In this document: positions 1-64,000 of the stretch, in pieces
Layout of the letters: the number at the start of each line of letters is the position of its first letter
Position numbering within the stretch: the stretch's first letter is position 1
From: Candidatus Limnocylindrales bacterium
GTDB lineage: Bacteria; Chloroflexota; Limnocylindria; Limnocylindrales; CSP1-4
Assembly (NCBI GenBank): GCA_025450915.1
Contig: JANWLH010000124.1
Coordinates: 356 to 64,355, forward strand
Reading direction: 5' to 3'
Length of the DNA stretch: 64,000 nucleotides
Translations under genes and position numbers: made by a program
Notes under the pieces: model-generated
Seen by the model: only the letters and a program-made list of their open reading frames with translations
Database searches by the model: none
What the model was told of the DNA's origin: nothing

Positions 1-177
1 GGCTTTCTGACCCGCGAGTCGATCACCTGCGCGCTGCACCTCTCCCGCTTCTCCCTGGCGACCGGCGACGTCCTGGATCCTCCCGCCGACCAGCCGCTCG
101 CGATGTACGACGTGCTCGTCCAGGACGGTCGTATCCTGATCGAGGTGCCAGAGGGCCCGCTGCCCATGAACACCTGA
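1..177 (+). CDS. Rieske-type [2Fe-2S] ferredoxin / oxygenase ferredoxin component, C-terminal fragment (5' end outside window)
   Basis: The frame is open from base 1 to TGA at 175-177. The translation ...ESITCALHLSRFSLATGDVLDPPADQPLAMYDVLVQDGRILIEV carries the C-x2-H half of the Rieske cluster motif, followed by the usual F-x-l-x-tG strand. Confidence 0.6.
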   Translation, partial: GFLTRESITCALHLSRFSLATGDVLDPPADQPLAMYDVLVQDGRILIEVPEGPLPMNT

Positions 178-331
178 GGTGCGTTGCAGAAGCGGCCGTC
201 GGTCATCGCCAGGACGGTGCGGCACTCAGCGGATCACGCCCCAAGGTGCGTCGTCGATTCGCCTCAGCCGTTGCTGGCGATGGAGGCGGATATCCGCTAC
301 CCAGCCCAGGAAGCCGCGCTTACCGGAGAAC

Positions 332-670
332 GTGAACGTGCCAACCACAGTATTCCGTGATCTTGTCGCCGAGGCTGCCATTCCAGCCCGGGGCATCCTC
401 AGCCAAACGCTCTCGAATGAGAACGGGATCGAGCTTGTCCTGTTCGCATTTGCCTCGGGCGAGCAACTCGCCGAACACACCTCGGCCCGTCCCGCCATCA
501 TCCACATCCTCTCCGGGGAGGGCGATCTCACCGTGGGCGTGAACGCGCTTGGCGCCATTCCCGGCACCTGGGTCCGGATGCCGGCCGACACGAAGCACAG
601 CCTGGTCGCCCGCACGGCCCTGGTGATGGCGCTCTATCTGCTGCCACGCGATGTCGCCCCGACGGGCTGA
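332..670 (+). CDS. Cupin-domain protein
   Basis: Lies in ORF 179..670. The start is placed at GTG 332, with GGAG at 325-328 upstream. Cupin barrel motifs are present (GEQLAEHTSARPAIIHILSGEG ... GTWVRMPADTKHSL). The start codon is uncertain. Confidence 0.65.
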   Translation: MNVPTTVFRDLVAEAAIPARGILSQTLSNENGIELVLFAFASGEQLAEHTSARPAIIHILSGEGDLTVGVNALGAIPGTWVRMPADTKHSLVARTALVMALYLLPRDVAPTG

Positions 671-927
671 GTCGCGCTAATCGTCCCTGGCCAGTTCCGC
701 GGCGATCCTGCGACTGCTCCCGAGGTCCGGAGATGGCAGACAGTGGGCGTCGCCTGGCGCCGAGTTCAGGGCACGGTCCATGTCGCCTGGTCGGATACCA
801 GGCGAAGGTCGCGACTGCCACTTCCGGCGGGCGTGGCGGCCACGGTCGCACCCGGCTGCACGGTGGGACCTCCGCCTTGGGGTGGTTGGCTGGCGGCACC
901 CGGCGAGCCTGCCCCGGCCGCGGGGCG

Positions 928-2742
928 TCAGCGACGATTCATCCGGGGGATGCGCCGAGGTCGGATGATCCGCTCGCGGTGGCGCTCCTCGACGAGCAGC
1001 CGTTCGCGCGCCCGGAGAAGGTCGGACTGCCCCAGGAGCCCGAGCAGGTGGGTTGGTTCCGTGCGCTCGACGACTGGCAGCAACCCCAGCCCGGTCGCCG
1101 CCATTCGATCGGCCGCGGTACGCAGGGTCTCATCCCCGTAGGCCACGGCCGCAGGCACCATCAGGTCGCCGACCGTCGCCTCGGCAGCTCCGTCAAGGGT
1201 GGCCGAACGGTCCGTCTCCCGCCGTCCGATCACCCCAACGAGCCGGCCGGCTTCGTCGACGACGGGGTAGAGTCGCTGGCGGCGACGGTCTTCATCGGCA
1301 CGCAGGAGCGCGGCCAGGTCGGCCACCGGTCGGCTGGGCTCGACCGTCAGGATCTTCGTCGTCATGACATCCCGCACGAACAGCGCCTCGAGCGGTTCCA
1401 CCGCGTACTCGCGCATCACGTGGAACCCCCGGCGGGCGACCTTCTCGGTGAGGATCGAGCGCTTGAGGACGAGCACGCTGATGGCGCAAGCCGCAATGCA
1501 GGCAATGAGGAGGGGCAGGAAGACGTTCGGGTCGTGGCTCAGCTCGAACGCGAAGAGGATCGCCGTGAACGGCGAGCGGGTCACCCCGGCCATCGTGGCC
1601 GCCATCCCCACAAGGGCCCAGATCGCGGGTGAACCCCCGGGCAGCAGCGGAGCAAGGAGGCCGCCGACCGCCCCGCCGATCAAGAGCAGGGGCGCGAGGA
1701 TTCCACCGCTCGTGCCCGAACCCAGCGCAATCGACCAGATCACGAGCTTGGTGATGAGCAGGAGCAGCAGGGCATCGACCGCCAGGTTGCCGGCAAGCTC
1801 GGCCCGAATCGAGTCATAACCCACGCCGAGCGCCCGGGGATCGACGAGGCCGCCTACGCCGATGACCACGCCGCCGATCGCCGGCCACCACATCCAATGG
1901 ATCGGGATGCGCTTGAACAGGTCCTCGGCCCCGTACACGCACGCGGTCAGCGCCCAGGCAACCAGCCCACCCACGACGCCGAGCGCGAGTGCGCTCAGCA
2001 GCCCGAGGTCCCCGAGCGGCGCGTGCGCCGGCACCGGAAAGAGGGGCACGGCGGCCAGCAAGCCGGCATCAGCAAGGGGGAAACGCAGCGCCGCGGCCAG
2101 GGCGGCAGCGGCGGCCACCGGAATCAGTGAACGTGGGCGCCATTCGAACAGGAGCAGCTCGGTTCCGAGCAGGACCGCCGCGAGCGGGGTGCCGAACACC
2201 GCCGTCATGCCCGCCGCGGCCCCGGCGACGAGCAGCGTCTTGCGCTCCGCCGCGCTCAGGTGGACGAGTTGACCGAGGAGCGAGCCGATCGCCCCACCGG
2301 TCATGATGATCGGGCCTTCGGCTCCGAACGGGCCGCCCGTTCCGATGCTGATCGCCGAGCTGATCGGCTTGAGCACCGCGAGGCGCGGCTCAACTTTGCT
2401 GCCGCCCACGAGGATGGCTTCCATCGCCTCGGGGATGCCGTGACCGCGGATCCGCTCCGAGCCATAGCGGGCCATGAGGCCGACGAGCAGGCCGCCGACG
2501 ACCGGGATCAGGATGGACGCCGGTCCAAGCCCGGTCAGCGGAGGCTGGACGAGGTTGACGTCCAGCCGGCCGTAGTAGCTCACGTTGGTCACGAGCCCGA
2601 TCAGGTCGAGCAGGACGACGGCGATGAGCGTGCCGATGGCGCCTACGATCAGGGCCAGGGGCACCAGTCGCAGCTCGTGCAGGGTTAGGGTGAAATCACC
2701 GAGCTCTCCCGGTTGATGGTCGCCTTCTGGCGCGCTCGTCAC
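928..2742 (-). CDS. ClC-family chloride channel / H+-Cl- antiporter with C-terminal CBS pair
   Basis: 604-aa ORF with GTG start. ClC filter-like motifs GHGIPE, GPFGAEGPII and GTSGGILAPLL, and many hydrophobic helices. Two CBS-like repeats sit in the last ~150 aa (VRDVMTTKILTV..., VGDLMVPAAVAY...). Confidence 0.9.
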   Translation of the reverse strand: MTSAPEGDHQPGELGDFTLTLHELRLVPLALIVGAIGTLIAVVLLDLIGLVTNVSYYGRLDVNLVQPPLTGLGPASILIPVVGGLLVGLMARYGSERIRGHGIPEAMEAILVGGSKVEPRLAVLKPISSAISIGTGGPFGAEGPIIMTGGAIGSLLGQLVHLSAAERKTLLVAGAAAGMTAVFGTPLAAVLLGTELLLFEWRPRSLIPVAAAAALAAALRFPLADAGLLAAVPLFPVPAHAPLGDLGLLSALALGVVGGLVAWALTACVYGAEDLFKRIPIHWMWWPAIGGVVIGVGGLVDPRALGVGYDSIRAELAGNLAVDALLLLLITKLVIWSIALGSGTSGGILAPLLLIGGAVGGLLAPLLPGGSPAIWALVGMAATMAGVTRSPFTAILFAFELSHDPNVFLPLLIACIAACAISVLVLKRSILTEKVARRGFHVMREYAVEPLEALFVRDVMTTKILTVEPSRPVADLAALLRADEDRRRQRLYPVVDEAGRLVGVIGRRETDRSATLDGAAEATVGDLMVPAAVAYGDETLRTAADRMAATGLGLLPVVERTEPTHLLGLLGQSDLLRARERLLVEERHRERIIRPRRIPRMNRR

Positions 2743-2744
2743 CT

Positions 2745-3002
2745 TCAGGCGTGGAGCTGCGAGCCGTCGCGCCAGACCGTCCAGTGAGCGACCCGGCTCA
2801 TGACCTCGTCCACCGAGCGGCTGTAGGCGATTCGTGCGTCTGGGTAGCCCTCATCGTGGAGCTCCGCCTCTGCACGTTCGGCGACAGCCGGGCGATCGAT
2901 GTCCAGCCCGTCGCGAAGCGCGTCTGCAAGGCTCTCGTCGAGTGCCCGGACGAAGGCCCGGTCATCCCAGTCGACGACCTTGATCTTGAGCCGGCAGTTC
3001 AC
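2745..3002 (-). CDS. Small acidic hypothetical protein (85 aa) immediately upstream of the ClC gene
   Basis: The ORF ends (TGA 2747-2745) 2 nt before the ClC GTG start at 2742. No family recognised. Codon third positions look GC-rich like neighbouring genes. Confidence 0.5.
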   Translation of the reverse strand: MNCRLKIKVVDWDDRAFVRALDESLADALRDGLDIDRPAVAERAEAELHDEGYPDARIAYSRSVDEVMSRVAHWTVWRDGSQLHA

Positions 3003-3015
3003 GGCGGTCTCCCTT

Positions 3016-3033
3016 GGACAGTTGTCCTACAAC
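3016..3033. promoter_or_regulatory. Overlapping palindromes, candidate MarR operator
   Basis: GGACAgtTGTCC (3016-3027) overlaps GTTGTcctACAAC (3021-3033). They lie in the 58-bp divergent region between the small ORF/ClC operon and marR, and the region is locally less GC-rich. Confidence 0.35.
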
Positions 3034-3060
3034 AACTAACCACGGGATCATACTGACCCA

Positions 3061-3540
3061 ATGGAGCCGACGCAAACACCCACCGCCCACGACGGCTTGG
3101 CGGTCGTCGACGAACGACTCATCGGGGCGCTCGACGAGCTCGTCGGCGCAGCCGTCGGGGTGACGACGGTTGCCCTGGCCCAAACGGTCATCGGGCAGGA
3201 CCTGACGTTGCCCCAATGGCGGGCCCTTGTCGTGATCAGTTCGACCGATGGGCTCCGCGTCAGTGATGTCGCGGCGCGGATCGGGATGTCGCGCCCGTCG
3301 ATGACCCGGCTCGTCCAGCGACTCCAGCGTCGGGGCGTGATCGTCGCCGAACCGGACCCCAGCGACGGACGGGCAACCATTCTCCGAGCGACCGCAGCCG
3401 GGATGGCGATGCGAGTCGCGACGATGACGGGGCGACGAAGACTGATCGTCGAGGCCCTCGGTTCGCGACCGGAGACCTTCTCGCCCGACCTGGCGCACGG
3501 TCTGACGGCGATCGCCAGGGCGCTCGAGCGCTACCGCTGA
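3061..3540 (+). CDS. MarR-family transcriptional regulator
   Basis: 159-aa ORF with ATG start. Winged-helix block LTLPQWRALVVISSTDGLRVSDVAARIGMSRPSMTRLVQRLQRRGVIVAEPDPSDGRA is typical of MarR. Confidence 0.9.
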   Translation: MEPTQTPTAHDGLAVVDERLIGALDELVGAAVGVTTVALAQTVIGQDLTLPQWRALVVISSTDGLRVSDVAARIGMSRPSMTRLVQRLQRRGVIVAEPDPSDGRATILRATAAGMAMRVATMTGRRRLIVEALGSRPETFSPDLAHGLTAIARALERYR

Positions 3541-3593
3541 AGCTGGGTCGACTCAAGGATCAGGAGCGCCCCGGATGAGCAGTTGACGCGGGC

Positions 3594-4172
3594 TCAGAGC
3601 CGGCCGAGGGCTGCGATGGCCACCTTCGTCAACGCGGCCTGGATCTGCGCCGCCCCGGCGGAGCCGACCGGGTTGGACATGGCCACGTCGACCACGGTGC
3701 CGTTCTGCAGGACCGCCAGCCCTGACAGGTCGGCGTTGAACCGGGCGTCGCTGCCAACGCCGCTGACCGGTTGCCCAGCGAAGGCGGCTTCGAATGATGT
3801 CGAGTCCTCGCCGGCCCCGACGCGCTCGTAGAGGGTGAGCACGAGGTCGGTTCGGCCGTCGGCGCTCGTGTACTCGCACACCTGGACTTGGCCTTGGTCC
3901 TTGCGTTTCACGGTCGCCACTGGCACGCCGATCGCGGCCTGGGCCTCGGCGGACGTGACGAGCGCGCACGGGTCCGTCGAGCCGCTCGCGCCTTCGCTGG
4001 CCGCTGGGGCCGTGCTGGCCAGGGGGGCGTTGCTGGCCAGGGGGGCGTTGCTGGCCAGGGGGGCGTCGCTGATCGTCGGATTGGTGGCGCTGCCTGAGCA
4101 GGCGGCGGCCATGAGCGCCACGAGCCCCAGGGCGGCGACACGCCGGGGGCCCGGATGCGGATGGATGGACAC
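3594..4172 (-). CDS. Secreted lipoprotein of unknown function with NAPLAS x3 linker
   Basis: Lies in ORF 3594..4307. The start is placed at GTG 4172, preceded by AAGGAG (minus strand, 4185-4180). The signal peptide has lipobox LVALMAAAC, followed by a Pro/Ala/Ser linker and then a ~130-aa domain with 2 Cys. Confidence 0.7.
   Translation of the reverse strand: MSIHPHPGPRRVAALGLVALMAAACSGSATNPTISDAPLASNAPLASNAPLASTAPAASEGASGSTDPCALVTSAEAQAAIGVPVATVKRKDQGQVQVCEYTSADGRTDLVLTLYERVGAGEDSTSFEAAFAGQPVSGVGSDARFNADLSGLAVLQNGTVVDVAMSNPVGSAGAAQIQAALTKVAIAALGRL
4014..4067. repeat. Tandem repeat, 3 x 18 bp (GCTGGCCAGGGGGGCGTT)
   Basis: Read directly: two identical units at 4014-4031 and 4032-4049, and a third at 4050-4067 with one change. 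On the minus strand it encodes NAPLAS x3 inside the lipoprotein linker. Confidence 0.9.
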
Positions 4173-4337
4173 GAGATCGCTCCTTTGGTCGGCCTCTTCT
4201 CGCAGGACACGCGGCTCGTGGCCGCGTGTCACCAGTCTCGACAAGGCCGATCGCAGATCAATCGCAAGATCCGGGCGCAGGATCGCAGCGGCGCCACCGA
4301 CCGCCATCGGATCGGCGGGCGAGCGTGGTCGTCGCGG

Positions 4338-5360
4338 CTAGCGCCAGCCGAGGCCGGGCGCGACGAACTTGAGGATGCTCTCGATGGCGTGGGCGTTGTA
4401 CTCGACGCCGAGCTGGTTCGGGACCGTCAGCAGCAACGTGTCGGCGGCCTGGATCGCGGTGTCCTTGGCCAGCTCCGTGACCAGGACATCGGGCTCCGCG
4501 GCGTACGAGCGCCCGAAGATGGCCTTCGTCTGCGCATCGAGGTAGCCCACCTTGTCCGTGTCCTGGTTGCCTCGTCCGAAGTAGGCCCGGTCACGATCGT
4601 CGACAAGGGCAAAGATGCTCCGACTGACCGACACCCGCGGCTCGCGAGTGTGCCCGGCCGCGGCCCAGGCGGCACGGAACAGGCGGATCTGTTCCGCCTG
4701 GAGCTCGTGGAACGGCACGCCGGCGTCCTCGGTCAACAGCGTTGACGACATCAGGTTCAAGCCCTGCTGCCCGGTCCATTCGGCGGTCGCACGTGATCCG
4801 GCGCCCCACCAGATCCGGTCGCGCAGGCCCGGGGAATGGGGCTCGGGGCGCAGCAGGCCGGGTGGGTTCGGGAACATCGGCGACGGGTTGGGCTGGGCAA
4901 AGCCCGCGCCGGACAGGGCCTGGAGGAACACGTCCGCGTGCTGGCGGGCCATGTCCGCGTCGGTCTCGCCTTCGGACGGCGCGTAGCCGAAGTAGCGGAA
5001 GCCATCGATGACCTGTTCGGGGGACCCGCGGCTGATCCCGAGCTGAAGGCGACCGCCCGCGATCAGGTCGGCGGCGCCGGCATCCTCGACCATGTAGAGC
5101 GGGTTCTCGTAGCGCATGTCGATGACGGCGGTGCCGATCTCGATCCGCTTCGTCCGCGCCCCGATCGCCGCCAGGAGCGGGAACGGCGAGCCGAGCTGCT
5201 GGGCGAAGTGGTGGACCCGGAAATAGGCGCCGTCGGCACCCAGGTCCTCAACGGCCTCGGAAAGCTCGATCGACTGGATGAGCGCGTCGGCGCCCGACCG
5301 AACCTGCGAATACGGCGACGCCGACCAATGACCGAACGACAGGAACCCGATCTTCTTCAC
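4338..5360 (-). CDS. LLM-class flavin-dependent oxidoreductase (luciferase-like monooxygenase family)
   Basis: 340-aa ORF with GTG start. N-terminus MKKIGFLSFGHW..., plus AYFRVHHF and RLQLGISRGSPEQ, are typical of luciferase-like TIM-barrel proteins. Confidence 0.9.
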   Translation of the reverse strand: MKKIGFLSFGHWSASPYSQVRSGADALIQSIELSEAVEDLGADGAYFRVHHFAQQLGSPFPLLAAIGARTKRIEIGTAVIDMRYENPLYMVEDAGAADLIAGGRLQLGISRGSPEQVIDGFRYFGYAPSEGETDADMARQHADVFLQALSGAGFAQPNPSPMFPNPPGLLRPEPHSPGLRDRIWWGAGSRATAEWTGQQGLNLMSSTLLTEDAGVPFHELQAEQIRLFRAAWAAAGHTREPRVSVSRSIFALVDDRDRAYFGRGNQDTDKVGYLDAQTKAIFGRSYAAEPDVLVTELAKDTAIQAADTLLLTVPNQLGVEYNAHAIESILKFVAPGLGWR

Positions 5361-5438
5361 CGACCGATTCTAACCGTCGGCAGACTCACTCCCCCGACAG
5401 CTGGTCGCGGAGGCGGACGAGGAGGCCTTCGCCGGCGA

Positions 5439-6632
5439 TTAGAACTCGGCGGGCAGGTGCTTGAAGGCCCGGTCCGTGGGCGTGCTGATCCGCTCGATCG
5501 GCCCGGTGATCGCGTATTCGGGGATTCGGGCGAAGAGCTCCTCGAAGGCGATCCGGCCCTCGAGCCGGGCCAGCGGCGCCCCGATGCAATGGTGAATTCC
5601 CTCGCCGAACGTCAGGTGACGGAGCGGCTCGCGAGTGATGTCGAGGCGATCCGGGTCGGTCCAGCGCCGCTCGTCACGGCCGGCCGACGCCCAGATGAGG
5701 CTGACGTGGGCACCCTCGGGGATCGTCTGCCCGTCGACATCGACGTCTCGGACCGTCGTCCGGAGCAGCGTCTGGATGGGCGGATCGAAGCGGAGGAGCT
5801 CTTCGACGGCCGCGGGCAGGCGCTCCGGTTCCGTGCGCATCAGGGCGAGCTGATCGGGATTGCTGGCCAGGTGGTAGAGCGAGTTGGAGATCAGGCCGGC
5901 GGTGGTGGTGATCCCGGCCACGAACAACAGGACGGAGCTGCCCAGGATCTCGTCGTTGCTCAGCAGACCGTCCTTTTCGGCCTGGACCATCGTGCTGAGA
6001 AGGTCCTCCCGCGGCTGGACCCGCCGCGCGGCGGCGGCTTCGCCGACGTACGCCTGGAGCTTGTCACGCGCATGGAGGGTGCTCGCCGGCATCGCCGCCT
6101 GCCCGGGCACCCGGTGGAGCAGCTCGTCGAACCACTCGAGGAGCATCGCGTGGTCCTCGTCCGGGAAGCCGAGCCAGGTGCACACCATCCTGGCCGGCAG
6201 CGGCCGGGCGAGGTCCTGGGCGAAGTCCGCCCGGCCCGAGTCGGCGAACTGGTCGACGAGCGCGCGCGCAACGACCCGGACCGGCGGCTCGAAGCGCTCC
6301 CGGATCGCCGTCGGGTTGAACGCGTCCTTGAAGACCTTGCGCAGCCGGGTGTGGATCGGCGGGTCCACCCCGGCGAGGTCGCCCGCCGGCTGGAACAGCT
6401 GGTACGTGTCGTCGTGATCGTTGCCCTCGCGGCTCGAGTACGTCTGCCAGTCGCGGGCGACCCGCTGGACGTCGTCGAACCGCGAGAAGGCCCACACGTC
6501 GCGGCCGAGGTGGTGGTAGAGCGGCGCCTCATCGCGCAGCCGGCGATAGCCGGGGTACGGATCCTCGAGGGGCAGCAGAGGATCCCAGGGGATGGGCCCG
6601 TCCAGCAGGGCAACCTGGTCGGCCTGAGACAT
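5439..6632 (-). CDS. Cytochrome P450
   Basis: 397-aa ORF. Heme-thiolate loop FGEGIHHCIGAPLARLE, I-helix-like AGITTTAG and an ExxR motif (EELLR). GGGAG lies 7 nt upstream of ATG 6632. Confidence 0.95.
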   Translation of the reverse strand: MSQADQVALLDGPIPWDPLLPLEDPYPGYRRLRDEAPLYHHLGRDVWAFSRFDDVQRVARDWQTYSSREGNDHDDTYQLFQPAGDLAGVDPPIHTRLRKVFKDAFNPTAIRERFEPPVRVVARALVDQFADSGRADFAQDLARPLPARMVCTWLGFPDEDHAMLLEWFDELLHRVPGQAAMPASTLHARDKLQAYVGEAAAARRVQPREDLLSTMVQAEKDGLLSNDEILGSSVLLFVAGITTTAGLISNSLYHLASNPDQLALMRTEPERLPAAVEELLRFDPPIQTLLRTTVRDVDVDGQTIPEGAHVSLIWASAGRDERRWTDPDRLDITREPLRHLTFGEGIHHCIGAPLARLEGRIAFEELFARIPEYAITGPIERISTPTDRAFKHLPAEF

Positions 6633-6697
6633 GGTTCACTCCCTCGGCGTGGAGCCGTCGCTCAACCGCGATCGAACGGACTGCTCGACGCAGCGCG

Positions 6698-6711
6698 TGC
6701 AATCGTTAGCA
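6698..6711. promoter_or_regulatory. LacI-type operator candidate, site 1 (TGCAATCGTTAGCA)
   Basis: 14-mer matching the LacI/GalR pattern TGnAAnCGnTTnCA at 9 of 10 fixed positions. It sits in the divergent region between the P450 gene and the TIM-barrel gene at 6779, and shares the core GCAATCG-TT with sites 2-4. Confidence 0.45.
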
Positions 6712-6778
6712 CCGATATCATGCTACAACCCGTGGAGGCCCGGCAGCGCGAATTGGCGCGCCATCAAAGGAGCTGCTG

Positions 6779-7741
6779 GTGGACATCGGCCTGTACACCG
6801 ACTCGTTGACGGAGCACCGCTTCGAGCCAGCCCTCGACATCGCCGCGAGCAGTGGCGTCAGGTCCATCGAGATCGCCACGGGTGGCCAGTCGAGCGCCCC
6901 GCACCTGGATCTCGACGTGCTGCTCGGCAGCGCGGCCGCACGGACGAGCTTCCTCGCGGCGTTCGAGAGCCGCGGCCTGCGAATCGCGGCACTCAACTGC
7001 TCGGCCTGGCCGATGCACCCGGTCCTGGGTCCGGCCCATTCCGAGCTGATCAGCAAGACCCTTCGGCTGGCCGGGGAGCTGGGTGTCTCGAAGATCGTGT
7101 CGATGTCCGGCTGCCCCGGCGACGGGCCGGGGTCGACGACCTTCAACTGGACCTGGTATCCCTGGCCGGCCGACGCCGTCGCGCTCGGTCAGCGGAACTG
7201 GGGCGAGGGCGTCCGCTTCTGGACCGAGAAGGTCCGGCTCGCCGAGCACTGCGGGGTCGATCGGATTGCCTTCGAGCTCCATCCGCTCCACCTGGTCTAC
7301 AACGTCCCGACGGCCGTCGCGTTCCGATCCGAGGTCGGCGAGCGGGTCGGGGTGAACTTGGATCCGAGCCACCTCTTCTGGCAGCAGATGGACCCGATCG
7401 CGGTGATCCGGGCGCTGGGCCCGGCGATCCAGCATGTCCACATGAAGGACACGGAGATCGTCGCCGGCCAGGTCGCCCTCGCGGGCGTCCTCGACAACCG
7501 TCCGTTCGAGACGCCGGCCGAACGCGCCTGGCTGTTCCGGACCGTGGGCCGCATCCATCCAGCGGCGTGGTGGCAGGAGTTCGTCGCGGCCCTGCGCCTG
7601 GCGGGCTACGACGATTCGCTGTCGATCGAGCAGGAAGACCCCTATTCGAGCCAGGAAGATGGCGTCCGCGAGGCCGCGACGTTCATCGGGAGCCTGCTCC
7701 GGCAGCCCCTGCCAGGAGGCCCTGGATCGTCTCGAACATGA
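6779..7741 (+). CDS. Sugar phosphate isomerase/epimerase (xylose isomerase-like TIM barrel)
   Basis: 320-aa ORF. GTG 6779 is preceded by AAAGGAG (6766-6772). Typical AP-endonuclease-2/IolE-type blocks are present (IEIATGG..., FELHPLHLVYN, LDPSHLFWQ, HVHMKD, SIEQED). Confidence 0.85.
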   Translation: MDIGLYTDSLTEHRFEPALDIAASSGVRSIEIATGGQSSAPHLDLDVLLGSAAARTSFLAAFESRGLRIAALNCSAWPMHPVLGPAHSELISKTLRLAGELGVSKIVSMSGCPGDGPGSTTFNWTWYPWPADAVALGQRNWGEGVRFWTEKVRLAEHCGVDRIAFELHPLHLVYNVPTAVAFRSEVGERVGVNLDPSHLFWQQMDPIAVIRALGPAIQHVHMKDTEIVAGQVALAGVLDNRPFETPAERAWLFRTVGRIHPAAWWQEFVAALRLAGYDDSLSIEQEDPYSSQEDGVREAATFIGSLLRQPLPGGPGSSRT

Positions 7742-8555
7742 ACCGGGACGACTCCACGGCCCGCTCTTCCCAGGCGAACACGCAGCTCGTCAGGATGCCG
7801 TCGAAGCCGGCCGCCCTGAGGGCGCCGAAGCAGGCCTCGAAGTCGACCTCGCCCTGGCCGATGTCGAGGTGCTGGTGGACCCGGGCCGGCGAGCCCGGCG
7901 GGTTGACGATGTAGCGCAGGCCGGACGAGGCCCGGTGGTTCAGGACGTCGGCGACGTGGACCTGGGCCAGGACCGGCGCGGCGTAGGCGATCATCGCGGC
8001 GATGTCGTCGCCGAGGTAGTACGTGTGCGGCGCGCAATAGACGTAGCGGACGAGGTCGGAGTCGATGCCCCGGACCAGGTCGACGGCCTCGCGATTGTGC
8101 TCGATGAAGTCGTCCGGGTGGGCCTCCAGGTTCAGCCGGATCCCCTCCCGCTCGAAGATCGGCAGGAGCTCTTCCATCGAGCGCCAGAACTGGGCCTCGC
8201 TCTGGGCGGCCTGGTCGGGCCGGCCGTTGAACTCGGAGTTCATCGTCGGGCAGCCGACGTCGACGCACAGCTGGATCGCCCGCTTCCAGTAGCGCACCGC
8301 GGCCAGGCGCTCGTCCTCATCCGGGCTCGACCAGCGGTAGAGGGGCAGGATCGAGGCCAGCTCGAGGCCCGTTTCGCTCAGGGCGGTCCGGAACTCGCGA
8401 ACCTTGTCGCGGTCCGCCCGCGGGTGGACGAAGAACGGGATGAAGTCAGGCCGCGGCGAGAGCTCGATCGAGTCATAGCCGATCTCCGCCGCGATCCGGC
8501 AGACCTCACCGAACGGGCGCTCCCGGAGCATGTAGGGATCGAGGGCGATCTTCAT
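7683..8555 (-). CDS. Sugar phosphate isomerase/epimerase (xylose isomerase-like TIM barrel)
   Basis: 290-aa ORF. ATG 8555 is separated by one base from the stop of the upstream 874-aa gene (TGAtATG). Motifs YDSIELSP, LNLEAHPDDF, HVADV. Confidence 0.85.
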   Translation of the reverse strand: MKIALDPYMLRERPFGEVCRIAAEIGYDSIELSPRPDFIPFFVHPRADRDKVREFRTALSETGLELASILPLYRWSSPDEDERLAAVRYWKRAIQLCVDVGCPTMNSEFNGRPDQAAQSEAQFWRSMEELLPIFEREGIRLNLEAHPDDFIEHNREAVDLVRGIDSDLVRYVYCAPHTYYLGDDIAAMIAYAAPVLAQVHVADVLNHRASSGLRYIVNPPGSPARVHQHLDIGQGEVDFEACFGALRAAGFDGILTSCVFAWEERAVESSRFMFETIQGLLAGAAGAGSR

Positions 8556-8556
8556 A

Positions 8557-11181
8557 TCAGGGCGCCTCCGCTAGCCGATGTGCCAGCCGGTCGCGAAGCG
8601 TCGTTCCGCTCGCCGCGATCCGTGCGGCCATGGCGGCCCGCACGGCCGGATCATCGATCGCCGCGATCGTCTCGAGCCATCGTACGGTGCCGTCGATGAC
8701 CGCGAGGATCGCCTCGGCGTCGTCGGCGGCGAGCTGGGGGTGATCCCGGACCTCGACGTAGACCGGCGAGGTGTGCGCCGCCATGCTCGTCATGAAGGCC
8801 GACTGGATCTGGTGCTTGCTGAGCGAGCGGGCGGCGATCCACGTTCCGGCCCGGACCTCGAGGATCGTGGCCAGGCGCAGCTCGGTGGTGCCGCTCGCGC
8901 TTGCCTCGCGGGCGACGACCCGCCCGTTCACGACCAGCTCGACGGCGCTGATCACGCGCTGGGCGGCCCGGGCCTGGACCAGGACCTCGAGCGTCCCGCC
9001 GGTCGCAGGCAGGGTCAGGACTGCACCCGGCTCGTGACCGTCGACGGACATCAGGATGACCGGTCCCGATGTGGCAAACGTGCGGCCGGCCCGGACGGCC
9101 GCTGACCAGGCCCCGAAGGTGGGCGCGACATCTTGCTCGAGGTGGGCATAGGTCCTGACAGCCCCCAGGGGCACTTCGGCCGACATCTTGTCGGTGCCTC
9201 CGACGACGGGCAGCCGGTAACCGCAGTTGAGGAACCGATACCACTCGAGAATCGACGGGTTGTCGAGGCCTGGCGCGAAGCACTGCATCTCGAGCGCGTC
9301 GATCCGGCCGGCGACGATGTCGGCGGCTATCTCGGCTAAGGGCAGCGGGAAGTGGGCGCCGACCACGAGGCCCCCGGCGGCGTGGCACTGGTCGGCCCAG
9401 TCCGCGAGGAGCTCCGTGACGGCCTGGCCGATCCGGCCCTCCGGCGCGCCGCCCGAGGCGAACGGGGCCACGGGCCGACTGGCCCCGAGGAGCGCCAGGT
9501 GGCCGAGCATGTTCTGGCGATTCTCCGACCCGACGATCACCGAATGCCGGCCGCTCGGGTCGGGCTGCGAGCCCCAGGCGACGTCGGGCACGTTGATGAA
9601 ATGGTCGCCGAGCTGGGTGGCCAGGAGGTGGACGAACGTGACGTCCTCGGCCGCCGCCTGGAGGAGGGCCGTGGACGGCGCCAGGAAGTGGACGTGCGAG
9701 TCGGACGTCACCCAGCCGGCGGGCCGCAGGTCGATCGGGCGATCGAGCTCGATCGACAGGTCCCGCGTGCCGGGTCCGACCGTCAGGGTGGTCCGGACCG
9801 GGCGGTGGTCGAAGCCCTTGACGACTTCGACGTCGACCGCGCCCAGCGGCAGGTCGACCTGGAACGCACCCGGCACATAGGCGTACGTGTCGGCCCCGAG
9901 CACGAGACCGGCGCCCGTGTCCTCGAAGATGCCCGGGTTGACCTCGTCGCGATGGCCGAGCGGCGGAAGGTAGCGGCCGTCGGCGGACACGAAGCGGACC
10001 CGTGCAGGAGCCGGCTCCCCGCCGGCGGACACGGACACCGAGACCCGGACCGATGGTTCGGGCAGCTGCCTGATCGAGAGCGTGCCGTCCGGACTCGAGA
10101 GCCCGCCCGCCGGACGGCCCGGCAGGTCCCCGGCGGCGAGCGTCCAGCTGCCGAAGGTGATCCTGGCGTCCGGCGCCAGGGCGACATCGACGATCCGGCC
10201 CGCGAGCGGTTCGACGGCCCGGCCCCAGCCGGCGGGAGTGGTCGAGCTGCCGGCTCCGGACCACCCGGCCGCCCGCTGGAGCGGGCGCGAGCGGATCGCC
10301 AGGCCGAGGTCGACGCCGGGCAGGCTGTCGGCCTCGTCGTCGCCCGTCACGAGCAGCTCGCGGCGGGGCATCAGGCCCAGGGGGCTGGCGGTGCCGTAGA
10401 AAACGGTGAGGCCGGCCAGCACGACGTCGGTTCCCGGCCTCCCCTCCCCCAGCGAGGTGAGCCGCAGGCTGGTGGGCGCTTCATCCTCCGCCAGCGCGAT
10501 CGCGTGCAGCCAGAGGGTCAGGTCGTCGGTCGCCGACGGGACGTAATCCCGGGCGCCGGACTGGCCGGCAGCCCACGTTCCGGGCAGCGTCGTCAACGGG
10601 CCCGCGTGTCCGGCCGGGGCGAGCCGGCCGGGCTCCTGGCGGGCGAACGGGCCGCGCCAATCGATGACCTCGTCGGCCCGGTGCCCGACGGCCTCGAAGG
10701 GCAGGAATCCCCAGCCGATGATCCCGTCGGCGATCTCGAACCGGCGCCGGACGTCGAGGGTGCGGGTCCGGCCGTTCGTCAAGGCAAGCTCGTAGCGGGC
10801 CAGCGGCTCACCGGTCGGCAGGACCCAGCCGACGGGCATCCCGGCTGGTCGATCCCCCCTCGGATCGCGCCAGCTGTCGGCGAAGTGGGCGACCACCAGG
10901 TGACCGGGGCGCGCGCCGCCGGGGGCCTTGCTGGACAGCTCGAGGCTGACGCCGTCGCCGGCGATGACCCAGCGACGGCCTGCGGCACGTGTCCCCAGGC
11001 TGAAGGGCAATCCCCGCAGGACCACGTCACCTTCGGGCAGCCGCCCGAGGCCGGCCCGGTACAGCGGATGGAGGCGTGCGCCAAGCTCGGCGTCGGAAGC
11101 ATTCCAACCGTTGGCCAGGTCGACCGGTCTTGCCAGTGGACTGACCAGGTGCAGGGCTGGGGCGGAGCGTCCGGTGGTCAT
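8557..11181 (-). CDS. Large PHP-domain metallohydrolase-like protein (CehA/McbA-like), paralogue A, 874 aa; N-terminal ~480 aa unassigned
   Basis: Single long ORF with GGAAGG upstream of ATG 11181. The C-terminal half has TSDSHVHF (DxHxH), GSENRQNMLGHLALLG, VVGAHFPLP and GGTDKMS, typical of PHP/CehA-McbA-type hydrolases. It is preceded by a beta-sandwich-like segment (RVRFVSADGRYLPP...VDVEVVKGF). There is no signal peptide. Confidence 0.85.
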   Translation of the reverse strand: MTTGRSAPALHLVSPLARPVDLANGWNASDAELGARLHPLYRAGLGRLPEGDVVLRGLPFSLGTRAAGRRWVIAGDGVSLELSSKAPGGARPGHLVVAHFADSWRDPRGDRPAGMPVGWVLPTGEPLARYELALTNGRTRTLDVRRRFEIADGIIGWGFLPFEAVGHRADEVIDWRGPFARQEPGRLAPAGHAGPLTTLPGTWAAGQSGARDYVPSATDDLTLWLHAIALAEDEAPTSLRLTSLGEGRPGTDVVLAGLTVFYGTASPLGLMPRRELLVTGDDEADSLPGVDLGLAIRSRPLQRAAGWSGAGSSTTPAGWGRAVEPLAGRIVDVALAPDARITFGSWTLAAGDLPGRPAGGLSSPDGTLSIRQLPEPSVRVSVSVSAGGEPAPARVRFVSADGRYLPPLGHRDEVNPGIFEDTGAGLVLGADTYAYVPGAFQVDLPLGAVDVEVVKGFDHRPVRTTLTVGPGTRDLSIELDRPIDLRPAGWVTSDSHVHFLAPSTALLQAAAEDVTFVHLLATQLGDHFINVPDVAWGSQPDPSGRHSVIVGSENRQNMLGHLALLGASRPVAPFASGGAPEGRIGQAVTELLADWADQCHAAGGLVVGAHFPLPLAEIAADIVAGRIDALEMQCFAPGLDNPSILEWYRFLNCGYRLPVVGGTDKMSAEVPLGAVRTYAHLEQDVAPTFGAWSAAVRAGRTFATSGPVILMSVDGHEPGAVLTLPATGGTLEVLVQARAAQRVISAVELVVNGRVVAREASASGTTELRLATILEVRAGTWIAARSLSKHQIQSAFMTSMAAHTSPVYVEVRDHPQLAADDAEAILAVIDGTVRWLETIAAIDDPAVRAAMAARIAASGTTLRDRLAHRLAEAP

Positions 11182-11204
11182 GGACTCGACCCTTCCGACC
11201 AGGA

Positions 11205-11234
11205 TTGACGCGCGGCAGACGGCGATGATACCTT
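11205..11234 (+). promoter_or_regulatory. Candidate promoter of the iolD operon (TTGACG-18-TACCTT)
   Basis: -35-like TTGACG at 11205-11210 and -10-like TACCTT at 11229-11234. The same -35 hexamer and the same spacing to the operator are seen at 19089 and 23931. Confidence 0.35.
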
Positions 11235-11237
11235 CAC

Positions 11238-11251
11238 TGCAATCGGTTGCG
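11238..11251. promoter_or_regulatory. LacI-type operator candidate, site 2 (TGCAATCGGTTGCG)
   Basis: Lies 4 nt downstream of the -10-like hexamer, in the 83-bp divergent region between paralogue A and iolD. The half-sites TGCAATC/GGTTGCG are near-palindromic. Confidence 0.5.
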
Positions 11252-11264
11252 CAAGGAGACCACG

Positions 11265-13151
11265 GTGAAGACTGTCCGGCTGACTGTGGGCCAGGCCGTT
11301 GTCCGCTTCTGCGCGAGCCAGTACGTCGAGCGGGACGGGGTCGAGCACCGGTTCATCGCCGGCTTCTGGGGAATCTTCGGCCATGGCAACGTGGCCGGCC
11401 TCGGCCAGGCGCTCGAGGAGCTCGGCGACGCCGAGGCGATGCCCTTCTACAAGCCGCAGAACGAGCAGGCCCAGGTCCACATTGCGACCGCCTTCGCCAA
11501 GCACCACAACCGGCTCCAGGCATACGCCTGCATCTCGTCGGTCGGGCCCGGCGCCCTGAACATGATCACCGGCGCCGCCACCGCGACGGTCAACCGGATC
11601 CCGGTATTGCTCTTCCCCAGCGACTACTTCGCCAACCGGGTTCCCGACCCGGTCCTCCAGCAGGTCGAGCACCCGATCGAGCGGGACACCAGCGTCAACG
11701 ACGCGTTCCGCCCGGTCTCCCGGTTCTTCGACCGCATCTCGCGGCCCGAGCAGCTGCTGGCCTCGCTGCCAGCCGCGTTCCGGGTGTTGACGGATCCCGC
11801 CGAGACCGGTGCCGCGACGGTGTCGCTGCCCGAGGACGTGCAGGCCGAGGCCTTCGACTGGCCGGTTGCCTTCTTCGAGCGGCGGGTCTGGCGGGTCCGC
11901 CGGCCGCTCCCCGAGGCCGCCGAGCTGGCCGACGCAGTGGGCTTGATCAAGACCGCCAAGGCGCCGGTCATCGTGAGCGGCGGCGGCACGATCTACTCCG
12001 AGGCAACCGGCGAGCTGGCCGAGATCGCCAGCCGCTTCGGGATCCCGGTTGTCGAGACCCAGGCGGGCAAGGGCGCGCTGGCCTGGGATCATCCCCAGAA
12101 CATGGGCCCGGCGGGGACGAACGGCGGCGTGGCAGCCAATCGCCTGCTCCGGGACGCCGACCTGGTGATCGGCGTCGGTACCCGGATGGGCGATTTCGTG
12201 ACGGCCTCGCAGACGTCGTTCCAGAATCCCGCGGTCGCGATCGTCGGCATCAATGTCGCGCCGGTCGACGCCCACAAGATGCGCGCCGTGCCGGTCGTGG
12301 CCGACGCGCGGGAGGCCCTCCGGGCACTCGTCAGCCAGCTCGCCGCGGCGGGCTACGCCGGGACGTCGGCGAGCTACCGGGAGCGCGCCAGTCGGTTCAA
12401 GCAGGAATGGGATTCGATCGTCAGTGCGCTGCGCACGGTCAACGGCGCGCCGGGCGACCTGGGCCAGGCCGAGGTGATCGGCGTGGTCAACGAGGTGGTC
12501 GGCGGGCACGCGGCGGTGATCTGCGCGGCCGGCAGCCTGCCCGGTGACCTGCTCCGCCTGTGGCGCGTCAACGATCCCAAGGCATATCACGTCGAGTACG
12601 GCTTCTCGTGCATGGGCTACGAGATCGCGGCCGGCCTCGGCGTGCGGCTCGCCGAACCGGACCGGGAGGTCGTCGTGATGGTCGGCGACGGCTCCTACCT
12701 GATGATGAACTCGGAGATCGTCACCGCCGTGGCCGAAGGTCTCAAGCTGACGATCGTGGTCCTCGACAACCACGGCTTCCAGTGCATCCTGGCGCTCCAG
12801 CGCTCGGTTGGCGTGCCCGACTTCGGCAACGAGCTCCGCTTCCGCGACAAGGGCACAAATCGCCTGACCGGTCCGTACGTGCCCGTCGACTTCCGGCTGC
12901 ACGCCGAGGCGATGGGTGCCCTGGCCCTCCTCGCCCGGACGCCGGACGAGCTGCGCGACGCGCTGGCCAAGGCCCGCGCCGCCGACCGGGTCAGCGTCAT
13001 CCTCGTGCCCACCGACCCCGAAAAGCGGGTGGGCGGCTTCGACTCGTGGTGGGACGTGCCGGTGGCCGGCGCGAGCCAGCAGGACGGCGTGCGGCGCGCC
13101 CGGGCTGGCTACGACGAGGCTCGGGTCCTCCAGCGGACCGACCTTCATTGA
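11265..13151 (+). CDS. iolD: 3D-(3,5/4)-trihydroxycyclohexane-1,2-dione acylhydrolase (ThDP-dependent, IolD)
   Basis: Lies in ORF 11247..13151. GTG 11265 is preceded by AAGGAG (11252-11257). N-terminus VKTVRLTVGQAVVRF..., GIFGHGNV, and a ThDP motif region (GDGSYLMMNSEIVT) are typical of IolD. Confidence 0.92.
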   Translation: MKTVRLTVGQAVVRFCASQYVERDGVEHRFIAGFWGIFGHGNVAGLGQALEELGDAEAMPFYKPQNEQAQVHIATAFAKHHNRLQAYACISSVGPGALNMITGAATATVNRIPVLLFPSDYFANRVPDPVLQQVEHPIERDTSVNDAFRPVSRFFDRISRPEQLLASLPAAFRVLTDPAETGAATVSLPEDVQAEAFDWPVAFFERRVWRVRRPLPEAAELADAVGLIKTAKAPVIVSGGGTIYSEATGELAEIASRFGIPVVETQAGKGALAWDHPQNMGPAGTNGGVAANRLLRDADLVIGVGTRMGDFVTASQTSFQNPAVAIVGINVAPVDAHKMRAVPVVADAREALRALVSQLAAAGYAGTSASYRERASRFKQEWDSIVSALRTVNGAPGDLGQAEVIGVVNEVVGGHAAVICAAGSLPGDLLRLWRVNDPKAYHVEYGFSCMGYEIAAGLGVRLAEPDREVVVMVGDGSYLMMNSEIVTAVAEGLKLTIVVLDNHGFQCILALQRSVGVPDFGNELRFRDKGTNRLTGPYVPVDFRLHAEAMGALALLARTPDELRDALAKARAADRVSVILVPTDPEKRVGGFDSWWDVPVAGASQQDGVRRARAGYDEARVLQRTDLH

Positions 13152-13227
13152 TCCTCACGACATCCACCACGACCCACCTGGCGCGGCCTGCCCATCCGCG
13201 CCCGACCGAGTAGCGAGGGAGAGAACC

Positions 13228-14466
13228 ATGCCAGGACCTGGGATCGAGCTAATCGGCGCGGAAGAGACCGCCGAAGTCCTCGAGGTGATCTCGAGCGGCT
13301 TCCTGAGCCGCTACGGGCCGTCCGACAATCCCGCATTCGGTGCGAAGGTCCACCGCATCGAAGGCGAGGTGGCCAGGCTGGCCGGCGTTCGCTTCGCGCT
13401 GGGCCTCAGTGGCGGCGGCTCGGCCGGGCTGTGGATCACGCTGCTCAGCCTGGGCGTCGGGGCCGGCGACGAGGTGATCGTGCCCGGCTTCACGTTCGTG
13501 GCCTCCATCTCGGCGATCGTCTATACCGGCGCGACGCCGGTCCTCGCCGAGGTCGACCGGAGCTTCGACCTGGACCCCGTCGATGTCGAGGCTCGGATCA
13601 CGCCGCGGACCAAGGCGATCCTCGTCGTCCACATGCTCGGCGGCCCGGCCAGGCTCGACGAGCTCAAGGCAATCGCCGACAAGCACGGCATCCCGCTCGT
13701 CGAGGACTGCGCCCAGGCGTTCGGGGCCACCTATCACGGGGTGGGCGTGGGTGGCATCGGGGCCGCCGGGGTGTACAGCTTCAACGAGTACAAGACGATC
13801 ACCTGCGGTGACGGCGGGATGATCGTCACCGACGACGAGGCACTCTACGAGCGGGCCTTTGCGATGCACGACCAGGGCCACGCCCCGGACCGCCTCGAGT
13901 CGAAGTACGCGCCCCGGCCGTTCCTGGGCATGAACTTCCGGATGACCGAGCTGTCCGGCGCGGTCCTGCTGGCCCAGGTTCGCAAGCTCGACATGATCAC
14001 CGCGCACCTGCGGGCCAACAAGGAGATCGTCCAGCAGTTCCTCGAGGAGGAGCCGGCGATCGAGTTCCGGACGCTGCCCGACCCCGACGGCGACCTGGCG
14101 ACCCACCTTGTCGTGGTCCTGCCGTCGGCCGACATCGCGACCAAGGTGGCCAGGGAGGTCGGCTCGATCACCCTGTCCGAATCGGGCTGGCACGTCTACA
14201 GCCGGATGAATCACGTCCTCGAGCGGCGGACCGTCACCGGCAAGGGCTGCCCGTTCAATTGCGAGATCGCCGACCACTCCCATGGTGATTACCGCATCGG
14301 CATGCTGCCCCAGACCGACGCCCTCCTCGAGCGCTCGATCAGCATCGGGATCGGCGTGCGCGATGCCAATCTCGCGCCGTTCGGCCTGCGCATGCGCGAT
14401 GGCGCAGACGAGGCCCGGACGACCGCCCTGACCTTCCGGGGCGCAGTCCAGAAGCACCTGGCGTGA
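13228..14466 (+). CDS. DegT/DnrJ/EryC1/StrS-family PLP-dependent aminotransferase
   Basis: ATG 13228 is preceded by GAGGGAGAG. Blocks GDEVIVPGFTFVASI, LVEDCAQAFGA and SFNEYKTITCGDGGMIVT (PLP lysine context) are present. It lies between iolD and iolC on the same strand. Confidence 0.9.
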   Translation: MPGPGIELIGAEETAEVLEVISSGFLSRYGPSDNPAFGAKVHRIEGEVARLAGVRFALGLSGGGSAGLWITLLSLGVGAGDEVIVPGFTFVASISAIVYTGATPVLAEVDRSFDLDPVDVEARITPRTKAILVVHMLGGPARLDELKAIADKHGIPLVEDCAQAFGATYHGVGVGGIGAAGVYSFNEYKTITCGDGGMIVTDDEALYERAFAMHDQGHAPDRLESKYAPRPFLGMNFRMTELSGAVLLAQVRKLDMITAHLRANKEIVQQFLEEEPAIEFRTLPDPDGDLATHLVVVLPSADIATKVAREVGSITLSESGWHVYSRMNHVLERRTVTGKGCPFNCEIADHSHGDYRIGMLPQTDALLERSISIGIGVRDANLAPFGLRMRDGADEARTTALTFRGAVQKHLA

Positions 14467-14482
14467 CCCCTTCAACCGGCCG

Positions 14483-15445
14483 GTGACGGACGCGTTCGTT
14501 ATTGGCCGGATCGGCGTCGACCTGACGCCGGAGGCGCCGCGCACCTCCCTGGCGGATGCCACGAGGTTCGTCCGCGCGATCGGCGGCTTTGCCGGGAACA
14601 TCGGCATCGGCCTGGCCAGGCTGGGCATCTCGACCGCGGTCATCTCGAGCATCGGCGACGACGGTCACGGCGATCACGTGCGGCAGGAGCTGGCCACCGA
14701 GGGAATCGACGTTGGCAGCCTGCTCACCCGACCTGGGTCCCGGACCCAGGTCGCCTTCTTCGAAGCGTGGCCGCCGGAGCATTTCCCGGTGACCTTCTAT
14801 CGGCCGGATCCACCGCCGGATACCCAGCTGGCGATGGCCGACGTCCCGCTGGCCGCCCTGGAGGTGGCCCCGATCGCGATCTTCTCGGGAACGCTCCTGG
14901 CCGCCGAGCCCGCCCGCTCAACGACCCTCGAGATGCTCAACGCCCGATCCGCGGCACGCCCGCGCCGGGGCACGTCATGGACGATTCTCGACCTCGACTG
15001 GCGGCCGACGCTGTGGGCTGATCCGGGGGCGTACCCGGCGCTCATCGACGCGGCCGCTCAGCTCAGCGACGTGCTCATCGGCAGCGATTCCGAGTTCGCC
15101 GCAGCAGGCCTGCGACCGGGCGAGGCCATCACGGCCGGGCGGGCGCTGACGGTCCTCAAGCACGGGCCCGGTGGCGTCACACTGCTGGCCGACGGCTCGC
15201 GCCGCTCGTTGCCGGGGATTGCCGTCGAGGTCGTCTGCGGCCTCGGGGCCGGCGATGCCCTCACGGCGGCGTTCGCGGCCGGGTTGCTCGCCGGGCTCGA
15301 TCCGATCCGCGCTCTCGAGCGTGGCAACGCAGCCGGTGCGATCGTGGCGTCGCGCCTGATGTGCAGCGCGGCCATGCCGATCCCCGACGAAATCGACAAG
15401 CTGCTGACCACGAGTCCGATCCGGCCCAAGGAGATCCGCCTGTGA
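14483..15445 (+). CDS. iolC: 5-dehydro-2-deoxygluconokinase (PfkB family, IolC)
   Basis: 320-aa ORF with GTG start. N-terminus VIGRIGVDLTPE..., GGFAGNIGIGLARLG, and C-terminal PfkB motif GAGDALTAAF. Confidence 0.88.
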   Translation: MTDAFVIGRIGVDLTPEAPRTSLADATRFVRAIGGFAGNIGIGLARLGISTAVISSIGDDGHGDHVRQELATEGIDVGSLLTRPGSRTQVAFFEAWPPEHFPVTFYRPDPPPDTQLAMADVPLAALEVAPIAIFSGTLLAAEPARSTTLEMLNARSAARPRRGTSWTILDLDWRPTLWADPGAYPALIDAAAQLSDVLIGSDSEFAAAGLRPGEAITAGRALTVLKHGPGGVTLLADGSRRSLPGIAVEVVCGLGAGDALTAAFAAGLLAGLDPIRALERGNAAGAIVASRLMCSAAMPIPDEIDKLLTTSPIRPKEIRL

Positions 15446-16368
15446 CGCGTCCTGATGAGCCCCGGGAACTGACGATCCACCCGGCGAAGCTGCCGTCCCG
15501 GCTGCCGCCCGAGATGCTCCACATCAAGCCGGGTGCCGATCGTGTCGTGGCCACGGATCCGGCGCGTTCGGGCTGGCGCTATCTCTCGTTTCGATCGTTC
15601 GGGCTGGCCGAGGGCGAGGTCGCGCTGCTCGATTCGCCGGAGCAGGAAGCGGCCATCGTCACGATCTCCGGTGGCGGCGTCGAGATCGCCCTGGATGGCC
15701 GCGCCAACCTCGAGCTGACCGGCCGGCCGTCGGTCTTCGAGGGCCTGCCCTGGAGTGCCTACATCCCGGCCGGGACCACGGCCCGGATCATCGGCCGGCC
15801 ACTGCCCGGCCAGCGGTCCGTCGTCGCAATCGCCCAGGCACCCCTGACCGGCCGGACGGGGATTGCCCGCGAGCCGATCGTGGTCGCCCCGAACGACGTC
15901 CAGGTCGAGCTCAGGGGCGCCGGCAACTGCACTCGCCAGGTCAACAACATCATGATGCCGGACTTCCCCGCCGACCGGCTCCTGATCTGCGAGGTCTTCA
16001 CGCCGTCGGGCAACTGGTCCGGCTGGCCACCGCACAAGCACGATGTCGACGATCCGCCCCGCGAGGCAGTCCTCGAGGAGACCTACTTCTACCAGTTCCG
16101 GCGGCCCGAGGCCTGGGCCATCCAGCGGATCTATCACCGTGACGGGTCACGCGACTTGCTGCTGCCCGTCCACCACGGCGACCTGGTGATCGTCGACCAG
16201 GGGTACCACCCGTTCATCGCCACGCCGGGCTACGACGCCTATTTCATCAACGCACTGGCCGGCGACCGGCGGACGATGGCCAACACCGACGACCCCGACC
16301 TCGCCTGGGTCCGGACGCTGTGGCCGGACATGGAACCCGATCCTCGCCTGCCGCTCGTCAAGCCGTGA
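15442..16368 (+). CDS. iolB: 5-deoxy-glucuronate isomerase (IolB)
   Basis: GTG 15442 overlaps the iolC stop (GTGA), with AAGGAG at 15428-15433. Blocks AGNCTRQVNNI, SGNWSGWPPHKHD and GYHPF are characteristic of IolB. Confidence 0.9.
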   Translation: MTRPDEPRELTIHPAKLPSRLPPEMLHIKPGADRVVATDPARSGWRYLSFRSFGLAEGEVALLDSPEQEAAIVTISGGGVEIALDGRANLELTGRPSVFEGLPWSAYIPAGTTARIIGRPLPGQRSVVAIAQAPLTGRTGIAREPIVVAPNDVQVELRGAGNCTRQVNNIMMPDFPADRLLICEVFTPSGNWSGWPPHKHDVDDPPREAVLEETYFYQFRRPEAWAIQRIYHRDGSRDLLLPVHHGDLVIVDQGYHPFIATPGYDAYFINALAGDRRTMANTDDPDLAWVRTLWPDMEPDPRLPLVKP

Positions 16369-17333
16369 TCGCGAACGGCTCCGGCGACGTCTCGCCGGCG
16401 TCCTCGGACGTGGCCGCGCGCGACGGCCTGCGCCGCCGCCTCCAGCGCCTCGGCGGCCCGGATGGGGTGATGGCGGGCATCGCCATCGACCATCGCGACA
16501 GCCTGCGGGTCACGCTCGAGAAGCGCGGTGTCAGCGGCCTGGCGATCGGCGACATGCGCCGGCTCAAGCTCGCCCTCACCCGGGTCCTCGCACCGGCGGC
16601 CACCGCCCTGATGCTCGACGCCGAGCTGGGGGCGCTCGCATTCGAGCAGGGCGCGGTGCCCGCCTCGACCGGGCTGATCATGCCCCTCGAGGCGCAGGGC
16701 TACGAGGTGGCCGGGGATGGCCGGACCACCAGCCTGCTCGGCGACTTCTCACCGGCCCGGGCCGTCGTGTACGGCGCCGATGCCTGCAAGCTGCTCCTGC
16801 CCTATCGCGCCGACGACGAGCCGTCGGCTGCGGCCCAGGATGCCCTTGCGGCGGCCGTGGCGAGGAGCTGCCACGCACTGGGCATGCCGCTGGTCGTCGA
16901 GCCGGTCGTCTACCGCTGGTCGACCGAGTCGGAGACGCAGTACGCGGCCGCGTTTCCTGGACTCCTGCTCAGCGCCGTCGGACGGCTCCAGCCGCTCGGC
17001 GCAGACCTCCTCAAGGTGGCCTTCCCGGTGCTCGACCTCGGCGCGACCGGCGAGCTCGGGGCGATCGACGCCTGCCGGGCGCTGGCCGACGCGTGCGCCG
17101 AGACGCCGTGGGTGCTGCTCGGAGCCGGTGTCGACGTCGACACGTTCGTCGAACAGATCCGGCTCGCCGGCTCGGCCGGTGCATCCGGGTTCCTCGCCGG
17201 TCGCGGGATCTGGGGCCCCGCCCTGGCGGTCGATCCGGGCGAGGCCGAGAGAATCGCCCGCGACGTGGCCTTGCCGGCCTTCGAACGCTGCCGGGAGGTC
17301 GCCCGGCGGACCGGCCGGCCGCTCCGGGCCTGA
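16365..17333 (+). CDS. Class I aldolase of the LacD/DUF2090 type; candidate 5-dehydro-2-deoxyphosphogluconate aldolase (IolJ analogue)
   Basis: GTG 16365 overlaps the iolB stop (GTGA). Blocks AIDHRDSL, KLLLPY and GADLLKVAFPV (Schiff-base lysine context as in tagatose-bisphosphate aldolase LacD). Its position directly after iolC-iolB fits this role. Confidence 0.75.
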   Translation: MIANGSGDVSPASSDVAARDGLRRRLQRLGGPDGVMAGIAIDHRDSLRVTLEKRGVSGLAIGDMRRLKLALTRVLAPAATALMLDAELGALAFEQGAVPASTGLIMPLEAQGYEVAGDGRTTSLLGDFSPARAVVYGADACKLLLPYRADDEPSAAAQDALAAAVARSCHALGMPLVVEPVVYRWSTESETQYAAAFPGLLLSAVGRLQPLGADLLKVAFPVLDLGATGELGAIDACRALADACAETPWVLLGAGVDVDTFVEQIRLAGSAGASGFLAGRGIWGPALAVDPGEAERIARDVALPAFERCREVARRTGRPLRA

Positions 17334-18205
17334 TGCCGCCGATCGTGGCCGGGGCCGTGACGGCCGTCGCCTATGCCATCTCGACGCTCACCTCGGCGCG
17401 GGCCAGCCGGATCGCCGGTCCCGTGCCGTCGGTGGCCGGGGTGATGGTGGTCGGGTCGATCCTGTTGCTGCCGGTTGCCCTGCTCGTCACGCCGCTGCCG
17501 ACGGTGCCCGCCGTGGCCGCTTCGACGTTCGCCTGGTCGGCCGTCGCCGGCGCGGCCAACGTCGGCGGCCTCCTGCTCGCCTACGCGGGCTACCGGATCG
17601 GCGCGGTGGGCGTCGTCTCGACGATCGGCTCGACCGAAGGGGCGATCGCTGCGGTCATCTCGGTCCTGGCCGGGCAGGTCCTGGCCGCGGGGTCCGGGCC
17701 GGCCCTGGCGCTGGTCGCGATCGGGGTGATGCTGGCAGCGACCGGCGGTGGCCATGAGCTCGAGGAGGGCCGGACCATCGAGCGTCGGCAGTCGCTGCGG
17801 GCGGCCGGCTTCGCGGGCTGTGGCGCCCTGCTCCTGGGCATCGGGCTGTTCGTGGCCGGCCAGGTGAGCACGACCCTGCCGGCGGCGTGGGTCGTCCTGC
17901 CGGGCCGAATCGTCGGGGTCGCGCTGGTGACGATTCCGGTGACCCTGATGGGTCGCCTGCGGATCCCGCGGGCGGCCCTGAGGTACGTCCTTGCGACGGG
18001 CCTGGTCGAGGTGATCGGCCTGACCTCGTTCTCGATCGGCGCCCGGCAGGACATCGCGGTGACCTCGGTCCTCGGCTCGATGTTCGCGCCGCTGGCGGCG
18101 CTCGCGGCCTTCGTCCTGTTCAAGGAACGCCTCGCCCGGCGGCAGGTGCTGGGAATCGCCCTGGTCGTGGCCGGGATCGCGATCCTCGGTGCGCTGACCG
18201 TCTAG
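17333..18205 (+). CDS. EamA/DMT-family membrane transporter
   Basis: ATG 17333 overlaps the preceding stop (TGATG). About 10 hydrophobic helices in two EamA-like halves. Confidence 0.8.
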   Translation: MPPIVAGAVTAVAYAISTLTSARASRIAGPVPSVAGVMVVGSILLLPVALLVTPLPTVPAVAASTFAWSAVAGAANVGGLLLAYAGYRIGAVGVVSTIGSTEGAIAAVISVLAGQVLAAGSGPALALVAIGVMLAATGGGHELEEGRTIERRQSLRAAGFAGCGALLLGIGLFVAGQVSTTLPAAWVVLPGRIVGVALVTIPVTLMGRLRIPRAALRYVLATGLVEVIGLTSFSIGARQDIAVTSVLGSMFAPLAALAAFVLFKERLARRQVLGIALVVAGIAILGALTV

Positions 18206-18232
18206 CCCGTAGCTCAGGAAGGCTCACTCCTC

Positions 18233-19075
18233 ATGCAGCTGGTCTACAACTCGAACTCGACGATGCACCTGCCGGCGCTGATGCAGATCCGGCTGGCCCG
18301 GGAGACCGGCTGGGACGGGGTCTTCCTGCGCGAGGAGCATCTCCGCCGGTATCTCGCCCAGGGCTATGACCTGGCCAGCCTCCGATCAGCGCTGGCCGGG
18401 CTCGAGCCGGTCAACCTGGGGGCCCTGGCCGACGTCGAACGCTGGCAGCCTGACGAGCGGTCGAACATGCTCCGCGAGGCGGACGCGCTGACGGAGCTGG
18501 CAGCCGGTATCGGCGCCACGTTCATCCAGCTCCTCAGCGGGCCGGTCCAGCCGGGCGGCACGTATCGCGGACCGGGCGGCCTGTCGCGCGCGGAACGGCG
18601 CGACGTGACGGCGAGCGCGCTGCGCGCCGTTGCTCGCACCGGCGCAGCGCGCGGGATTCGCTACTACCTCGAACCGATCGCCTGGACGCCCCTGGCGCCG
18701 CTCGCCGAGGCCGTCGAGGCGGTCGATGCAGCGGAGGCCGACAACATCGGCCTGGTCCTCGACTTCTGGCACCTCTGGCAGGCCGGAACGACCCCCGACG
18801 AGGTCGCCCGGCTCGATCCGCGGATCATCTTCGGGGTCGATTTCGCCGATTCGCTCGGTGCACCCGGTTCGCCCGACCCGGACCAGCTCAGCCGGCGGGT
18901 GTGGCCCGGTGAAGGTTCGATGCCCCTCGCCGAATGGGTTGACGCCGTGCGTGCCACCGGCTTCGATGGCTGGTGGGACAATGAGCTGTACAGCCCGTTT
19001 CATTGGGAGCGGGCGGACCCGGTCGCCGTGGCAAGCGGGCTTCGCGAGGTGCTCCTCGAGGTGCTCCGGACCTGA
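18233..19075 (+). CDS. Sugar phosphate isomerase/epimerase (xylose isomerase-like TIM barrel)
   Basis: 280-aa ORF with ATG start preceded by AGGAAGG. Blocks YYLEPIAW, LVLDFWHLW and DNELYSP are typical of the family. Confidence 0.85.
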   Translation: MQLVYNSNSTMHLPALMQIRLARETGWDGVFLREEHLRRYLAQGYDLASLRSALAGLEPVNLGALADVERWQPDERSNMLREADALTELAAGIGATFIQLLSGPVQPGGTYRGPGGLSRAERRDVTASALRAVARTGAARGIRYYLEPIAWTPLAPLAEAVEAVDAAEADNIGLVLDFWHLWQAGTTPDEVARLDPRIIFGVDFADSLGAPGSPDPDQLSRRVWPGEGSMPLAEWVDAVRATGFDGWWDNELYSPFHWERADPVAVASGLREVLLEVLRT

Positions 19076-19088
19076 CGCGCGGCGCTTG

Positions 19089-19117
19089 TTGACGATGTGC
19101 AGGGCCGATGCTACGGT
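19089..19117 (+). promoter_or_regulatory. Candidate promoter of the LacI-type regulator gene (TTGACG-17-TACGGT)
   Basis: -35-like TTGACG at 19089-19094 and -10-like TACGGT at 19112-19117, followed by operator site 3. Confidence 0.35.
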
Positions 19118-19122
19118 CGGTG

Positions 19123-19136
19123 CGCAATCGGTTGCT
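19123..19136. promoter_or_regulatory. LacI-type operator candidate, site 3 (CGCAATCGGTTGCT)
   Basis: The core GCAATCGGTTGC is identical to site 2. It lies 6 nt after the -10-like hexamer and about 10 nt upstream of the regulator start, consistent with autoregulation. Confidence 0.5.
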
Positions 19137-19145
19137 TTGCGGAGG

Positions 19146-20243
19146 ATGAGGTCCGGTGAGAGCGGGCGCTTGGTAGCCAGCGGATACCCGGCCGGACCAC
19201 GCCGGCGGATCCTGCTCAAGGATGTCGCCACCTCGGCGAACGTCTCCGGCTCGACCGCTTCGCGGGCCCTGGCCGACGACCCCCGGATCAGCCTGGCAAC
19301 CCGGCTGTCCGTGAAGGCCGCCGCGGCCGAGCTCAACTACGTCCCCAACGCGGCGGCTCGCAGCCTGCGCATGAAGCACACCCGGACACTCGGCCTGCTG
19401 ATCCCCGACCTGCGCGATCCGGTCCATGGCCAGGTCGCCTCGGGCTTCGAGGAAGAGGCCCGCCGGAGCGGCTACTGCGTGATCATGGTGGCCGGCGAGA
19501 ACGAGCCGGCCCGCGAACGCCTGGCCCTCAAGATCTTTGCCGAGCATGGCGCCGATGGTGTCGCGATCGTGTCCGGCGCGATCTCGCCCAGGGAGGCTCG
19601 CGAGCGGGTCGACCCGGAACGCCTGATCCTCGTCCAGCCCGACCACCACAGTCTGCCCCGCCGCGAAGGGGTCGTGCCGCCCGGGGTGATCCTGACCGAC
19701 GATGCCGGCGGGCTCAAGGCCGCCGTCAATCACCTCGTCGACAATGGCTACCGCCGGATCGCGTACGTCGAGGGCGGCGGCGGCGCGACCAACAAGGTTC
19801 GCTCGGAAGCAGTCGCGACCACCCTCCGCAGCCGGGGCGTCAAGACGGCGCTGCGCACGTTCGGCGCCGGCGACGACACCTGGCGGGACCCGACCGAGCT
19901 GGCTTCGGAGATCGCCACGGACCTGCCCGAAGCCCTGGTCTGCTACGACGACAAGCTGGCCCTCGCCCTGATGGACGCGTTGCGCAAGCTCAGGATCCGG
20001 GTCCCCGAAGATATCGGCATGGTCGGCTTCGACGGGATCCCGTTCGCGGCCATCTCCAATCCCCGCCTGACGACCGTGGCCACGCCGGCCGGCGAGATGG
20101 GCCGCCTCGCCGCGGCGTCGCTGGTCCGGACGATCCAGGTGGGTGCCCGCCTCGAGGCGGTCCTCCTGCCACCCGACCTGATCGTCCGCGAGAGCACCCG
20201 GACCTTGTCCCCGCCGACCCGCAACCACGACCCGCGGAGCTGA
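19146..20243 (+). CDS. LacI-family transcriptional regulator (candidate repressor of the inositol island)
   Basis: Lies in ORF 18630..20243. The HTH ILLKDVATSANVSGSTASRALADDPRISLATRLSVKAAAAELNYVPNAAARSL is followed by a periplasmic-binding-protein-like core. The start is ATG 19146 or TTG 19170 (uncertain). Confidence 0.9.
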   Translation: MRSGESGRLVASGYPAGPRRRILLKDVATSANVSGSTASRALADDPRISLATRLSVKAAAAELNYVPNAAARSLRMKHTRTLGLLIPDLRDPVHGQVASGFEEEARRSGYCVIMVAGENEPARERLALKIFAEHGADGVAIVSGAISPREARERVDPERLILVQPDHHSLPRREGVVPPGVILTDDAGGLKAAVNHLVDNGYRRIAYVEGGGGATNKVRSEAVATTLRSRGVKTALRTFGAGDDTWRDPTELASEIATDLPEALVCYDDKLALALMDALRKLRIRVPEDIGMVGFDGIPFAAISNPRLTTVATPAGEMGRLAAASLVRTIQVGARLEAVLLPPDLIVRESTRTLSPPTRNHDPRS

Positions 20244-20247
20244 CGGC

Positions 20248-21291
20248 ATGAGCACCTTCACGGTGGGCGACCCGGCCAGCATCGGAGTTGCCTTCCTGGG
20301 CGTCGGCCGGATGGGCCAGACCCATATCCAGACCCTTGGCGGGATACGCAACGTACGGGTCCTCGTGGTTGCCGACCAGGATCCGGCGGCGGCCGAGCGC
20401 GGGCGGCAGATTGCTCGGGCCGGACGGGCGACGAGCGACCCGCTCGATGCGATCAACGACCCGGCGGTCGAGGCGGTGGTCATCTCCACGCCCACCGATA
20501 CCCATGCCACCCTGATCGAGGCAGCCCTGCGGGCAGGCAAGGCGATCTGGAGCGAGAAGCCGATCGCCCTGAACCTGGTCGAGACCAGCCGGGTCGTCAA
20601 CGTGTGGCGGACGGCGGGCCTTCCCGTGCAGCTCGGCTTCATGCGCCGGTTCGACCCGGGCTATGTCCGGGCCAAGGCCCTGATCGATGCCGGCGAGCTG
20701 GGCCGGATCGAGCAGTTCCGGGCCTATTCACGCGACACCTACCCGCCGTCCGCCGAGTTCATCAAGGGCAGCGGTGGCTCGTTCCTGGACATGGCCGTCC
20801 ACGACTTCGACCTGGCCCGGTTCCTGGTTGGCGAGGTCGAGGAGGTCTCGTCGTGGGGCAATGTCCTGATCGACGAGCGGTTCAGCAGAGGTGACGACAT
20901 CGACACGTCGGTGACGATGCTCCGCTTCCGCAACGGCGCCCTGGGCGTTGTCGAGATGTCGCGTCGCTCCGTCTGGGGCTACGACATCCGGACCGAAGTG
21001 GCCGGCGCAACGGGCAAGGTCGTCGTCGAGGCGCCCGTCAAGACGCCGATCACCTTCTCGCGCCGGTTCGGCTTCGAGGGCGATCACTACGAGAACTTTC
21101 CCGACCGCTTCGAGGTCGCCTATCGGCTCGAGCTCGAGGCGTTCTTCGAGACGCTGGCGGCAGGGCGAACGCCCACGCCGGGACCCGAGGAGGCCCTCGA
21201 AACACTGCGCCTGGCCGTTGCCGCCCGGCGCAGCTGGCGCGAAGGCCGGCCGGTGAAGCTCGACGACGTGACGATCGAGAATCCGGACTGA
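20248..21291 (+). CDS. iolG: Gfo/Idh/MocA-family oxidoreductase, inositol 2-dehydrogenase-like (IolG)
   Basis: 347-aa ORF. Rossmann N-terminus VAFLGVGRMGQTH, EKP motif (IWSEKPIA), and VQLGFMRRFDPGYV, which closely resembles the B. subtilis IolG block VQVGFMRRYDSGYV (from memory). Confidence 0.82.
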   Translation: MSTFTVGDPASIGVAFLGVGRMGQTHIQTLGGIRNVRVLVVADQDPAAAERGRQIARAGRATSDPLDAINDPAVEAVVISTPTDTHATLIEAALRAGKAIWSEKPIALNLVETSRVVNVWRTAGLPVQLGFMRRFDPGYVRAKALIDAGELGRIEQFRAYSRDTYPPSAEFIKGSGGSFLDMAVHDFDLARFLVGEVEEVSSWGNVLIDERFSRGDDIDTSVTMLRFRNGALGVVEMSRRSVWGYDIRTEVAGATGKVVVEAPVKTPITFSRRFGFEGDHYENFPDRFEVAYRLELEAFFETLAAGRTPTPGPEEALETLRLAVAARRSWREGRPVKLDDVTIENPD

Positions 21292-21321
21292 GGCCTTCCT
21301 CGCCGCGGCCCGCCTGACCGA

Positions 21322-23904
21322 TCAGGGCCTGGCGATGCGCCGCCGGAGCGTCTCGAGGCTCGAGTCGAAGAAATCGACCATCCGGGCCCGCTCGGACGGC
21401 TGGGCGATCGCGGCCAGCTCGGCCACCCAGGTCCGCGCCCCGAGCATGATCTGCTCGACGAGCGCGCCGTCCTGCAGCGCAGGGATGAGCGGTGAATCCC
21501 GGACCTCGACGTAGACCGGCGAAGTGTGCGCGGCCATCGAGGTCGTGAACGCGGAGTGGATCTCGTCGGCGCTTCGTGAGCGCGCCGCGATCCAGGCGCC
21601 GGCGGTGACCTCGACCCGCTCGTGGAGGCGCAGCTCGCTCGACCCGGCGGGGTCGCTCGTCGCGGCGGCGACCCGCCCGTTGATCACGAGCTCGACGTGG
21701 GTGATCACCGGCTGGGCCGCCCGGGCACGAACGATGACGTCGAGCCGGCCGGCGGACGGCAGCGCGATGACCGCCCCCGGCTCGTGCCCGTCGACGGCCA
21801 GCTCGAGCACCGGCCCGGAGGTCACGAATGTCCTCCCGGCCCGAACCGCGGCCGCCCAGGAGTCGAAGGTCAGTGCGTCGTCGTCGAGAAGGTGCCCGTA
21901 GGTCCGGACCGCCCCGACCGGCACCTCGGCGGACATCTTGTCGGTACCGGCCACCACGGGCAGGCGGTAGCCCAGGTTCAGGAAGCGGTACCACTCGAGC
22001 ACGGCCGGGTCGTCGAGGCCGGGCGACAGCGCCTGGGTCTCGATTGCATCGATCTTGCCGGCCACGATATCGGCCGCGATCTCCGCGTAGGGCAGTGGGA
22101 AGTGAGCCGCGACGACGAGCCCGCCGGCGGCCCGGCAGCGGTCGGCCCAATCGGCGAGGAGGACGCTCAGGGCGCCGGCCATCCGTCCTTCCGGTGGACC
22201 GCCGCTGGCCAGCGGGCTGGTGGGCCGGTGGGCGCCCAGCAGGGCCAGGTGGCCGAGCATGTTCTGGCGGTTCTCCGTCCCGACCACGATCATCCGGCGC
22301 CCGGCCGGATCGGCCAGCGAGCCGAACGGCAGGTCGGCGACGTTCGTGAACAGGTCGCCCCACTGGGCCGCGAGGAGGTTCACGAGGTCGAGGTCCTCGG
22401 CCGCCGCCTGGAGGAGTGCGCTCGACGGCGAGAGGAAGTGGACGTGGGTGTCCGCAGTCACCCAGCGCCCGGCATGGAGGTCGATCGCCCGCTCGAGAGG
22501 CAGCTCGAGCCGGCCGGTTGATCCATCGATCGCCAGCCGGGCTCGATACGGCCGCCGGTCGAAACCGCCGACGACCTCGACGTCGACGGCCCCCTGCGGC
22601 AGGTCGATCGAGAACCGGCCGGGAACGTAGGCGTAGGCCGCGGAGCCGAGGATCAGGTCGGCTCCGGTGTCTTCGAAGAACCCGGGATTGATCTCGTCGC
22701 GGTGGCCGCGCGGTGGGAGATAGCGGCCGTCGGCCGTCGTGAACCGGACGCGCGCCGGGATGCGCTCACCGCTCGGCGGGTCGACGATCTCGACGTCCAC
22801 TGGGAGGTCCGCGGCCGGGAGCAGCTCGATCGACCGGCGGCCAGCCGGGTCGGAGCCGGGGCTCCCCGCCAGCAGGTCCCGGCCGGCGATCCTCCAGCCA
22901 TCGAGGCTGAGCAGGCCGTCCGGGGCCAGCGCCAGGTCGACGATCAGCTCCGGCGGGCGACCGGCCTCGCGCTGGGTCCGATCGCTGCCCCAGCCGATGA
23001 CGGCCGAGCCGCTCCCGTCCCCGTCCGCGGCCGGCGCCGCGCGAGCCCGGCGTGTCCGGATGATCGTGCCCAGGTCGACCCGTGCCTCGTCGCCGGCCAG
23101 CCCGCCGATCCGCACCTGGAAGCGCGGGCTGTGCGCGAGCGGATTGGCCGACCCGCGAAACACGCTGACCGCCGCGAGGATCAGGTCGCTGCCCGGCCGG
23201 CCGGCGCTGAGTGGCTCGAGCTGGAGGGCGACGGGCACGGCGCCAGGACCAAGCTCGATGGCGTGGAGCCAGAGGAGCGCGTCGTCGGTGGCGCTGGGCA
23301 CGAAGTCGGTCATCCCGGTCTGGCTCGTGCCGTACGTCCCGGGCATGATTGTCAGTGTTCCGGACTGCCCGGTGGGCGCATACCGGCCCGGCTCCTGGAT
23401 CGCGTGCGGACCGCGCCAGTCGAGCACCTCGTTATTGCGGTGGGCGATCGCCGCGAACGCTCCGGATCCCCAGCCCAGGATCCCGTCGTTGACCTCGAAC
23501 CGACGGCGGATCACGCGCGCCGTCCTGCGCCCCGCCGTGTCGACGACCGTGTACCGCGCCAGCTGCTCGCCGACCGGCACGACATGGCCGACTGCCAGGC
23601 CGGCCGGCCGCCGGCCGGCGTCGTCCCGCCAGGTGTCACACAGGTGGGCGACCAGGAGGTGGCTGGCCGGCCCGACATTCCCGATCTCGATCGTGATCGG
23701 CCGATCGATCAGGACCCAGCGCGCGTCCGGTGATCCGGGACCCAGCTCGAACGGCAGCCCGTGGAAGACCTGGCGCCCGCTTGGCAGGCGCCCCAGCGCG
23801 GCCCCGTAGAGGTCCTGGAAGCGCGGGCCGAGCCCGCTCTCGGTGGCGTTCCGCCAGTGGTCGATGTCGACGGTCGCGGCGAGCGGACTGCCGCTCACGG
23901 ACAT
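21322..23904 (-). CDS. Large PHP-domain metallohydrolase-like protein (CehA/McbA-like), paralogue B, 860 aa
   Basis: Collinear with paralogue A over its full length. Shared blocks include LVAHLCDTWRD/VVAHFADSWRD, RRRFEVNDGILGWG/RRRFEIADGIIGWG, TADTHVHF/TSDSHVHF, GTENRQNMLGHLALLG and AGTDKMSAEVPVGAVRTY. Confidence 0.85.
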   Translation of the reverse strand: MSVSGSPLAATVDIDHWRNATESGLGPRFQDLYGAALGRLPSGRQVFHGLPFELGPGSPDARWVLIDRPITIEIGNVGPASHLLVAHLCDTWRDDAGRRPAGLAVGHVVPVGEQLARYTVVDTAGRRTARVIRRRFEVNDGILGWGSGAFAAIAHRNNEVLDWRGPHAIQEPGRYAPTGQSGTLTIMPGTYGTSQTGMTDFVPSATDDALLWLHAIELGPGAVPVALQLEPLSAGRPGSDLILAAVSVFRGSANPLAHSPRFQVRIGGLAGDEARVDLGTIIRTRRARAAPAADGDGSGSAVIGWGSDRTQREAGRPPELIVDLALAPDGLLSLDGWRIAGRDLLAGSPGSDPAGRRSIELLPAADLPVDVEIVDPPSGERIPARVRFTTADGRYLPPRGHRDEINPGFFEDTGADLILGSAAYAYVPGRFSIDLPQGAVDVEVVGGFDRRPYRARLAIDGSTGRLELPLERAIDLHAGRWVTADTHVHFLSPSSALLQAAAEDLDLVNLLAAQWGDLFTNVADLPFGSLADPAGRRMIVVGTENRQNMLGHLALLGAHRPTSPLASGGPPEGRMAGALSVLLADWADRCRAAGGLVVAAHFPLPYAEIAADIVAGKIDAIETQALSPGLDDPAVLEWYRFLNLGYRLPVVAGTDKMSAEVPVGAVRTYGHLLDDDALTFDSWAAAVRAGRTFVTSGPVLELAVDGHEPGAVIALPSAGRLDVIVRARAAQPVITHVELVINGRVAAATSDPAGSSELRLHERVEVTAGAWIAARSRSADEIHSAFTTSMAAHTSPVYVEVRDSPLIPALQDGALVEQIMLGARTWVAELAAIAQPSERARMVDFFDSSLETLRRRIARP

Positions 23905-23930
23905 CCGGGCCGCGATCCGCGCTGTCCATA

Positions 23931-23959
23931 TTGACGGGCCATATACCAGACGCTAGCAT
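23931..23959 (+). promoter_or_regulatory. Candidate promoter of the Pot-type importer operon (TTGACG-17-TAGCAT)
   Basis: -35-like TTGACG at 23931-23936, a 17-nt spacer, and -10-like TAGCAT at 23954-23959, in the 104-bp divergent region shared with paralogue B. Confidence 0.4.
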
Positions 23960-23961
23960 CG

Positions 23962-23975
23962 TACAAACGGTTGCA
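23962..23975. promoter_or_regulatory. LacI-type operator candidate, site 4 (TACAAACGGTTGCA)
   Basis: Begins 3 nt after the -10-like hexamer and shares CGGTTGCA with sites 2 and 3. Confidence 0.45.
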
Positions 23976-24008
23976 CAAGAGGATGCTTGATGCCCGGATC
24001 TCGAGCCT

Positions 24009-25136
24009 GTGGTCACCAACCAGCCCTGGCCTGGGCGTCCCGCGGACTCCGACTTGGCTGAGCCGGTTCCCGCGATCGAGCTACGCCACGCGACGAAACG
24101 ATATGGCGAAGCCGTCGCCCTCGATGACGTCTCGATGGTCATCCAGCCGGGCGAGTTCTTCTGCCTGCTGGGCCCCTCCGGTTGCGGCAAGACGACGACC
24201 CTCAACCTGATCGGTGGGTTCATCCCGCTGACTTCGGGCGACCTGCTGATCGAGGGTCACACGGTCAACGACCTGCCGCCCCACAAGCGCAATGTGAATA
24301 CGGTCTTCCAGAGCTACGCCCTCTTTCCCCACATGACCGTGGCGGAGAACGTTGCCTTCGGCCTGCGCATGGAGAAGCTGTCGAAGGCCGACATCGCCCA
24401 GCGCACCCGTGAGTACCTGGAGCTCGTCGGGCTGAGCGGCCTCGCCGGTCGCCTGCCGGCGCAGATGTCGGGCGGGCAGCAACAGCGGGTCGCCCTGGCG
24501 CGGGCTTTGGCCAAACGGCCGGCGGTGCTGCTCCTCGACGAGCCGCTCGGGGCCCTGGACCTCAAGCTCCGCAAGCAGATGCAGACCGAGCTGGCCCGAA
24601 TCCATCGGCAGGTCGGGACGACCTTCGTCTTCGTCACCCACGACCAGGAAGAGGCCCTGTCGATGGCGACCCAGATCGCCATCATGTCGAACGGCACGGT
24701 CCTCCAGCAGGGCTCCCCACGGGAGGTCTACGATCGGCCCGCGAACCGGTTCGTGGCCGATTTCGTCGGCGACACGAACTTCCTGGCGGGTACCGTCCGA
24801 CGCGACGGTGGCCAGGCCGTCTTCGATGTCGGCAGCGCGGTCGTGGACGTGCAGGGCGACGCCGAGGCGGGGCCGGCGACGCTGATGATCCGCCCCGAGT
24901 TCCTGGCCCTGCGCCAGGGCGACGCGACCGACGGCCCGCGCGGATTGACGGCCCGCGTCGTCAACGTCGCCTTTCTGGGCAATCACACGCGAATCACGGT
25001 CTCCACCGCGGCAGGCGAGATGGTGGTGGTGAGACCGCACGGGACCAGGGATTCGACCGCAGACACGCAGCGCGAATTGGGTGAGGAGGTTTGCGTATGG
25101 TGGCGAACCGAGAACGCAGCACTGATCCGCGAGTAG
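24009..25136 (+). CDS. ABC transporter ATP-binding protein, PotA-like
   Basis: Walker A GPSGCGKTT, signature MSGGQQQRVALARAL, Walker B LLLDEPLGALD, and VFQSYALFPHMTVAENVAFGLRM, which is typical of PotA-type ATPases. The start (GTG 24009) is uncertain because there is no clear RBS. Confidence 0.88.
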   Translation: MVTNQPWPGRPADSDLAEPVPAIELRHATKRYGEAVALDDVSMVIQPGEFFCLLGPSGCGKTTTLNLIGGFIPLTSGDLLIEGHTVNDLPPHKRNVNTVFQSYALFPHMTVAENVAFGLRMEKLSKADIAQRTREYLELVGLSGLAGRLPAQMSGGQQQRVALARALAKRPAVLLLDEPLGALDLKLRKQMQTELARIHRQVGTTFVFVTHDQEEALSMATQIAIMSNGTVLQQGSPREVYDRPANRFVADFVGDTNFLAGTVRRDGGQAVFDVGSAVVDVQGDAEAGPATLMIRPEFLALRQGDATDGPRGLTARVVNVAFLGNHTRITVSTAAGEMVVVRPHGTRDSTADTQRELGEEVCVWWRTENAALIRE

Positions 25137-25160
25137 CGACATTGATTGGAGGAGGATGGA

Positions 25161-26339
25161 ATGGCTGATCTCAACCGGCATCTCGGTCGCCGAGAGTTCC
25201 TGAGACTCGCCGGGGCGGTCGGAGCAACCGCCGGCCTGGGCGCGTTCCTGGCGGCCTGCGGGGCGAGCGGTGCGACCGCGACGCCGCCGGCGGCGAGCTC
25301 CGCCCCCGTGGCCTCGGGCGCCGCTCCGTCAGCAGCCGCGACGCCCGGGCCGACCGGCACGTTCAACTGGCTCACCTGGGGCGACCACTGGTACCAGGCC
25401 GAGATGGACAAGATCGCGGCCGACATCGGGATCAAGGCGAACATCACCAGCTTCAGCGACGACATCGACGCCTACACGAAGGTCCAGCAGGTCGGCGGCC
25501 AGATCGACCTGGTCTCGGAAGACGCCCTGTGGGTGCCGTACTTCTACCAGCACCAATTGATCGATGCGTTCGACATCAACTCACTGAAGGTGGCCAGCCA
25601 GCTGTACTCGGTCGCCCGCGAATTCTCGATCTGGACCAGCCCCGCCGGCTACCTCGGCTACCCGAACGGCTGGGCGCCGATCCAGATCACCTACGACCCC
25701 GCTCACGTGACCCCGGGCGCCGACTCGTGGCAGCTCCTGCTGGACCCGAAGTACAAGAAGCGCGTCGTCGTCGAGGACCAGCCGGTCGAGGTCATGGCCT
25801 ACATGGGCAAGGCCGCCGGTGTCAAGGATCCCTACAACATGACCGACGCCGAGGTCGCCCAGGCAAAGGCGCTCCTCGTCCAGCTCAAGCCGAACATCCT
25901 GCGCCTCGCGCCGCAGGCCACCGACACCGTCGCGGCCCTCAAGAACGGCGAGGCCTGGATCGCGACGATCAACCTCGGTGCCGACACGGCGGTCATGGAC
26001 CAGGGTGGGCCGAAGCTGACCACGTTCACGCCCAAGGAAGGCTCGATCGGCTGGATGGACGCCGAGATGCTCGTCCACGGCGGGGCCAACAACAACCTGC
26101 TGATGCCGTTCCTCGAGGTCCACGAGCAGGCTGAATACGTTGCCGCCAACTTCATGATCAACCGCCGGCCACTCTTCAGCGAGGCGGCCTACAAGCTGCT
26201 GATCAACCAGGGCCAGCAGGAGCTCGCCGATCACCTGCTCTTCAACAAGCCCGAGACGGTCAACACGATGACCCTCAAGGGTCCGGGTACCTCGACCCAG
26301 GCCGCGATCGCCGCGTTCAACGACGTCTTCGGCTCATAG
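25161..26339 (+). CDS. ABC substrate-binding lipoprotein, PotD/PotF-like (amine-type binding protein), Tat signal
   Basis: ATG 25161 is preceded by GGAGGAGG (25148-25155). Twin-arginine RREFLRLAG plus lipobox LAAC. The mature part resembles spermidine/putrescine-type binding proteins. Confidence 0.88.
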   Translation: MADLNRHLGRREFLRLAGAVGATAGLGAFLAACGASGATATPPAASSAPVASGAAPSAAATPGPTGTFNWLTWGDHWYQAEMDKIAADIGIKANITSFSDDIDAYTKVQQVGGQIDLVSEDALWVPYFYQHQLIDAFDINSLKVASQLYSVAREFSIWTSPAGYLGYPNGWAPIQITYDPAHVTPGADSWQLLLDPKYKKRVVVEDQPVEVMAYMGKAAGVKDPYNMTDAEVAQAKALLVQLKPNILRLAPQATDTVAALKNGEAWIATINLGADTAVMDQGGPKLTTFTPKEGSIGWMDAEMLVHGGANNNLLMPFLEVHEQAEYVAANFMINRRPLFSEAAYKLLINQGQQELADHLLFNKPETVNTMTLKGPGTSTQAAIAAFNDVFGS

Positions 26340-26362
26340 GGCATCGACTAGCCAAACCCGAG

Positions 26363-27280
26363 ATGACCGTGGCTTCCGACGGCGGGGTCCCTTCGGGCCC
26401 AGCCGCCGGATCCTCGTCCGGGCTCGTCAAGCGATTCGGCAGGGCCCTACCGGCCCTGCCGGGCCTTGCCGTGCTCCTCTTCCTGTTCCTGGTCCCGATG
26501 GCGATCATGTTCGTGTTCAGCTTCTGGCGCACGAACAACGACTTCGTCGTCGTGCCCGAGTGGAACCTCGGCAACTACGCCCGGTTCTTCGTCGAGGGAA
26601 CCTACCTGCGGACCTTCATCAAGACCCTGATCATGGCGGGCCTCGTCACCGTGGCGGCCCTCGCGATCGGCCTGCCCTTCGCCTACTTCCTCGTGCGCTA
26701 CACGGGCAAGCTGACCCAGCGCGTGATCCTGCTGGCGGTCATCGTTCCGTTCTGGACGAGCTACCTCGTCCGGGTCTATGCCTGGCAGGCAATCCTCGGC
26801 GAGCACGGCGCGCTCAACCAGATCCTCCAGGCAATAGGGGTCATCAAGGTCCCCCTGGACATCTTCAATTACGACGATCCGGGCGTGTTCGTCGTCCTCA
26901 CCTACATCTACTTCCCGTTCGCCCTGCTGGCCCTGTATGCCTCACTGGAGAAGTTCGACTTCACCCAGCTCAACGCTGCCCAGGACCTCGGAGCGCGGCC
27001 GGACCAGGCGTTCCGGCACATCCTGCTGCCCCAGATCCGGGCCGGGATCATCACCGCCTGCATCTTCGTGTTCATCCCGATCCTGGGTGAGTTCCTGACG
27101 CCGACCCTGGTGGGCGGCGCCCAGAGCAGCCTGATCGCGAACCTCGTGCTGAACTTCCTGCGGAATGACCAGTTCGCGGAGGGCGCCGCCCTGGCCATCA
27201 TCATTGCGGCCTTTGTGACCGCGATCATGATCGTGTTCCGGAAGTCGTTCCGGGTTGAGGACGTGGTCACCAGTGGCTAG
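26363..27280 (+). CDS. ABC transporter permease (PotB-like)
   Basis: 305-aa ORF with six hydrophobic helices and an EAA-type loop (LNAAQDLGARPDQAFRHILLPQ). Confidence 0.88.
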   Translation: MTVASDGGVPSGPAAGSSSGLVKRFGRALPALPGLAVLLFLFLVPMAIMFVFSFWRTNNDFVVVPEWNLGNYARFFVEGTYLRTFIKTLIMAGLVTVAALAIGLPFAYFLVRYTGKLTQRVILLAVIVPFWTSYLVRVYAWQAILGEHGALNQILQAIGVIKVPLDIFNYDDPGVFVVLTYIYFPFALLALYASLEKFDFTQLNAAQDLGARPDQAFRHILLPQIRAGIITACIFVFIPILGEFLTPTLVGGAQSSLIANLVLNFLRNDQFAEGAALAIIIAAFVTAIMIVFRKSFRVEDVVTSG

Positions 27281-27302
27281 GGGGACCAGCCCGCTCGAGA
27301 CG

Positions 27303-28133
27303 ATGCCGGTCAGCCGCTTCGCCCGGCAGACGCGCTGGTCGCTGATCGTCCTGACGGGCGCGATGCTGGCCTTCCTGTACCTGCCGATCGCGTTCCTGAT
27401 CCTGTTCTCGTTCGAGGACGCGGCGACGCCGGGCCTCCCGATCACCGGGCTGACCCTGCACTGGTACCAGGTGCTCGCGTCGGATTCGGCGATCCAGAGT
27501 GCCCTGCTGACCTCGATCGAGGTCGCTGTCGTGGTCACGATCATCGCCTCGATCGTGGGCACGATGGTCGCCTTCCCGCTGGTCCGCCGTGGCGTCCGCG
27601 CCCCGGGCCTGCTCCGGCTCGGCTTCACCCTGCCGATCATGATCCCGGGCTTCCTGATCGGGATCGGGCTGCTGATCTTCTTTCGCCAGGGGCTCCATCC
27701 GCTGATCGATGTCCAGCTCGGCCTGTACACCGTGGTCGCCGGCCACCTGGTCTTCACGATCCCGTTCGTGGTCCTGATCGTCGCTTCCCGACTGCAGGGC
27801 TTTGACCGCCGCCTCGAATGGGCCGCCGCGGATCTCGGAGCGGGGCCGTGGCGGACGCTCCGCCACATCGTCCTGCCCTTGATCGCGCCGGCGATCCTTG
27901 CCGGTGCACTCCTGTGCGTGACCCTGTCGATCGACGAGTTCGTGATCACGTTCTTCCTCATCGGCCCGCAACAGACCCTGCCGCTGTACATCTACACGCA
28001 GATCAAGTTCGGGGTCACGCCCGAGGTCAACGCGATCGCGACGGTCATCCTCCTCGTATCCCTGTTGGCGGTCACGCTCGGCTCGATCCTGCTCACGAGC
28101 AGCCGCCGGCTGCGCCGCCGTCGGGCCGAATGA
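27303..28133 (+). CDS. ABC transporter permease (PotC-like)
   Basis: Lies in ORF 27255..28133. The EAA-type loop is LEWAAADLGAGPWRTLRHIVLPL. The start is ATG 27303, or GTG 27273 overlapping the previous stop (uncertain). Confidence 0.85.
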   Translation: MPVSRFARQTRWSLIVLTGAMLAFLYLPIAFLILFSFEDAATPGLPITGLTLHWYQVLASDSAIQSALLTSIEVAVVVTIIASIVGTMVAFPLVRRGVRAPGLLRLGFTLPIMIPGFLIGIGLLIFFRQGLHPLIDVQLGLYTVVAGHLVFTIPFVVLIVASRLQGFDRRLEWAAADLGAGPWRTLRHIVLPLIAPAILAGALLCVTLSIDEFVITFFLIGPQQTLPLYIYTQIKFGVTPEVNAIATVILLVSLLAVTLGSILLTSSRRLRRRRAE

Positions 28134-28143
28134 ACGAGCCCGC

Positions 28144-29145
28144 TTGAGCGGCCTCCTCGGCTCGCGCCCCGGTCCGGAGGCACCGCTCCGAATCGGGTTC
28201 CAGGTCTGGGGCATGTCTGCAGGCTGGGATGAGCTGATGGCCGCCGGCGAACGGATCGAGGCCCTCGGCTTTGCCAGCCTGTTCGCCAACGACCACCTGA
28301 TGCCGATCCTGGGCGACGCCGACGGGCCCGTCCTGGGCGCCGAGGGACCGGTCTTCGAGGGCTGGATGACGCTCGGTGCCTGGGCGGCAAGGACGAGCCG
28401 GGTGCCCCTCGGGGTCCTGGTCTGTGGCGTCGGCTATCGCAACGTCGGGCTGACCGTCAAGATGGCGACCGCCCTCGACCACGCGAGCGCGGGCCGGGCG
28501 ATCCTCGGCATCGGTGCGGGCTGGCACGAGCCCGAGCACCGCGCATTTGGCTACGACGCGCTCTCGCTTGGCGACCGGATCAGCCGCCTCGACGAGGCGA
28601 GCCTCCTGGCCCGCGGGCTGCTCGACGGCGACGCAGTGACCCTGGCCGGCCGCTGGGTACGGGCCGAGGCAGCACGCAACGATCCGGAACCGGTCCAGGC
28701 GCACCTGCCGCTGCTGATCGGGGGCAGCGGCGAGAAGCGAACCTTGCGGATCGTCGCCCGGGACGCGGACATCTGGAACGGCGAGGGCGACCCCCAGACG
28801 TACGCCCGAAAGAGTGGCGTGCTCGACGAGCACTGCGCCGCGATTGGTCGCGATCCACGTTCGATCCGGCGGACCGTGGGCATCCAGCCCATCTGCATCA
28901 GGTCGTCACGGTCCGCGGCGGTCGACGCGCTCGCGACCATTCTCGCGAGGCAGGGCGGCAGCGCAGCCGATGCCCGGGCGTGGGCAGCCAGCTCGCCCCT
29001 CGCCGACACCGAGGAGACGGTGATCGGCTTCCTGCGGGGCTGGCACGAGGCCGGTGCCGAGGAGGTGGTCGTCGACCTGCCGATTCCCGTCGACGACGAG
29101 ACGATCGAACGCCTGGCCGGCTCGGTCCGGACGCGCCTGGCGTGA
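28144..29145 (+). CDS. LLM-class F420-dependent oxidoreductase-like protein
   Basis: 333-aa ORF. Blocks LRIGFQVWG, LFANDHLMP, LGIGAGWHEPEH and LLIGGSGEKRTLRIVA are typical of the F420-dependent LLM subgroup. The start codon (TTG 28144) is uncertain. Confidence 0.82.
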   Translation: MSGLLGSRPGPEAPLRIGFQVWGMSAGWDELMAAGERIEALGFASLFANDHLMPILGDADGPVLGAEGPVFEGWMTLGAWAARTSRVPLGVLVCGVGYRNVGLTVKMATALDHASAGRAILGIGAGWHEPEHRAFGYDALSLGDRISRLDEASLLARGLLDGDAVTLAGRWVRAEAARNDPEPVQAHLPLLIGGSGEKRTLRIVARDADIWNGEGDPQTYARKSGVLDEHCAAIGRDPRSIRRTVGIQPICIRSSRSAAVDALATILARQGGSAADARAWAASSPLADTEETVIGFLRGWHEAGAEEVVVDLPIPVDDETIERLAGSVRTRLA

Positions 29146-29184
29146 TTCCCTGTCACTCCGTCCAAGCCAAGGAGGTTCACCCTG

Positions 29185-30186
29185 ATGCGTGCTGCCGTCT
29201 ATGAAGGCGAGGGCCGGCTGGTTGTCCGTGATGTTCCGGATCCGGTGCCGGCCGCCGACGAGGTCCTGATCGAGGTCGAAGCCTGCGGCGTGTGCGGGTC
29301 CGACGTCCAGATCATCAACATCCCGGCGGGCCATCCGTCGACCCCGCCGGTGATCATCGGCCACGAGTTCGTGGGCTGGATCCGGGCGGTCGGATCGGCG
29401 GTCCGCGATCTCGCGGTCGGCAGCCGGGTCGTCTGCGATCCCGATCCCAAGTGCGGCGCCTGCGACTCCTGTCGGGCCGGCCGGCCGGCCAACTGCACGA
29501 ATATCGTGGCGCTCGGCGTCTACCGCGACGGTGCGCTGGCGCAGTACGTCACCGCCCCGGCGAACAGCGTCTATCCGATCTCCGAGGACGTACCGGCGGA
29601 GCTCGCGGCCCTGGTCGAGCCCCTCGCCTGTGTTGTCAACGGAACAAACCGGGCCGGTCTCCGTCCGGGCGAATCGGTCGTCGTCTTCGGCGCCGGAGCG
29701 ATCGGCTGCCTGTTCACGGCGGTCCTCCACGCGGCCGGCGCCGCCCGGATCATCGTTGTCGAGCCGAGCGCGGCCCGTGCCCCGGTCGCCCGGGCGTTGG
29801 GCGCGGCCGACGTGCTCAGCCCGGACGACTGGGCAGCGCGGCGCGCCGAGCTCATGCCGGCCGGAGCGGACGTCGTCGTCGATGCCGTCGGGAGCGTCCT
29901 GCCCCAGGCGATCGAGGCGGCGGGGATGGGCGCCCGGGTGATCGTCTTCGGGATGAACCAGAACGCCCATCCGGCCGTCCACCAGGTCGAGATCGTCGAG
30001 AAGGGCCTGTCGATCCTGGGCTCGTACATCTCGAACTTCACGTTCCCCGCCGCCATCCGCCTGGTCGAGAGCGGCCAGCTGAACCTGGCCCCGATGATCA
30101 CCGCCACGATCCCGCTCGACGACACCGTCGCGGGGATCGCCCGGATCCGCTCGGGCGAGGCCGTCAAGATCGTCATCAAGCCGTGA
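29185..30186 (+). CDS. Zinc-dependent medium-chain alcohol/polyol dehydrogenase
   Basis: ATG is preceded by AAGGAGG. Catalytic Zn motif CGVCGSDV...GHEFVG, structural Zn cysteines CDPDPKCGACDSC, and Rossmann VVFGAGAIG. Confidence 0.9.
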   Translation: MRAAVYEGEGRLVVRDVPDPVPAADEVLIEVEACGVCGSDVQIINIPAGHPSTPPVIIGHEFVGWIRAVGSAVRDLAVGSRVVCDPDPKCGACDSCRAGRPANCTNIVALGVYRDGALAQYVTAPANSVYPISEDVPAELAALVEPLACVVNGTNRAGLRPGESVVVFGAGAIGCLFTAVLHAAGAARIIVVEPSAARAPVARALGAADVLSPDDWAARRAELMPAGADVVVDAVGSVLPQAIEAAGMGARVIVFGMNQNAHPAVHQVEIVEKGLSILGSYISNFTFPAAIRLVESGQLNLAPMITATIPLDDTVAGIARIRSGEAVKIVIKP

Positions 30187-30212
30187 TCGAAGAAGCTCCA
30201 GGGGAACCGACC

Positions 30213-31142
30213 ATGACCACCGCCTCCTTCCGGGTCGCGAGCGCTCCCGTCTCCTTCGGCGTCGATGAGGTCCTCAGCGACGACGCCTGGATGCCCGCCC
30301 CGGACGACATGCTCGACTGGATGGTCGATATCGGCTTCGAGGGGACCGAGCTCGGCCCGCCCGGGTTCCTCGGGGATGCCGCCCAGGTCAGGGAACGCCT
30401 GACGGGCCGGAACCTCGAGCTCGTCGGCGCGTTCATCCCCCAGCATTTCAGCCGGAACGAGCGGGCGGCCGAGGATCGGATCGTGCTCGACGACAGCCTG
30501 CGCGTGCTGGCCGAGGGCTCGCCCTCCGGCTCCCGCCCGTTCGCCGTCCTGGCCGACCACTTCGACGAACCGGTGCGCCTGGGGATGTCCGGCCGGATCG
30601 CGAACCATCCCGAGGCGTGGCTCTCGGACGCCCGCTTCCAGGCCCTCGTGGACAACCTGCATCGCGCCTCGGAGGTCTGCCGGGCCGCGGGCTTCGAGCC
30701 CGTCCTCCATCCCCACGCCGGGACGTACATCGAGACCGCCAGCGAGATCGCCCGGGTCCTCGAGGCGATCGACCCCTCGCTGCTGGGCCTGTGTCTCGAC
30801 ACCGGCCACTTCCGCTACGGCGGGGCGGACCCCACCCAGGCAGTCCACGACTATCACGATCTGATCCGCCACGTCCACATCAAGGACTGCCGGAGCGCCG
30901 TGATCGACAGCGTCGCGGCCGATGACAAGGGCCTCGAGGAGGCCCTGAGCCGGGGTGTCTTCTGCGAGCTCGGCGCCGGCGACTCGAAGATCGACGCCGT
31001 GATCGAGGCGTTGCGCGCCTACGACTACCAGGGCTGGCTGGTCATCGAGCAGGACCAGGCGCTGCGCTCCAGCGACACGCCCGAATCGGTCGTGGCCGGG
31101 CAGCGCGCCAATCGCGAGTACCTGCGCCACCTGGGGATCTAG
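30213..31142 (+). CDS. Inosose dehydratase-like TIM-barrel protein (IolE-like)
   Basis: Lies in ORF 29292..31142 with ATG at 30213. Blocks VLHPHAGTYIET, CLDTGHFRYGG, HVHIKD and GWLVIEQDQ parallel the B. subtilis IolE layout (from memory). Confidence 0.8.
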   Translation: MTTASFRVASAPVSFGVDEVLSDDAWMPAPDDMLDWMVDIGFEGTELGPPGFLGDAAQVRERLTGRNLELVGAFIPQHFSRNERAAEDRIVLDDSLRVLAEGSPSGSRPFAVLADHFDEPVRLGMSGRIANHPEAWLSDARFQALVDNLHRASEVCRAAGFEPVLHPHAGTYIETASEIARVLEAIDPSLLGLCLDTGHFRYGGADPTQAVHDYHDLIRHVHIKDCRSAVIDSVAADDKGLEEALSRGVFCELGAGDSKIDAVIEALRAYDYQGWLVIEQDQALRSSDTPESVVAGQRANREYLRHLGI

Positions 31143-32218
31143 TGGAGACGCCCCTGGGCCTGATGGCCCGTACGACGCCGACCCAGTACTGGAACGATTC
31201 GTGCTCGGTCGCCGAGCTCGAGTACGCGCTGGGCAACGGCGCCGTCGGGGCAACCTCGAATCCGACGATCGTGGGCGAGGTCCTCAAGAAGGAGCTCGCC
31301 ACCTGGCTGCCCCGGATCCGCGCGATTCGTGACGAACGCCCGACAGCCTCGGATGTCGAGATCACCTGGCAGCTGATCGAGGAGATGGCGATCGGCGGGG
31401 CGCGGATCCTGGCGCCCGTCTTCGAGCGGGTCGGCGGGCGCTCGGGCCGGCTGTCCATCCAGACCAACCCGACCCTCCATCGCGACGCGGCGGCGATGCT
31501 CGAGGAGGGCCGCCGCTTCTCGGGCCTCGCCCCGAACATGCAGGTCAAGTTCCCGGCCACCGCCGCCGGCCTGGAGGCGATCGAGGACGCGACCTTCCTG
31601 GGGATCTCGATCAACGGGACGGTCTCGTTCACCCTGCCCCAGGCCCTGGCGGTGGGTGCGGCCGTCGAGCGAGCGCTGGTGCGCCGAGAGGCGGCCGGCC
31701 TTGCTGTCTCCACGATGAGCCCGGTCTGCACGTTGATGATCGGCCGGCTCGATGACTGGATGAAGGCGATCTGCGAGCGCGACGACATCAGCATCGATCC
31801 AGCGGCACCGAACTGGGCCGGGATCGCGGTGCTCAAGCGGGCCGCCGCCATCTACCAGGAGCGGGGCTACCGGACCCGCCTGCTGGTCGCCGCCTACCGC
31901 CACCACCTGCACTGGTCCGAGCTGATCGGCGGCGACATCTCCCTGACGATCCCGTACGCCTGGCAGCGACGCTTCAATGCCTCGTCGATCGAGGTCCGTC
32001 CGCGCTTCGACGATCCCGTCCCGCCGGCGCTGCTCGACGAGCTCCAGGCGCGGATTCCCGACTTCGTCCGGGCCTACGAGCCTGATGGCCTGGCCGTGGC
32101 CGAGTTCGACGGCTACGGCGCGACGGTGCGCACCCTGCGCGGCTTCATCGGCTCGTACTGGGACCTCGTCCGGACGATCGACGACGTCCTGCTGCCGAAT
32201 CCGGACGTCCGGGCCTAG
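31142..32218 (+). CDS. Transaldolase-family protein
   Basis: GTG 31142 overlaps the preceding TAG. Blocks TTPTQYWNDS, GATSNPTI and NMQVKFPAT (Schiff-base lysine context). The start could instead be ATG 31163. Confidence 0.88.
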   Translation: METPLGLMARTTPTQYWNDSCSVAELEYALGNGAVGATSNPTIVGEVLKKELATWLPRIRAIRDERPTASDVEITWQLIEEMAIGGARILAPVFERVGGRSGRLSIQTNPTLHRDAAAMLEEGRRFSGLAPNMQVKFPATAAGLEAIEDATFLGISINGTVSFTLPQALAVGAAVERALVRREAAGLAVSTMSPVCTLMIGRLDDWMKAICERDDISIDPAAPNWAGIAVLKRAAAIYQERGYRTRLLVAAYRHHLHWSELIGGDISLTIPYAWQRRFNASSIEVRPRFDDPVPPALLDELQARIPDFVRAYEPDGLAVAEFDGYGATVRTLRGFIGSYWDLVRTIDDVLLPNPDVRA

Positions 32219-32258
32219 CGAGGCTCGGACAGCAGGCCGGCGTCCGAATCCGCGCGGT

Positions 32259-33080
32259 TCACGACACGCACGCATAGAGGTAGCGCCGGCCGACCCCCGG
32301 CGCATCGATCTCGAATCGGTACGCCGCCTTCGGCAGGGCCGTCCCGCGGGGCAGGGCGAACATCGCGACTGCACCAGGCCCGGCGTTCGGCAGGCGATAG
32401 CTGGCGTCGATCGGCTGGCCGCTCAGGGAGACGATCAGCGAGCGGACCCGCGAAAGCTGAACGTTCGGGCCATCGAGGTCGGCAACGGTCACCGCCGCCG
32501 CCGGGTCCATGCCCGGGTACGTCACGCCGAGGTAGAGGACCCGGTCAGAGGGCAGAGGAACGGCAAGGCGCAGCCGAGGGACCGCCTTCGCCGTGCAGGG
32601 CAGGTTCGGATGGCCCGGCCGCTCGATCGGCTTGGTGCTGAAGTTCACGCCCTGCTGGAGGACGAGCAGTGGCGCGCCTGATCCGGGCAGCGCGGTCGGA
32701 TGTGGCAGGGCAGGCTCCTCGGCAGGCCCGGCGAGCGTTGGGCTCAGCAAGGCGACAACCGTCCACTCGTTGTCGATGAGCGAGAGGTAGTCCGCCGTAT
32801 CGGGGGTGCCCGATTCCGCGCCCGGCCGCGGCGTGGCGGCCGGGCCGGCTGCCGCCGATGCTGCCGGCCGATTGGCGACTGCGGCCGACGACTGCGGGCC
32901 GGGTGATGCCGCGGGCCGCAGGCCGCCGCTCCACGGCTGCCAGACGAGCGTCGCGAGGAGGAGGCCGACGACGACCGCCAGGCCCACCGGCCGGCGGCTG
33001 CTGCCGCCGCCCAACGGCACGACGGGCTGTTCGAGCCGCGCCCGGACGGGGACCGGGTCGCCGGATCCGCCGTGAGTCAC
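32259..33080 (-). CDS. Membrane-anchored hypothetical protein (N-terminal TM helix, Pro/Ala-rich linker, ~170-aa extracytoplasmic domain)
   Basis: Lies in ORF 32259..33179. GTG 33080 overlaps the stop of the upstream PPOX gene (GTGA). The TM segment is GLAVVVGLLLATLVW. No family recognised. Confidence 0.6.
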   Translation of the reverse strand: MTHGGSGDPVPVRARLEQPVVPLGGGSSRRPVGLAVVVGLLLATLVWQPWSGGLRPAASPGPQSSAAVANRPAASAAAGPAATPRPGAESGTPDTADYLSLIDNEWTVVALLSPTLAGPAEEPALPHPTALPGSGAPLLVLQQGVNFSTKPIERPGHPNLPCTAKAVPRLRLAVPLPSDRVLYLGVTYPGMDPAAAVTVADLDGPNVQLSRVRSLIVSLSGQPIDASYRLPNAGPGAVAMFALPRGTALPKAAYRFEIDAPGVGRRYLYACVS

Positions 33081-33520
33081 GCCAGCCAGCGTCCGTCGGC
33101 GAACACATCGCGCCCGTCGAGCTCGGCGTAGCCTCGATAGGCCTGGATCCGGGCTGGCATGAGCCGGAAGAAGCGCCACGACCCGGGCTCCCCTGTCGGG
33201 CTCCAGCCGACGGCCGCCTCGAACCCGGCGTGGAGCGTCGCGTCCGCGGACCCGACGGGCAGGCTCTCGGTGAGCCTCGCGTCGATGACGATCACGTCGT
33301 CGGGCGTTCCGAGGCCGAGTCGCGCGACCCCGGTGGCGTCAAGGTTGCGAGCCGTCCGGCTCGACCCAACCGTGGCGATCAGGAAGTCCGGGTCGTGCCA
33401 CCAGGCCGATACGGCGACGAGGTGCGGCCGGCCGGATGAGCTCGCGGTGGCAATCCACAGGTCGGCGTTCCGCTCGAAGGTCGCGAGGACATCGGCCTTG
33501 CGCTGCTGAATCGGTCGCAT
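33077..33520 (-). CDS. Pyridoxamine 5'-phosphate oxidase (PPOX)-family protein, FMN/F420-binding split-barrel type
   Basis: 147-aa ORF. LWIATASSSGRPHLVAVSAWW..., followed by the FLIAT and ARNL blocks, is typical of the PPOX-class split barrel. Confidence 0.78.
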   Translation of the reverse strand: MRPIQQRKADVLATFERNADLWIATASSSGRPHLVAVSAWWHDPDFLIATVGSSRTARNLDATGVARLGLGTPDDVIVIDARLTESLPVGSADATLHAGFEAAVGWSPTGEPGSWRFFRLMPARIQAYRGYAELDGRDVFADGRWLA

Positions 33521-33526
33521 CTCGCG

Positions 33527-34282
33527 CTAGCTCCGGCGCAGGACTCGCTTGATCCCGACCCGGGCGCCAGTTGGCAACGCGGCCCACAGCGGCACGACCA
33601 CGTCGCTGCGCAGGCGCTTGCGGGCTTTCGTCGCCATCCGGCGGGTCGTCTTCATCCGCGGGGCAAGCCAGTGCCGGACCCGGAAATTGCGGATCTGGAA
33701 GTCGCTCACTTCGGCGACTCGCCGGCCGAGGATGATCGAATAGAGGGCAACGACCGGCGTGACCTCCGCGAGGTGCTCACGCTGGCGGGCGAGCAGGAAC
33801 ACACCCGGCGAATCCGGATCTCGCTCGAGGACCTCGATGTCCAGGTCGGTGAAGATGACCCGCATGTCCTCGGGCTCGTAGCGCCAGAAGTCGTAGGGAT
33901 AGCCGTGGTACTGGAAGCCGATCGAGCGCGTCGTCACGAGCAGCAGGCCGCCGGGACGCAGGACCCGTTTCAGGTTGCTGATGACGGTCGGCCAGTCGCG
34001 GACGTGCTCCATCATCTCGGTCGTCAGCACGACATCGAAGGACGCCGGGCCGAAGCGCTCGACAAGGGCGGCGGCGTCCATGACGATGTCGACCCGCTGG
34101 CCGGGCATCATGTCGACGCCCACGTAGCGGGCGGGCTTCAGGGATTCGACGTGCGGCCGAATCGAGCCGTTGAAGTCGAGCGAGCCGACTTCGAGGACGT
34201 CCTTGCCCTCGATCTCCCCCGCCGTTAGGACCCGCTCGGCAAACGCGATTCCCGACGTTCCGCACACAGGCAGACTCCCCAT
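33527..34282 (-). CDS. Class I SAM-dependent methyltransferase
   Basis: 251-aa ORF. Motif I VLEVGSLDFNG, post-I VGVDM, and motif III-like RVLRPGGLLLVTT. Confidence 0.85.
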   Translation of the reverse strand: MGSLPVCGTSGIAFAERVLTAGEIEGKDVLEVGSLDFNGSIRPHVESLKPARYVGVDMMPGQRVDIVMDAAALVERFGPASFDVVLTTEMMEHVRDWPTVISNLKRVLRPGGLLLVTTRSIGFQYHGYPYDFWRYEPEDMRVIFTDLDIEVLERDPDSPGVFLLARQREHLAEVTPVVALYSIILGRRVAEVSDFQIRNFRVRHWLAPRMKTTRRMATKARKRLRSDVVVPLWAALPTGARVGIKRVLRRS

Positions 34283-34391
34283 CGCAGCGCGGAATATCGA
34301 CCGGCGATGATCGACAGGGCCTGCCGACCTGAGGCCAACAATACAGGACCTCGGCGCACCGATATCGAGCTGATTGATCGGCTCGCAGACC

Positions 34392-35237
34392 TCAGGGCAG
34401 GGCGATCAGGGCGATCGCGATCAACGCGAGGACGATGCCGGCGACCTGCGAAGATCCCAGGTGTTCCTTGGTGATGACCCGGGCGAGGATGGTGGTCGCT
34501 GCCGGATGCTGCGAGCCGACCACGGCCGCGATGCCGACGGAGCCCTGGTTGACCGCCAGCAGGAAGAACGCGGCGCCACCGACGTCGGTCACGCCGAGCG
34601 CGAGCATCGTCGGAATGAGGTTGCGCGGAATCCAGGCCAGCCCGCCATTGCGGGCCAGCAAGGGGATCGCGAAGGCGAGGCCGCTGATGTGGCTCATCGC
34701 CAGCGGCCACCACGTCCCACCACCGGCGTGCTCGCTGGCGCCCATCGCCAGGTAGAAGCCGCTGGCACCGATTCCCGACGCGACGGCCAGGAGCAGCCCG
34801 GGCCGGCTCAGGACGCTGGCCTCGGCCGGCCGGGTGACCAGCACGATGGCGACGAGCGCGAGGACGATCCCGGCAACGTCGAGGGTGGTCAGCTGGTCGC
34901 CGAAGACCGCCCCGACAAGGACGGGCACGCCCGCCCCGACAAGGGCGGCGATCGAGGCAACCAGGCCCATCGCGCCGGTTGTCAGGGCCATGTACAGGGT
35001 GGTCAGGGCGACGATCCCGGCGCAGCCGGCGATCGCCGCGAAGGCCAGGGCCGCCAGTGGCGGGAGCGGTTCGCGAACGACGACCAGGACCAGGGCGATG
35101 ATCCCCAGGCCGACGGCCTGGGACGGGACGACCGTCGCGAGGGGCGTCGTCCGCCGGCTGACGGTGCCGCCCAGGAAATCGGACGAGCCCCAGCTGGCGG
35201 CCGTCACCAGCCCGTAGCCGACTCCGGCGGGCGTCAC
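34392..35237 (-). CDS. EamA/DMT-family membrane transporter
   Basis: 281-aa ORF with 10 hydrophobic segments. GTG 35237 overlaps the stop of the upstream lactonase gene (GTGA). Confidence 0.8.
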   Translation of the reverse strand: MTPAGVGYGLVTAASWGSSDFLGGTVSRRTTPLATVVPSQAVGLGIIALVLVVVREPLPPLAALAFAAIAGCAGIVALTTLYMALTTGAMGLVASIAALVGAGVPVLVGAVFGDQLTTLDVAGIVLALVAIVLVTRPAEASVLSRPGLLLAVASGIGASGFYLAMGASEHAGGGTWWPLAMSHISGLAFAIPLLARNGGLAWIPRNLIPTMLALGVTDVGGAAFFLLAVNQGSVGIAAVVGSQHPAATTILARVITKEHLGSSQVAGIVLALIAIALIALP

Positions 35238-36184
35238 CTGCTCATCGGGTCGCGGCCGGACGTGTCGAGCATCGCCGCCCAGGGGTGAGCCGGATCGAGT
35301 GACGGGCAGAAGTTGAGATGCGCACCGGGAATGCCCAGCCGGAACCGGAGCACGGCCCCGAGGTCATCCTGGGTCACGAACAGCTCATCGTGATTCGGGC
35401 CGCCGAAGCAGACGTTGGTCGGCGTTGGGCCGCCTGTCGCAATCCGGTCGCGCTCGGTGCCGTTCGAGTCGTAGACGACGATCGCACCGCTGCCGATGTG
35501 GGCGACGTACAGGTTGCCCTCGGCGTCGAAGCACATCCCGTCGGGCCCGCCCCACTCCAGCCCTGCCTGGCTCGGGCATTCGCAGAAGAGCGTCTCGTTG
35601 GTCGCCTGGCCGGGGCCGGTCACGTCCCAGACCCAGATCCGGTTGGTGATCGTCTCGGCCACGTACAGGCGATCGTCACGGACGACGATCCCGTTCGGAA
35701 AGCGCATCCCGGTTCGCAGCCGATGGGTCGTTCCGCTCGCCCAGTCGAAGCCGAAGACGTTGCCGATCGGATGATCCCGGCCGCTCCCCCACGGATCGGT
35801 GAAGAAGAGGTTGCCGCCCGGATCGAAGCTCAGGTCGTTGGGCCCGTTCAGGCGGCCGCCATCCCAGGCGGCAAGGTGGTCGCTGATGACACCATCGGCG
35901 CCGACCCGGACGATCGACCGGCGGCCCTCGTCGGTGACGTACAGCGCCCCGTCCGGCCCGAAGGCCAGGGCGGCGGGGATCCCGGCCACGTCGCGCGTGG
36001 AGGTGGTGAACACGGTCCGGGTCGATCCCGGCCGGTCGAGCTGGGTTGCCGAGATGTCGCCACCTGCCGCCCGCCATGGTCCGCCGGGCTTGTCCTCGCT
36101 GCAGACGTTCAGGATCCAGCGGCCCGGCCCGACGACCGGGCCTTCCGGTGCGGGCTGGCCGTCCGCGATCAGCTCGAAGTCCAT
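35234..36184 (-). CDS. SMP-30/gluconolactonase/LRE-like beta-propeller protein (sugar lactonase-like)
   Basis: This is the C-terminal 316 aa of ORF 35234..36748, with ATG at 36184. Blocks NGPNDLSFDPGGNLFFTDP, RFPNGIVV, PDGMCFDAEGNLYVA and NVCFGGP are present. The upstream part of the ORF is antisense to the SDR gene. Confidence 0.88.
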   Translation of the reverse strand: MDFELIADGQPAPEGPVVGPGRWILNVCSEDKPGGPWRAAGGDISATQLDRPGSTRTVFTTSTRDVAGIPAALAFGPDGALYVTDEGRRSIVRVGADGVISDHLAAWDGGRLNGPNDLSFDPGGNLFFTDPWGSGRDHPIGNVFGFDWASGTTHRLRTGMRFPNGIVVRDDRLYVAETITNRIWVWDVTGPGQATNETLFCECPSQAGLEWGGPDGMCFDAEGNLYVAHIGSGAIVVYDSNGTERDRIATGGPTPTNVCFGGPNHDELFVTQDDLGAVLRFRLGIPGAHLNFCPSLDPAHPWAAMLDTSGRDPMSR

Positions 36185-36323
36185 GGCGGTCAACGTGGTA
36201 TCTCCCAGCCCCCCGTCGTGCCGGCGCCGCCCAGGCGCAATATCCTTCCAGTATTGGCAACTTCGTGCCGAGGAGCAATCGACGCGAGACCGTGCCCAAG
36301 GCCCAACCGATCGGAGCAGCTCG

Positions 36324-37058
36324 ATGAGTGATCTCGCGACCCAGGCCCAGGTCGCCATTGTGACCGGCGCCGGCTCGGGCATTGGGGCGGCGATCGCCCG
36401 GGATCTCGGGGCCCGGGGCACCAACCTGGTCCTGGTCGGGCGGCGCGCCGAGCTGCTCGACGAGCGGGTCGCTGAGATCATGGCGGGCGGCGGTAGCGCG
36501 CTGGCGTCACCCGGCGACGTCCGCGAGTTTGCCGACCTCGAGCGTGCGGCGAGCGTGGCCCTGGACCATTGGGGCCGGATTGACGTCCTGGTCGCGAATG
36601 CCGCGATCGCCGATTTCGGGCCGATCGCCGAGGCCGATCCCGAGCTATGGCGGGACGTGATCGTGACCAACGTGCTGGGGGTGATGTACGCCGTTCGAGC
36701 CGTGCTGCCCCACATGCTCGGGGCGGGCTCCGGCCACGTGGTCATCACTGCGTCGGGCTCGGGCCGGGTGACCTACGTCGGCGAGCCGGCCTACGTGGCC
36801 AGCAAGCACGCGACGGTCGCCTTCGCCGACTGTCTCCGGCTGGAGGTCGCGGCGGCCGGGATCCGGGTCTCGGTCATCGAACCGGGCCTGGTCGAGACGC
36901 CGCTCATCCACGTCTACGAGGGGTCCAACGACATGGTCGGCGAAGTCGACGCACTGACTCCCGAGGACATCGCCCGGGCGGTGCGCTACGTGCTCGACCA
37001 GCCGCCCGGGGTCAATGTCTTCGAGGTCCTCGTTCGCCCGACCAGGCAGCTGCTCTAG
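36324..37058 (+). CDS. SDR-family oxidoreductase
   Basis: ATG at 36324. TGAGSGIGAAIA, NAAI, and the catalytic YVASKHA motif. Confidence 0.9.
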   Translation: MSDLATQAQVAIVTGAGSGIGAAIARDLGARGTNLVLVGRRAELLDERVAEIMAGGGSALASPGDVREFADLERAASVALDHWGRIDVLVANAAIADFGPIAEADPELWRDVIVTNVLGVMYAVRAVLPHMLGAGSGHVVITASGSGRVTYVGEPAYVASKHATVAFADCLRLEVAAAGIRVSVIEPGLVETPLIHVYEGSNDMVGEVDALTPEDIARAVRYVLDQPPGVNVFEVLVRPTRQLL

Positions 37059-37069
37059 GAGGACGCACC

Positions 37070-38203
37070 ATGCCCGAGCTGTGGGGCCGCACGTACTCCC
37101 AGGCCGAGCTCATGCGCCGGGTCGGCCGCCTCGACCAGGTCGCCTGGGTCCGTGAAGTCACCCTCAACGACGGCCAGGGACGGGGCGTGCGGATTCTCGA
37201 GTTCCGGACCGGCTCGGGCTTCGCCTTCGACGTCCTCGTCGACCGCGCGTTTGACGTCGGGCGATGCGAGTACGAGGGCCGGGCGCTGAACTGGACGTCG
37301 TCGGTCGGCGTGGTCGCACCGGCCTTCTACGAGAACGACGCCTGGGGCTGGTTCCGCGCCTGGGGCGGCGGGATGGTCGTCACCTGCGGGCTCGACCACA
37401 CGATGAACGGCGCCCGGGACACCGCCGCCCAGTTCCACCAGCCGCACATGTTCGAGTCCGTCGACTACGGCCTCCACGGGCGAGTCGGTGGCCTCCCTGC
37501 CCGGCTGCTCGGCTACGGCGAGACCTGGGACGGCGACGAATGCATCCTGTGGGCCGAGGGCGAGGTCCGCCAGGTATCGGTCTTCGGGGAGACGCTGATC
37601 CTCCGCCGGCGGATCGAGACCCGCGTCGGCGCGAGCCACTTCACGCTCCACGACGAGGTCCGCAACGCCGGCTACAGCAGGACGAGCCACATGGTCCTGT
37701 ACCACTGCAACGTGGGCTTTCCGCTGGTCGACGGCGGCAGCGAGCTGCTCATCCCGAGTGCCGGGACGACGACCGACCCGTGGTCGTCGGTCGAGGGCTA
37801 TCGGACCCTGACCGAGCCCCAGGCGGACTTCCAGGAGGCCTGCTTCTACGAGGCGGTCCAGGCCGAAGCCTCGGGCCAGGTGCCCGTCGCCGTCGTCAAT
37901 CGCCGCCTCGGCCTGGGCTTGTACCAGGTCTTCGACCGGCGCCAGCTGCCCGAGTTCATGGTCTGGCGGATGATGGGCGAGGGTGCCTACGCGGTGGCCC
38001 TCGAGCCCGGGACGAACCGGGCGGTGCCCCGCTCCGAGCTGCGCTCAACCGGCCAGCTGATCGAGCTCGAGCCCGGGGAGCGGCGGACGTACGACCTGGA
38101 GCTCGGCGTCCTGCGCGGGGACACCGCGATCGACGGATTCCAGGAGCGTGTCGCCCGCGTCTCGGCGGTCGCCGCCCAGGTTCCTCGGCCCGATCCGAAG
38201 TAG
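37070..38203 (+). CDS. Aldose 1-epimerase-like protein (DUF4432 type)
   Basis: ATG 37070 is preceded by AGGAGG (37058-37063). Mutarotase-fold-like blocks (GRGVRILEFRTGSGF, LHGRVGGLPA, VALEPGTN). Family assignment is by recollection. Confidence 0.72.
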   Translation: MPELWGRTYSQAELMRRVGRLDQVAWVREVTLNDGQGRGVRILEFRTGSGFAFDVLVDRAFDVGRCEYEGRALNWTSSVGVVAPAFYENDAWGWFRAWGGGMVVTCGLDHTMNGARDTAAQFHQPHMFESVDYGLHGRVGGLPARLLGYGETWDGDECILWAEGEVRQVSVFGETLILRRRIETRVGASHFTLHDEVRNAGYSRTSHMVLYHCNVGFPLVDGGSELLIPSAGTTTDPWSSVEGYRTLTEPQADFQEACFYEAVQAEASGQVPVAVVNRRLGLGLYQVFDRRQLPEFMVWRMMGEGAYAVALEPGTNRAVPRSELRSTGQLIELEPGERRTYDLELGVLRGDTAIDGFQERVARVSAVAAQVPRPDPK

Positions 38204-38209
38204 CCGGGG

Positions 38210-39457
38210 CTATGCCGGGCGAGCGGAAGGCGGCTCCTGGTCGATCATCCGGATCCAGGGTGGTGGCGTCGGGACCGGTCGCGGCGTCATCGGGACGCCG
38301 TTGAGGATCGTCGCCCGGCATGCCAGCTTCTGATCGTAGCGACGCGTCTCGCCGAAGACGTCGAACAGCTCGATCGGACCCGGCTCCAGCTCGAGGATCG
38401 CGACATCGGCGCGAGCACCCGGGCGCAGCACACCCCGATCGGCGAGGCCGAACATCGCCGCAGGCGTCGACGTCGTGGCCCGGATCACCTCGGCCAGGGG
38501 CATTCCCAGGAAGAGGAGCTTGGTCATCACCGTGAGCAGGGTGAGCTGGGGCGCGCCGTCGCCCCGGACGCGGGAAATCTGCTCGCCGTCTTCGACCAGG
38601 CGCGGGCCGGGCAGGCTGAGCTGGTGCAGGTCGGTCGAGATCGAATCCGGCCAGAATCCCTGAGCGGTGAGCGCCTCGGCCGAGATGAACGAGAACGAGC
38701 CGGCACCGTGGCCGATGTCGAAGCGGACCCCCGCGTCGCGAGCCCGGCGGACCGAGGGCTTGATCCGCCGCCGGCTGTCGATCAGGCGCTCGCCGGCCGC
38801 CGTGAACGCATGGGTCACCGTGTCGCCCGCGCGCAGCTTGCCCAGGACGTTGTCGATCGACGGCGGTGACCCGCTGATGTGGCACATGATCGGCAGGCCC
38901 GTGCGCTGGCTGGCCTCGACCGCCTTGACCAGCGGCAACGTGCCCTGGTAGCCGACGCCATCACTGCCCATCCGGGTCTTGATCCCCACGATCACGTCAC
39001 GGTGGACGTCGACCACGCGCTCGAGCAGGTCGACGTTGCAGGTGGCTGGGTTGCAGTACTCGTCGTAGTTCATGCCCGCGACGCCCAGGTACGAGATGTT
39101 GATCAAGGCCCGGACGGTCACCTCGCTGCGCTCGATCACCTGCTCGCGAAAGGCGGGCATCCGGAAGGCGCCGGCCGAGCCGGCATCGAGCCAGGTCGTG
39201 ACCCCCGATTGCCAGGCGACGCTGTCGGGGTCGATCCCGAAGAAGTCCGAGCCTCGGAACAGGTGGGTATGGCTGTCGATCAGGCCGGGCGTCACGAGCG
39301 CGCCGCTTGCGTCGATCACCTGGCCGGCGCCGGCTGCCGGGATGCCGCGGGCGATCTGGCCGATCGTGCCAGCAGAGATCGCCACGTCCAGGATCTCGTC
39401 ACGGCCGCTGCCGGGATCGATCAGGCGGCCGTTCCTGATCAGCAGGTCAACTGCCAT
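38210..39457 (-). CDS. Amidohydrolase-superfamily metallohydrolase (dihydroorotase/deacetylase-like)
   Basis: 415-aa ORF. GAGGAG is upstream of ATG 39457. N-terminus LLIRNGRLIDP..., the HxH motif GLIDSHTHL, and later IGHG and DLH-type ligand positions. Confidence 0.88.
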   Translation of the reverse strand: MAVDLLIRNGRLIDPGSGRDEILDVAISAGTIGQIARGIPAAGAGQVIDASGALVTPGLIDSHTHLFRGSDFFGIDPDSVAWQSGVTTWLDAGSAGAFRMPAFREQVIERSEVTVRALINISYLGVAGMNYDEYCNPATCNVDLLERVVDVHRDVIVGIKTRMGSDGVGYQGTLPLVKAVEASQRTGLPIMCHISGSPPSIDNVLGKLRAGDTVTHAFTAAGERLIDSRRRIKPSVRRARDAGVRFDIGHGAGSFSFISAEALTAQGFWPDSISTDLHQLSLPGPRLVEDGEQISRVRGDGAPQLTLLTVMTKLLFLGMPLAEVIRATTSTPAAMFGLADRGVLRPGARADVAILELEPGPIELFDVFGETRRYDQKLACRATILNGVPMTPRPVPTPPPWIRMIDQEPPSARPA

Positions 39458-39536
39458 GAGCGTCGCTCCTCACTCTCCGGGCGGACACCGGTGATTGCCC
39501 AAATGTCTGGAACCGGATCGCCTCCGGTGCTTGCAT

Positions 39537-39555
39537 TGTTCACGATATTTGGACA
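39537..39555. promoter_or_regulatory. Inverted-repeat site TGTTCA-N7-TGGACA, candidate operator (site a)
   Basis: TGTTCAcgatattTGGACA lies in the 147-bp divergent region between the amidohydrolase gene and the CUT1 binding-protein gene. It has the same geometry as the sites at 47854 and 47970 and is locally AT-rich. Confidence 0.35.
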
Positions 39556-39604
39556 AGATAGGCTGCGTCAACGCGGTCGCCGCCTGAAAGAGACGAGGGA
39601 TGTG

Positions 39605-41002
39605 ATGAGGTTCCTGAACGCTCGGCATGGATCTGGCCGGGTTCTCGCCTTCATACTGCTGACGGCAATCCTCACCGGCGCGTGTTCCGGCAGCGCGACC
39701 CTCGCGCCGGTCACCGGACCGGTCGGATCAACGGCTCCGCAGACGAGCTCCGGGACGAGCAATGCCCCGAGCTCGGCGGCTGCGGCAACCCCGCTCGCCC
39801 CGGCGACGATCAACCTGTGGCTCGGCGGAATCCTCACGACAGCGACGTCCGGCAGCCCGTACGACCAGTGGCTGCAGCACATCATCACCCGGTTCAAGGC
39901 CGCCAACCCCGGCTCCGACGTGAAGATCACCCTGCTGCCACCCGACAACGGCCAGCTCGCGGCCCAGGTGCAGGCTGCCTTCGCTTCCAAGAAGGTCCCT
40001 GATGTGATGATGCTCTACTCGGGGGCCTACACCACGACCTACCAGGATGGCCTCCTGCCGCTCAACACGTTCGTCAACGCCACGCCAGGCTTCTACGACT
40101 CGATGAACGTCTGGGATATCTCGTGCGCCAATTTCGACTGCCAGAACGGAGCCGGGACGATCCTCGGCGTGCCCGTGGATTCGCTGCTGTTCGTGCAGTG
40201 GTACCGCAAGGACGTGCTGGCAAAGGCCGGAATCACCGCGCCGGCCACGACCTGGAGCGACATGATTGCCCAGTGCGACAAGCTGGTGGCGGCCGGCCTC
40301 ACGCCGTGGGTCTACGGCGATCGTGACGGTTACACGACCTCGAACATGATGACCACCGAGATCACCTCCTTCTTCCAGCCGGGAGACCTCCAGAAGGTCC
40401 TGGCCGGCACGATCAAGTACACCGACCCCAAGTTCGTCGATGCCTTCAATGCGATCAATGAGCTGAACACGCATCACTGCGTCTCGCCGTCCTCGTCGAC
40501 CCGGGAGCAGCTCGACGCCGCGAATGACATCGTCACCGGCAAGGTCGCGTACATGGAGGGCCAGCCCCAGTTCCTGCCATCGTTCTCGTCGATCCGGTCC
40601 GACATCGGCGTGTCGCTGATCCCATACGCGGGCACCGGGCCGATCACGGGCAATGCCACGAACTCGGGTGACAACTGGGTGATCCCCAAGGACTCCGCCC
40701 ATCCGGACCTTGCCTGGAGCTTCATCAAGCTCGCTTCGGACGTCCAGGCCGAGACCGAGGAGATCACGCTTCTCGGTTCTCCTCCGGCCAACAAGGCGGC
40801 CGCGGCCAACATCCAGGATCCGATCGTGAGTTACATCGCCAAGCAGACGCTCAGCGACGGCATGCCGATCCTCGACTCCGTCATGCCGAACGCGGCGGCC
40901 CTCGTCTGGTATCGCGAGCTCCAGCAGGCGTTCGCGGGCAAGATCTCGATCCAGGACGCACTGGCCGCGGTTCAACAGGCCCAGGATCAGGCCGCTCCGT
41001 AG
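39605..41002 (+). CDS. CUT1-type sugar ABC substrate-binding lipoprotein
   Basis: Lies in ORF 38879..41002 with ATG at 39605. The signal peptide has lipobox LTGAC. It is a family-1 extracellular solute-binding protein by length and composition. Confidence 0.88.
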   Translation: MRFLNARHGSGRVLAFILLTAILTGACSGSATLAPVTGPVGSTAPQTSSGTSNAPSSAAAATPLAPATINLWLGGILTTATSGSPYDQWLQHIITRFKAANPGSDVKITLLPPDNGQLAAQVQAAFASKKVPDVMMLYSGAYTTTYQDGLLPLNTFVNATPGFYDSMNVWDISCANFDCQNGAGTILGVPVDSLLFVQWYRKDVLAKAGITAPATTWSDMIAQCDKLVAAGLTPWVYGDRDGYTTSNMMTTEITSFFQPGDLQKVLAGTIKYTDPKFVDAFNAINELNTHHCVSPSSSTREQLDAANDIVTGKVAYMEGQPQFLPSFSSIRSDIGVSLIPYAGTGPITGNATNSGDNWVIPKDSAHPDLAWSFIKLASDVQAETEEITLLGSPPANKAAAANIQDPIVSYIAKQTLSDGMPILDSVMPNAAALVWYRELQQAFAGKISIQDALAAVQQAQDQAAP

Positions 41003-41003
41003 C

Positions 41004-41936
41004 ATGCAGCCGAGCGTCCCCGCTGGTACTGGTTCCTCCTCCGCCGGTACCAGCGGGAGGCGCAGAAATCCCCTGCGATCAGAGGCGAAATGGGGTGTCC
41101 TGTATGCCCTGCCCGCCCTCGCCGTCCTGGCCATCTTCGTCATCTACCCGGTCGGCTCGATCATCGTCCACGCGTTCACCCGCTGGGACGGATTCACTGA
41201 CCCGGTCTTCGTCGGGCTGAAGAACTTCCAGGCGCTGTTCGCGGACCAGACCTTCGCCAGCGCGCTGCGCAACAACATCTTCTTCGCCCTGTCGGTCCCC
41301 ATCCAGCTGGTCCTGCCGCTGGGCCTCGCCTTCCTGATCCACGAACGGCTGCCCGGCTGGCGGTTCTACCGCTGGACGTACTTCCTGCCGGCGATCTACT
41401 CAACCGTCGTGCTGGGCGTGCTCGCCCGTCTCGCGTTGCAGGTTGACGGACCCCTGAACGAGGCCCTGGCCGGCGTTGGTCTCGGTGGCCTCGTGCACGA
41501 CTGGCTGGGCGACGGGCCGACGGCCCTGGCCTCGATCCTGTTCGTCTTCGTGTGGGCGAACTTCGGCTACAACGTCGTCCTCTACCTCGCCGGGATGAGC
41601 GGCATCGACGCCCAGCTCCCGGAGGCCGCCCGCCTTGACGGCGCGAACCAGCTCCAGGTCCTTCGCCACGTCTTCGTGCCGGGCCTCCGCCGAGTGATGG
41701 AGATCGTGTTGGTCACGAGCACGATCAACGCCTTCGCCTACATGTTCACCTACGTCTTCACGATCACCAACGGCGGCCCGGGCTTCTCGACGTTCGTGGC
41801 CGAGTTCGACATCTACAACAACGCATTCGCGTTCCAGAAGCTGGGCTACGCCTGCGCGATGGGCCTCTGCCTGGCACTGCTCATCTCGATCCTCGGCTTC
41901 ATCCAGATCCGGTCGCTGACCGGCGGCCGCGAATGA
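41004..41936 (+). CDS. CUT1 sugar ABC permease (MalF/UgpA-like)
   Basis: 310-aa ORF with six TM segments and EAA loop PEAARLDGANQLQVLRHVFVP. Confidence 0.88.
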   Translation: MQPSVPAGTGSSSAGTSGRRRNPLRSEAKWGVLYALPALAVLAIFVIYPVGSIIVHAFTRWDGFTDPVFVGLKNFQALFADQTFASALRNNIFFALSVPIQLVLPLGLAFLIHERLPGWRFYRWTYFLPAIYSTVVLGVLARLALQVDGPLNEALAGVGLGGLVHDWLGDGPTALASILFVFVWANFGYNVVLYLAGMSGIDAQLPEAARLDGANQLQVLRHVFVPGLRRVMEIVLVTSTINAFAYMFTYVFTITNGGPGFSTFVAEFDIYNNAFAFQKLGYACAMGLCLALLISILGFIQIRSLTGGRE

Positions 41937-42769
41937 GGAACCGCGCGGTCCGGCCGAGACCACTCCGCTGGGCGCTCGTCGCGGGCATGACGGGCCTCGG
42001 AATCTCAGCCGTCATTCCGCTCGTGTTCATGCTCCAGGCGGCGTTCCGGACGCAGCTGGACTGGGCCAACTCCAAGATCGGCCTGCCAACGACCTTCTCG
42101 CTCGATGCCTTCGCGCGAGCCTGGGTCCAGGCCAGCATCGGGACCTATTTCATCAATTCCGTGATCGTGACGGTCGGCGCAGTGAGCCTCTCGGTGGCCC
42201 TTGCGGCGACCTCGGGTTATGCCTTCTCGACGCTCCGCTGGCGCGGCCGGACGTTCACCTATTTCTTCATCCTGGCCTGGATGGCGATCCCGCCGCTGCT
42301 GCTGATGGTGCCGATCTACGTGGAGATGAGCGATCTGGGCTTGATCGATACCTACTGGTCGGTGATCCTGCTCTACAGCGCCCTCAACCTGCCGTTCAAC
42401 ATGTACCTGATGACGGCCTTCTTCCGGGCGGTCCCGGTCGAACTGGTCGAAGCGGCCCGGGTTGACGGGGCGAGCGTCCACACGATCTTCCGGAGCCTGC
42501 TCCTGCCATTGTCGGTGCCGGCGCTCGCGACACTGGTGATCTTCAACGCCCTGTACGTCTGGAACGAGTTCGTGTTTGCCCTGCTGCTCCTGCACGACGA
42601 CAGCGTCCGGACCCTGACAGTCGGCGTGAACCAGCTCGTCGGCAAGTTCTTCTTCGACTACCCGGCTCTCCTGGCGGGCATGCTGATCACCTCGCTGCCG
42701 ATGGTGATCGTGTACCTCGTCTTCCAGAAGTACCTCGTCCGGGCGATTGCCGCGGGTGCCCTGAAATGA
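41933..42769 (+). CDS. CUT1 sugar ABC permease (MalG/UgpE-like)
   Basis: ATG 41933 overlaps the preceding stop (ATGA). The EAA loop is VEAARVDGASVHTIFRSLLLP. Confidence 0.88.
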   Translation: MRNRAVRPRPLRWALVAGMTGLGISAVIPLVFMLQAAFRTQLDWANSKIGLPTTFSLDAFARAWVQASIGTYFINSVIVTVGAVSLSVALAATSGYAFSTLRWRGRTFTYFFILAWMAIPPLLLMVPIYVEMSDLGLIDTYWSVILLYSALNLPFNMYLMTAFFRAVPVELVEAARVDGASVHTIFRSLLLPLSVPALATLVIFNALYVWNEFVFALLLLHDDSVRTLTVGVNQLVGKFFFDYPALLAGMLITSLPMVIVYLVFQKYLVRAIAAGALK

Positions 42770-42778
42770 GGTCCCGGA

Positions 42779-44161
42779 TCAGGATCCAGCCAGTCCGCAC
42801 CAGTCGATGGCGGCGAACGCATACACCTTGATCGCCGCGATCACGTCGGCGACCGCGACACTCTCGTCGATGGCGTGGGCGAACTGGATGCTGCCCGGAC
42901 CGCAGGTCAGCGCCGGGATCCCGGCCCGGTTGAACAGCATCGCATCGTCAACAGCGTCGAATGCGCGGATCCGGGGATCAATGTCCGGTCCCACGTGGAC
43001 CGGCTCGCCGAGCGCCGCGCGGCGTGAGGCCGCGACCGAGGCAACGAAGGGATGATCCTGGGCAAGAACCGACGGAGGCCAGTCGAAACGCCACGTGAGC
43101 TCCGCGGGATGTGCCGCCAACCAGGGATCCAGGCTCTCCGCACGCCTCACGAAGGACGTGATCTCCGCCTTGATCACGTCCGCGTCAACGTCGGGTGGAT
43201 ACAGGATCGAATACTCGATCCGACAGAACTCGGAAATGAAGAACGGAACCAGCGCTCCGTGAGGGCCGCCCGTCATGACGCCGGGGTGCAACGAGAAGTG
43301 ACCGGGTTTGAAGAGCGGGTGGACGTAGCGTTGACCCCATTGCTGCTCGAGGTTCTGAAGCGCAGCCAGGAGGTAGGCGCCCTTCTCGACGGCGTTCACG
43401 CCGGCCAGCTCGCCGACGCCGCCGGCTCGAATCAACTCAGGCCGCAGGTTGTTGTGGCCCCGCCGGCCACTGACCTCGATCGTGAGCCAGAGGAGACCCG
43501 CGCTGACCGGAGCGACGAGGAATGACGCGGGCGGGTGCATCGGGTCCGCGGCAATCGGGGTGGTGGGCTCCGTGACGATCGCCGCGTCGGCCCGGAACCC
43601 AGCCTCGATGACGCCGGCCGTCCCGAGATCATGCTCACCGACTTCCTCGCCGACCACGCTCTCGAGGGTCAGGTCGCCGGCGAGGAGCACGCCGGCATCG
43701 CGCAGGGCCCTCGCCGCCACCGCCGCGCAGACGAGAGCAGCTTTCTGGTCCGATGCGCCACGTCCCCAGACCCGTCCGTCGGCCACCCGCCCGCTCCACG
43801 GGTCGCCACCCGTCCAATCCTCGGGCCGCCCCGGCGGAACCACGTCGACGTGGCCGTTCAGGATGAGCGAGCGACCGTGGGCCGGGTCGGTACCGCGGAC
43901 CCGGCCGACCAGGTTCGGTCGTTGCGCGGCGACCTCGACCCATTCAATCCGGCAACCGGCGGCCTCGTAGGACCGGGCCAGGAGCTGGTTGGCCCGCGCT
44001 TCGCCCCCAAGATGATCCGCATAGTCGACGCCCGGATAGCTGGGGTCGACGCTCGGCACCCGAATCAGCGCGCCGATCGCATCGAGAGCCCCGGTGGCGA
44101 GCGCATCAGCTGCCTCGGCGACCCGGCGGCGTGCCTCACCAACCCCCGGTCCGTCGGTCAA
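42779..44161 (-). CDS. M20-family metallopeptidase / deacylase (ArgE/DapE-like)
   Basis: Lies in ORF 42779..44608. The start is placed at TTG 44161, overlapping the stop of the upstream SDR gene (TTGA). Blocks LILNGHVDVVPPG, GRGASDQKAA and VVGEEVGE are present. The start is uncertain. Confidence 0.82.
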   Translation of the reverse strand: MTDGPGVGEARRRVAEAADALATGALDAIGALIRVPSVDPSYPGVDYADHLGGEARANQLLARSYEAAGCRIEWVEVAAQRPNLVGRVRGTDPAHGRSLILNGHVDVVPPGRPEDWTGGDPWSGRVADGRVWGRGASDQKAALVCAAVAARALRDAGVLLAGDLTLESVVGEEVGEHDLGTAGVIEAGFRADAAIVTEPTTPIAADPMHPPASFLVAPVSAGLLWLTIEVSGRRGHNNLRPELIRAGGVGELAGVNAVEKGAYLLAALQNLEQQWGQRYVHPLFKPGHFSLHPGVMTGGPHGALVPFFISEFCRIEYSILYPPDVDADVIKAEITSFVRRAESLDPWLAAHPAELTWRFDWPPSVLAQDHPFVASVAASRRAALGEPVHVGPDIDPRIRAFDAVDDAMLFNRAGIPALTCGPGSIQFAHAIDESVAVADVIAAIKVYAFAAIDWCGLAGS

Positions 44162-44964
44162 CGGACGGCGTCGGGCACGAATGGCTCGCCGAGCTCGAGC
44201 GGGACCGGCAGGCCGACAGAATAGGCTCCGTCGACCACGAGCAGCTCTCCGGCAATGAACGAAGCGTCGTCGGAGCACAGGAACAGGATCGGCCGGGCGA
44301 TCTCGACCGGTTCCGCGAATCGACCCAGTGGCGTCCGGGCAAGGAACACGTCGCGTTGGATGGGGTGCTCGGTGACGGGTGCGAGCCTCGTGCGGACGAT
44401 GCCCGGCGCAACGCCGTTCACCCGGATCCCCTTCGGTGCCAACTCCATCGCTGCCGTCTGCATCACGGCGACCTGGCCGCTCTTGGCCGCGTTGTAGAAG
44501 ACGCCGCCTTGCTCCGGCTGGAATGCGTTCGTTGACGAGACCACGACGATGGCTCCCCCGTGCCCCTCCTCGACCATCCGCCGGGCCGCCGCCTGGACGC
44601 ACAGCCACGTTCCCTTGACATCGATCCCGATCTGCTGATCCCAGGCTGCTTCGCTGCCATCGAGGAACGGTACGAAGTCGGCGATGCCCGCATTCGCGAC
44701 CATGACGTCGATCCGCCCGAAGGCCGCCACGCAGCCGGCGACGGCTCGTTCAACATCCGTCTTCCGGGCCACGTCGCCGACGACGATCTCGCAGTTCCCG
44801 CCTCCTGCCCGGATCGCCGCGGCGGCATCCTCGAGGCTGTCGGCGTGCCAGCCGAACAGGAGCACGCCGGCCCCTTCGCTGGCAAAGCACTCGGCCGTCG
44901 CCCGACCGATCCCGCGCCCGGCACCCGAGACCACGACACCCTGCCCGGCGAAACGATTCGTCAC
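44158..44964 (-). CDS. SDR-family oxidoreductase
   Basis: GTG 44964 lies 4 nt after the stop of the upstream regulator gene. Motifs SGAGRGIGRA, NAGI and YNAAKSG. Confidence 0.9.
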   Translation of the reverse strand: MTNRFAGQGVVVSGAGRGIGRATAECFASEGAGVLLFGWHADSLEDAAAAIRAGGGNCEIVVGDVARKTDVERAVAGCVAAFGRIDVMVANAGIADFVPFLDGSEAAWDQQIGIDVKGTWLCVQAAARRMVEEGHGGAIVVVSSTNAFQPEQGGVFYNAAKSGQVAVMQTAAMELAPKGIRVNGVAPGIVRTRLAPVTEHPIQRDVFLARTPLGRFAEPVEIARPILFLCSDDASFIAGELLVVDGAYSVGLPVPLELGEPFVPDAVR

Positions 44965-44968
44965 GGGC

Positions 44969-45898
44969 TCAGTATTCCGGGGGCCGGCGCCCGGCGATGA
45001 CGTCCTGCTGGATCCGCAGGATCTCGGCCGGGACCAGGCAGCTGGCAACGATCTCCTTGATGACCTCGTTGCCGGCCCGGCCGACGACGGCCGCCTCGAG
45101 GTTCGCACCGGCGAGGTGGGCCTGGACGCGCGGCGAGAGCGGGCGATGAGCGAGGCCCGGCGGGAAGCGCATCAGGGCGTCCTCGGTGTCGAGGATCGCC
45201 GCGTCAATCGTGCCATCCTCCATCGCCCGGACGGCCCGGAGGTAGTTGAGCGGGATGAGCTCGACGTCGACCTCCGCGAACTCGAGCTCGGTGAGCCGCT
45301 CGAAGTCGCGCGACGACGGGTCGATCCCGACCCGCATCCGGCGCCCCGAGACCGGCTGCTCGCCGACGAAGAAGACACGATGCTCGTGGACATAGGAGCC
45401 CGGCGGCAGGGTCAGCAGGATGTCATAGGCCGGCCCGGTCAGCTCGAACGCCGCGAGTCGCGACAGGACCGCGAGGTGACAGCGCTCCTGGGCGAGGGCC
45501 GCGATCCGCGGCCGCGAGCCACGGATGAACACCATGTAGGCCTCGACACCGCGGGCCGTGAGCGATGCCTTGATGGCCGTCGCAAGCCCGTTGATCCGCT
45601 CGGTCGACGGCAGGGGCAGGGCGACCAGCAACGGTCCCTGGTGAACTGCGGCGAAGAGGCCGCCGATGTTCTTGTGGAGGAGGATCGCGCCGCGGCCGGG
45701 CCGGCTGTCGATCTCGACGGTGCCCTCGTCGACCAGCCGGGCAATGGCCATCTGGGTGGCGCCGACGCTCGAGCCGAACCGGCCGGCGAGCTGCCGGATC
45801 GGCGGCAGGGGCGCGCCCTCCTCGGTCCGGATGAGGATCAGGGCCACGTCCCGGCGGAGGCGATCGGCGCGCCGCGGCCGGACACCGCTCTGGATCAC
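44969..45898 (-). CDS. Winged-helix (GntR-like) regulator with periplasmic-binding-protein-like effector domain, YhfZ-like
   Basis: 309-aa ORF. The N-terminal HTH-like segment PIRQLAGRFGSSVGATQMAIARLVDEGTVEIDSRPGRG is followed by LLVALPLPSTERINGLATAIKASL, which resembles E. coli YhfZ as I recall it. Confidence 0.65.
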   Translation of the reverse strand: MIQSGVRPRRADRLRRDVALILIRTEEGAPLPPIRQLAGRFGSSVGATQMAIARLVDEGTVEIDSRPGRGAILLHKNIGGLFAAVHQGPLLVALPLPSTERINGLATAIKASLTARGVEAYMVFIRGSRPRIAALAQERCHLAVLSRLAAFELTGPAYDILLTLPPGSYVHEHRVFFVGEQPVSGRRMRVGIDPSSRDFERLTELEFAEVDVELIPLNYLRAVRAMEDGTIDAAILDTEDALMRFPPGLAHRPLSPRVQAHLAGANLEAAVVGRAGNEVIKEIVASCLVPAEILRIQQDVIAGRRPPEY

Positions 45899-45976
45899 TG
45901 CGGGATCACGGCTGGCGGCACGGGCTCATGGTTCCTGATTGTCGGAGATACGACGCACCTTCATTGGGCACCGGCG

Positions 45977-46753
45977 TCAGATCGCCGACTGACCACCGTC
46001 GATGACCAGGGCCGTCCCGACGCAGTACGACGCCTCGTCCGAGGCCAGCCACAGGATCGCCGCGGCACACTCCTCGGCCGTTCCGGCCCGGCCGATCGGG
46101 ACCTGGTCGCTCCAGTACTTGAGCTGGACGGGGTCGCGCATCACGAAGTCGTTCATCGGCGTGTCGATGAAGCCCGGGATGACCATGTTGACCCGGATGT
46201 TGAGCCGCGCGAAGTCGTTGGCCATCACCCGCATCATCGCGAAGATGCCGCCCTTGCTCGCGCTGTACGCCGGCTCGTTGGCCGCCATCCCGAGGTTGCC
46301 GACATTCGAACCGAGGCAGACGATCGCGCCGCCGCCGGCCGACTGGAGATGGCGCAGGCCGTGCTTGCAGGTCAGGAACTGGCCGGTCAGGTTCGTCGTG
46401 ATCAGCCGGTTCCAGGCCTCGAGGCTGATCCGATCGAGGCGGTCATCCTGCTCGGGCAGCTCCACGGCCGCGTTCGAGACGATGATGTCGAGCCCGCCCC
46501 AGGCGCCGGCGGCCTCTTCGATTGCGGCCGCGATCTGGTCCTCGATCGTGCAGTCCGCCGGCAGGACGAGGCACTCGCCGCCGGCCGCCCGGATGGCCTC
46601 GGCCACGGCGTCGAGCCCGGGCCGGCGGCGGGCAATGAGCGCGACCCGGGCGCCCTCGGCGGCGAAGCGCAGGGCTGTTGCCCGGCCGATCCCACTGCTC
46701 GCACCGGTTACGACGGCGCGCCGGCCGGCGAAGCGATTGGCGATGGCGGCCAT
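45977..46753 (-). CDS. SDR-family oxidoreductase
   Basis: 258-aa ORF. Motifs TGASSGIGRA, NAAV and YSASKGG. The start lies 1 nt after the stop of the upstream tandem-VOC gene. Confidence 0.9.
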   Translation of the reverse strand: MAAIANRFAGRRAVVTGASSGIGRATALRFAAEGARVALIARRRPGLDAVAEAIRAAGGECLVLPADCTIEDQIAAAIEEAAGAWGGLDIIVSNAAVELPEQDDRLDRISLEAWNRLITTNLTGQFLTCKHGLRHLQSAGGGAIVCLGSNVGNLGMAANEPAYSASKGGIFAMMRVMANDFARLNIRVNMVIPGFIDTPMNDFVMRDPVQLKYWSDQVPIGRAGTAEECAAAILWLASDEASYCVGTALVIDGGQSAI

Positions 46754-46754
46754 C

Positions 46755-47801
46755 TCAGGGATAGACGCTGATCGGGTCCATGAAGTCGATCGCGTGCCCG
46801 CTCCCCGACTCGATCAGGCACTTGAATGCCGGCTCCGTGTCGAGGTAGTACCACTCGATGTGGTCCCCGATATGGCCGACGGCGAGGACCCCGATGCCGA
46901 GCGCGGCGAACTGGGCCTTGACCGCCTCGGACTCCTCCCGCGTCTTGAACATCACGGCGATCGAACCGATCCCCTCGCCCTTCCTGTCGAGGTGATCCTG
47001 GAAGGGGCTCTCGCCACCCAGCGGCTGGATCAGCTCGAAGTTCATGTCGCCGACGATCGTCTCGGCCCAGCGGACGTTGAAGTAGCCCGGCTTGCCGCGG
47101 TATTCGCAGTCGTGCATGACGACCTTGCCATCGGACTGGTAGACCTTCCAGGGCCCCCAGCCGAAGGCCTCGTGGTAGGCGCGCATCCGGGTGTCGAGGT
47201 CGCGCACGACCAGCGAGACCTGGCTGATCCGATAGTCGAGGTCGGCCGGCTTCGTCGAGGGCGGGGTCTCGGGCCGCGGAAACGAGTAGGCCGGCTTCAC
47301 GAAGTCGATCGCGTGGCCGCTGCCGGATTCGATCAGGCAGCCGAAGCGCTCCTGGGTGTCGAGGTAGTAGTACTCGATGTGGTCGCCGATGTTGGCCTTC
47401 ATCGTGACATCGATCCCGAGGCGCTCCTTGAAGGCCGCCTTGACCGCGTCGCCTTCGGCCTTCTCCTTGAACATGACGGCGATCGAGGCAATGCCCTCGC
47501 CGCGCTCGGCGATGAACTCGGACCACAGGTTCGGGCCCTCGGTCGGCTCGAGCAGCTCGAAGTTCATGTCGCCGACGTAGACCTCGGCGCCGCGCAGGGC
47601 GTAGTGCTCGGGCCTGCCCCGCAGCTCGGTGTCGTGATGAGCAGGTGGCTTGTGGTCGAAGACGTTCCAGGGACCCCAGCCGAAGACCTTGTAGTAGGCC
47701 TCCATCGTCTTGTCGAGGTCGCGCACCGCCAGGGAGATCTGGGTGATCGGATACTGGAGCCCGGCAAAGCCGGCCGGCAGCTTCGGGGCCTCGACGCTCA
47801 T
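46755..47801 (-). CDS. Tandem (duplicated) VOC/glyoxalase-fold protein, 348 aa
   Basis: ATG 47801 is preceded by GGGAGG. Two ~170-aa halves repeat the same blocks: I(T/S)Q(I/V)SL(A/V)VRDLD, FGWGPW, VGDMNFEL(L/I)(E/Q)P, GEGI(A/G)SIAVMFK, IGDHIE(Y/W)YYLDT, CLIESGSGHAIDF. Confidence 0.85.
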   Translation of the reverse strand: MSVEAPKLPAGFAGLQYPITQISLAVRDLDKTMEAYYKVFGWGPWNVFDHKPPAHHDTELRGRPEHYALRGAEVYVGDMNFELLEPTEGPNLWSEFIAERGEGIASIAVMFKEKAEGDAVKAAFKERLGIDVTMKANIGDHIEYYYLDTQERFGCLIESGSGHAIDFVKPAYSFPRPETPPSTKPADLDYRISQVSLVVRDLDTRMRAYHEAFGWGPWKVYQSDGKVVMHDCEYRGKPGYFNVRWAETIVGDMNFELIQPLGGESPFQDHLDRKGEGIGSIAVMFKTREESEAVKAQFAALGIGVLAVGHIGDHIEWYYLDTEPAFKCLIESGSGHAIDFMDPISVYP

Positions 47802-47853
47802 CGCTCGGATGCCTCCCTGGGGCAACGGGGTCTGCCTGACGCGAACCTGCCAG

Positions 47854-47872
47854 TGTTCGGCATTAATGAACA
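47854..47872. promoter_or_regulatory. Inverted-repeat site TGTTCG-N7-TGAACA, candidate operator (site b)
   Basis: TGTTCGgcattaaTGAACA lies in the 261-bp divergent region between the tandem-VOC operon and the second CUT1 operon. Confidence 0.35.
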
Positions 47873-47969
47873 TCTACCACCGGCAACGGACGCCTGTCAA
47901 GCCACCTGCGGCCGTCCAGATCGCAGCCGCGGGAGTCCTTGACAACCGGGCGGGCGATCTCCGAGACTG

Positions 47970-47988
47970 TGTTCACGTCTTGTGAACA
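47970..47988. promoter_or_regulatory. Inverted-repeat site TGTTCA-N7-TGAACA, candidate operator (site c), just downstream of TTGACA (47939-47944)
   Basis: TGTTCAcgtcttgTGAACA has perfect 6-bp arms (7 bp counting the adjoining spacer bases). It is preceded by -35-like TTGACA and a weak -10-like GAGACT (47963-47968), upstream of the binding-protein gene at 48063. Confidence 0.4.
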
Positions 47989-48062
47989 GCTGGGATCGGG
48001 GCACCGATCCGCGCTCGACCGGCTCACGGCTGGCGCGACGTACCGAGGAGGAGGCCGGTTCG

Positions 48063-49481
48063 ATGGACAAGCAGATGGAACGGCAGACCGAGGAGCTTGC
48101 GAACGCCTACCTGGCCCGCCAGATGTCGCGCCGAACCTTCGTCACGCGACTGCTGGCCCTGGGCATCGCCCCCGCCGCCGTTGGCGCGATCGTCGCCGCG
48201 TGCAGCTCCGCGGCGACGACGGTTCCCAGCGTGCCTCCGGCGCCCTCGAGCGGCGGCTCGTCGCCCGCGGCTAGCCTTGGCCCTCAGCCAAGCCCCAGCG
48301 CCGCCGACCTGAAGGGCAACGTCCGCTTCCTCATCGGCCCCTGGTCGAGCGACGAAGTGGCCCACCACCAGCACATCGCCCAGGGCTTCAACGCGATCTA
48401 TCCGAACGTCACGTTCGATTTCCGGCTGTACCAATGGGACACCGCCAGCCAGGAGATCAACACCTCCCTGACCGAGGGCGCCCACGACATCTACATGACG
48501 ACGGAGAGCTCGTATCCCGACTACGAGAGCAAGACCGGCTTCAGCGACCTCACCTCGAAGATCACCGACCCGTCGTTCGCCGGCGAGCTGGCCAAGTACC
48601 AGTACATGGACCGGATCAAATCGTACGGGCCGAAGATCCTCGGGTTGCCGATCAGCTTCCATGTCGAGGACGCCATGTTCGTCAACATGGACATGGTCCA
48701 GGCCGCCGGCTTCGACGAGCATTTCATCGACTCGTACCCAACGTTCCTCGACTGCGTCACGAAGATGACGAAGAAGGGCCAGACGTACGGGATGGGCATC
48801 GGGATCCAGCTCGGTGGCTACGCCGAGTGGTACCAGCGCCTGCGTGCCGCGGGCGGGTCGTACCTGACGCCGGACCTGAAGTCGCCCAACGTCAACCTGC
48901 CGGCCGTCGTCGAGGTCACCGACCAGATGGCCAGCCTGTTCAAGCTGGGGATCGCGCCACCCCTCGGGACGTACACCTACGACGCGGCCCCGGCGGCATT
49001 CGCGGCCGGCAAGATGGCGATCTATTCGTCCGACCTTGCCTCGACCACGGCGTTGCCAGCGTCGGTTCCGTTTACCTGGAAGCTCCTGCCCTACCCGCCC
49101 GGACCGGTCTCGCAGGTCAACTTCAACGACCTCAGCATCTACATGATCAACTCGAAGACGGCCGACCAGGACCTGGCCTGGGAGGTCGTCAAGTGGTGGA
49201 CGAACGGCAGCAGCGACGCCTACTGGGCGGACAACTCCGGGACGTACCCGGCCCGGAGCGATGCCGCCACGCTCGGCTACGGCACGAACAGCGCACCCCA
49301 GCTCGCCGAGGCCCTGCCGCTCTTCCAGGCGCACGCCGTGGGCCTCGAGAACTTCCCCCAGTGGAGTGACGTCGAGAACCTGGCCGAGGCCGAGATCCAG
49401 AACTGCTACGCGGGCAAGGAAACGGCCGCCCAGGCCGTGGCCAACGTCGAGAAGATCGTCAAGCAGGAAGTCGGCATCTGA
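48063..49481 (+). CDS. CUT1-type sugar ABC substrate-binding lipoprotein, Tat signal
   Basis: ATG 48063 is preceded by GGAGGAGG. Twin-arginine SRRTFVTRLL plus lipobox VAAC. It is a family-1 solute-binding protein. Confidence 0.88.
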   Translation: MDKQMERQTEELANAYLARQMSRRTFVTRLLALGIAPAAVGAIVAACSSAATTVPSVPPAPSSGGSSPAASLGPQPSPSAADLKGNVRFLIGPWSSDEVAHHQHIAQGFNAIYPNVTFDFRLYQWDTASQEINTSLTEGAHDIYMTTESSYPDYESKTGFSDLTSKITDPSFAGELAKYQYMDRIKSYGPKILGLPISFHVEDAMFVNMDMVQAAGFDEHFIDSYPTFLDCVTKMTKKGQTYGMGIGIQLGGYAEWYQRLRAAGGSYLTPDLKSPNVNLPAVVEVTDQMASLFKLGIAPPLGTYTYDAAPAAFAAGKMAIYSSDLASTTALPASVPFTWKLLPYPPGPVSQVNFNDLSIYMINSKTADQDLAWEVVKWWTNGSSDAYWADNSGTYPARSDAATLGYGTNSAPQLAEALPLFQAHAVGLENFPQWSDVENLAEAEIQNCYAGKETAAQAVANVEKIVKQEVGI

Positions 49482-49524
49482 GGGCGGCTCGAGCAGCCAA
49501 GCCAGGTAGCATTCGAACCACTCG

Positions 49525-50481
49525 ATGGCGCTTGGAACAGACGTAGTCGGAGACGGCCGCACGCGTCGCATGCGGCTGTCCCCGGGCCAGCATCGCCAGC
49601 TCCGCCGTCAGGCTCGCCTCAAGCGCGAGCTGACGGCGTGGTTGTTCCTCGGCCCGATGTTCGTGTTCTTCGTGGTCTTCCTCGTCGTGCCGGTCGTCGG
49701 GACCGTCTGGTGGAGCACCCAGGCCGGCGGCATCGTCGGGGGCACGACGAACGTCGGCCTCCAGAACTTCCAGCGCCTGCCCGACCTCGTCGGCGCGACG
49801 ACGGCGATCCAGAACACGCTGATCTTCGCCCTGCTCTCGATCCCGCCGATCCTGATCGGGGCGCTGGCGATCTCGCTGGTCCTGGCCCGGATCGGACGCG
49901 GCGCGGCCGCCTATCGCTTCTTCGTGTACTTCCCGGTCCTCGTGCCGGGCGTGGTGGCCGGGCTGATCTGGCTGTTCCTGACCAATGTCGACTTCGGCCT
50001 GTTCGACAACGTCCTGCGGGCGTTCGGGGTCCAGCCGGTGACCTGGCTCGGTTCGGATACGGCCCTGGGCGTCCTGGCGGCGCTCGATGTCTGGCGGAAC
50101 GTGGGCTACTGGGCGATCTTCTTCGTGGCCGCGATCATCGGCCTGCCGGAGGAGCTCTACCAGGCCGCCAACCTCGACGGCGCATCGACCGCCAAGCGGT
50201 TCTGGTATCTCACCCTGCCGCTCATGCGCCGGATCCTGTTCTTCGCGATCGTCGTCTCGACGATCTGGGGCCTGCAGGTCTTCGATACGGCCCTCGTGCT
50301 GACCAACGGCGGCCCAGGGACGGCCACGACGACGATCATCTTCCGGGTCTGGCAATACGTCTTCGGGACGAACGACAAGGTCGGCTTCGCGGCGGCGATC
50401 TCGCTCGTCCTGATCGCGGCGATCCTGACCCTCACCCTGACCCAGATGCGGCTGCTCCGCTCGCGCCGGGGTGACGACTGA
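49525..50481 (+). CDS. CUT1 sugar ABC permease (MalF/UgpA-like)
   Basis: 318-aa ORF with EAA loop YQAANLDGASTAKRFWYLTLP. The start is ATG 49525 or ATG 49570 (uncertain). Confidence 0.85.
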   Translation: MALGTDVVGDGRTRRMRLSPGQHRQLRRQARLKRELTAWLFLGPMFVFFVVFLVVPVVGTVWWSTQAGGIVGGTTNVGLQNFQRLPDLVGATTAIQNTLIFALLSIPPILIGALAISLVLARIGRGAAAYRFFVYFPVLVPGVVAGLIWLFLTNVDFGLFDNVLRAFGVQPVTWLGSDTALGVLAALDVWRNVGYWAIFFVAAIIGLPEELYQAANLDGASTAKRFWYLTLPLMRRILFFAIVVSTIWGLQVFDTALVLTNGGPGTATTTIIFRVWQYVFGTNDKVGFAAAISLVLIAAILTLTLTQMRLLRSRRGDD

Positions 50482-51380
50482 TGAGCGCCGCCGTCGAGCC
50501 GCGCCATGGCGCCCCGGCTGCCCTCGCGGCGATCGCCGCCGAGCATGCACGGAGCCGCCGCGGGCGCCGCCTGCGCGGGCTTGGCAAGCACGCGATCCTG
50601 ATCGTGGTGACCCTGCTGCTCGTCGCCCCGTTCTACTACGTGGTCCTGGCCTCGTTCAAGAACAGCACCGAGATCTTCACCTACCCGCCCAAGCTCCTGC
50701 CGATCCCGCCGTTCCTGGGCAACTACCAGAAGCTGCTCGGCAGCACCGGCTTCCTGCGCTGGATGTTCAACACGCTGCTCGTTGCGGGCACGGTCACCCT
50801 GGTCAAGGTGTTCATGGACTCGATGGCCGGCTATGCCCTGGCCAAGCTCCAGCTCACCGGCAAGCGGCTGATCTTCCTGTCGATGCTGATCCTGCTGATG
50901 GTCCCGCTCGGGGCGCTCATCGTGCCGCTGTGGGCCCTGGTCAACGCGATGGGCCTGACGAACACGTACTTGGCCCTGATCCTGCCGCCCCTCGCCAACC
51001 CGCTGGGCGTCTTCCTGATGCGCCAGTTCATCCTGGGCCTGCCCAAGGACCTCGAGAACGCGGCCCGCCTCGACGGCGTCAGCGAGTTCGGGATCTACCG
51101 GCGGATCATCCTGCCGCTGATCAAGCCCGGCCTGGTGGTCCTGGCCGTGATCATCTTCACCGACCAGTTCATGAGCTTCATCTGGCCGCTGATCGCGACC
51201 TCGAGCGACGACCTCCAGGTGCTCACGGTGGGCGTCGCCGCCCTGCGCTCCCACGGTGGCGCCGATTACGGCCTGTGGTCGGCGGCCGCGGTGATGTCAC
51301 TGGTCCCGATCGGCGTCTTCTTCTTCGTCCTCCAACGCCAATTCCTGGCTCGATCCCTTGCCGGAGCATTGAAACAATGA
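50481..51380 (+). CDS. CUT1 sugar ABC permease (MalG/UgpE-like)
   Basis: ATG 50481 overlaps the preceding stop (TGATG). The EAA loop is ENAARLDGVSEFGIYRRIILP. Confidence 0.88.
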   Translation: MSAAVEPRHGAPAALAAIAAEHARSRRGRRLRGLGKHAILIVVTLLLVAPFYYVVLASFKNSTEIFTYPPKLLPIPPFLGNYQKLLGSTGFLRWMFNTLLVAGTVTLVKVFMDSMAGYALAKLQLTGKRLIFLSMLILLMVPLGALIVPLWALVNAMGLTNTYLALILPPLANPLGVFLMRQFILGLPKDLENAARLDGVSEFGIYRRIILPLIKPGLVVLAVIIFTDQFMSFIWPLIATSSDDLQVLTVGVAALRSHGGADYGLWSAAAVMSLVPIGVFFFVLQRQFLARSLAGALKQ

Positions 51381-52513
51381 CCACGACCGCTTCGACCACC
51401 GACTCGGCGACGGGCACCCAGTACGCGATCGAGATCCTCGGGGTGACCAAGCGCTACGGCAAGATCACCGCGCTCGGCGGCGTCGACCTCGACATCGAGC
51501 CCGGCGAGTTCGTCGTCCTGCTCGGGCCGTCGGGCTGCGGCAAGAGCACCCTGCTCAAGATCATCGCCGGCCTCGAGGACCTCACCGAAGGCGAGGTGTA
51601 CATCGGCGGCAAGCTCGCCAACTACCTCAAGCCCAGTGCCCGGGACGTGGCGATGGTCTTCCAGAACTACGCCCTCTACCCGCACATGACCGTGCGCGCG
51701 AACATCGGCTTCCCGCTCAAGATGGCCGGCCGGCCGAAGGGCGAGATCGAGCAGCAGGTGGCCTTCGCCTCGGGCCTCCTGCAGATCGGCAGCGAGCTCG
51801 ACAAGTACCCGGACGAGCTGTCCGGCGGCCAACGCCAGCGGGTGGCGCTCGGCCGGGCGATCGTCCGCCAGCCGCTCGCCTTCCTGATGGACGAGCCGCT
51901 CTCGAACCTCGACGCGCTCCTGCGCGTGCAGATGCGCTCGGAACTCCTGCGCCTCCACAAGCGCGTCGGCCGGACAACCGTCTACGTGACCCATGACCAG
52001 ATCGAGGCGATGACCATGGCCGACCGGGTCGTCGTGATGCGCAACGGCCTGATCCAGCAGATCGGGCCGCCCGACGAGGTCTACCGACGGCCCGCGAACC
52101 GCTTCGTCGCGTCGTTCGTCGGCAGCCCGCCGATGAACATCCTCGATGGCCGGATCGAGACAGCCGACGGCCGGCGGCGATTCGCGGGACCGATCCCGGT
52201 CGAGATCCCGGGCCTGGCCGGCGCCACGTTGGATGACGGACCGGCCGCGATCGGGATCAGGTCCGAGGAGCTGGTCCTGACCGGCGTGGGGACCGCGGGC
52301 TCGTTTCCGGCGGTCATCGAGCTCGTCGAGCCGGTCGGCGCCGATATCTTCCTGACCGCGACGGTCGAGGGCGGCGCGATCATCACGATCCGGGTCGACG
52401 CCGAGACGAACGTCGCCGAGGGCGAGAACGTCCAGGTCTCGATCGCGCCCGGTGCGATCCGGGTCTTCGATGGAGCCGGCGACCGGGTCCGCCTCACGAG
52501 CGACGCGGCATGA
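51377..52513 (+). CDS. Sugar ABC transporter ATP-binding protein (MalK/UgpC/MsiK-like)
   Basis: ATG 51377 overlaps the preceding stop (ATGA). Walker A GPSGCGKST, VFQNYALYPHMTV, LSGGQRQRVALGRA, LMDEPLSNLD, and a C-terminal regulatory (TOBE-like) domain. Confidence 0.93.
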   Translation: MTTTASTTDSATGTQYAIEILGVTKRYGKITALGGVDLDIEPGEFVVLLGPSGCGKSTLLKIIAGLEDLTEGEVYIGGKLANYLKPSARDVAMVFQNYALYPHMTVRANIGFPLKMAGRPKGEIEQQVAFASGLLQIGSELDKYPDELSGGQRQRVALGRAIVRQPLAFLMDEPLSNLDALLRVQMRSELLRLHKRVGRTTVYVTHDQIEAMTMADRVVVMRNGLIQQIGPPDEVYRRPANRFVASFVGSPPMNILDGRIETADGRRRFAGPIPVEIPGLAGATLDDGPAAIGIRSEELVLTGVGTAGSFPAVIELVEPVGADIFLTATVEGGAIITIRVDAETNVAEGENVQVSIAPGAIRVFDGAGDRVRLTSDAA

Positions 52514-53790
52514 CCGGCCAGGACGCCGCGCTGCCACCCGTGCCGGCGCCGGCCGCCTACCCGCTCCGGGTCTCGCCAGACCGCCGCCGCCTCCTGGACG
52601 CGAACGGGCGGCCATTCCTGATGCAGGGCGACGCGGCCTGGTCGCTGATCGCCAATACGACGCTCGAGGGCACGACCCGCTACCTCGACGAGCGCCGGGC
52701 GCTGGGCTTCAACACGATCATGGTCAGCATCATCGAGTACCTCTTCTCGGCCGATCCGCCACGGGACCTCGCCGGCAACGAGCCGTTCCTGACCCCGGCT
52801 GACTTCACGACCCCCAACCCTGCCTACATGGATCACGCCGAGCGGGTCCTCGAGCTGATCGCCGAGCGCGATTTCCTCGTCCTGCTCGCGCCGGCCTACC
52901 TCGGCTACCCCAATCCCCACTACCCGGGCTTCGGCAATCGCTCCGAGGGTTGGTACGACGAGGTCGTGGCCAACGGCATCGAGGGCAATCGGAGCTGGGG
53001 CGAGTACCTGGGGCGGCGCTTCGACCACTTCGACAACATCATGTGGATGATGGGCGGCGACCGGAACCCGGGGCTCGCCGCCGAGCCGTTGAACGCCCTT
53101 GCTCACGCCCTGCGCAGCACCGGGATCACGACTCCGTTCACCGCCCATGTCCATCCCGAGGACTCGCCGCTCGAGACGTTTCCCGGCGCCGACTGGCTCG
53201 ACGTCAACCCGACGTACACGTACGGGATCGTCCATCGCAAGCTGATCGACGACTGGAACCGGGAGCCGGTCACGCCGTTCTACCTGATCGAGTCGACCTA
53301 CGAAGGTGAGCACGACGCCTCGGAGCTCCAGATCCGCCGCCAGGCGTGGTGGTCGGTCCTGTGCGGGGCGAACGGGCACCTGATCGGGAACAAGCCGATG
53401 TGGCTCTTCGGCGACGGCTGGCAGGACCAGCTGCGCAGCCCGGCCTCGATCGCCATGGCCCGCTGGGGCGACTTCTTCCGGGCCCTGCCGTGGACGGACC
53501 TTGAGCCCGACGAGGCCCATGCCTTCGCCACTGCCGGCCTGGGCGAGGCCCGCGGCCTCGATCGGGTGACGGCCGCCGTGACGAAGGATGGCAAGCTGGC
53601 CGTCGCCTATCTGCCGGTCCGCCGCCCGTTGACGATCGATCCGGCTCCGCTCGGCGGCGGCCGGCTGGCGGTCGAGTGGTTCGAGCCCGCGACCGGCCAG
53701 CGGGTCACGGGCGAGCCGGTCAGCGGCCCGGGCACGGTCATCCTGGCACCGCCCTTTGCCGAGGACTCCGTCCTGACCGTGCGGTCCTGA
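52510..53790 (+). CDS. DUF4038 / glycoside hydrolase family 140-like TIM-barrel protein (apiosidase-like), apparently cytoplasmic
   Basis: ATG 52510 overlaps the preceding stop (ATGA). Blocks NGRPFLMQGDAAWSL, GFNTIMV, IMWMMGGD and YLIESTYEGEH, plus a C-terminal beta-sandwich-like tail. There is no N-terminal hydrophobic signal. Family call is by recollection. Confidence 0.75.
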   Translation: MTGQDAALPPVPAPAAYPLRVSPDRRRLLDANGRPFLMQGDAAWSLIANTTLEGTTRYLDERRALGFNTIMVSIIEYLFSADPPRDLAGNEPFLTPADFTTPNPAYMDHAERVLELIAERDFLVLLAPAYLGYPNPHYPGFGNRSEGWYDEVVANGIEGNRSWGEYLGRRFDHFDNIMWMMGGDRNPGLAAEPLNALAHALRSTGITTPFTAHVHPEDSPLETFPGADWLDVNPTYTYGIVHRKLIDDWNREPVTPFYLIESTYEGEHDASELQIRRQAWWSVLCGANGHLIGNKPMWLFGDGWQDQLRSPASIAMARWGDFFRALPWTDLEPDEAHAFATAGLGEARGLDRVTAAVTKDGKLAVAYLPVRRPLTIDPAPLGGGRLAVEWFEPATGQRVTGEPVSGPGTVILAPPFAEDSVLTVRS

Positions 53791-53925
53791 CGTTCCGGAT
53801 CCGCCTGACGCTCGCAGGGACGATTCACGAGAATCGATCCGACCAGGGCGGCGAGAACCGAGGCACCAACGGGACGGCGAGCCGCGCGTGCGGTCGGCCG
53901 CTCGCCAAAAGGCGAGATGCGTCGA

Positions 53926-53973
53926 GCCTATGGTCTGAGACTCGCCGTCCAGCGTCGGCAGCCGACCATAGGC
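53926..53973. repeat. Perfect 10-bp inverted repeat (GCCTATGGTC ... GACCATAGGC) with 28-nt spacer
   Basis: Read directly at 53926-53935 and 53964-53973, inside the 541-bp unassigned spacer between two convergent operons. Confidence 0.6.
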
Positions 53974-54331
53974 CCGACTGAAGTCGCGTCTTGTCACGAA
54001 GGCCGGCGAGGTCAGGTCGGCCGGAGCTGCAGGCACGGGCCGCGTGTGACGAGGAGGAGAACCCCCATGCCGGGTCCAGCCTCACGGGCAGGGCGTGCCC
54101 AACGCCACGCCAGCTCCTCGCTTCGCCAGGTTGGGACGAATGTCGCCACCGGACGCGCTACATCCGGAATCGGGCATCGGGAGCTCGCGACGGCTCGGCC
54201 CGTCTGGCCTCCACGCACGGATCCGGCCGCAAACGGCGTCCGGAGGGCGGAATCCGGCTCGACTTTGGGCCTAGTGCGTCTGCCAGCGACGATCGTCCGA
54301 AGTCGCGGCCCGGCGGCCAGGGAGGCGCCTC

Positions 54332-55063
54332 TTACGTCGGGCTGCCGCCGCGAACGAGCTCGAGCATTCGGCGGCCGTTGGCCTCGGCCGCGTTGCCGTC
54401 GAAGACGGCGCTGCCGGTGACGATCACATCGAGGCCGAGGCCGGCGAGATTCGAAACATTGGCCATCGTCACCCCGCCGTCGACGCCGACCGCGATTCGC
54501 CGGCCGGAGCGGTCAATCAGCTCGCGGACCCGTTCGATCCGGCCGAGCGTCCCAGGGATGAATGCCTGGCCGCTCCAGCCCGGGTCGATCGCCAGCACGA
54601 GGACGTATTCGATCTCGTCGAGGAACGGCTCGATTTCCTCGACCGGCTGGCTCGGGCTGAGGCCGATCCCGCGGACGAGCGGGCGGTCGGAGCCGCCGCG
54701 GGCGTGCAGGTCCTTCAGGGCCGTGAAGACGCGATGCGGATGGCCGGCCCGCTCGATGTGGACGGTGACGATGTCGGCACCCGCGGCCAGGATCGGCTCG
54801 ATCTTCGCCAGCGGGTCATCGACCATCAGGTGGACGTCTCGGAGGAGCGCGGGCCCGATCGCCTTGACGATCGGCGCGCCGACCGTGAGCTGCGGGCAGT
54901 AGACCCCGTCCATGACGTCGACATGGACGAGCTCGGCGCCGATCCGCCCGAGCAGTGCGACCTCCTCGCCGAGCCTCGCCAGGTCAGCCGTCAGGATCCC
55001 GATCGAGGGTCGCGGACCGCCCTCGAGCAGCCAGTCCACTCCCCCGCTGGGGCGTTCGGTCAC
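54332..55063 (-). CDS. Ribulose-phosphate 3-epimerase-family protein
   Basis: 243-aa ORF. Blocks [22 protein letters not shown] and GVDGGV are typical of Rpe/AlsE-type epimerases. The start overlaps the upstream gene's stop. Confidence 0.85.
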
Positions 55064-55953
55064 GCCGGGCTGGCCGTCGCCGCCGCCGCCAGGGTCTCGA
55101 ACAGATCGAGGGCCAGCTTCGGGGTCAGCCCGTCGTGGACGACCCCGTTGATCGCCGCGAGCATCGCCGCCGGGGCGTCGGTCTGGAAGATGTTCCGGCC
55201 CATGTCGACGCCGGCCGCGCCCTGGTCGATCCCCTCGTAGGCCATCGTCAGCGCCTCGAGCTCGGGCAGCTTCTTGCCACCGGCCATCACGATTGGCACC
55301 GGGCAGCCCGCGGTGACCTTCTCGAAGCCCTCCTCGCAGAAGTAGGTCTTGACGACCTGCGCGCCGAGCTCGGCGCAGATCCGGGTGGCCAGGCCCAGAT
55401 AGCGCGAATCGCGGGTCAGCTCGCGGCCCACGGCCGTCACGCCGAGGACGGGCATCCCGACCTTCAGGCCGGCATCGACGAGCTGGGTCATGTTGTGGAC
55501 CGTGCGGGTCTCGTTCGGACCACCGACGAAGACCTGCACGCCGACGCCCGCCGCATTGAGCCGGACGGCATCGTCGATGCTCATCGCGATCTCCTCGTCG
55601 CTCAGCTCGCGCAGGATCGACGGCCCGCCGGAGGCACGCAGGACGACCGGCGCGGACATGCTCGCCGGGATGCTCGATCGGAGGATTCCCCGGGTGCAGA
55701 ACAGTGCGTCGACCGATCCGACCAGCGGGGCGATGTCGACGTCGACCCGCTCGAGGCCACTGGTCGGACCCTGGAAGTACCCATGGTCGATCGCCAGCAT
55801 CACCGTCCGGCCGGTCGCCGGCCGGAAGATCCGGGCCAGCCGGTTCTGCATCCCCCAGTCGTAGGCCCCCGAGCCCTTCAGGAAGAACGGCTCATTACGG
55901 GCCGGCTGGGAGAGATGGAAGTCCTTGCGGTCGAGGGAATCAGCTTCGGGCAT
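55060..55953 (-). CDS. lsrF: LsrF-like class I aldolase-fold enzyme (3-hydroxy-5-phosphonooxypentane-2,4-dione thiolase family / DhnA-FbaB type)
   Basis: 297-aa ORF. Blocks [76 protein letters not shown] and VDMGRNIFQ match E. coli LsrF as I recall it. Confidence 0.8.
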
Positions 55954-55962
55954 CGTGGATCC

Positions 55963-57522
55963 TCACAGGGCGCCGGCCGGCCACCACATCGGGCGGGCAA
56001 GGCCGGCTTCGGATAGCTCCAGCACGCGCTGGTAGATGGACGACCAGCGCTCGAAGAGGCCGGCGTAGGTGGCGACATTGGCGGCATCCGGCTCGATCGG
56101 ATCCTCGAGGCGGACGATCCGCTCGAGCGCCTCGGGCAAATCCCGGTAGAGACCTGCGCCGAGGCCGGCGAAGATCGCCGCCCCGAGCGCCGTCGATTCG
56201 GTGACCGAGGCGACCCGGACGCGCAACCCGGTCACGTCCGCGACGATCTGCGGCCAGAGCCGGCCGCGCGATGCCCCGCCGGTGAAGATCACCTCGTCGT
56301 AGGTCGTCCCGGTCAGCTCCTCGATGATCTTGAGGTGGCCGCGGGTGGCATAGGCCGCCTGCTCCTCGATCGCCCGGATGCAGGCCGCCCGGCCCGTTGC
56401 CGCGGGATCGTCGACATCGAACTGGATGAACGACGGGCTGGCCTGGACCCAGCGCTTCGCGTTCATGACGTTCGAGAAGATCGCCACGAGGCCGTTGGCA
56501 CCGGCCGGCGTCCCGGCGGCCAGCTCCTCCATGACGGTGTATGGATCGACGCCCCGGCGGAGCGCCTCGGCCCGTTCCGGATCGCAGAACGCGTCCCGGA
56601 ACCAGCGCATGGCGATCCCGCAATAGAAACCGATCCCCTCGGTCATCCATTGCCCCGGCACCGCGTGGCAGAGCGTCCGCAGGCGGGCATCGGGATCGAT
56701 CAGGGGACGGTCGGTCACGATGGTCAGCTGCCAGAAGCTGCCGCCGAGGAGCGCGAGCCGGCCCGGGCCGCCGACGCCGATGCCGACGAGCCCGAGCTGC
56801 GTATCGGCGCCGCCCACGACCACCGGCGTCCCGGTGGCGAGGCCGGTCTCGTCGGCCGCGGCGGCGGTCAGCCCGCCGACGACCGAGCCCGGCTCGAGGA
56901 CCTCCGGCACGATCGAGGCGGGCAGGCCCACCAGGTCGAGGACGTCGGTCGACCAGGTCCGGCTGGCGAGGTCGAAGAGGTTCGAGCTCGAGCCGGCCGA
57001 CGGGTCGGTAACGAACCGGCCGGTGAGCCGGTACAGAACCCAGTCCGAGAGCATCCCCATGTGGGCGATCGCCTTGAAGGTCTCCGGTTCGTGATTGCGG
57101 ATCCACCAGAAGCGGGCCGGTGAGGTGATCGAGACCCAGTCGCCGGCGACGCCGTAGATCTTCTCGGCGATGCCGGCCCGGACCAGCTCGTCGGCCTCGC
57201 TCGACGCCCGCGAATCGACGTTCGGGCAGGCCCAGATCTCGCGACCATCGGCGTCGTACAGGACCATCCCCTCGCGCATGCTGGTCGCCGAGACGGCCTT
57301 GATGTCCGACGGCGCAAGCCCGCTGGCCTGGAGCGCCTCGCGGACACAGGCCGCGATGAGCGGCCAGTTCCGACTCGTGTCGAACGACTGCGACCCGGGC
57401 ACGCCGGGCACCGGCGGGTGCGACCATTCGCGCTGGCTCGTGGCGATCGGCCGGCCGTCGAGGTCGAAGACGAGCGCCCGGCAACTGCCGGTGCCGATGT
57501 CGATCGCCAGGGTGTGGCTCAT
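55963..57522 (-). CDS. lsrK: FGGY-family carbohydrate kinase, LsrK-like (autoinducer-2 kinase family)
   Basis: 519-aa ORF. Blocks AIDIGTGSCRALVFDLDG, VPGVPGSQSFD, SATSMREGMVLYDADGREIWACPNVDSRA, VVVGGADTQLG and IAMRWFRDAFC match E. coli LsrK as I recall it. Confidence 0.82.
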   Translation of the reverse strand: MSHTLAIDIGTGSCRALVFDLDGRPIATSQREWSHPPVPGVPGSQSFDTSRNWPLIAACVREALQASGLAPSDIKAVSATSMREGMVLYDADGREIWACPNVDSRASSEADELVRAGIAEKIYGVAGDWVSITSPARFWWIRNHEPETFKAIAHMGMLSDWVLYRLTGRFVTDPSAGSSSNLFDLASRTWSTDVLDLVGLPASIVPEVLEPGSVVGGLTAAAADETGLATGTPVVVGGADTQLGLVGIGVGGPGRLALLGGSFWQLTIVTDRPLIDPDARLRTLCHAVPGQWMTEGIGFYCGIAMRWFRDAFCDPERAEALRRGVDPYTVMEELAAGTPAGANGLVAIFSNVMNAKRWVQASPSFIQFDVDDPAATGRAACIRAIEEQAAYATRGHLKIIEELTGTTYDEVIFTGGASRGRLWPQIVADVTGLRVRVASVTESTALGAAIFAGLGAGLYRDLPEALERIVRLEDPIEPDAANVATYAGLFERWSSIYQRVLELSEAGLARPMWWPAGAL

Positions 57523-58577
57523 CGAGACGGCCCGCCGAGCGAGGCGAGGGCCGCGCGGTTGGCGACATTGACCAGCGGCTGGCCCTCGAGGAAGCGCCTG
57601 ACCTCGGCGGCAGCCAGGCGGCCGCCCGTCTCGAGCGTATCGACAGTCGCGCCGCCGATATGGGGCAGGACCACGACGTTGGGCAGGCCCACGAGCGGGT
57701 GGGCCGCCCCCGCGACCCGGCCGGTTGCCACGTCGACTGCGGCCCCGGAGAGGTGCCCGGCGACGAGGGCGTCGTGCAGTGCCGCTTCGTCGACGAGCTC
57801 CGCCCGGGCCGTGTTGACGAGCGTTGCGCCGGCCTTCATCTGGCCAAACCTCCGAGCGTCGAAGAGGCCCCGGTTATCGTTCCCGAGCCGGGCGTGGATC
57901 GAGACATGATCCGCCTCGCGAAGCAAGGCGTCGAGGCCGGCCGGCTCGGCGCCACCCTCGCGGACGAGGTCGTCGGCCATGTACGGGTCATGGGCCAGGA
58001 TGCGCATCTCGAACGCGGCGGCCCGCGCCGCGACCCGCCGGCCCACCTGTCCGAACCCGATCAGCCCGAGGGTATGGCCGGCCAGGTCGTGGCCCAGCCA
58101 GCGGGCTCCCTCGTAGTTGTCGAGGGCGAACTCGCCGCCGCCGTCGATCCAGCGAATCGCATCGACCGCCCGGCGGGCGAGCAGCACGAGGCAGGCAATC
58201 GTCAGCTCGGCGACTGCGTTGGCGTTCTTGCCCGGCGTCGTCACGACCGGGATCCCCCGCTCGGCGGCAGCCTGGAGGTCGATGTTGACCGGCCCGCCGC
58301 GGGCGACGGCCACGAGCCGGATCGGGGCGGAGTCGAGAACCGCGTCGGTGACCGGCGCGCCCTGGACGACGAGGATCTCCTGCCCGTCCAGCCGGGCGAT
58401 CACCTGTTCCGGCGATCCGAGGACCTCGGAGATCCGCCGCTCCGACGGCGTTTCCGGCCGCCAGCCGGGCTCGTCCTCGAGGTCGTCGAATTCGACCGAC
58501 GCACCGTCCAGGCGGGCGAACGCGGTGCGGAAGCGCTCGCTCGGGCAGTAGCTGTCACCCAGGACGAGGATCCGCAT
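57519..58577 (-). CDS. D-isomer-specific 2-hydroxyacid dehydrogenase-family protein (PGDH/PdxB-like), NAD-binding
   Basis: 352-aa ORF. Blocks GLIGFGQVGRRVA, HVSIHARL, LVNTARAELVD and VLPHIGGAT. The start overlaps the upstream gene's stop. Confidence 0.9.
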   Translation of the reverse strand: MRILVLGDSYCPSERFRTAFARLDGASVEFDDLEDEPGWRPETPSERRISEVLGSPEQVIARLDGQEILVVQGAPVTDAVLDSAPIRLVAVARGGPVNIDLQAAAERGIPVVTTPGKNANAVAELTIACLVLLARRAVDAIRWIDGGGEFALDNYEGARWLGHDLAGHTLGLIGFGQVGRRVAARAAAFEMRILAHDPYMADDLVREGGAEPAGLDALLREADHVSIHARLGNDNRGLFDARRFGQMKAGATLVNTARAELVDEAALHDALVAGHLSGAAVDVATGRVAGAAHPLVGLPNVVVLPHIGGATVDTLETGGRLAAAEVRRFLEGQPLVNVANRAALASLGGPSR

Positions 58578-59290
58578 CAGGCCGCCGGCCCCTGGCCATA
58601 GGTGGCGTTCGGCCCGTGCTTGCGGGCGTGGTGGCGCTCGAGGAGCTCGCCGGCAATGGGGCCGGGATTGCCGGCCAGGGCCAGGGTGTCGATCGCGATC
58701 CCGGCCACCATCTCGAGGGCAATCGCGTTCGTGACGGCCGCCTCGGGGCTCGGACCCCAGGCGAAGACGCCGTGGTCGCTGACCAGGATGCCGGGCACGT
58801 CCATTGGGTTGATCGGCCCCTCGTGGAAGGTCTCGACGATCACCCGGCCCGTGGCCGCCTCGAAGTCGCCGCCGATCTCCCCGGCGGTCATCGAGCGAGT
58901 CACCGGGATCGCCCCGTGGAAATGGTCGGCGTGGGTCGTCCCGAGGCAGGGGATCGAGCGATGCGCCTGGGCCCAGGCCGTCGCCGCGCGGGAGTGGGTG
59001 TGGATGATGCCCTCCGTGGTGGGAAACGCCCGGGCCAGGACGAGATGCGTGGGCGTGTCCGACGACGGCCGGGTCCGCCCGGCGACGACCTCGCCCGTCT
59101 CGAGCGCCACGACAACGATGTCGTCGAGCGTGAGCGCCGTGGCCGGAATGCCGCTCGGCTTGATGGCCATCAGGCCGGCGGCCCGGTCGATCGCGCTGGC
59201 GTTGCCGAATGTCAGGGCAACGAGGCCGGCCCGCTGCAACGCGCGATTGGCCTCGAGAGCCGACTCTCGCAGGCGGTCCAGGTCAGACAT
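58577..59290 (-). CDS. Class II aldolase/adducin-family protein, L-ribulose-5-phosphate 4-epimerase-like (AraD/SgbE/UlaF type)
   Basis: 237-aa ORF. Blocks TFGNASAIDR, IKPSG, SSDTPTHLVL, IIHTHSRAATAWAQA, GTTHADHFHG and RKHGPNATYGQ are nearly collinear with E. coli AraD as I recall it. Confidence 0.88.
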   Translation of the reverse strand: MSDLDRLRESALEANRALQRAGLVALTFGNASAIDRAAGLMAIKPSGIPATALTLDDIVVVALETGEVVAGRTRPSSDTPTHLVLARAFPTTEGIIHTHSRAATAWAQAHRSIPCLGTTHADHFHGAIPVTRSMTAGEIGGDFEAATGRVIVETFHEGPINPMDVPGILVSDHGVFAWGPSPEAAVTNAIALEMVAGIAIDTLALAGNPGPIAGELLERHHARKHGPNATYGQGPAA

Positions 59291-59338
59291 CGTGCGTCAA
59301 CCCCCGGTCATCGATCAGGAATCCAAGCCTCCACGGAG

Positions 59339-59366
59339 TTGCAGCATACGACAAGAACATGCGCAA
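59339..59366. promoter_or_regulatory. Imperfect inverted repeat TTGCaGCAT-N11-ATGCGCAA, candidate operator in the lsrK-operon/sorC divergent region
   Basis: 8-bp arms with one bulged base, in a locally AT-richer stretch between the AraD-like gene (start 59290) and the SorC-type regulator gene. Confidence 0.3.
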
Positions 59367-59428
59367 GCGTCAATGCCCGGTGGCCGAATCGGCCCCGCGA
59401 TCCTGTAGGATGGCCGCCATTGAGCCTG

Positions 59429-60412
59429 ATGAGGGGAACACCGAGCGTGCGAGCGAGACTTGATCGAGCCCCGGTCGACGCACAGTCACTCGACCTGTTG
59501 ATCGAGCTCGCGACGCGCCACTACCTCCAGGGCAGCAGCCAGATCGAGATCGCCCGCGATCTCGGGCTCGATCCGTCGACGATCTCGCGCTACCTCAAGC
59601 GCGCCCGCGACGAGGGCATCGTCAAGATCGACATCGTCACCCCGATCCGGCCGAACGTCGAGCTCGGGCTGCGCCTGGCCAGCGAGTTCGGCCTCGACCG
59701 GGCGGTCGTCACCGAGCTGCCACCCGATGCCGGGGCGGACCCGATGGAGATCGTCGCCCGGGCCGCCGCCGAGTTCATCTCCGACCAGCTCCGGCGCGGC
59801 AGCCGGGTGGGGATCGGCTGGGGCCAGACGATCGCGGCCGTCGCCCGCCACCTCGACCCGGGAGTCGTCGGCGAGCTCCAGGTCGCCCAGCTGGCGGGTG
59901 GGCTGGCCGACGCCGCGCCAGGAACGCAGGGTCACGAGCTGGCCAGGCGGCTGACCGAGATCTACCCCGACAGCCGGGTGACCTACCTGCACGCGCCGTC
60001 GATCGTCGACTCAGCGGCGCTGTGCGATGCCCTGCTGGCCGATCGGTCGGTCCAGGCAGCCCTGGCCACCGCGGCCCGGAGCGAGATCGCCCTCGTCGGG
60101 ATCGGCGACATGACCCCCAACGCGACGCTCCTCGCGGCCAGCCATATCCTCGGCGATGACCTCGGCGAGCTCCTGGCCCAGGGTGCGGTCGGGAGCATGA
60201 ACTCGCGCTTCTTCGACGTAGACGGCCGGCCGGTCGAGCACCTCGACCGGCGGACGATCGCCAACGAGTGGGCGGACCTCGCGGCGATCCCCCAGGTCAT
60301 CGCGATCGCCGCGGGCTCGGCGAAGGCCATCGCGATCCGGGCCGCGATCCGCGGCGGGACGATCAACGTGCTGATCACCGACGAGGGAACCGCCGAGGCC
60401 ATCCTGGCCTGA
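59429..60412 (+). CDS. SorC/DeoR(Bsu)/LsrR-family sugar-binding transcriptional regulator
   Basis: Lies in ORF 58616..60412. The start is ATG 59429 or GTG 59447. The HTH is QGSSQIEIARDLGLDPSTISRYLKRARDEGIVKI, followed by a sugar-phosphate-binding domain (IGWGQT..., ALVGIG..., VIAIAAGSAKA...LITDEGTA). Confidence 0.85.
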   Translation: MRGTPSVRARLDRAPVDAQSLDLLIELATRHYLQGSSQIEIARDLGLDPSTISRYLKRARDEGIVKIDIVTPIRPNVELGLRLASEFGLDRAVVTELPPDAGADPMEIVARAAAEFISDQLRRGSRVGIGWGQTIAAVARHLDPGVVGELQVAQLAGGLADAAPGTQGHELARRLTEIYPDSRVTYLHAPSIVDSAALCDALLADRSVQAALATAARSEIALVGIGDMTPNATLLAASHILGDDLGELLAQGAVGSMNSRFFDVDGRPVEHLDRRTIANEWADLAAIPQVIAIAAGSAKAIAIRAAIRGGTINVLITDEGTAEAILA

Positions 60413-60436
60413 GAGCCGCCCCGGGCAGGCCCGTCG

Positions 60437-60904
60437 CTACGAGCGGGGCAGCGTGCCCCCGACCGATCGAGCGTCGAGTGCCTTGATCTTGTCGACCTTG
60501 CGCGTCGAGCCCCCGCCCTGGAATTCGGCGACGAGCCAGTGGTCGACGATGATCCGGGCAACCTCCGGCGCGACCACCCGCGAGCCGAGGCACAGCACCT
60601 GGGCGTCGTTCGACATCCGGGCCCGCTCGGCGGAATAGGGGTCCGCGACCGAGGCCGCCCGGACGCCGGGGATCTTGTTGGCGGTGATCGCCATCCCGAT
60701 CCCCGTGCCACACACGAGAATCGCCCGGTTGAAGATCCCGGCGGCGACCGCTTCGGCGACCTCGATCGCCACGTCGGGGTAATCGACCGGCGTGTCGTCG
60801 TTGACGCCGTAGTCGACGACCTCGTGGCCGGCCGCCTCGAGATGCGCCTTGACGGCGTCTTTGAGGGGCAATCCGAGGTGGTCGGCGCCGACGGCGATCT
60901 TCAT
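60437..60904 (-). CDS. RpiB/LacA/LacB-family sugar-phosphate isomerase
   Basis: ATG 60904 overlaps the stop of the TIM-like gene (ATGA). Blocks MKIAVGADHLG, ILVCGTGIGMAITANK and NDAQVLCLG. Confidence 0.9.
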   Translation of the reverse strand: MKIAVGADHLGLPLKDAVKAHLEAAGHEVVDYGVNDDTPVDYPDVAIEVAEAVAAGIFNRAILVCGTGIGMAITANKIPGVRAASVADPYSAERARMSNDAQVLCLGSRVVAPEVARIIVDHWLVAEFQGGGSTRKVDKIKALDARSVGGTLPRS

Positions 60905-61665
60905 CGAATCCCTGCCTGTTGGGGTGCCGGCGTGGCCCGGGCGATGGCAGCGAACCCGAGAGGATCGAGCCCGTGGCGGCCGATGAACAACCCGTCCACG
61001 CCGGGCTCGGCCAGCAGGCGCGGAGCACTGGCCGCGTCCACGCTGCCACCGTAGATGATTCGTGATCGGTTGGCTCCAGTGCCGCCGAGCCGTTCGGCGA
61101 TCGCCCGGTGAATGTGGCCGACACGATCGGATGGCGCCGGCCGGCGGCCCTCGCCGATCGCCCAGATCGGCTCGTAGGCGATCACGACCCGGCCCAGGTC
61201 GGCGGTGACGACCCCGTCCAGGCACCGCCCGATGTCGGCCATGACCGCCGGGATCGCCACCTCGACCGGCGCCTCGTCCGGCTCGCCCGTGCACAGGACG
61301 ACGTCCATGCCGACGCCGAGGATCGCCCGGACCTTGGCCGCGATCATCGCCGGGTCCTCTCCGTGGTCCCGGCGCCGTTCCGCATGGCCGACCTCGACGT
61401 AGCGACAACCGAGGTCGGCCAGCATGGCCGCCGAGACATCGCCGGTGTGCGCCCCGTTCGCGAAGGGGCTGACGTCCTGGGCGCCCCAGGCGATCCCCGA
61501 CCCGGCCAGCCGCTCGCGGGCCAACGCCAGCGCGGTGAACGGCGGCAGCACGAAGAAGTCCACCCAGGGCAGCTCCCCCGCCAGGGGCCGGAATGTCGAG
61601 AGCCAGTGATCGGCCTCGGCGAGCGTGAGGTTCATCTTCCAGCTCGTGCCGATCAATGCCGCCAC
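60901..61665 (-). CDS. Triosephosphate isomerase-family protein (paralogue-type, TpiA2/EryH-like context)
   Basis: GTG 61665 lies 1 nt after the dhaL stop. Blocks GTSWKMN, GAHTGD, VEVGHAERR, IAYEPIWAIG and IYGGSV. Confidence 0.88.
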   Translation of the reverse strand: MAALIGTSWKMNLTLAEADHWLSTFRPLAGELPWVDFFVLPPFTALALARERLAGSGIAWGAQDVSPFANGAHTGDVSAAMLADLGCRYVEVGHAERRRDHGEDPAMIAAKVRAILGVGMDVVLCTGEPDEAPVEVAIPAVMADIGRCLDGVVTADLGRVVIAYEPIWAIGEGRRPAPSDRVGHIHRAIAERLGGTGANRSRIIYGGSVDAASAPRLLAEPGVDGLFIGRHGLDPLGFAAIARATPAPQQAGIR

Positions 61666-61666
61666 G

Positions 61667-62311
61667 TCAGCCCTCCGCCGGGCCGAGGGCGCTCGCGACC
61701 AGGGCGTGGACGATGATCGCCAGCGATGCCGCGCCGGGGTCGATCGTCCCCTTGCTCTGCTCGGCGTGCCGCGCGGAGCGCCCGATCCGGGCTTCGAGCC
61801 CGGCGGTCGCGTCGGCTCCGGCCTGGGCGGCCGCATCGGCGGCGGCCAGCCCATCCCGCAACGAGCCACCTGACCGGGCCGTTGCCTCGAGCGCGGCAGC
61901 TGCCGGCAGCAACGCATCGAGGACCGTCTTGTCGCCTGGACCGGCGCCCAGCCCGCTCGTTGCGACCGCAGCCCGCTCGATCGCCGACGCGAGGAGCTCC
62001 AGCTGTCCGGCGCCGCCAACCGCGTCGGGACCCTCGCGCAGGCGGCCGGCGATCGCCAGCAGCCCGCGGCCGTAGATCGCGCCGATCGCGCCACCCGCGC
62101 CGGCCATCCCGATCGCCGCGGCCCGGACCAGGACCTCCGGGTCGTCTGACGCGACCCCTTCGAGCTGGGCGCGCACGCGCCGCGCACCGATCGTCATTGT
62201 CACACCGTGGTCCCCGTCGCCGCTCGCAGCATCGAGCAGGCAGAGCGCTTCGCGCGCCTCCTCGATCGCGTCGGCGGCGTCCAGGATCGCCGACCGCAGG
62301 CTCGCACTCAT
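61667..62311 (-). CDS. dhaL: Dihydroxyacetone-kinase family, nucleotide-binding subunit (DhaL)
   Basis: ATG 62311 overlaps the dhaK stop (ATGA). Blocks LDAASGDGDHG, GAIGAIYG, PGDKTVLDAL and GRSA. Confidence 0.88.
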   Translation of the reverse strand: MSASLRSAILDAADAIEEAREALCLLDAASGDGDHGVTMTIGARRVRAQLEGVASDDPEVLVRAAAIGMAGAGGAIGAIYGRGLLAIAGRLREGPDAVGGAGQLELLASAIERAAVATSGLGAGPGDKTVLDALLPAAAALEATARSGGSLRDGLAAADAAAQAGADATAGLEARIGRSARHAEQSKGTIDPGAASLAIIVHALVASALGPAEG

Positions 62312-63306
62312 CCGGCGAGGCGGGCTGTTCGGGCGGGCGCGTCGAGCAGCTCCCGCAGCTCGTCGTCGAGGCGCAGGATCGAGATCGACGTGCCGGCCAT
62401 CTCGAGCGATGTCACGAATTCGCCGACGAAGCTGCGGCTGACCGTCCAGCCCGCCGACTCGAGACGCCGACGCGCCGCGCGATAGACGATGTACAGGTCG
62501 AGGTAGGCGGTCGCGCCGAGGCCGTTCACGAGCAGGGCGACCGCGCCCGGCGGCAATCCGCGAGCCGCCTGGTCGGCGAAGATCGCGTCGAGCATCCGGT
62601 CCACGACGGCATCGGCGGGCTCGATCCGGCCGCGCTGGAGGCCCGCCTCGCCGTGGATGCCCATCCCGATCTCGATGTCGTCGGGGCCCAGCTCGAAGGT
62701 CGGCCGGCCGGCTCCGGGAACTTCGCACGGGGCAAGCGCGACACCGATGCTCGCGGTCAGATCATTGGCTCGCTCGGCGAGGGCGACGACGGTATCGAGG
62801 TCGTCGCCCCGCTCGGCAGCCGCCCCGGCGATCTTGAACAGGAAGAACATCCCGGCGATCCCCCGCCGATGGCCGCGATCGTCGGACGGCGCGGACGCGA
62901 CGTCATCGGTCCCGCGAACCGTCCGGCAGGTGATCCCCTCAAGCTCCGCGAGCTCGGCGGCGAGGTCGAAATTGAGGACGTCGCCGGCGTAGTTGCCGTA
63001 CGCCAGCAGGACGCCCCGGCCAGTCGACGCCGCCTTGATCGCCTCGAGGCAGACGTCGGCACCGGGTGCCGCGAAGACATTGCCGATCGCCGCCGCGTCG
63101 GCCACGCCCATTCCCACGTAGCCAAGGAACGACGGCTCGTGACCGGACCCGCCGCCAATGACGAGGCCAACCTTGTTGGTTGCCTTCTCACGACGAGCGA
63201 TGACCCGCGGGGCGGACGCCGCCACGACGTCGCCGTGAGCGCCGACGAAACCCTCGAGCATCTCGTCGACGGCGTCGAACGGATCGTTGACCAGCTTCTT
63301 GAGCAT
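62308..63306 (-). CDS. dhaK: Dihydroxyacetone-kinase family, substrate-binding subunit (DhaK)
   Basis: ATG at 63306. N-terminus MLKKLVNDPFDAVDEMLEG, with GGGSGHEP, NYAGDVLNF, GIHGEAG and NGLGAT, collinear with E. coli DhaK as I recall it. Confidence 0.9.
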   Translation of the reverse strand: MLKKLVNDPFDAVDEMLEGFVGAHGDVVAASAPRVIARREKATNKVGLVIGGGSGHEPSFLGYVGMGVADAAAIGNVFAAPGADVCLEAIKAASTGRGVLLAYGNYAGDVLNFDLAAELAELEGITCRTVRGTDDVASAPSDDRGHRRGIAGMFFLFKIAGAAAERGDDLDTVVALAERANDLTASIGVALAPCEVPGAGRPTFELGPDDIEIGMGIHGEAGLQRGRIEPADAVVDRMLDAIFADQAARGLPPGAVALLVNGLGATAYLDLYIVYRAARRRLESAGWTVSRSFVGEFVTSLEMAGTSISILRLDDELRELLDAPARTARLAG

Positions 63307-63318
63307 GAGCCAACGATA

Positions 63319-63349
63319 GCGCCACCGACCGTTCGCCGATCGGTGGCGC
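63319..63349. repeat. Perfect 10-bp GC-rich inverted repeat (GCGCCACCGA-N11-TCGGTGGCGC) in the dhaK leader
   Basis: Read directly at 63319-63328 and 63340-63349, 13-43 nt upstream of the dhaK ATG on the minus strand. No Shine-Dalgarno is visible between it and the start. Confidence 0.6.
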
Positions 63350-63439
63350 CGTCGCCGCCGTGCATGGTCTTGACAACGGATGCACAGTCTTTCCATACAC
63401 GGGCATTGGTCTGCCCTCAGCCCCGGACGAGGTGAAGAA

Positions 63440-63943
63440 ATGGTGTTGCCCGCCGGCCCGACCCACATCTCCCAGGTCGCGATGGTCGTCCGCGACCTCG
63501 ACGCCTCGATGAAGATGTTCCACGACACGCTTGGGTGGGGGCCCTGGAACGTCTACGAGCACGTCCCCCCGAAGTTGCACCACACCCACCTGCGCGGCGT
63601 GGAGGTGGCCTTCTCGATGCTCGGCGCGGAATGCGAGGTCCAGCCCGGCCTGGTCTTCGAGCTCGTCCAGCCGCTCGACGGCCCGAGCATCTACAAGGAG
63701 TTCCTCGAGGAGCACGGCGAGGGCGTCCAGCACATCGCCTGCATGATGCATTCGCAGGCCGACTCGGACGAGTTCAAGAAGGAATGGCAGGCGCGCGGCG
63801 CGAAGGTCCTGATGGGCGGCCGGATCGGCGAGACGATCGAGTTCTACTACCTCGACACGGAGCCGATGCTCAAGTTCATCCTCGAGTCGGGCAGCGGCCA
63901 CGCCATCGACCTGACCCCCAGTCGCGTCTACCCGCCCGCCTGA
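63440..63943 (+). CDS. Single-module VOC/glyoxalase-fold protein, same subfamily as the tandem-VOC protein
   Basis: ATG 63440 is preceded by GAGG. Blocks ISQVAMVVRDLD, LGWGPWNVY, VFELVQPL, GEGVQHIACMM, IGETIEFYYLDTEP and FILESGSGHAIDL match each half of the 46755-47801 product. Confidence 0.85.
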   Translation: MVLPAGPTHISQVAMVVRDLDASMKMFHDTLGWGPWNVYEHVPPKLHHTHLRGVEVAFSMLGAECEVQPGLVFELVQPLDGPSIYKEFLEEHGEGVQHIACMMHSQADSDEFKKEWQARGAKVLMGGRIGETIEFYYLDTEPMLKFILESGSGHAIDLTPSRVYPPA

Positions 63944-64000
63944 TGGCCGGCGCAGCAGGAACCCGGGGCGGCATCGATCCGAAGGCGATGCTGGCCGAAG
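63943..64000 (+). CDS. Start of an unidentified ORF running off the window
   Basis: ATG 63943 overlaps the VOC stop (TGATG), and the frame stays open to the window end (MAGAAGTRGGIDPKAMLAE). It is too short to classify. Confidence 0.25.
   Translation, partial: MAGAAGTRGGIDPKAMLAE

Follow-up and report, generated by a model that had tools for sequence, protein, structure and literature searches.

The analyzed window, a 64,000-nucleotide stretch of DNA, comes from an uncultured soil Limnocylindria (Chloroflexota) bacterium. Between positions 24009 and 32218 it carries eight open reading frames, all on the plus strand, whose folds were assigned with Pfam and NCBIfam searches. The first four encode a PotA/PhnT-type ABC ATPase with a C-terminal TOBE_2 domain (24009..25136), a binding protein with a PotD/PotF fold and a remodeled pocket (25161..26339), a PotB-like permease (26363..27280) and a PotC-like permease (27255..28133); they are followed by genes for a luciferase-like (LLM) oxidoreductase (28144..29145), a Zn-dependent MDR dehydrogenase (29185..30186), an IolE-like inosose dehydratase (gene 7; 30183..31142) and a transaldolase-fold enzyme of an iol-linked Q/K/M family (gene 8; 31142..32218). 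Four of the junctions are gaps of 24, 23, 10 and 39 nt, the two permease genes overlap by up to 26 nt (the start of the second being uncertain), and the last two junctions are a GTGA overlap, at which gene 7 starts with GTG rather than ATG, and a TAGTG overlap. The binding protein starts at the ATG at 25161, which lies behind a GGAGGAGG ribosome site; the TTG at 25146 merely gives the longest frame. The sole sigma-70-like match in the scanned region (23800-32600) is the plus-strand promoter-like site TTGACG-17-TAGCAT (23931..23959), and it is directly followed by a motif match to a LacI-type operator, TACAAACGGTTGCA (23962..23975, unstranded). This operator is the fourth of four in the window (6698, 11238, 19123 and 23962), which together give 7 strand matches against 0.82 expected; 7 or more matches occurred in 0 of 100 shuffles. 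The scan of 23800-32600 returned no terminator-like site on the plus strand and no promoter-like site within the operon. Because of the tight junctions, the single promoter-like site and operator, the lack of a plus-strand terminator in the scan and the synteny described below, the best explanation is that the eight genes form a single LacI-repressed transcription unit, in line with the first-pass annotation, which had described an eight-gene operon with small gaps or overlaps behind a common operator. The operator region is shared with a divergent gene for a PHP/CehA-like hydrolase (21322..23904, minus strand), a partner outside the operon that is marked by its conserved head-to-head position with the importer and has no Pfam match at 1e-5.

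A comparison with related genomes, suggested in the first-pass annotation, recovered the full eight-gene order together with the divergent PHP hydrolase in loci L004, L005, L006, L011, L109 and L110, and a partly kept order in L003, L116, L127, L128, L131 and L143; this recurrence is far above chance. Linkage was further counted in metagenome loci whose contigs leave room, with receptor identities of 48-91% and shuffled gene order. In these counts, which are drawn from related and hence non-independent genomes, the MDR gene follows the receptor family or transporter in 21 of 22 loci, the PHP hydrolase and importer genes are arranged head-to-head in 20 of 29, and the receptor family is accompanied by a LacI gene in 20 of 29, an LLM gene in 15 of 29, a DegT aminotransferase gene (at least 55% identity) in 12 of 29 and an IolE-like gene in 11 of 19. 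The importer linkage pattern holds also in genomes L103-L106, DegT copies with 59-77% identity recur beside LacI and importer genes in many rearranged loci, and in L163 and L178 the MDR gene is immediately followed by a P450 copy with 60-63% identity.

The ATPase (ABC_tran 120 bits, TOBE_2 54 bits) exceeds the cut-off of the potA subfamily TIGR01187 (367 against 355.6), which confirms the earlier assignment of the importer to the Pot family. The ATPase and the two permeases (both BPD_transp_1) find their best NCBIfam matches in the PotA, PotB and PotC equivalogs, each under its cut-off (377.5 against 482, 181 against 348 and 199 against 326); PhnT2 scores 363.8 with the ATPase, and for all three proteins the scores for 2-aminoethylphosphonate transporters are nearly equal to the Pot scores. 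On these profiles, the ATPase and permeases are assigned to the Pot/Phn subfamily of ABC importers. The binding protein matches SBP_bac_6 with 38 bits and the PotD equivalog with 39 bits, against a cut-off of 582. For its structure model (pLDDT 80.4), the best 30 Foldseek hits are PotD, PotF, SpuD, SpuE, related putative spermidine/putrescine receptors and YdcS, with E-values down to 1e-22 and TM-scores to PotD/PotF of up to 0.90 on the target, and the predicted model is assigned to the PotD/PotF fold. When the ligand positions of E. coli PotD are mapped onto the receptor, W34, E36, W255 and D257 are kept as W73, D75, W298 and D300, while Y37, S83, Y85, D168, W229 and Y293 are changed to H76, D121, L123, Q207, N271 and R336, and these kept and changed positions are invariant or nearly so across the receptor's family; T35 has become Ser, and the position of E171 is Glu here and variable in the family. 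With 6 of 12 mapped positions replaced, one of them by an invariant Arg (R336), the full set of acidic and aromatic polyamine-binding residues of PotD is not retained, which bears out the suspicion that this is not a normal polyamine binder. Judged from the sequence, the receptor keeps the proximal amine-anchoring residues W73, D75, W298 and D300 in a pocket of which the remainder is polar or cationic (H76, D121, Q207, N271 and R336). Its homologs carry a TAT_signal (PF10518) and the family consensus contains RRxFLK and LAAC motifs; the receptor is likely a Tat-exported lipoprotein. Like PotABCD and PotFGHI of E. coli (PDB 1POT, 8Y5I, 1A99), the system has four components, a TOBE-domain ATPase and the same receptor fold, with W34, W255 and D257 kept and an acidic residue at E36, but it differs in its changed receptor pocket, in the low identity of the receptor to PotD/PotF (16-22%), and in having cyclitol rather than polyamine enzymes as genomic partners.

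The NCBIfam matches of both oxidoreductases stay below equivalog cut-offs. The best NCBIfam matches of the LLM protein (Bac_luciferase, 125 bits) are all F420 subfamilies, below their cut-offs (TIGR03560, 202.5 against 231.4; TIGR03856, 188.7 against 243.7), and non-F420 LLM families score at most 62 bits among the matches listed. The genome encodes F420 biosynthesis genes above cut-off, adjacent to each other on contig C132 (cofE, 247.8 against 180.65; cofD, 282.5 against 257.45); the organism is thereby predicted to be able to make F420, and the LLM protein is probably F420-dependent. The MDR protein (ADH_N and ADH_zinc_N) carries both catalytic and structural zinc ligands (C34, H60, E61 and E145; the C90/C93/C96/C104 cluster) and the Rossmann motif G169xG171xxG174 with E193, and is probably NAD-linked. 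It remains below the equivalog cut-offs for the scyllo-inosose 3-dehydrogenase IolM (228.7 against 450) and Tdh (203.8 against 380), resembles sorbitol and threonine dehydrogenases, and has the uncharacterized Zn dehydrogenase 4ej6 as its best solved relative.

Gene 7 encodes an AP_endonuc_2 TIM barrel that scores 153.6 against myo-inosose-2 dehydratase IolE (TIGR04379, cut-off 290), has the IolE structures 3cny and 9zmu as its top solved relatives and is the sole IolE-like match in the genome, the assembly being about 70% complete. Copies with 59-60% identity are found downstream of iolD and just upstream of the transaldolase-like (TAL-like) gene in L012 and L079, the order in L079 being iolD-TIM-iolB-TAL. 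We infer, with good support, that gene 7 acts as IolE. The partner operons (11229..21291, plus strand) contain, by profile matches, iolD (884 against a cut-off of 715), iolB (251 against 205) and a LacD-family aldolase gene (190 against 184) over their cut-offs, iolC-like kinase (254 against 300) and iolG (336 against 355) genes below them, and genes for a DegT aminotransferase, an EamA transporter, a TIM barrel and a LacI repressor, with DegT, PfkB, LacI and GFO domains detected. A P450 gene also belongs to the regulon, and IolA over its cut-off is encoded elsewhere in the genome. The closest solved relative of the DegT protein, which lies outside the eight-gene operon, is KdnA (267 bits), acting on a sugar acid; inosose aminotransferases reach only 125-148 bits. 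The gene content is best explained if the operon serves a cyclitol (iol) regulon of several operons as its arm for uptake and entry. The first-pass annotation had treated it as a pathway of its own, which does not hold: the operon supplies the regulon's only IolE-like gene, whose predicted product the genuine IolD and IolB of the neighboring operon need, and, as read from the gene content, it depends on iolG, iolD, iolB and DegT of the neighboring operons.

Gene 8 has a TAL_FSA match of 121.8 bits, and stays far below the cut-offs of curated transaldolases (NF002881, 96 against 367; TIGR00876, 63 against 234). In the alignment with solved transaldolases, its K136 falls on the Lys of their IKIPAT/IKVPAT motif, and N158 and T160 are also kept. 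At the position of the catalytic Glu (Glu96 in E. coli TalB) it has Gln (Q107), with SIQT set against SIEV or SLEV in the solved transaldolases 3r5e and 3clm, and Met (M199) takes a Phe/Tyr position; all 81 family sequences compared have Q107, K136, M199, R202 and R253. In fructose-6-phosphate aldolase (FSA), Gln replaces the Glu of transaldolases and a catalytic Tyr replaces their Phe. Gene 8 was also considered as an FSA and rejected: Q107 fits, but Met stands in place of Tyr in 81/81, so that the protein has neither the transaldolase Glu nor the FSA Tyr. Among 80 loci of the TAL-like family, 27 have a gene for a CoA-acylating malonate/methylmalonate-semialdehyde dehydrogenase as the next gene downstream, at a median gap of 48 bp, and the four representatives tested score 544-625 bits against a cut-off of 448; in 20 loci the gene immediately upstream is iolB, and 22 have iolD in the vicinity. 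Other neighbors are a cupin and a split transketolase, and the transketolase-zwf-pgl set is absent among the recurrent neighbor clusters of the family. In a phylogenetic tree, gene 8 groups with iolD-iolB-TAL loci at 99% support, and an IolC-type kinase above 111 bits is absent in 5 of the 10 genomes checked. As relatives elsewhere are located between iolB and iolA/iolD, their position points to cleavage of the IolB product, and gene 8 probably cleaves this product to malonate semialdehyde without a kinase; since the genome retains a LacD-type aldolase and a kinase resembling IolC (254 bits), gene 8 would be dispensable for closing the pathway here. The family recurs widely in uncultured lineages, which speaks against the first-pass annotation's reading of transaldolase-family genes in cyclitol clusters as unusual, and our literature search found no paper describing an iol-linked TAL-like family.

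The first-pass annotation had gene 8 feeding products into pentose-phosphate intermediates as an ordinary transaldolase. Its TAL_FSA score and the retention of the Schiff-base Lys, the Asn, the Thr and both phosphate-site Arg residues would suit such an enzyme, but its 96 bits against a cut-off of 367, its recurrent neighbors iolB, iolA and iolD, and the change of catalytic Glu to Gln in 81/81 members make this very unlikely. Because the catalytic Glu is lost and a canonical short transaldolase, with its catalytic Glu present, is encoded elsewhere in the genome, gene 8 is, on its active-site pattern, not a pentose-phosphate transaldolase.

For the imported substrate, our best guess agrees with the first-pass annotation in favoring an amine-bearing cyclitol or polyol, because in many loci with altered gene order the transporter family is accompanied by DegT, Zn-MDR, LLM and iol genes. 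Automatic annotation would instead make this a spermidine/putrescine importer placed by chance ahead of unrelated sugar genes; JGI labels its homologs "spermidine/putrescine-binding protein", and the fold and best solved relatives are indeed those of PotD/PotF. We regard this as extremely improbable, given the PotD score, the changed ligand positions (including D168Q, W229N and Y293R), the MDR linkage in 21/22 loci and the lack of a promoter-like site or terminator inside the scanned operon. An operon for plain inositol deserves more weight, though we still consider it unlikely: the Pot-type system would import myo-, scyllo- or chiro-inositol, without an amine, the MDR and LLM proteins would be additional inositol-isomer dehydrogenases, and the DegT link would be incidental. 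The IolE-like and TAL-like genes inside the operon and the operator common to iolD and iolG speak for it, as does the presence of DegT in just 12/29 loci; moreover, in the Gaiellaceae locus L075 the importer occurs with IolE-like, GFO and TAL genes while DegT and MDR are absent in view, so that the substrate may be plain inositol. Against it, the receptor retains the amine-anchoring pair W298/D300 of PotD as well as D75 and W73, DegT recurs beside LacI and the importer in rearranged loci, and the inositol importers known to us belong to other ABC families or to the MFS. It is also conceivable, if rather improbable, that the importer takes up an amino-polyol, acyclic or conjugated, of the opine or Amadori type known from MotA, or else an ester of an aminoalkyl phosphate or phosphonate, with the MDR protein as a polyol dehydrogenase, the TAL-like enzyme cleaving the resulting ketose and the PHP hydrolase taking off a phospho or acyl moiety. 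The receptor's fold is shared by MotA, a binder of mannopine and deoxyfructosyl-glutamine (Foldseek ranks 33-47), the near-equal 2-aminoethylphosphonate scores would fit a phosphonate ester, the invariant Arg336 suits an anionic group, the nearest solved relative of DegT works on an open-chain sugar acid, and the likeness of the MDR protein to sorbitol and threonine dehydrogenases points the same way. However, the module persists among ring-specific enzymes (IolE-like, IolD or IolD-like, IolB and IolG-like), and the window showed no genes for an opine oxidase, a deglycase or a C-P lyase.

We therefore favor, at somewhat better than even confidence, a model in which the operon is a LacI-repressed uptake and entry arm of the iol regulon that imports an amine-bearing cyclitol and includes a kinase-free TAL-like step. 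The Pot-family importer with its PotD-fold lipoprotein receptor would take up a compound that carries an amine and is rich in hydroxyl groups, most probably an aminocyclitol or close analogue, which the NAD-linked Zn-MDR and F420-type LLM enzymes, together with DegT and IolG from the sister operons, may convert to an inosose. Gene 7, acting as IolE, would supply the diketone processed by IolD and IolB of the sister operon. The IolB product, 5-dehydro-2-deoxy-D-gluconate, is a fructose-like ketose acid. Context and active-site pattern suggest that gene 8 forms a Schiff base with it via K136 and splits it into malonate semialdehyde, which would go to IolA, and a three-carbon dihydroxyacetone unit; this unit would be released or, as happens in the sulfo-TAL pathway, transferred to glyceraldehyde-3-phosphate.

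Compared with canonical myo-inositol catabolism in Bacillus subtilis and Salmonella (IolG, IolE, IolD, IolB, IolC, IolJ and IolA), the regulon likewise has IolD and IolB over cut-offs, IolA elsewhere, IolG-, IolE- and IolC-like proteins below cut-offs, and one repressor with common operators. It differs in its Pot-type importer, in an aldolase of the LacD/DeoC family rather than the class II IolJ, and in the placement of iolE with the importer instead of with iolD, and it adds DegT, Zn-MDR, an F420-type LLM, two PHP hydrolases and the TAL-like enzyme. In 2-deoxystreptamine biosynthesis, an aminotransferase (BtrS/NeoB type) is paired with a Zn-dependent dehydrogenase (NeoA type). DegT and Zn-MDR co-occur here as well, by analogy perhaps acting on a cyclitol, and solved 2-deoxy-scyllo-inosose aminotransferases are recognizable relatives of the DegT protein; however, DegT is closer to KdnA, the context is catabolic (importer, repressor, IolD/IolB), and glycosyltransferases and inosose synthase are absent here. 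In the moc system, an aminocyclitol reaches the host iol pathway by way of a binding-protein importer, dehydrogenases and MocC, an IolE-like TIM barrel, and an oxygenase removes an O-methyl group. The mocCABRDEF locus of Sinorhizobium meliloti, for catabolism of the rhizopine scyllo-inosamine (PMC6668481), resembles ours in its dedicated importer, its IolE-like TIM barrel and its dehydrogenases feeding iol, with a P450 in the window's regulon, but differs in binding-protein family, regulator (LacI here, not MocR) and oxygenase type, and it has no counterparts of DegT, Zn-MDR, LLM or the TAL-like enzyme.

The closest parallel for gene 8 may be the sulfofructose transaldolase SqvA/SftT of the sulfo-TAL pathway (PMC9594981; PDB 8BC3), which is reported to be closely homologous to the transaldolases of the pentose-phosphate pathway (PMC9594981). 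By analogy, gene 8 would share its TAL-fold cleavage of a non-phosphorylated, anion-tailed fructose analogue, in which an acid aldehyde is released and the glycerone unit is kept, so that no kinase would be needed. Unlike SqvA, the gene 8 family is long-form and carries Gln where the catalytic Glu would be and Met where Phe or Tyr would stand; the substrate proposed for it is a 2-deoxy-5-keto-aldonic acid. If this model is true, the organism would have a kinase-free route in addition to the IolC kinase and the LacD-type aldolase, both of which its genome also keeps.

Eight same-strand open reading frames occupy positions 24009-32218 (+) and carry exactly the folds named in the first-pass annotation: an ABC ATPase with a TOBE domain (Pfam, NCBIfam), an SBP_bac_6 binding protein, two BPD_transp_1 permeases, a luciferase-like oxidoreductase (LLM) and a zinc-dependent MDR dehydrogenase (all Pfam), then a TIM barrel of the xylose-isomerase-like kind, with IolE as its best family (NCBIfam), and a TAL_FSA protein (Pfam). 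The start of the binding-protein gene was corrected to the ATG at 25161, preceded by GGAGGAGG, and that of the seventh gene to GTG. The genes are separated by gaps of 24, 23, 10 and 39 nt and joined by three overlaps: between the two permease genes, at the dehydrogenase/IolE-like junction (GTGA) and at the junction with the last gene (TAGTG). Scanning 23800-32600, we found a single promoter-like site (TTGACG-17-TAGCAT, 23931-23959), directly followed by an operator (23962-23975); nothing resembling a terminator was found on the + strand. Four sites in the window carry the operator motif, for a total of 7 strand matches where 0.82 are expected, a number reached by none of 100 shuffles. The tight junctions, the lone promoter-like site with its operator and the lack of a + strand terminator-like site support the view that the eight genes form one unit. 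The source assembly is a 2.48 Mb MAG, roughly 70% complete, of which the window is one contig (C124); the window's relatives are labelled Limnocylindrales or Chloroflexia. The sequencing runs listed in a search were all of soil DNA, none of RNA. In the comparison with related genomes that had been proposed, the full eight-gene order, together with the divergent PHP hydrolase gene (21322-23904 (-)), was conserved at 71-96% protein identity in six loci (L004, L005, L006, L011, L109 and L110) and partially in others.

The eight-gene operon belongs to an iol regulon as one of its arms. On the same strand, between 11229 and 21291, lie a genuine iolD (884 bits against a cut-off of 715), a gene with a DegT aminotransferase domain (Pfam), an IolC-like kinase gene (14483-15445 (+); 254 bits, below 300), a genuine iolB (251 bits, above 205) and a LacD-family aldolase gene (190 bits, above 184). 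Between the aldolase gene and lacI (17093-19075 (+)) lie genes for an EamA-family transporter and for another TIM barrel of the xylose-isomerase-like kind (100 bits), which has no IolE match; the iolD operon is followed by the gene for the LacI repressor and by that for an IolG-like dehydrogenase (336 bits, below 355). IolA (MMSDH) is encoded on another contig of the genome (712 bits). The seventh gene of our operon, whose top solved relatives are IolE proteins, is the sole IolE-like sequence in the whole assembly, scoring 153 bits against 22 for the runner-up; we rejected the window's remaining TIM barrels (6710-7741, 7683-8570 and 18233-19075) as the true IolE, their IolE scores being nil or negligible. 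Because IolD requires the diketone that IolE makes, the two operons are functionally interlocked, and the earlier idea of a stand-alone pathway was therefore dropped. In two other loci, L012 and L079, copies of the seventh gene (59-60% identity) follow iolD and shortly precede a transaldolase-like (TAL) gene, in L079 in the order iolD-TIM-iolB-TAL. The IolC-like kinases of this lineage, that of the window and one from a related genome (G410:C2:393813-394724), score 254-258 bits, below the equivalog cut-off of 300, compared with 395 bits for a true IolC in locus L040, and their specificity may have shifted.

The ATPase and permeases of the importer are of the Pot/Phn type (NCBIfam). An AlphaFold model of the receptor (pLDDT 80.4, from 24 relatives, with residues 1-61 as a disordered leader) is closest to the PotD/PotF structures, and the opine receptor MotA ranks lower. 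Receptor homologues carry a Tat signal, the family consensus showing RRxFLK and a LAAC lipobox; in the protein atlas, the receptor falls only in generic “ABC substrate-binding protein” clusters. Ligand positions were mapped by profile alignment to Escherichia coli PotD, with the roles of the PotD ligand residues taken as we understand them. PotD residues W34, W255 and D257 are retained (W73, W298 and D300) and E36 becomes D75, while Y37, S83, Y85, D168, W229 and Y293 are changed to H76, D121, L123, Q207, N271 and R336, respectively. All of these positions, kept or changed, are invariant or nearly so across the receptor family. The pocket thus appears to have retained the ammonium anchor within surroundings that are otherwise polar and partly cationic; it would be poorly suited to a polyamine and would fit a hydroxylated, possibly anionic amine. 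The first-pass annotation had called this importer odd for the Pot type, which agrees both with the remodelled pocket and with the score of the binding protein against the PotD model (39 bits, cut-off 582).

The last gene had been thought to tie the products into the pentose-phosphate pathway. A canonical 220-aa short transaldolase with intact Glu, Lys, Phe and Arg motifs is encoded elsewhere in the source genome (G000:C37:8192-8818; L001:1495-2157) and is presumably the housekeeping enzyme, so that role was rejected for the operon's gene, a second, long-form paralogue scoring 96 bits against a cut-off of 367. In a profile alignment to the solved transaldolases of Corynebacterium glutamicum and Neisseria gonorrhoeae, this paralogue retains the Schiff-base Lys (K136), N158, T160 and R202. 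It has Gln (SIQT) in place of the catalytic Glu (SIEV/SLEV in the solved enzymes) and Met at the transaldolase Phe position, which we take to be Tyr in fructose-6-phosphate aldolase; Q107, K136, M199, R202, R253 and H257 are present in all 81 family members compared. The family's neighbours, named by Pfam and NCBIfam, were clustered for 80 loci. A CoA-acylating malonate/methylmalonate-semialdehyde dehydrogenase of the IolA type lies directly downstream in 27 (four representatives scored 544-625 bits, above 448), IolB lies directly upstream in 20, and IolD is near in 22. In a maximum-likelihood tree, the window copy falls in a clade with 99% support whose other members are iolD-iolB-TAL loci, and loci with an iol context occur throughout the tree. 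The Gln for Glu, the low score, the canonical form on contig C37 and these iol neighbours together argue against the pentose-phosphate role.

The simplest reading is that the enzyme would take the IolB product, 5-dehydro-2-deoxy-D-gluconate, which seen from its keto end resembles fructose with a carboxylate for the phosphate tail. It would release malonate semialdehyde and retain a glycerone unit, which would either be passed to glyceraldehyde-3-phosphate, as happens in the sulfo-TAL pathway (PMC9594981), or leave as dihydroxyacetone. Dha kinase, encoded in four of five genomes with an iol-linked TAL gene and in this window, does not separate the aldolase from the transaldolase mode, since other kinases could serve. 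When an IolC-type kinase was sought in ten genomes with an iol-linked TAL gene, five had nothing above 111 bits, three had ambiguous PfkB proteins (146-166 bits) and two had an IolC-like protein (250-258 bits), one of these being L005, which has the same eight-gene operon. Given that the kinase/aldolase route is also encoded in the present genome, the TAL-like enzyme would here be a parallel, ATP-saving branch or serve a variant intermediate. A second, derived context, found at L013:6027-15127 and in about 27 further loci (e.g., L016, L017, L022, L029, L033 and L061), combines TAL and IolA with a small cupin and a transketolase split into N and C halves, without iolB or iolD; it faces genes for a regulator of the GntR type, a 672-aa protein resembling PEP-utilising enzymes, a 388-aa protein without family and a molybdopterin oxidoreductase. 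In several importer loci, genes for split transketolases, 47-59% identical to these, also lie upstream of the importer beside DegT, iolD, iolG and iolB-like genes (L106:1071-2866, L128, L131 and L143), a hint that some lineages may cleave by an alternative, transketolase-based reaction. Our literature search found no relevant paper on a transaldolase in inositol catabolism.

In the MDR dehydrogenase, the ligands of both the catalytic and the structural zinc are complete, and an acidic residue behind the Rossmann motif, E193, suggests NAD as its cofactor. The enzyme is similar to IolM and to the threonine and sorbitol dehydrogenases while remaining below every cut-off, and a tblastn search of plasmids with it gave one unannotated match. 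For the LLM protein, the top family matches are all F420 subfamilies. The genes cofD and cofE are adjacent at G000:C132:11192-13588, and each exceeds its curated cut-off; the Limnocylindria genome is thus that of an F420 producer, and F420 dependence of the LLM protein is likely. No relevant paper on F420 enzymes acting on inososes or aminocyclitols was found in the literature search.

The receptor family is rare in genomes, occurring in 6 of 401 sampled Chloroflexota (source genome included), and common in soil metagenomes, with 483 proteins from a homologue search and 345 confirmed stretches from a metagenome scan. Among metagenome loci with enough contig for the gene in question (48-91% receptor identity, several gene orders), the MDR gene directly follows the permeases in 21 of 22; the importer is accompanied by the IolE-like gene in 11 of 19, and by the PHP hydrolase in 20, LacI in 20, LLM in 15 and DegT (at least 55% identity) in 12 of 29, counts that do not amount to statistical tests, given that related genomes lack independence. 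The order DegT-LacI-ATPase-SBP-permease-permease-MDR(-IolE) is frequent (L145-L150, L152, L183 and L184). Four genome loci (L103-L106) have the same gene set in further different orders, L103 beginning with LLM, followed by the importer, MDR and IolE-like genes, and several importer loci have IolD-like, IolG-like and IolB genes close by. That the linkage persists through rearrangement argues that the importer, MDR, DegT, LLM and PHP hydrolase act on one substrate. The cytochrome P450 of the window (5439-6635 (-)) probably belongs to the same module, as copies 60-63% identical adjoin the importer-MDR unit immediately downstream in two metagenome loci, L163 and L178; it may serve to O-demethylate a methylated cyclitol.

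Whatever is said here on function, other than on fold, motif and linkage, is an inference. The aminotransferase linkage and the retained amine anchor make an amine-bearing cyclitol our best guess for the substrate, so this earlier proposal stands as probable, with the caveats that the nearest solved relative of DegT is KdnA (267 bits; inosose aminotransferases 125-148 bits) and that one importer locus, L075, has neither DegT nor MDR in view. Among known systems, the locus is closest to the canonical iol pathway, the Pot importers, the rhizopine moc locus (PMC6668481) and the sulfo-TAL pathway (PMC9594981). A more specific proposal, which we consider speculative and rather unlikely, is that uncultured Chloroflexota abundant in soil use the operon and its sister operons to break down natural aminocyclitols by a route not described before, with scyllo-inosamine/rhizopine-type compounds or aminoglycoside-derived streptamine/2-deoxystreptamine as candidate substrates; it would combine a PotD-derived receptor, a DegT and Zn-MDR pair run degradatively and a cyclitol dehydrogenase dependent on F420, with the last C-C bond cleaved, kinase-free, by a transaldolase-fold enzyme.

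The breakdown of inositol is textbook knowledge. Aminocyclitols, among them rhizopines and aminoglycoside cores, are of ecological and medical importance; to our knowledge, their catabolism is barely known outside the rhizobial moc genes. The locus suggests the hypotheses that a receptor of the polyamine type has been adapted to a hydroxylated amine, that cyclitol oxidation uses F420, and that the last step of the pathway is catalysed by a transaldolase-fold enzyme at no cost in ATP. The receptor and its constant Zn-dehydrogenase partner offer a compact two-protein entry to finding the substrate. Should this prove to be the core of an aminoglycoside or a signal of the rhizopine kind, we would learn how a dominant, uncultured group of soil bacteria feeds on antibiotics or on signals between plants and microbes.

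What the first reader, a model, noticed from the sequence alone, without database searches (positions are those of the whole stretch)
54332..59290. LsrK/LsrF-like pair in a five-gene operon that lacks the Lsr transporter and LsrG but adds a PGDH-like dehydrogenase and two pentulose-phosphate epimerases
The kinase and the aldolase-fold protein share long blocks with E. coli LsrK and LsrF (from memory), including the VVKTYF lysine context of LsrF. In enterobacteria these enzymes process phospho-AI-2 (P-DPD) through LsrG to P-HPD, and LsrF then cleaves P-HPD to DHAP and acetyl-CoA. Here I find no LsrACDB-type (CUT2) transporter and no small LsrG-like ORF. Instead the operon reads AraD-like 4-epimerase, D-2-hydroxyacid dehydrogenase-like protein, LsrK-like kinase, LsrF-like enzyme, Rpe-like 3-epimerase, all overlapping or nearly abutting, with a divergent SorC/LsrR-family regulator. 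A chemically coherent hypothesis follows. A 1-deoxy-pentulose, or a related C5 ketose, is phosphorylated at C5. The epimerases bring it to the correct stereoisomer. A PGDH/PdxB-like enzyme then oxidises the hydroxyl adjacent to the CH2-O-phosphate, as PGDH does on 3-phosphoglycerate, which yields the LsrF substrate directly and replaces LsrG. This would be a catabolic route rather than quorum-sensing signal removal.
Basis: partly seen in the sequence, partly recalled or inferred. Interest (0 to 1): 0.7.

Follow-up and report, generated by a model that had tools for sequence, protein, structure and literature searches.

The report
Lsr-like catabolic cluster lacking LsrG
A soil Chloroflexota genome carries close relatives of the two enzymes that enteric bacteria use to destroy the quorum signal AI-2, set in a conserved, undescribed gene cluster with different partner enzymes and no AI-2 transporter, which suggests these enzymes serve a wider sugar-breakdown route.

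Summary
Window 54332-59290 (minus strand) holds five abutting genes: AraD-like, PGDH-like 2-hydroxyacid dehydrogenase (2HADH), LsrK-like, LsrF-like and Rpe-like. A divergent SorC regulator follows. LsrK-like and LsrF-like pass NCBI's equivalog cut-offs, and all ten described LsrF active-site residues are kept. The window holds no LsrG and no LsrACDB.

The five genes are a rearranged piece of a larger cluster conserved in about 20-35 Limnocylindria and Actinomycetota soil MAGs. That cluster also holds a 167-aa VOC (glyoxalase-fold) protein, a D-threonine-aldolase-like PLP enzyme, SDRs, an APC permease and often DhaKL-TIM-RpiB. It is the most conserved member and sits next to LsrK-like genes in four other phyla. 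It never co-occurs with LsrG: 0 of 80 enteric loci have VOC, and 0 of 60 loci here have LsrG. It is therefore at least as good a candidate LsrG substitute as the dehydrogenase.

The Rpe-like gene has a precedent in enteric lsrE. AraD is accessory. The substrate is unknown. My best guess is a DPD-like 1-deoxy C5 ketose converted to P-HPD and cleaved to DHAP plus acetyl-CoA. This is a new variant of a known kind, and I found no paper describing it.

The parts
58577..59290 (-). AraD-like class II aldolase-fold protein (L-ribulose-5-phosphate 4-epimerase family), 237 aa. It is the first gene of the operon in this genome and is accessory across relatives.
   Evidence: NCBIfam AraD subfamily NF006047, 298 bits (cut-off 257); Pfam Aldolase_II. 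Present at >=45% identity in only 5 of 21 fully flanked related loci.
57519..58577 (-). D-2-hydroxyacid dehydrogenase, PGDH-like, 352 aa. It is translationally coupled to the kinase gene.
   Evidence: Pfam 2-Hacid_dh and 2-Hacid_dh_C. The best NCBIfam match is PGDH at 197 bits, below its cut-off of 454. The best solved relatives are phosphoglycerate dehydrogenases. Present in 20 of 21 related loci. Cluster-linked 2HADHs form one NJ clade.
55963..57522 (-). LsrK-like FGGY kinase, 519 aa.
   Evidence: NCBIfam autoinducer-2 kinase, 604 bits (cut-off 528). E=1.5e-140 to the LsrK structure 5YA0. 43% identity to E. coli LsrK. It belongs to a separate VOC-associated clade. It keeps 105 of the 138 residues invariant in canonical LsrKs and carries 5 fixed differences.
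55060..55953 (-). LsrF-like class I aldolase-fold enzyme (P-HPD thiolase family), 297 aa.
   Evidence: NCBIfam NF006081, 465 bits (cut-off 297). E=2e-118 to E. coli LsrF structures. 60-62% identity to E. coli LsrF. All 10 described active-site and phosphate-site residues are invariant.
54332..55063 (-). Rpe-like ketose-phosphate 3-epimerase paralogue, 243 aa (or 235 aa). It occupies the position that lsrE holds in some enteric lsr operons.
   Evidence: Pfam Ribul_P_3_epim. rpe equivalog 180 bits, below the cut-off of 213. The metal and catalytic motifs HxDxMD, DVHLM, VDGG and GSA are kept. It follows LsrF in 20 of 21 related loci. Enteric lsrE is 33-36% identical.
59498..60412 (+). SorC/DeoR-type sugar-phosphate-binding regulator, divergent from the operon.
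   Evidence: Pfam Sugar-bind plus HTH. It scores higher against B. subtilis DeoR-type (199 bits) than against LsrR (111 bits), and both are below cut-off. 29% identity to E. coli LsrR. Present in 20 of 21 related loci.
63440..63943 (+). 167-aa VOC (Glyoxalase_4, methylmalonyl-CoA-epimerase-like fold) protein. It is the candidate functional analogue of LsrG. It is the first gene of a VOC / DTA-like / SDR / APC-permease operon that runs off the window.
   Evidence: Pfam PF13669; no NCBIfam family. 83-95% identical across loci. It lies directly upstream of LsrK-like genes in Microvirga, L147, L256 and L258. It is absent from 80 enteric lsr loci that do have LsrG. AF2 model pLDDT 93; nearest folds are MCE-like. 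Q12, E74, H98 and E149 are invariant.
60437..63306 (-). DhaK (62308-63306), DhaL (61667-62311), TIM-like (60901-61665) and RpiB-like (60437-60904) operon. It is an associated module found in about half of the relatives.
   Evidence: Pfam Dak1, Dak2, TIM and LacAB_rpiB. NCBIfam. Present in 12 of 21 related loci. Dak1/Dak2 also lie beside VOC-LsrK pairs in L256 and L258.
47982..53790 (+). CUT1 ABC transporter (SBP, two permeases, MalK-type ATPase) followed by a GH140 'apiosidase'-family protein. It is convergent on the operon and is probably a separate, lineage-specific neighbour.
   Evidence: Pfam labels. GH140 is kept in only 4 of 21 related loci and the SBP in 3 of 21.

Best explanation
The five genes are part of a conserved, variant Lsr-type catabolic cluster. 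It funnels a small DPD-like C5 compound into 3-hydroxy-2,4-pentanedione 5-phosphate (P-HPD) and cleaves it to DHAP plus acetyl-CoA. The candidate substrates are 4,5-dihydroxy-2,3-pentanedione itself, a 1-deoxy-pentulose, or both.

Steps:
1. The LsrK-like kinase phosphorylates the terminal CH2OH. The family is shown; the substrate is inferred.
2. P-HPD is made in two ways, both inferred. The 167-aa VOC-fold metalloenzyme acts as a non-homologous stand-in for LsrG and carries out the enediol shift of the 2,3-dione to the 2,4-dione. The PGDH-like dehydrogenase, helped by the Rpe-like C3 epimerase and, where present, the AraD-like C4 epimerase, brings in reduced congeners by oxidising a secondary alcohol of the phosphorylated ketose.
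3. The LsrF-like enzyme forms a Schiff base through the conserved lysine and transfers the acetyl group to CoA. The family and the active site are shown; the reaction is inferred.
4. The SorC regulator probably senses the phosphorylated intermediate.

Uptake is not by an LsrACDB-type system. The physiological source of the substrate is unknown. The purpose is carbon salvage or detoxification rather than LsrB-type signal import.
For: - LsrK-like and LsrF-like exceed the curated equivalog cut-offs.
- The window LsrF is closer to E. coli LsrF (60%) than the LsrF of a complete Bacillus lsr operon is (42%). All ten ligand and catalytic residues are invariant in 20 sequences (PMC2728841).
- Synteny: 2HADH, LsrK, LsrF, Rpe, SorC and VOC are each present in 20 of 21 fully flanked loci.
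- VOC versus LsrG are complementary. Among 80 enteric LsrK loci, LsrG is in 76 and VOC in 0. Among 60 loci of the window's clade, LsrG is in 0 and VOC in 36.
- A cupin fills the same slot in Bacillus, Lacticaseibacillus and Deinococcus, so this step is prone to non-orthologous replacement.
- VOC homologues at 62-68% identity lie directly upstream of LsrK-like kinases in a cultured Microvirga, a gammaproteobacterial MAG, a Spirochaetia MAG and one further MAG. The Microvirga and Spirochaetia kinases were scored and also pass the LsrK cut-off.
- The downstream cleavage enzyme varies: LsrF, a 416-aa class II aldolase as in the S. meliloti lsr locus, or a PDH/acetoin-dehydrogenase-like E1/E2. Each fits a methyl-ketone sugar phosphate that yields a C2 unit plus a triose.
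- VOC167 models confidently as a methylmalonyl-CoA-epimerase-like fold with invariant Q/E/H/E at the metal positions. That fold works through metal-bound enolates.
- Cluster 2HADHs are one clade and abut the kinase gene.
- The Rpe-like protein keeps the epimerase catalytic motifs.
Against: - No enzyme here has been assayed. The VOC role rests on gene neighbourhood and fold alone.
- The LsrK-like proteins form a clade separate from canonical LsrKs (41-49% identity; tree). They carry five fixed substitutions, so the phosphorylated substrate may not be DPD.
- In relatives that do have a CUT2 transporter beside VOC-LsrK, the binding protein has I-V-A-H-V-A at the six LsrB AI-2-contact positions (residues from PMC13644630). 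This argues against AI-2 in its LsrB-bound form.
- The co-operonic D-threonine-aldolase-like PLP enzyme, SDRs, 'cyclase'-family hydrolase and APC permease point to an amine- or amino-acid-type substrate that this model does not explain.
- If VOC supplies P-HPD, the dehydrogenase is not needed, so its near-universal presence is unexplained.
- In this genome VOC is not in the same operon as LsrK.
Confidence: 0.5

Rival explanations
1. A 1-deoxy-pentulose is phosphorylated at C5, epimerised by the Rpe-like and AraD-like enzymes, and oxidised at C4 by the PGDH-like dehydrogenase directly to P-HPD for LsrF. The dehydrogenase alone replaces LsrG, and the VOC protein belongs to another pathway.
For: - 2HADH is translationally coupled to the kinase gene.
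- It is present in 20 of 21 loci.
- Cluster 2HADHs form one clade and precede FGGY kinases even in Binatia and Proteobacteria.
- Its best family match is PGDH.
- Rpe and AraD both act on pentulose 5-phosphates. This fits a C5 phosphate and a C2 carbonyl, and their catalytic motifs are kept.
- In this genome VOC sits in a different operon, with the DTA-like enzyme.
Against: - VOC-LsrK adjacency holds across five phyla, including loci with no 2HADH (L138, L139, L152, L256, L258).
- VOC is the most conserved protein of the cluster.
- AraD is absent from 16 of 21 loci.
- The PGDH match is far below cut-off (197 against 454 bits), so the regiochemistry is only a guess.
Confidence: 0.2
2. An oxidative, thiolytic variant of the 5-deoxyribose / 5'-deoxyadenosine 'DHAP shunt'. 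5-deoxyribose is isomerised (by VOC?) to 5-deoxyribulose and phosphorylated at C1 by the LsrK-like kinase. The dehydrogenase oxidises the CH3-CHOH group, as a D-lactate dehydrogenase would, which gives P-HPD (identical to 4-dehydro-5-deoxyribulose 1-phosphate). LsrF then yields DHAP plus acetyl-CoA instead of DHAP plus acetaldehyde.
For: - P-HPD is one oxidation away from 5-deoxyribulose 1-phosphate (structural reasoning).
- The 2HADH family includes D-lactate dehydrogenases.
- In relatives, LsrF is replaced by RhaD-like class II aldolases, often fused to an SDR. That is the layout of deoxy-sugar aldolase/dehydrogenase pairs.
- LsrF / Rpe / aldolase-SDR triads occur with no kinase or transporter among housekeeping genes. 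This fits salvage of an endogenous by-product.
- Ribose-type CUT2 transporters flank VOC-LsrK in Proteobacteria and Spirochaetia.
Against: - No MtnP, MtnA, MtnN or DrdK/DrdI-type genes were seen in the loci examined.
- Rpe and AraD fit 5-phosphates, not 1-phosphates.
- LsrK phosphorylates a CH2OH next to a CHOH, not next to a carbonyl.
- No paper links Lsr enzymes to the DHAP shunt.
Confidence: 0.12
3. The LsrK/LsrF/2HADH/VOC genes are the lower part of a pathway for an imported amino-sugar acid or beta-hydroxy-D-amino acid. The APC permease imports it. An SDR and a hydrolase prepare it. The D-threonine-aldolase-like PLP enzyme splits or deaminates it. The Lsr-like enzymes then act on a product that is not DPD-like.
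For: - DTA-like, SDR, ('cyclase' hydrolase) and APC permease genes are co-operonic with LsrF-Rpe in Limnocylindria. They are also linked in Actinomycetota, Ktedonobacteria and Gaiellales.
- The closest solved relative of the PLP enzyme is D-threonine aldolase (203 bits).
- A second Actinomycetes cluster type joins DTA-like, APC and SDR genes with an LsrK-like kinase, PdxA, an aminotransferase and an FAH hydrolase.
Against: - VOC-2HADH-LsrK units exist with sugar-type CUT2 transporters and no DTA-like or APC genes.
- The invariant LsrF active site argues for a P-HPD-like substrate.
- I could not write a chemically sensible route from a beta-hydroxy amino acid to a C5 methyl-diketone phosphate.
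Confidence: 0.1
4. An ordinary split lsr regulon. The organism imports AI-2 with an LsrACDB system and isomerises P-DPD with an LsrG encoded elsewhere. The neighbours seen here are incidental.
For: LsrK and LsrF pass the equivalog cut-offs. The rest of the genome could not be searched.
Against: - No LsrG or LsrB-type gene lies within about 10 kb in any of 140 related loci.
- The alternative partners are strongly conserved.
- LsrK-like forms a separate clade.
- The closest transporter-bearing relatives have non-LsrB binding proteins.
Confidence: 0.05
5. The cluster catabolises D-apiose released by the adjacent GH140 'apiosidase' after ABC import. The Lsr-like enzymes handle apulose-type intermediates, and DhaKL-TIM-RpiB handle erythrulose.
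For: A GH140 (PF13204) gene and a CUT1 ABC transporter abut the operon. DhaKL-TIM-RpiB resemble erythrulose modules.
Against: - GH140 and the SBP are kept in only 3-4 of 21 related loci.
- The known apiose routes use AplK and the AptAB transketolase or RLPs, not Lsr enzymes (PMC13001218).
- The quaternary C3 of apulose 4-phosphate does not fit LsrF chemistry (inference).
Confidence: 0.03

Closest known systems
Enterobacterial Lsr system (E. coli lsrRK / lsrACDBFG; Salmonella and Citrobacter lsrACDBFGE)
   Same: Both have an LsrK-family kinase and an LsrF-family enzyme with an identical active site, a SorC-family regulator transcribed divergently, and, in some enterics, an Rpe-like last gene (lsrE).
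   Different: This cluster has no LsrACDB transporter and no ABM-fold LsrG. It adds a VOC protein, a PGDH-like dehydrogenase, AraD, a DTA-like PLP enzyme, an APC permease and DhaKL-TIM-RpiB. The kinase lies in a separate clade. The regulator is no closer to LsrR than to DeoR-type SorC proteins.
Sinorhizobium meliloti pSymB lsr (ait) locus
   Same: It shows that Lsr-type clusters tolerate replacement of the cleavage enzyme. It has LsrR-LsrK-LsrG and LsrACDB, with a 416-aa class II aldolase where LsrF would be. Homologues of that aldolase flank LsrF-like or VOC-LsrK genes in many soil loci.
   Different: S. meliloti keeps LsrG and a true LsrB (78% identical to E. coli LsrB, with the full AI-2 signature). 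The window has neither, and it has LsrF rather than the aldolase.
Firmicute and Deinococcus lsr loci (Bacillus sp. N5-665, Lacticaseibacillus paracasei plasmid, Deinococcus psychrotolerans plasmid)
   Same: A small, non-homologous protein sits immediately after lsrK where LsrG is expected. This is the same kind of substitution proposed here for VOC.
   Different: There the substitute is a cupin, not a VOC protein. Bacillus and Lacticaseibacillus keep an LsrB-type ABC transporter. None of the three has a 2HADH.
Variant VOC-2HADH-LsrK clusters in Proteobacteria (Microvirga sp. GCM10011540; gammaproteobacterial MAG L147)
   Same: These are the closest functional relatives outside Chloroflexota and Actinomycetota. 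They share the VOC (64-66% identity), a 2HADH of the same clade, an LsrK-like kinase (the Microvirga one passes the LsrK cut-off), and a SorC regulator.
   Different: They carry a CUT2 ABC transporter with a non-LsrB binding protein, and a class II aldolase instead of LsrF and Rpe. They have no DTA-like or APC module. They are uncharacterised as well.
DHAP shunt for 5-deoxyribose / 5'-deoxyadenosine (MtnK/P-MtnA-Ald2; DrdK-DrdI-DrdA)
   Same: It also ends in a C5 deoxy-ketose phosphate split into DHAP plus a C2 unit. Its intermediate, 5-deoxyribulose 1-phosphate, is one oxidation away from the LsrF substrate (own knowledge; PMC12632272 and PMC10986504 listed).
   Different: Different enzyme families do the phosphorylation and isomerisation, and a class II aldolase releases acetaldehyde. 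None of those genes was seen here.
Erythritol/threitol-type erythrulose modules (Brucella eryH/eryI; Mycobacterium smegmatis LerK/LerI/DerI; from memory)
   Same: The neighbouring DhaK-DhaL-TIM-RpiB operon with a SorC regulator has the same family composition.
   Different: The RpiB-like protein is below the DerI equivalog cut-off (153 against 240 bits). A link to the Lsr-like genes is not known in those systems.

Membership tests
Lsr (LuxS-regulated) AI-2 uptake and processing system | LsrK: an FGGY kinase of the AI-2 kinase equivalog family | tested here: met
   NCBIfam NF008187, 604 bits against a cut-off of 528. E=1.5e-140 to 5YA0. However, it falls in a clade distinct from canonical LsrKs and carries 5 fixed substitutions.
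Lsr (LuxS-regulated) AI-2 uptake and processing system | LsrF: a P-HPD thiolase with the Schiff-base lysine K203 and a phosphate site | tested here: met
   NCBIfam NF006081, 465 bits against a cut-off of 297. D57, H58, K203, Y205, G226, G227, D251, M252, G253 and R254 are all identical. Catalytic activity was not tested.
Lsr (LuxS-regulated) AI-2 uptake and processing system | LsrG: an ABM-fold phospho-DPD isomerase encoded in the locus | tested here: not met
   tblastn with E. coli and S. meliloti LsrG gives no credible hit in the 64-kb window and none in 140 related loci. The rest of the genome could not be searched.
Lsr (LuxS-regulated) AI-2 uptake and processing system | LsrACDB: a CUT2 ABC transporter whose binding protein has the AI-2 contacts K35, D116, D166, Q167, P220 and A222 | tested here: not met
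   There is no LsrB, LsrC or LsrD homologue in the window. The LsrA query hits only generic ABC ATPases. In relatives that do have a CUT2 transporter, the six positions read I V A H V A (residue list from PMC13644630).
Lsr (LuxS-regulated) AI-2 uptake and processing system | LsrR: a SorC-family repressor that responds to phospho-AI-2 | tested here: inconclusive
   The regulator is SorC-family and divergent from the operon, but it is only 29% identical to E. coli LsrR. It scores 111 bits against a cut-off of 486 for LsrR, which is lower than its score for DeoR-type proteins. A residue-level test failed because the published numbering did not map onto E. coli LsrR.
Lsr (LuxS-regulated) AI-2 uptake and processing system | Induction by AI-2 and removal of extracellular AI-2 | not testable with these tools
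   This requires culture or heterologous expression.
L-ribulose-5-phosphate 4-epimerase (AraD) | Score above the curated family cut-off | tested here: met
   NF006047 AraD subfamily, 298 bits against 257. The stricter equivalog TIGR00760 gives 283 bits against 389 and is not met.
D-3-phosphoglycerate dehydrogenase (PGDH/SerA) or PdxB | Score above the curated equivalog cut-off | tested here: not met
   TIGR01327 PGDH, 197 bits against 454. PdxB, 104 bits against 434. It is a member of the D-2-hydroxyacid dehydrogenase superfamily only.
Ribulose-phosphate 3-epimerase (Rpe) | Score above the equivalog cut-off, and catalytic metal and acid-base motifs | tested here: inconclusive
   TIGR01163, 180 bits against 213, so the cut-off is not met. 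The motifs are conserved in the alignment to 5UMF. It is a dedicated paralogue that follows LsrF in 20 of 21 loci.
VOC superfamily, methylmalonyl-CoA epimerase-like | Paired beta-alpha-beta-beta-beta modules with four metal-ligand positions | tested here: met
   Pfam Glyoxalase_4. AF2 pLDDT 93. Foldseek best hits 3GM5 and 6BU2, TM 0.6-0.8. Q12, E74, H98 and E149 are invariant in 30 sequences. Assigning them as metal ligands is by alignment only. It is not an MCE by score: it has no NCBIfam hit.
Known D-apiose catabolic pathways | Apulose kinase AplK plus transketolase AptA/AptB, or apionate/RLP enzymes | tested here: not met
   None of these families appears among the Pfam-labelled genes of the locus. 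The pathway genes are as listed in PMC13001218.

The most novel reading that the evidence does not exclude
P-HPD is a general catabolic hub, not a quorum-sensing curiosity. Under this reading a widespread soil-bacterial pathway converts 1-deoxy or 5-deoxy C5 sugars to P-HPD and harvests it as DHAP plus acetyl-CoA through LsrF. The sugars would include DPD formed without LuxS, 1-deoxy-xylulose, or 5-deoxyribose from radical-SAM turnover. The pathway would occur in Chloroflexota, Actinomycetota, Acidobacteriota, Proteobacteria and Spirochaetia. It would use a previously uncharacterised VOC-fold isomerase (a third, non-homologous solution to the LsrG step, after the ABM and cupin proteins) and a dedicated PGDH-like dehydrogenase. 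The enteric Lsr 'signal-quenching' system would then be a derived specialisation of this older catabolic module. The long-unexplained lsrE epimerase would gain a role.
Probability: 0.3. Interest if true: 0.75.

Novelty: new variant of a known kind. Interest (0 to 1): 0.6.

Why it matters
LsrK and LsrF are normally taken as markers of AI-2 internalisation and quorum quenching, and metagenome annotations label them that way ('putative autoinducer-2 aldolase'). This analysis shows that in many soil lineages these genes sit in a different, conserved context, with no AI-2 receptor or transporter and no LsrG. Reading them as quorum-sensing capacity is therefore likely wrong.

The cluster offers concrete, testable candidates:
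- for a non-homologous LsrG replacement (the VOC protein, alongside a cupin in Firmicutes);
- for the function of the orphan epimerase LsrE;
- for a new NAD-dependent entry into P-HPD.

A cultured carrier of the sister cluster (Microvirga sp. GCM10011540) makes experiments feasible. If the deoxy-pentose reading holds, this would add an energy-conserving route, free of acetaldehyde, for a universal by-product of radical-SAM enzymes or of isoprenoid/vitamin precursors.

Tried and rejected
1. D-apiose pathway. This lead came from the GH140 'Apiosidase' Pfam hit. I rejected it as the main reading because GH140 and its transporter are kept in only 3-4 of 21 loci and no known apiose enzyme is present. 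The primary apiose paper (PMC6435334) is not held.

2. 'LsrF-like genes in Xanthobacteraceae are uninformative singletons'. I revised this after S. meliloti AldII homologues were found 1-2 kb from LsrF in those loci.

3. Scan with the single 2HADH protein. It reached few relatives, mostly generic 2HADHs. It was useful only later, for the tree.

4. The last genome scan, with a canonical LsrK alignment. It returned only Enterobacterales, which served as a control but gave no phylogenetic breadth. Breadth for canonical loci came from the plasmid collection instead.

5. VOC167 against plasmids. Only hits of 38% identity or less, so uninformative.

6. LsrR ligand-site test. The published residue numbers did not map onto E. 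coli LsrR, so I abandoned it.

7. Promoter and terminator consensus scan of 53700-60500. Nothing found, as expected for this phylum.

8. Context of an acidobacterial LsrF / Rpe / aldolase-SDR triad. It lies among housekeeping genes with no Mtn or Drd genes, so it neither confirms nor excludes the 5-deoxyribose idea.

9. LsrK substrate-site residues. The LsrK modelling paper lists no DPD contacts, so I used clade-wise conservation instead.

10. Routes from glucosaminate-type amino-sugar acids to an LsrF substrate. I tried to write them and found none that is chemically sound.

11. Literature searches for this arrangement. They found no description.

Full report
OBSERVATION

The window is about 70% G+C. 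On the minus strand, 54332-59290 holds five intact, co-directional ORFs:
- AraD-like, 58577-59290
- D-2-hydroxyacid dehydrogenase (2HADH), 57519-58577
- LsrK-like FGGY kinase, 55963-57522
- LsrF-like DeoC-fold enzyme, 55060-55953
- Rpe-like, 54332-55063

Junctions are a 1-nt shared base, a 4-nt overlap, a 9-nt gap and a 4-nt overlap. Independent public gene calls on identical contigs give the same genes. A SorC-type regulator (59498-60412) is divergent.

Against NCBI's curated models:
- the kinase scores 604 bits for 'autoinducer-2 kinase' (cut-off 528);
- the aldolase-fold protein scores 465 bits for '3-hydroxy-5-phosphonooxypentane-2,4-dione thiolase' (cut-off 297);
- AraD-like passes the AraD subfamily cut-off (298 against 257);
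- the dehydrogenase is best matched by PGDH but is far below cut-off (197 against 454);
- the Rpe-like protein falls short of the rpe equivalog (180 against 213).

I took authentic E. coli K-12 Lsr proteins from NC_000913. Identities are 43% to LsrK, 62% to LsrF and 29% to LsrR. LsrB, LsrC, LsrD and LsrG find nothing in the window.

ARE LsrK-LIKE AND LsrF-LIKE REALLY OF THOSE FAMILIES?

For LsrF the case is strong.
- The ten residues described as catalytic or phosphate-binding in the E. coli structure are D57, H58, K203, Y205, G226, G227, D251, M252, G253 and R254 (PMC2728841). All ten are invariant in the window protein and in 19 other sequences.
- The window protein is 60% identical to E. 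coli LsrF. The LsrF of a complete Bacillus lsr operon is only 42% identical.

For LsrK the picture is more nuanced.
- Canonical LsrKs (Enterobacterales, Bacillus, Deinococcus, S. meliloti, Lacticaseibacillus) share 44-56% identity with one another and 41-49% with the window clade.
- A neighbour-joining tree separates the two groups.
- The window kinase keeps 105 of 138 positions invariant in ten canonical LsrKs. An unrelated neighbouring FGGY kinase keeps 68.
- The clade has five fixed differences: Q141D, T142W, T192S, N297L and Q306M.
- The family is right, but identical substrate specificity cannot be assumed.

WHAT THE OPERON BELONGS TO

The closest relatives are soil MAGs of Chloroflexota, labelled Candidatus Limnocylindria/Limnocylindrales. 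The window itself matches NCBI assembly GCA_036561665.1.

I profiled 60 LsrK-like loci and 80 LsrF-like loci with tblastn. The usual arrangement is

<RpiB<TIM<DhaL<DhaK<SDR<SorC | VOC>(AraD>)2HADH>LsrK>LsrF>Rpe>DTA-like>SDR>('cyclase' hydrolase>)APC permease>

The same core occurs in Thermoleophilia, Solirubrobacterales, Gaiellales, Acidimicrobiia, other Actinomycetes and Ktedonobacteraceae.

Among 21 loci with full flanks and a kinase at least 55% identical to the window's, the counts are:
- VOC, 2HADH, LsrF, Rpe-like and SorC: 20 each
- DTA-like: 19
- APC permease: 12
- DhaK, TIM and RpiB: 12
- AraD: 5
- GH140: 4
- LsrG and LsrB: 0

In the window's genome the cluster has been rearranged. VOC (63440-63943), the DTA-like enzyme, an SDR and the APC permease form their own operon on the far side of DhaKL-TIM-RpiB and run off the window.

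THE VOC PROTEIN

- This 167-aa Glyoxalase_4 protein has no NCBIfam family.
- It is the most conserved protein in the cluster: 83-95% identity where the kinase is 65-73%.
- Homologues at 62-68% identity lie immediately upstream of LsrK-like kinases in four further contexts:
  - a cultured Microvirga sp.: CUT2 ABC-VOC | SorC-2HADH-LsrK-class II aldolase;
  - a gammaproteobacterial MAG with the same layout;
  - a Spirochaetia MAG: Dak1-Dak2-CUT2 ABC-VOC-VOC-LsrK-PDH/acetoin-dehydrogenase-like E1a/E1b/E2-small class II aldolase;
  - another MAG: VOC-LsrK-AP_endonuc_2-Dak1-Dak2-VOC.
  The Microvirga and Spirochaetia kinases were scored against the LsrK model and also pass its cut-off (552 and 591 bits).
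- In 80 Enterobacterales LsrK loci, LsrG is present in 76 and VOC and 2HADH in none. In the 60 loci of the window's clade the reverse holds.
- In Bacillus, Lacticaseibacillus and Deinococcus a cupin gene occupies the position right after lsrK, and no LsrG is present.
- Three unrelated small proteins thus alternate next to LsrK.
- An AlphaFold model built from 30 homologues is confident (pLDDT 93). It is closest to methylmalonyl-CoA-epimerase-like VOC structures. Q12, E74, H98 and E149 are invariant at the positions that bind the metal in that fold (alignment-based).
- VOC enzymes work through metal-chelated enolates. That is the chemistry needed to move the carbonyl of phospho-DPD (the 2,3-dione) to P-HPD (the 2,4-dione). 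This is an inference; nothing has been assayed.

THE DEHYDROGENASE AND THE EPIMERASES

- The 2HADH is not incidental. It is coupled to the kinase gene.
- Cluster-linked 2HADHs from Chloroflexota, Actinomycetota, Proteobacteria and Binatia group together against other 2HADHs.
- In Binatia a 2HADH of this group precedes a more distant FGGY kinase.
- It is, however, missing from several VOC-LsrK loci (L138, L139, L152, L256, L258).
- In many Acidobacteriota, Planctomycetota and Verrucomicrobiota loci, LsrF and an Rpe-like gene are followed by a class II aldolase fused to an SDR. In 28 of 80 LsrF loci a homologue of the S. meliloti lsr-locus aldolase is adjacent.
- The combination 'class II aldolase-fold protein + dehydrogenase + LsrF + Rpe-like' therefore recurs in two forms.
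It can equally be reached from 5-deoxy-ribulose 1-phosphate, the intermediate of 5'-deoxyadenosine salvage. Rpe and AraD, which act on 5-phosphates, favour the first route. The deoxy-sugar-type aldolase/SDR partners favour the second.
- The Rpe-like gene has a precedent. Salmonella lsrE is an epimerase homologue of unknown role (PMC2728841). I found Rpe-like genes after lsrG in Citrobacter, Mangrovibacter and Kluyvera, 33-36% identical to the window protein.

WHAT DOES NOT FIT

- The D-threonine-aldolase-like PLP enzyme (best solved relative 4V15; below the BhcC cut-off), the SDRs, a 'cyclase'-family hydrolase and an APC-family permease are co-operonic in most relatives. A different Actinomycetes cluster type again joins them to an LsrK-like kinase. 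This hints at an amine- or amino-acid-type substrate that I could not connect chemically to P-HPD.
- The binding proteins of the CUT2 transporters next to VOC-LsrK in Proteobacteria and Spirochaetia are about 21% identical to LsrB. They read I-V-A-H-V-A at the six AI-2-contact positions (residue list in PMC13644630). If those clusters import the same substrate, it is not AI-2 as LsrB binds it.
- The neighbouring CUT1 ABC transporter and GH140 'apiosidase' (47982-53790) are lineage-specific. I treat them as a separate module.

CONCLUSION

- Best explanation (about 0.5): a variant Lsr-type catabolic cluster that converges on P-HPD and yields DHAP plus acetyl-CoA. VOC is the likely LsrG analogue. 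The dehydrogenase and epimerases are an additional or alternative entry for reduced congeners.
- Rivals:
  - an oxidative 5-deoxyribose shunt (0.12);
  - an amino-sugar-acid or D-amino-acid pathway that uses these enzymes differently (0.1);
  - a split ordinary lsr regulon (0.05);
  - apiose catabolism (0.03).
- Full-text searches found no description of this arrangement.
- It is a new variant of a known kind. It is real, conserved and widespread in soil bacteria, and it is experimentally tractable through a cultured Microvirga.

Noticed in passing
window 47982-53790 (+): A CUT1 ABC transporter (SBP 47982-49481, permeases 49525-50481 and 50481-51380, MalK-type ATPase to 52513) is followed by a GH140 'Apiosidase' (PF13204) protein at 52510-53790. 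This suggests intracellular cleavage of an imported apioside-like oligosaccharide. It is kept only in the closest relatives and in L126.
   Followed up: partly
window 44158-47873 (-): This stretch holds an SDR, a GntR/YhfZ_C regulator, a second SDR and a 372-aa double-VOC protein. The VOC372-SDR pair appears to recur near the Lsr-like cluster in other Limnocylindria loci, though the VOC372 count may be inflated by cross-hits with VOC167. Its function is unknown.
   Followed up: partly
window 60437-63306 (-); also L256 and L258: A DhaK-DhaL-TIM-RpiB operon has the family composition of an erythrulose-to-erythrose-4-phosphate module. Dak1/Dak2 genes also sit beside VOC-LsrK pairs in unrelated phyla, so the link to a dihydroxyacetone-type kinase may be functional.
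   Followed up: partly
L171, L172, L174 (Deinococcus, Bacillus and Lacticaseibacillus lsr loci): A cupin-domain gene follows lsrK directly where Proteobacteria have lsrG, and no LsrG homologue is present. This may be an unreported non-orthologous replacement of LsrG in Firmicutes and Deinococcus.
   Followed up: partly
L173 (S. meliloti pSymB) and 28 of the 80 LsrF-like loci L001-L080: The S. meliloti lsr locus has a 416-aa class II aldolase and no LsrF. Its homologues, often fused to an SDR ('bifunctional aldolase/short-chain dehydrogenase'), flank LsrF and Rpe-like genes in Xanthobacteraceae, Acidobacteriota, Planctomycetota and Verrucomicrobiota, with no kinase nearby.
   Followed up: partly
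L258 10001-16143 (Spirochaetia MAG): VOC-VOC-LsrK is followed by a PDH/acetoin-dehydrogenase-like E1alpha/E1beta/E2 set and a small class II aldolase. This is a third way of cleaving the kinase product, and it points to a methyl-ketone substrate.
   Followed up: no
L255 6197-7171, L147 4298-5296, L258 5852-6832: The CUT2 binding proteins next to VOC-LsrK share a conserved signature of their own (I V A H V A at the LsrB AI-2-contact positions) across Alpha-, Gammaproteobacteria and Spirochaetia. They form a distinct receptor group with an unknown ligand.
   Followed up: partly
L163 391-14133 (also L153, L155, L169): An Actinomycetes cluster reads GntR | FAH hydrolase-SDR-DTA-like-APC permease-SDR-MBL hydrolase-class III aminotransferase-PdxA-LsrK-like FGGY kinase-GMC oxidoreductase. 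This is a second, different context that joins the DTA-like/APC module to an LsrK-like kinase.
   Followed up: no
window 36000-44600: An upstream sugar/amide catabolic block holds an SMP-30/gluconolactonase-like protein, an SDR, DUF4432, an amidohydrolase, a second CUT1 ABC transporter and an M20 peptidase.
   Followed up: no
L158, L159, L164-L166, L168: Several long-read MAG loci show the cluster genes broken into fragments by apparent frameshifts. This is probably assembly error rather than pseudogenisation, and it lowers the apparent identity and coverage in the synteny tables.
   Followed up: no
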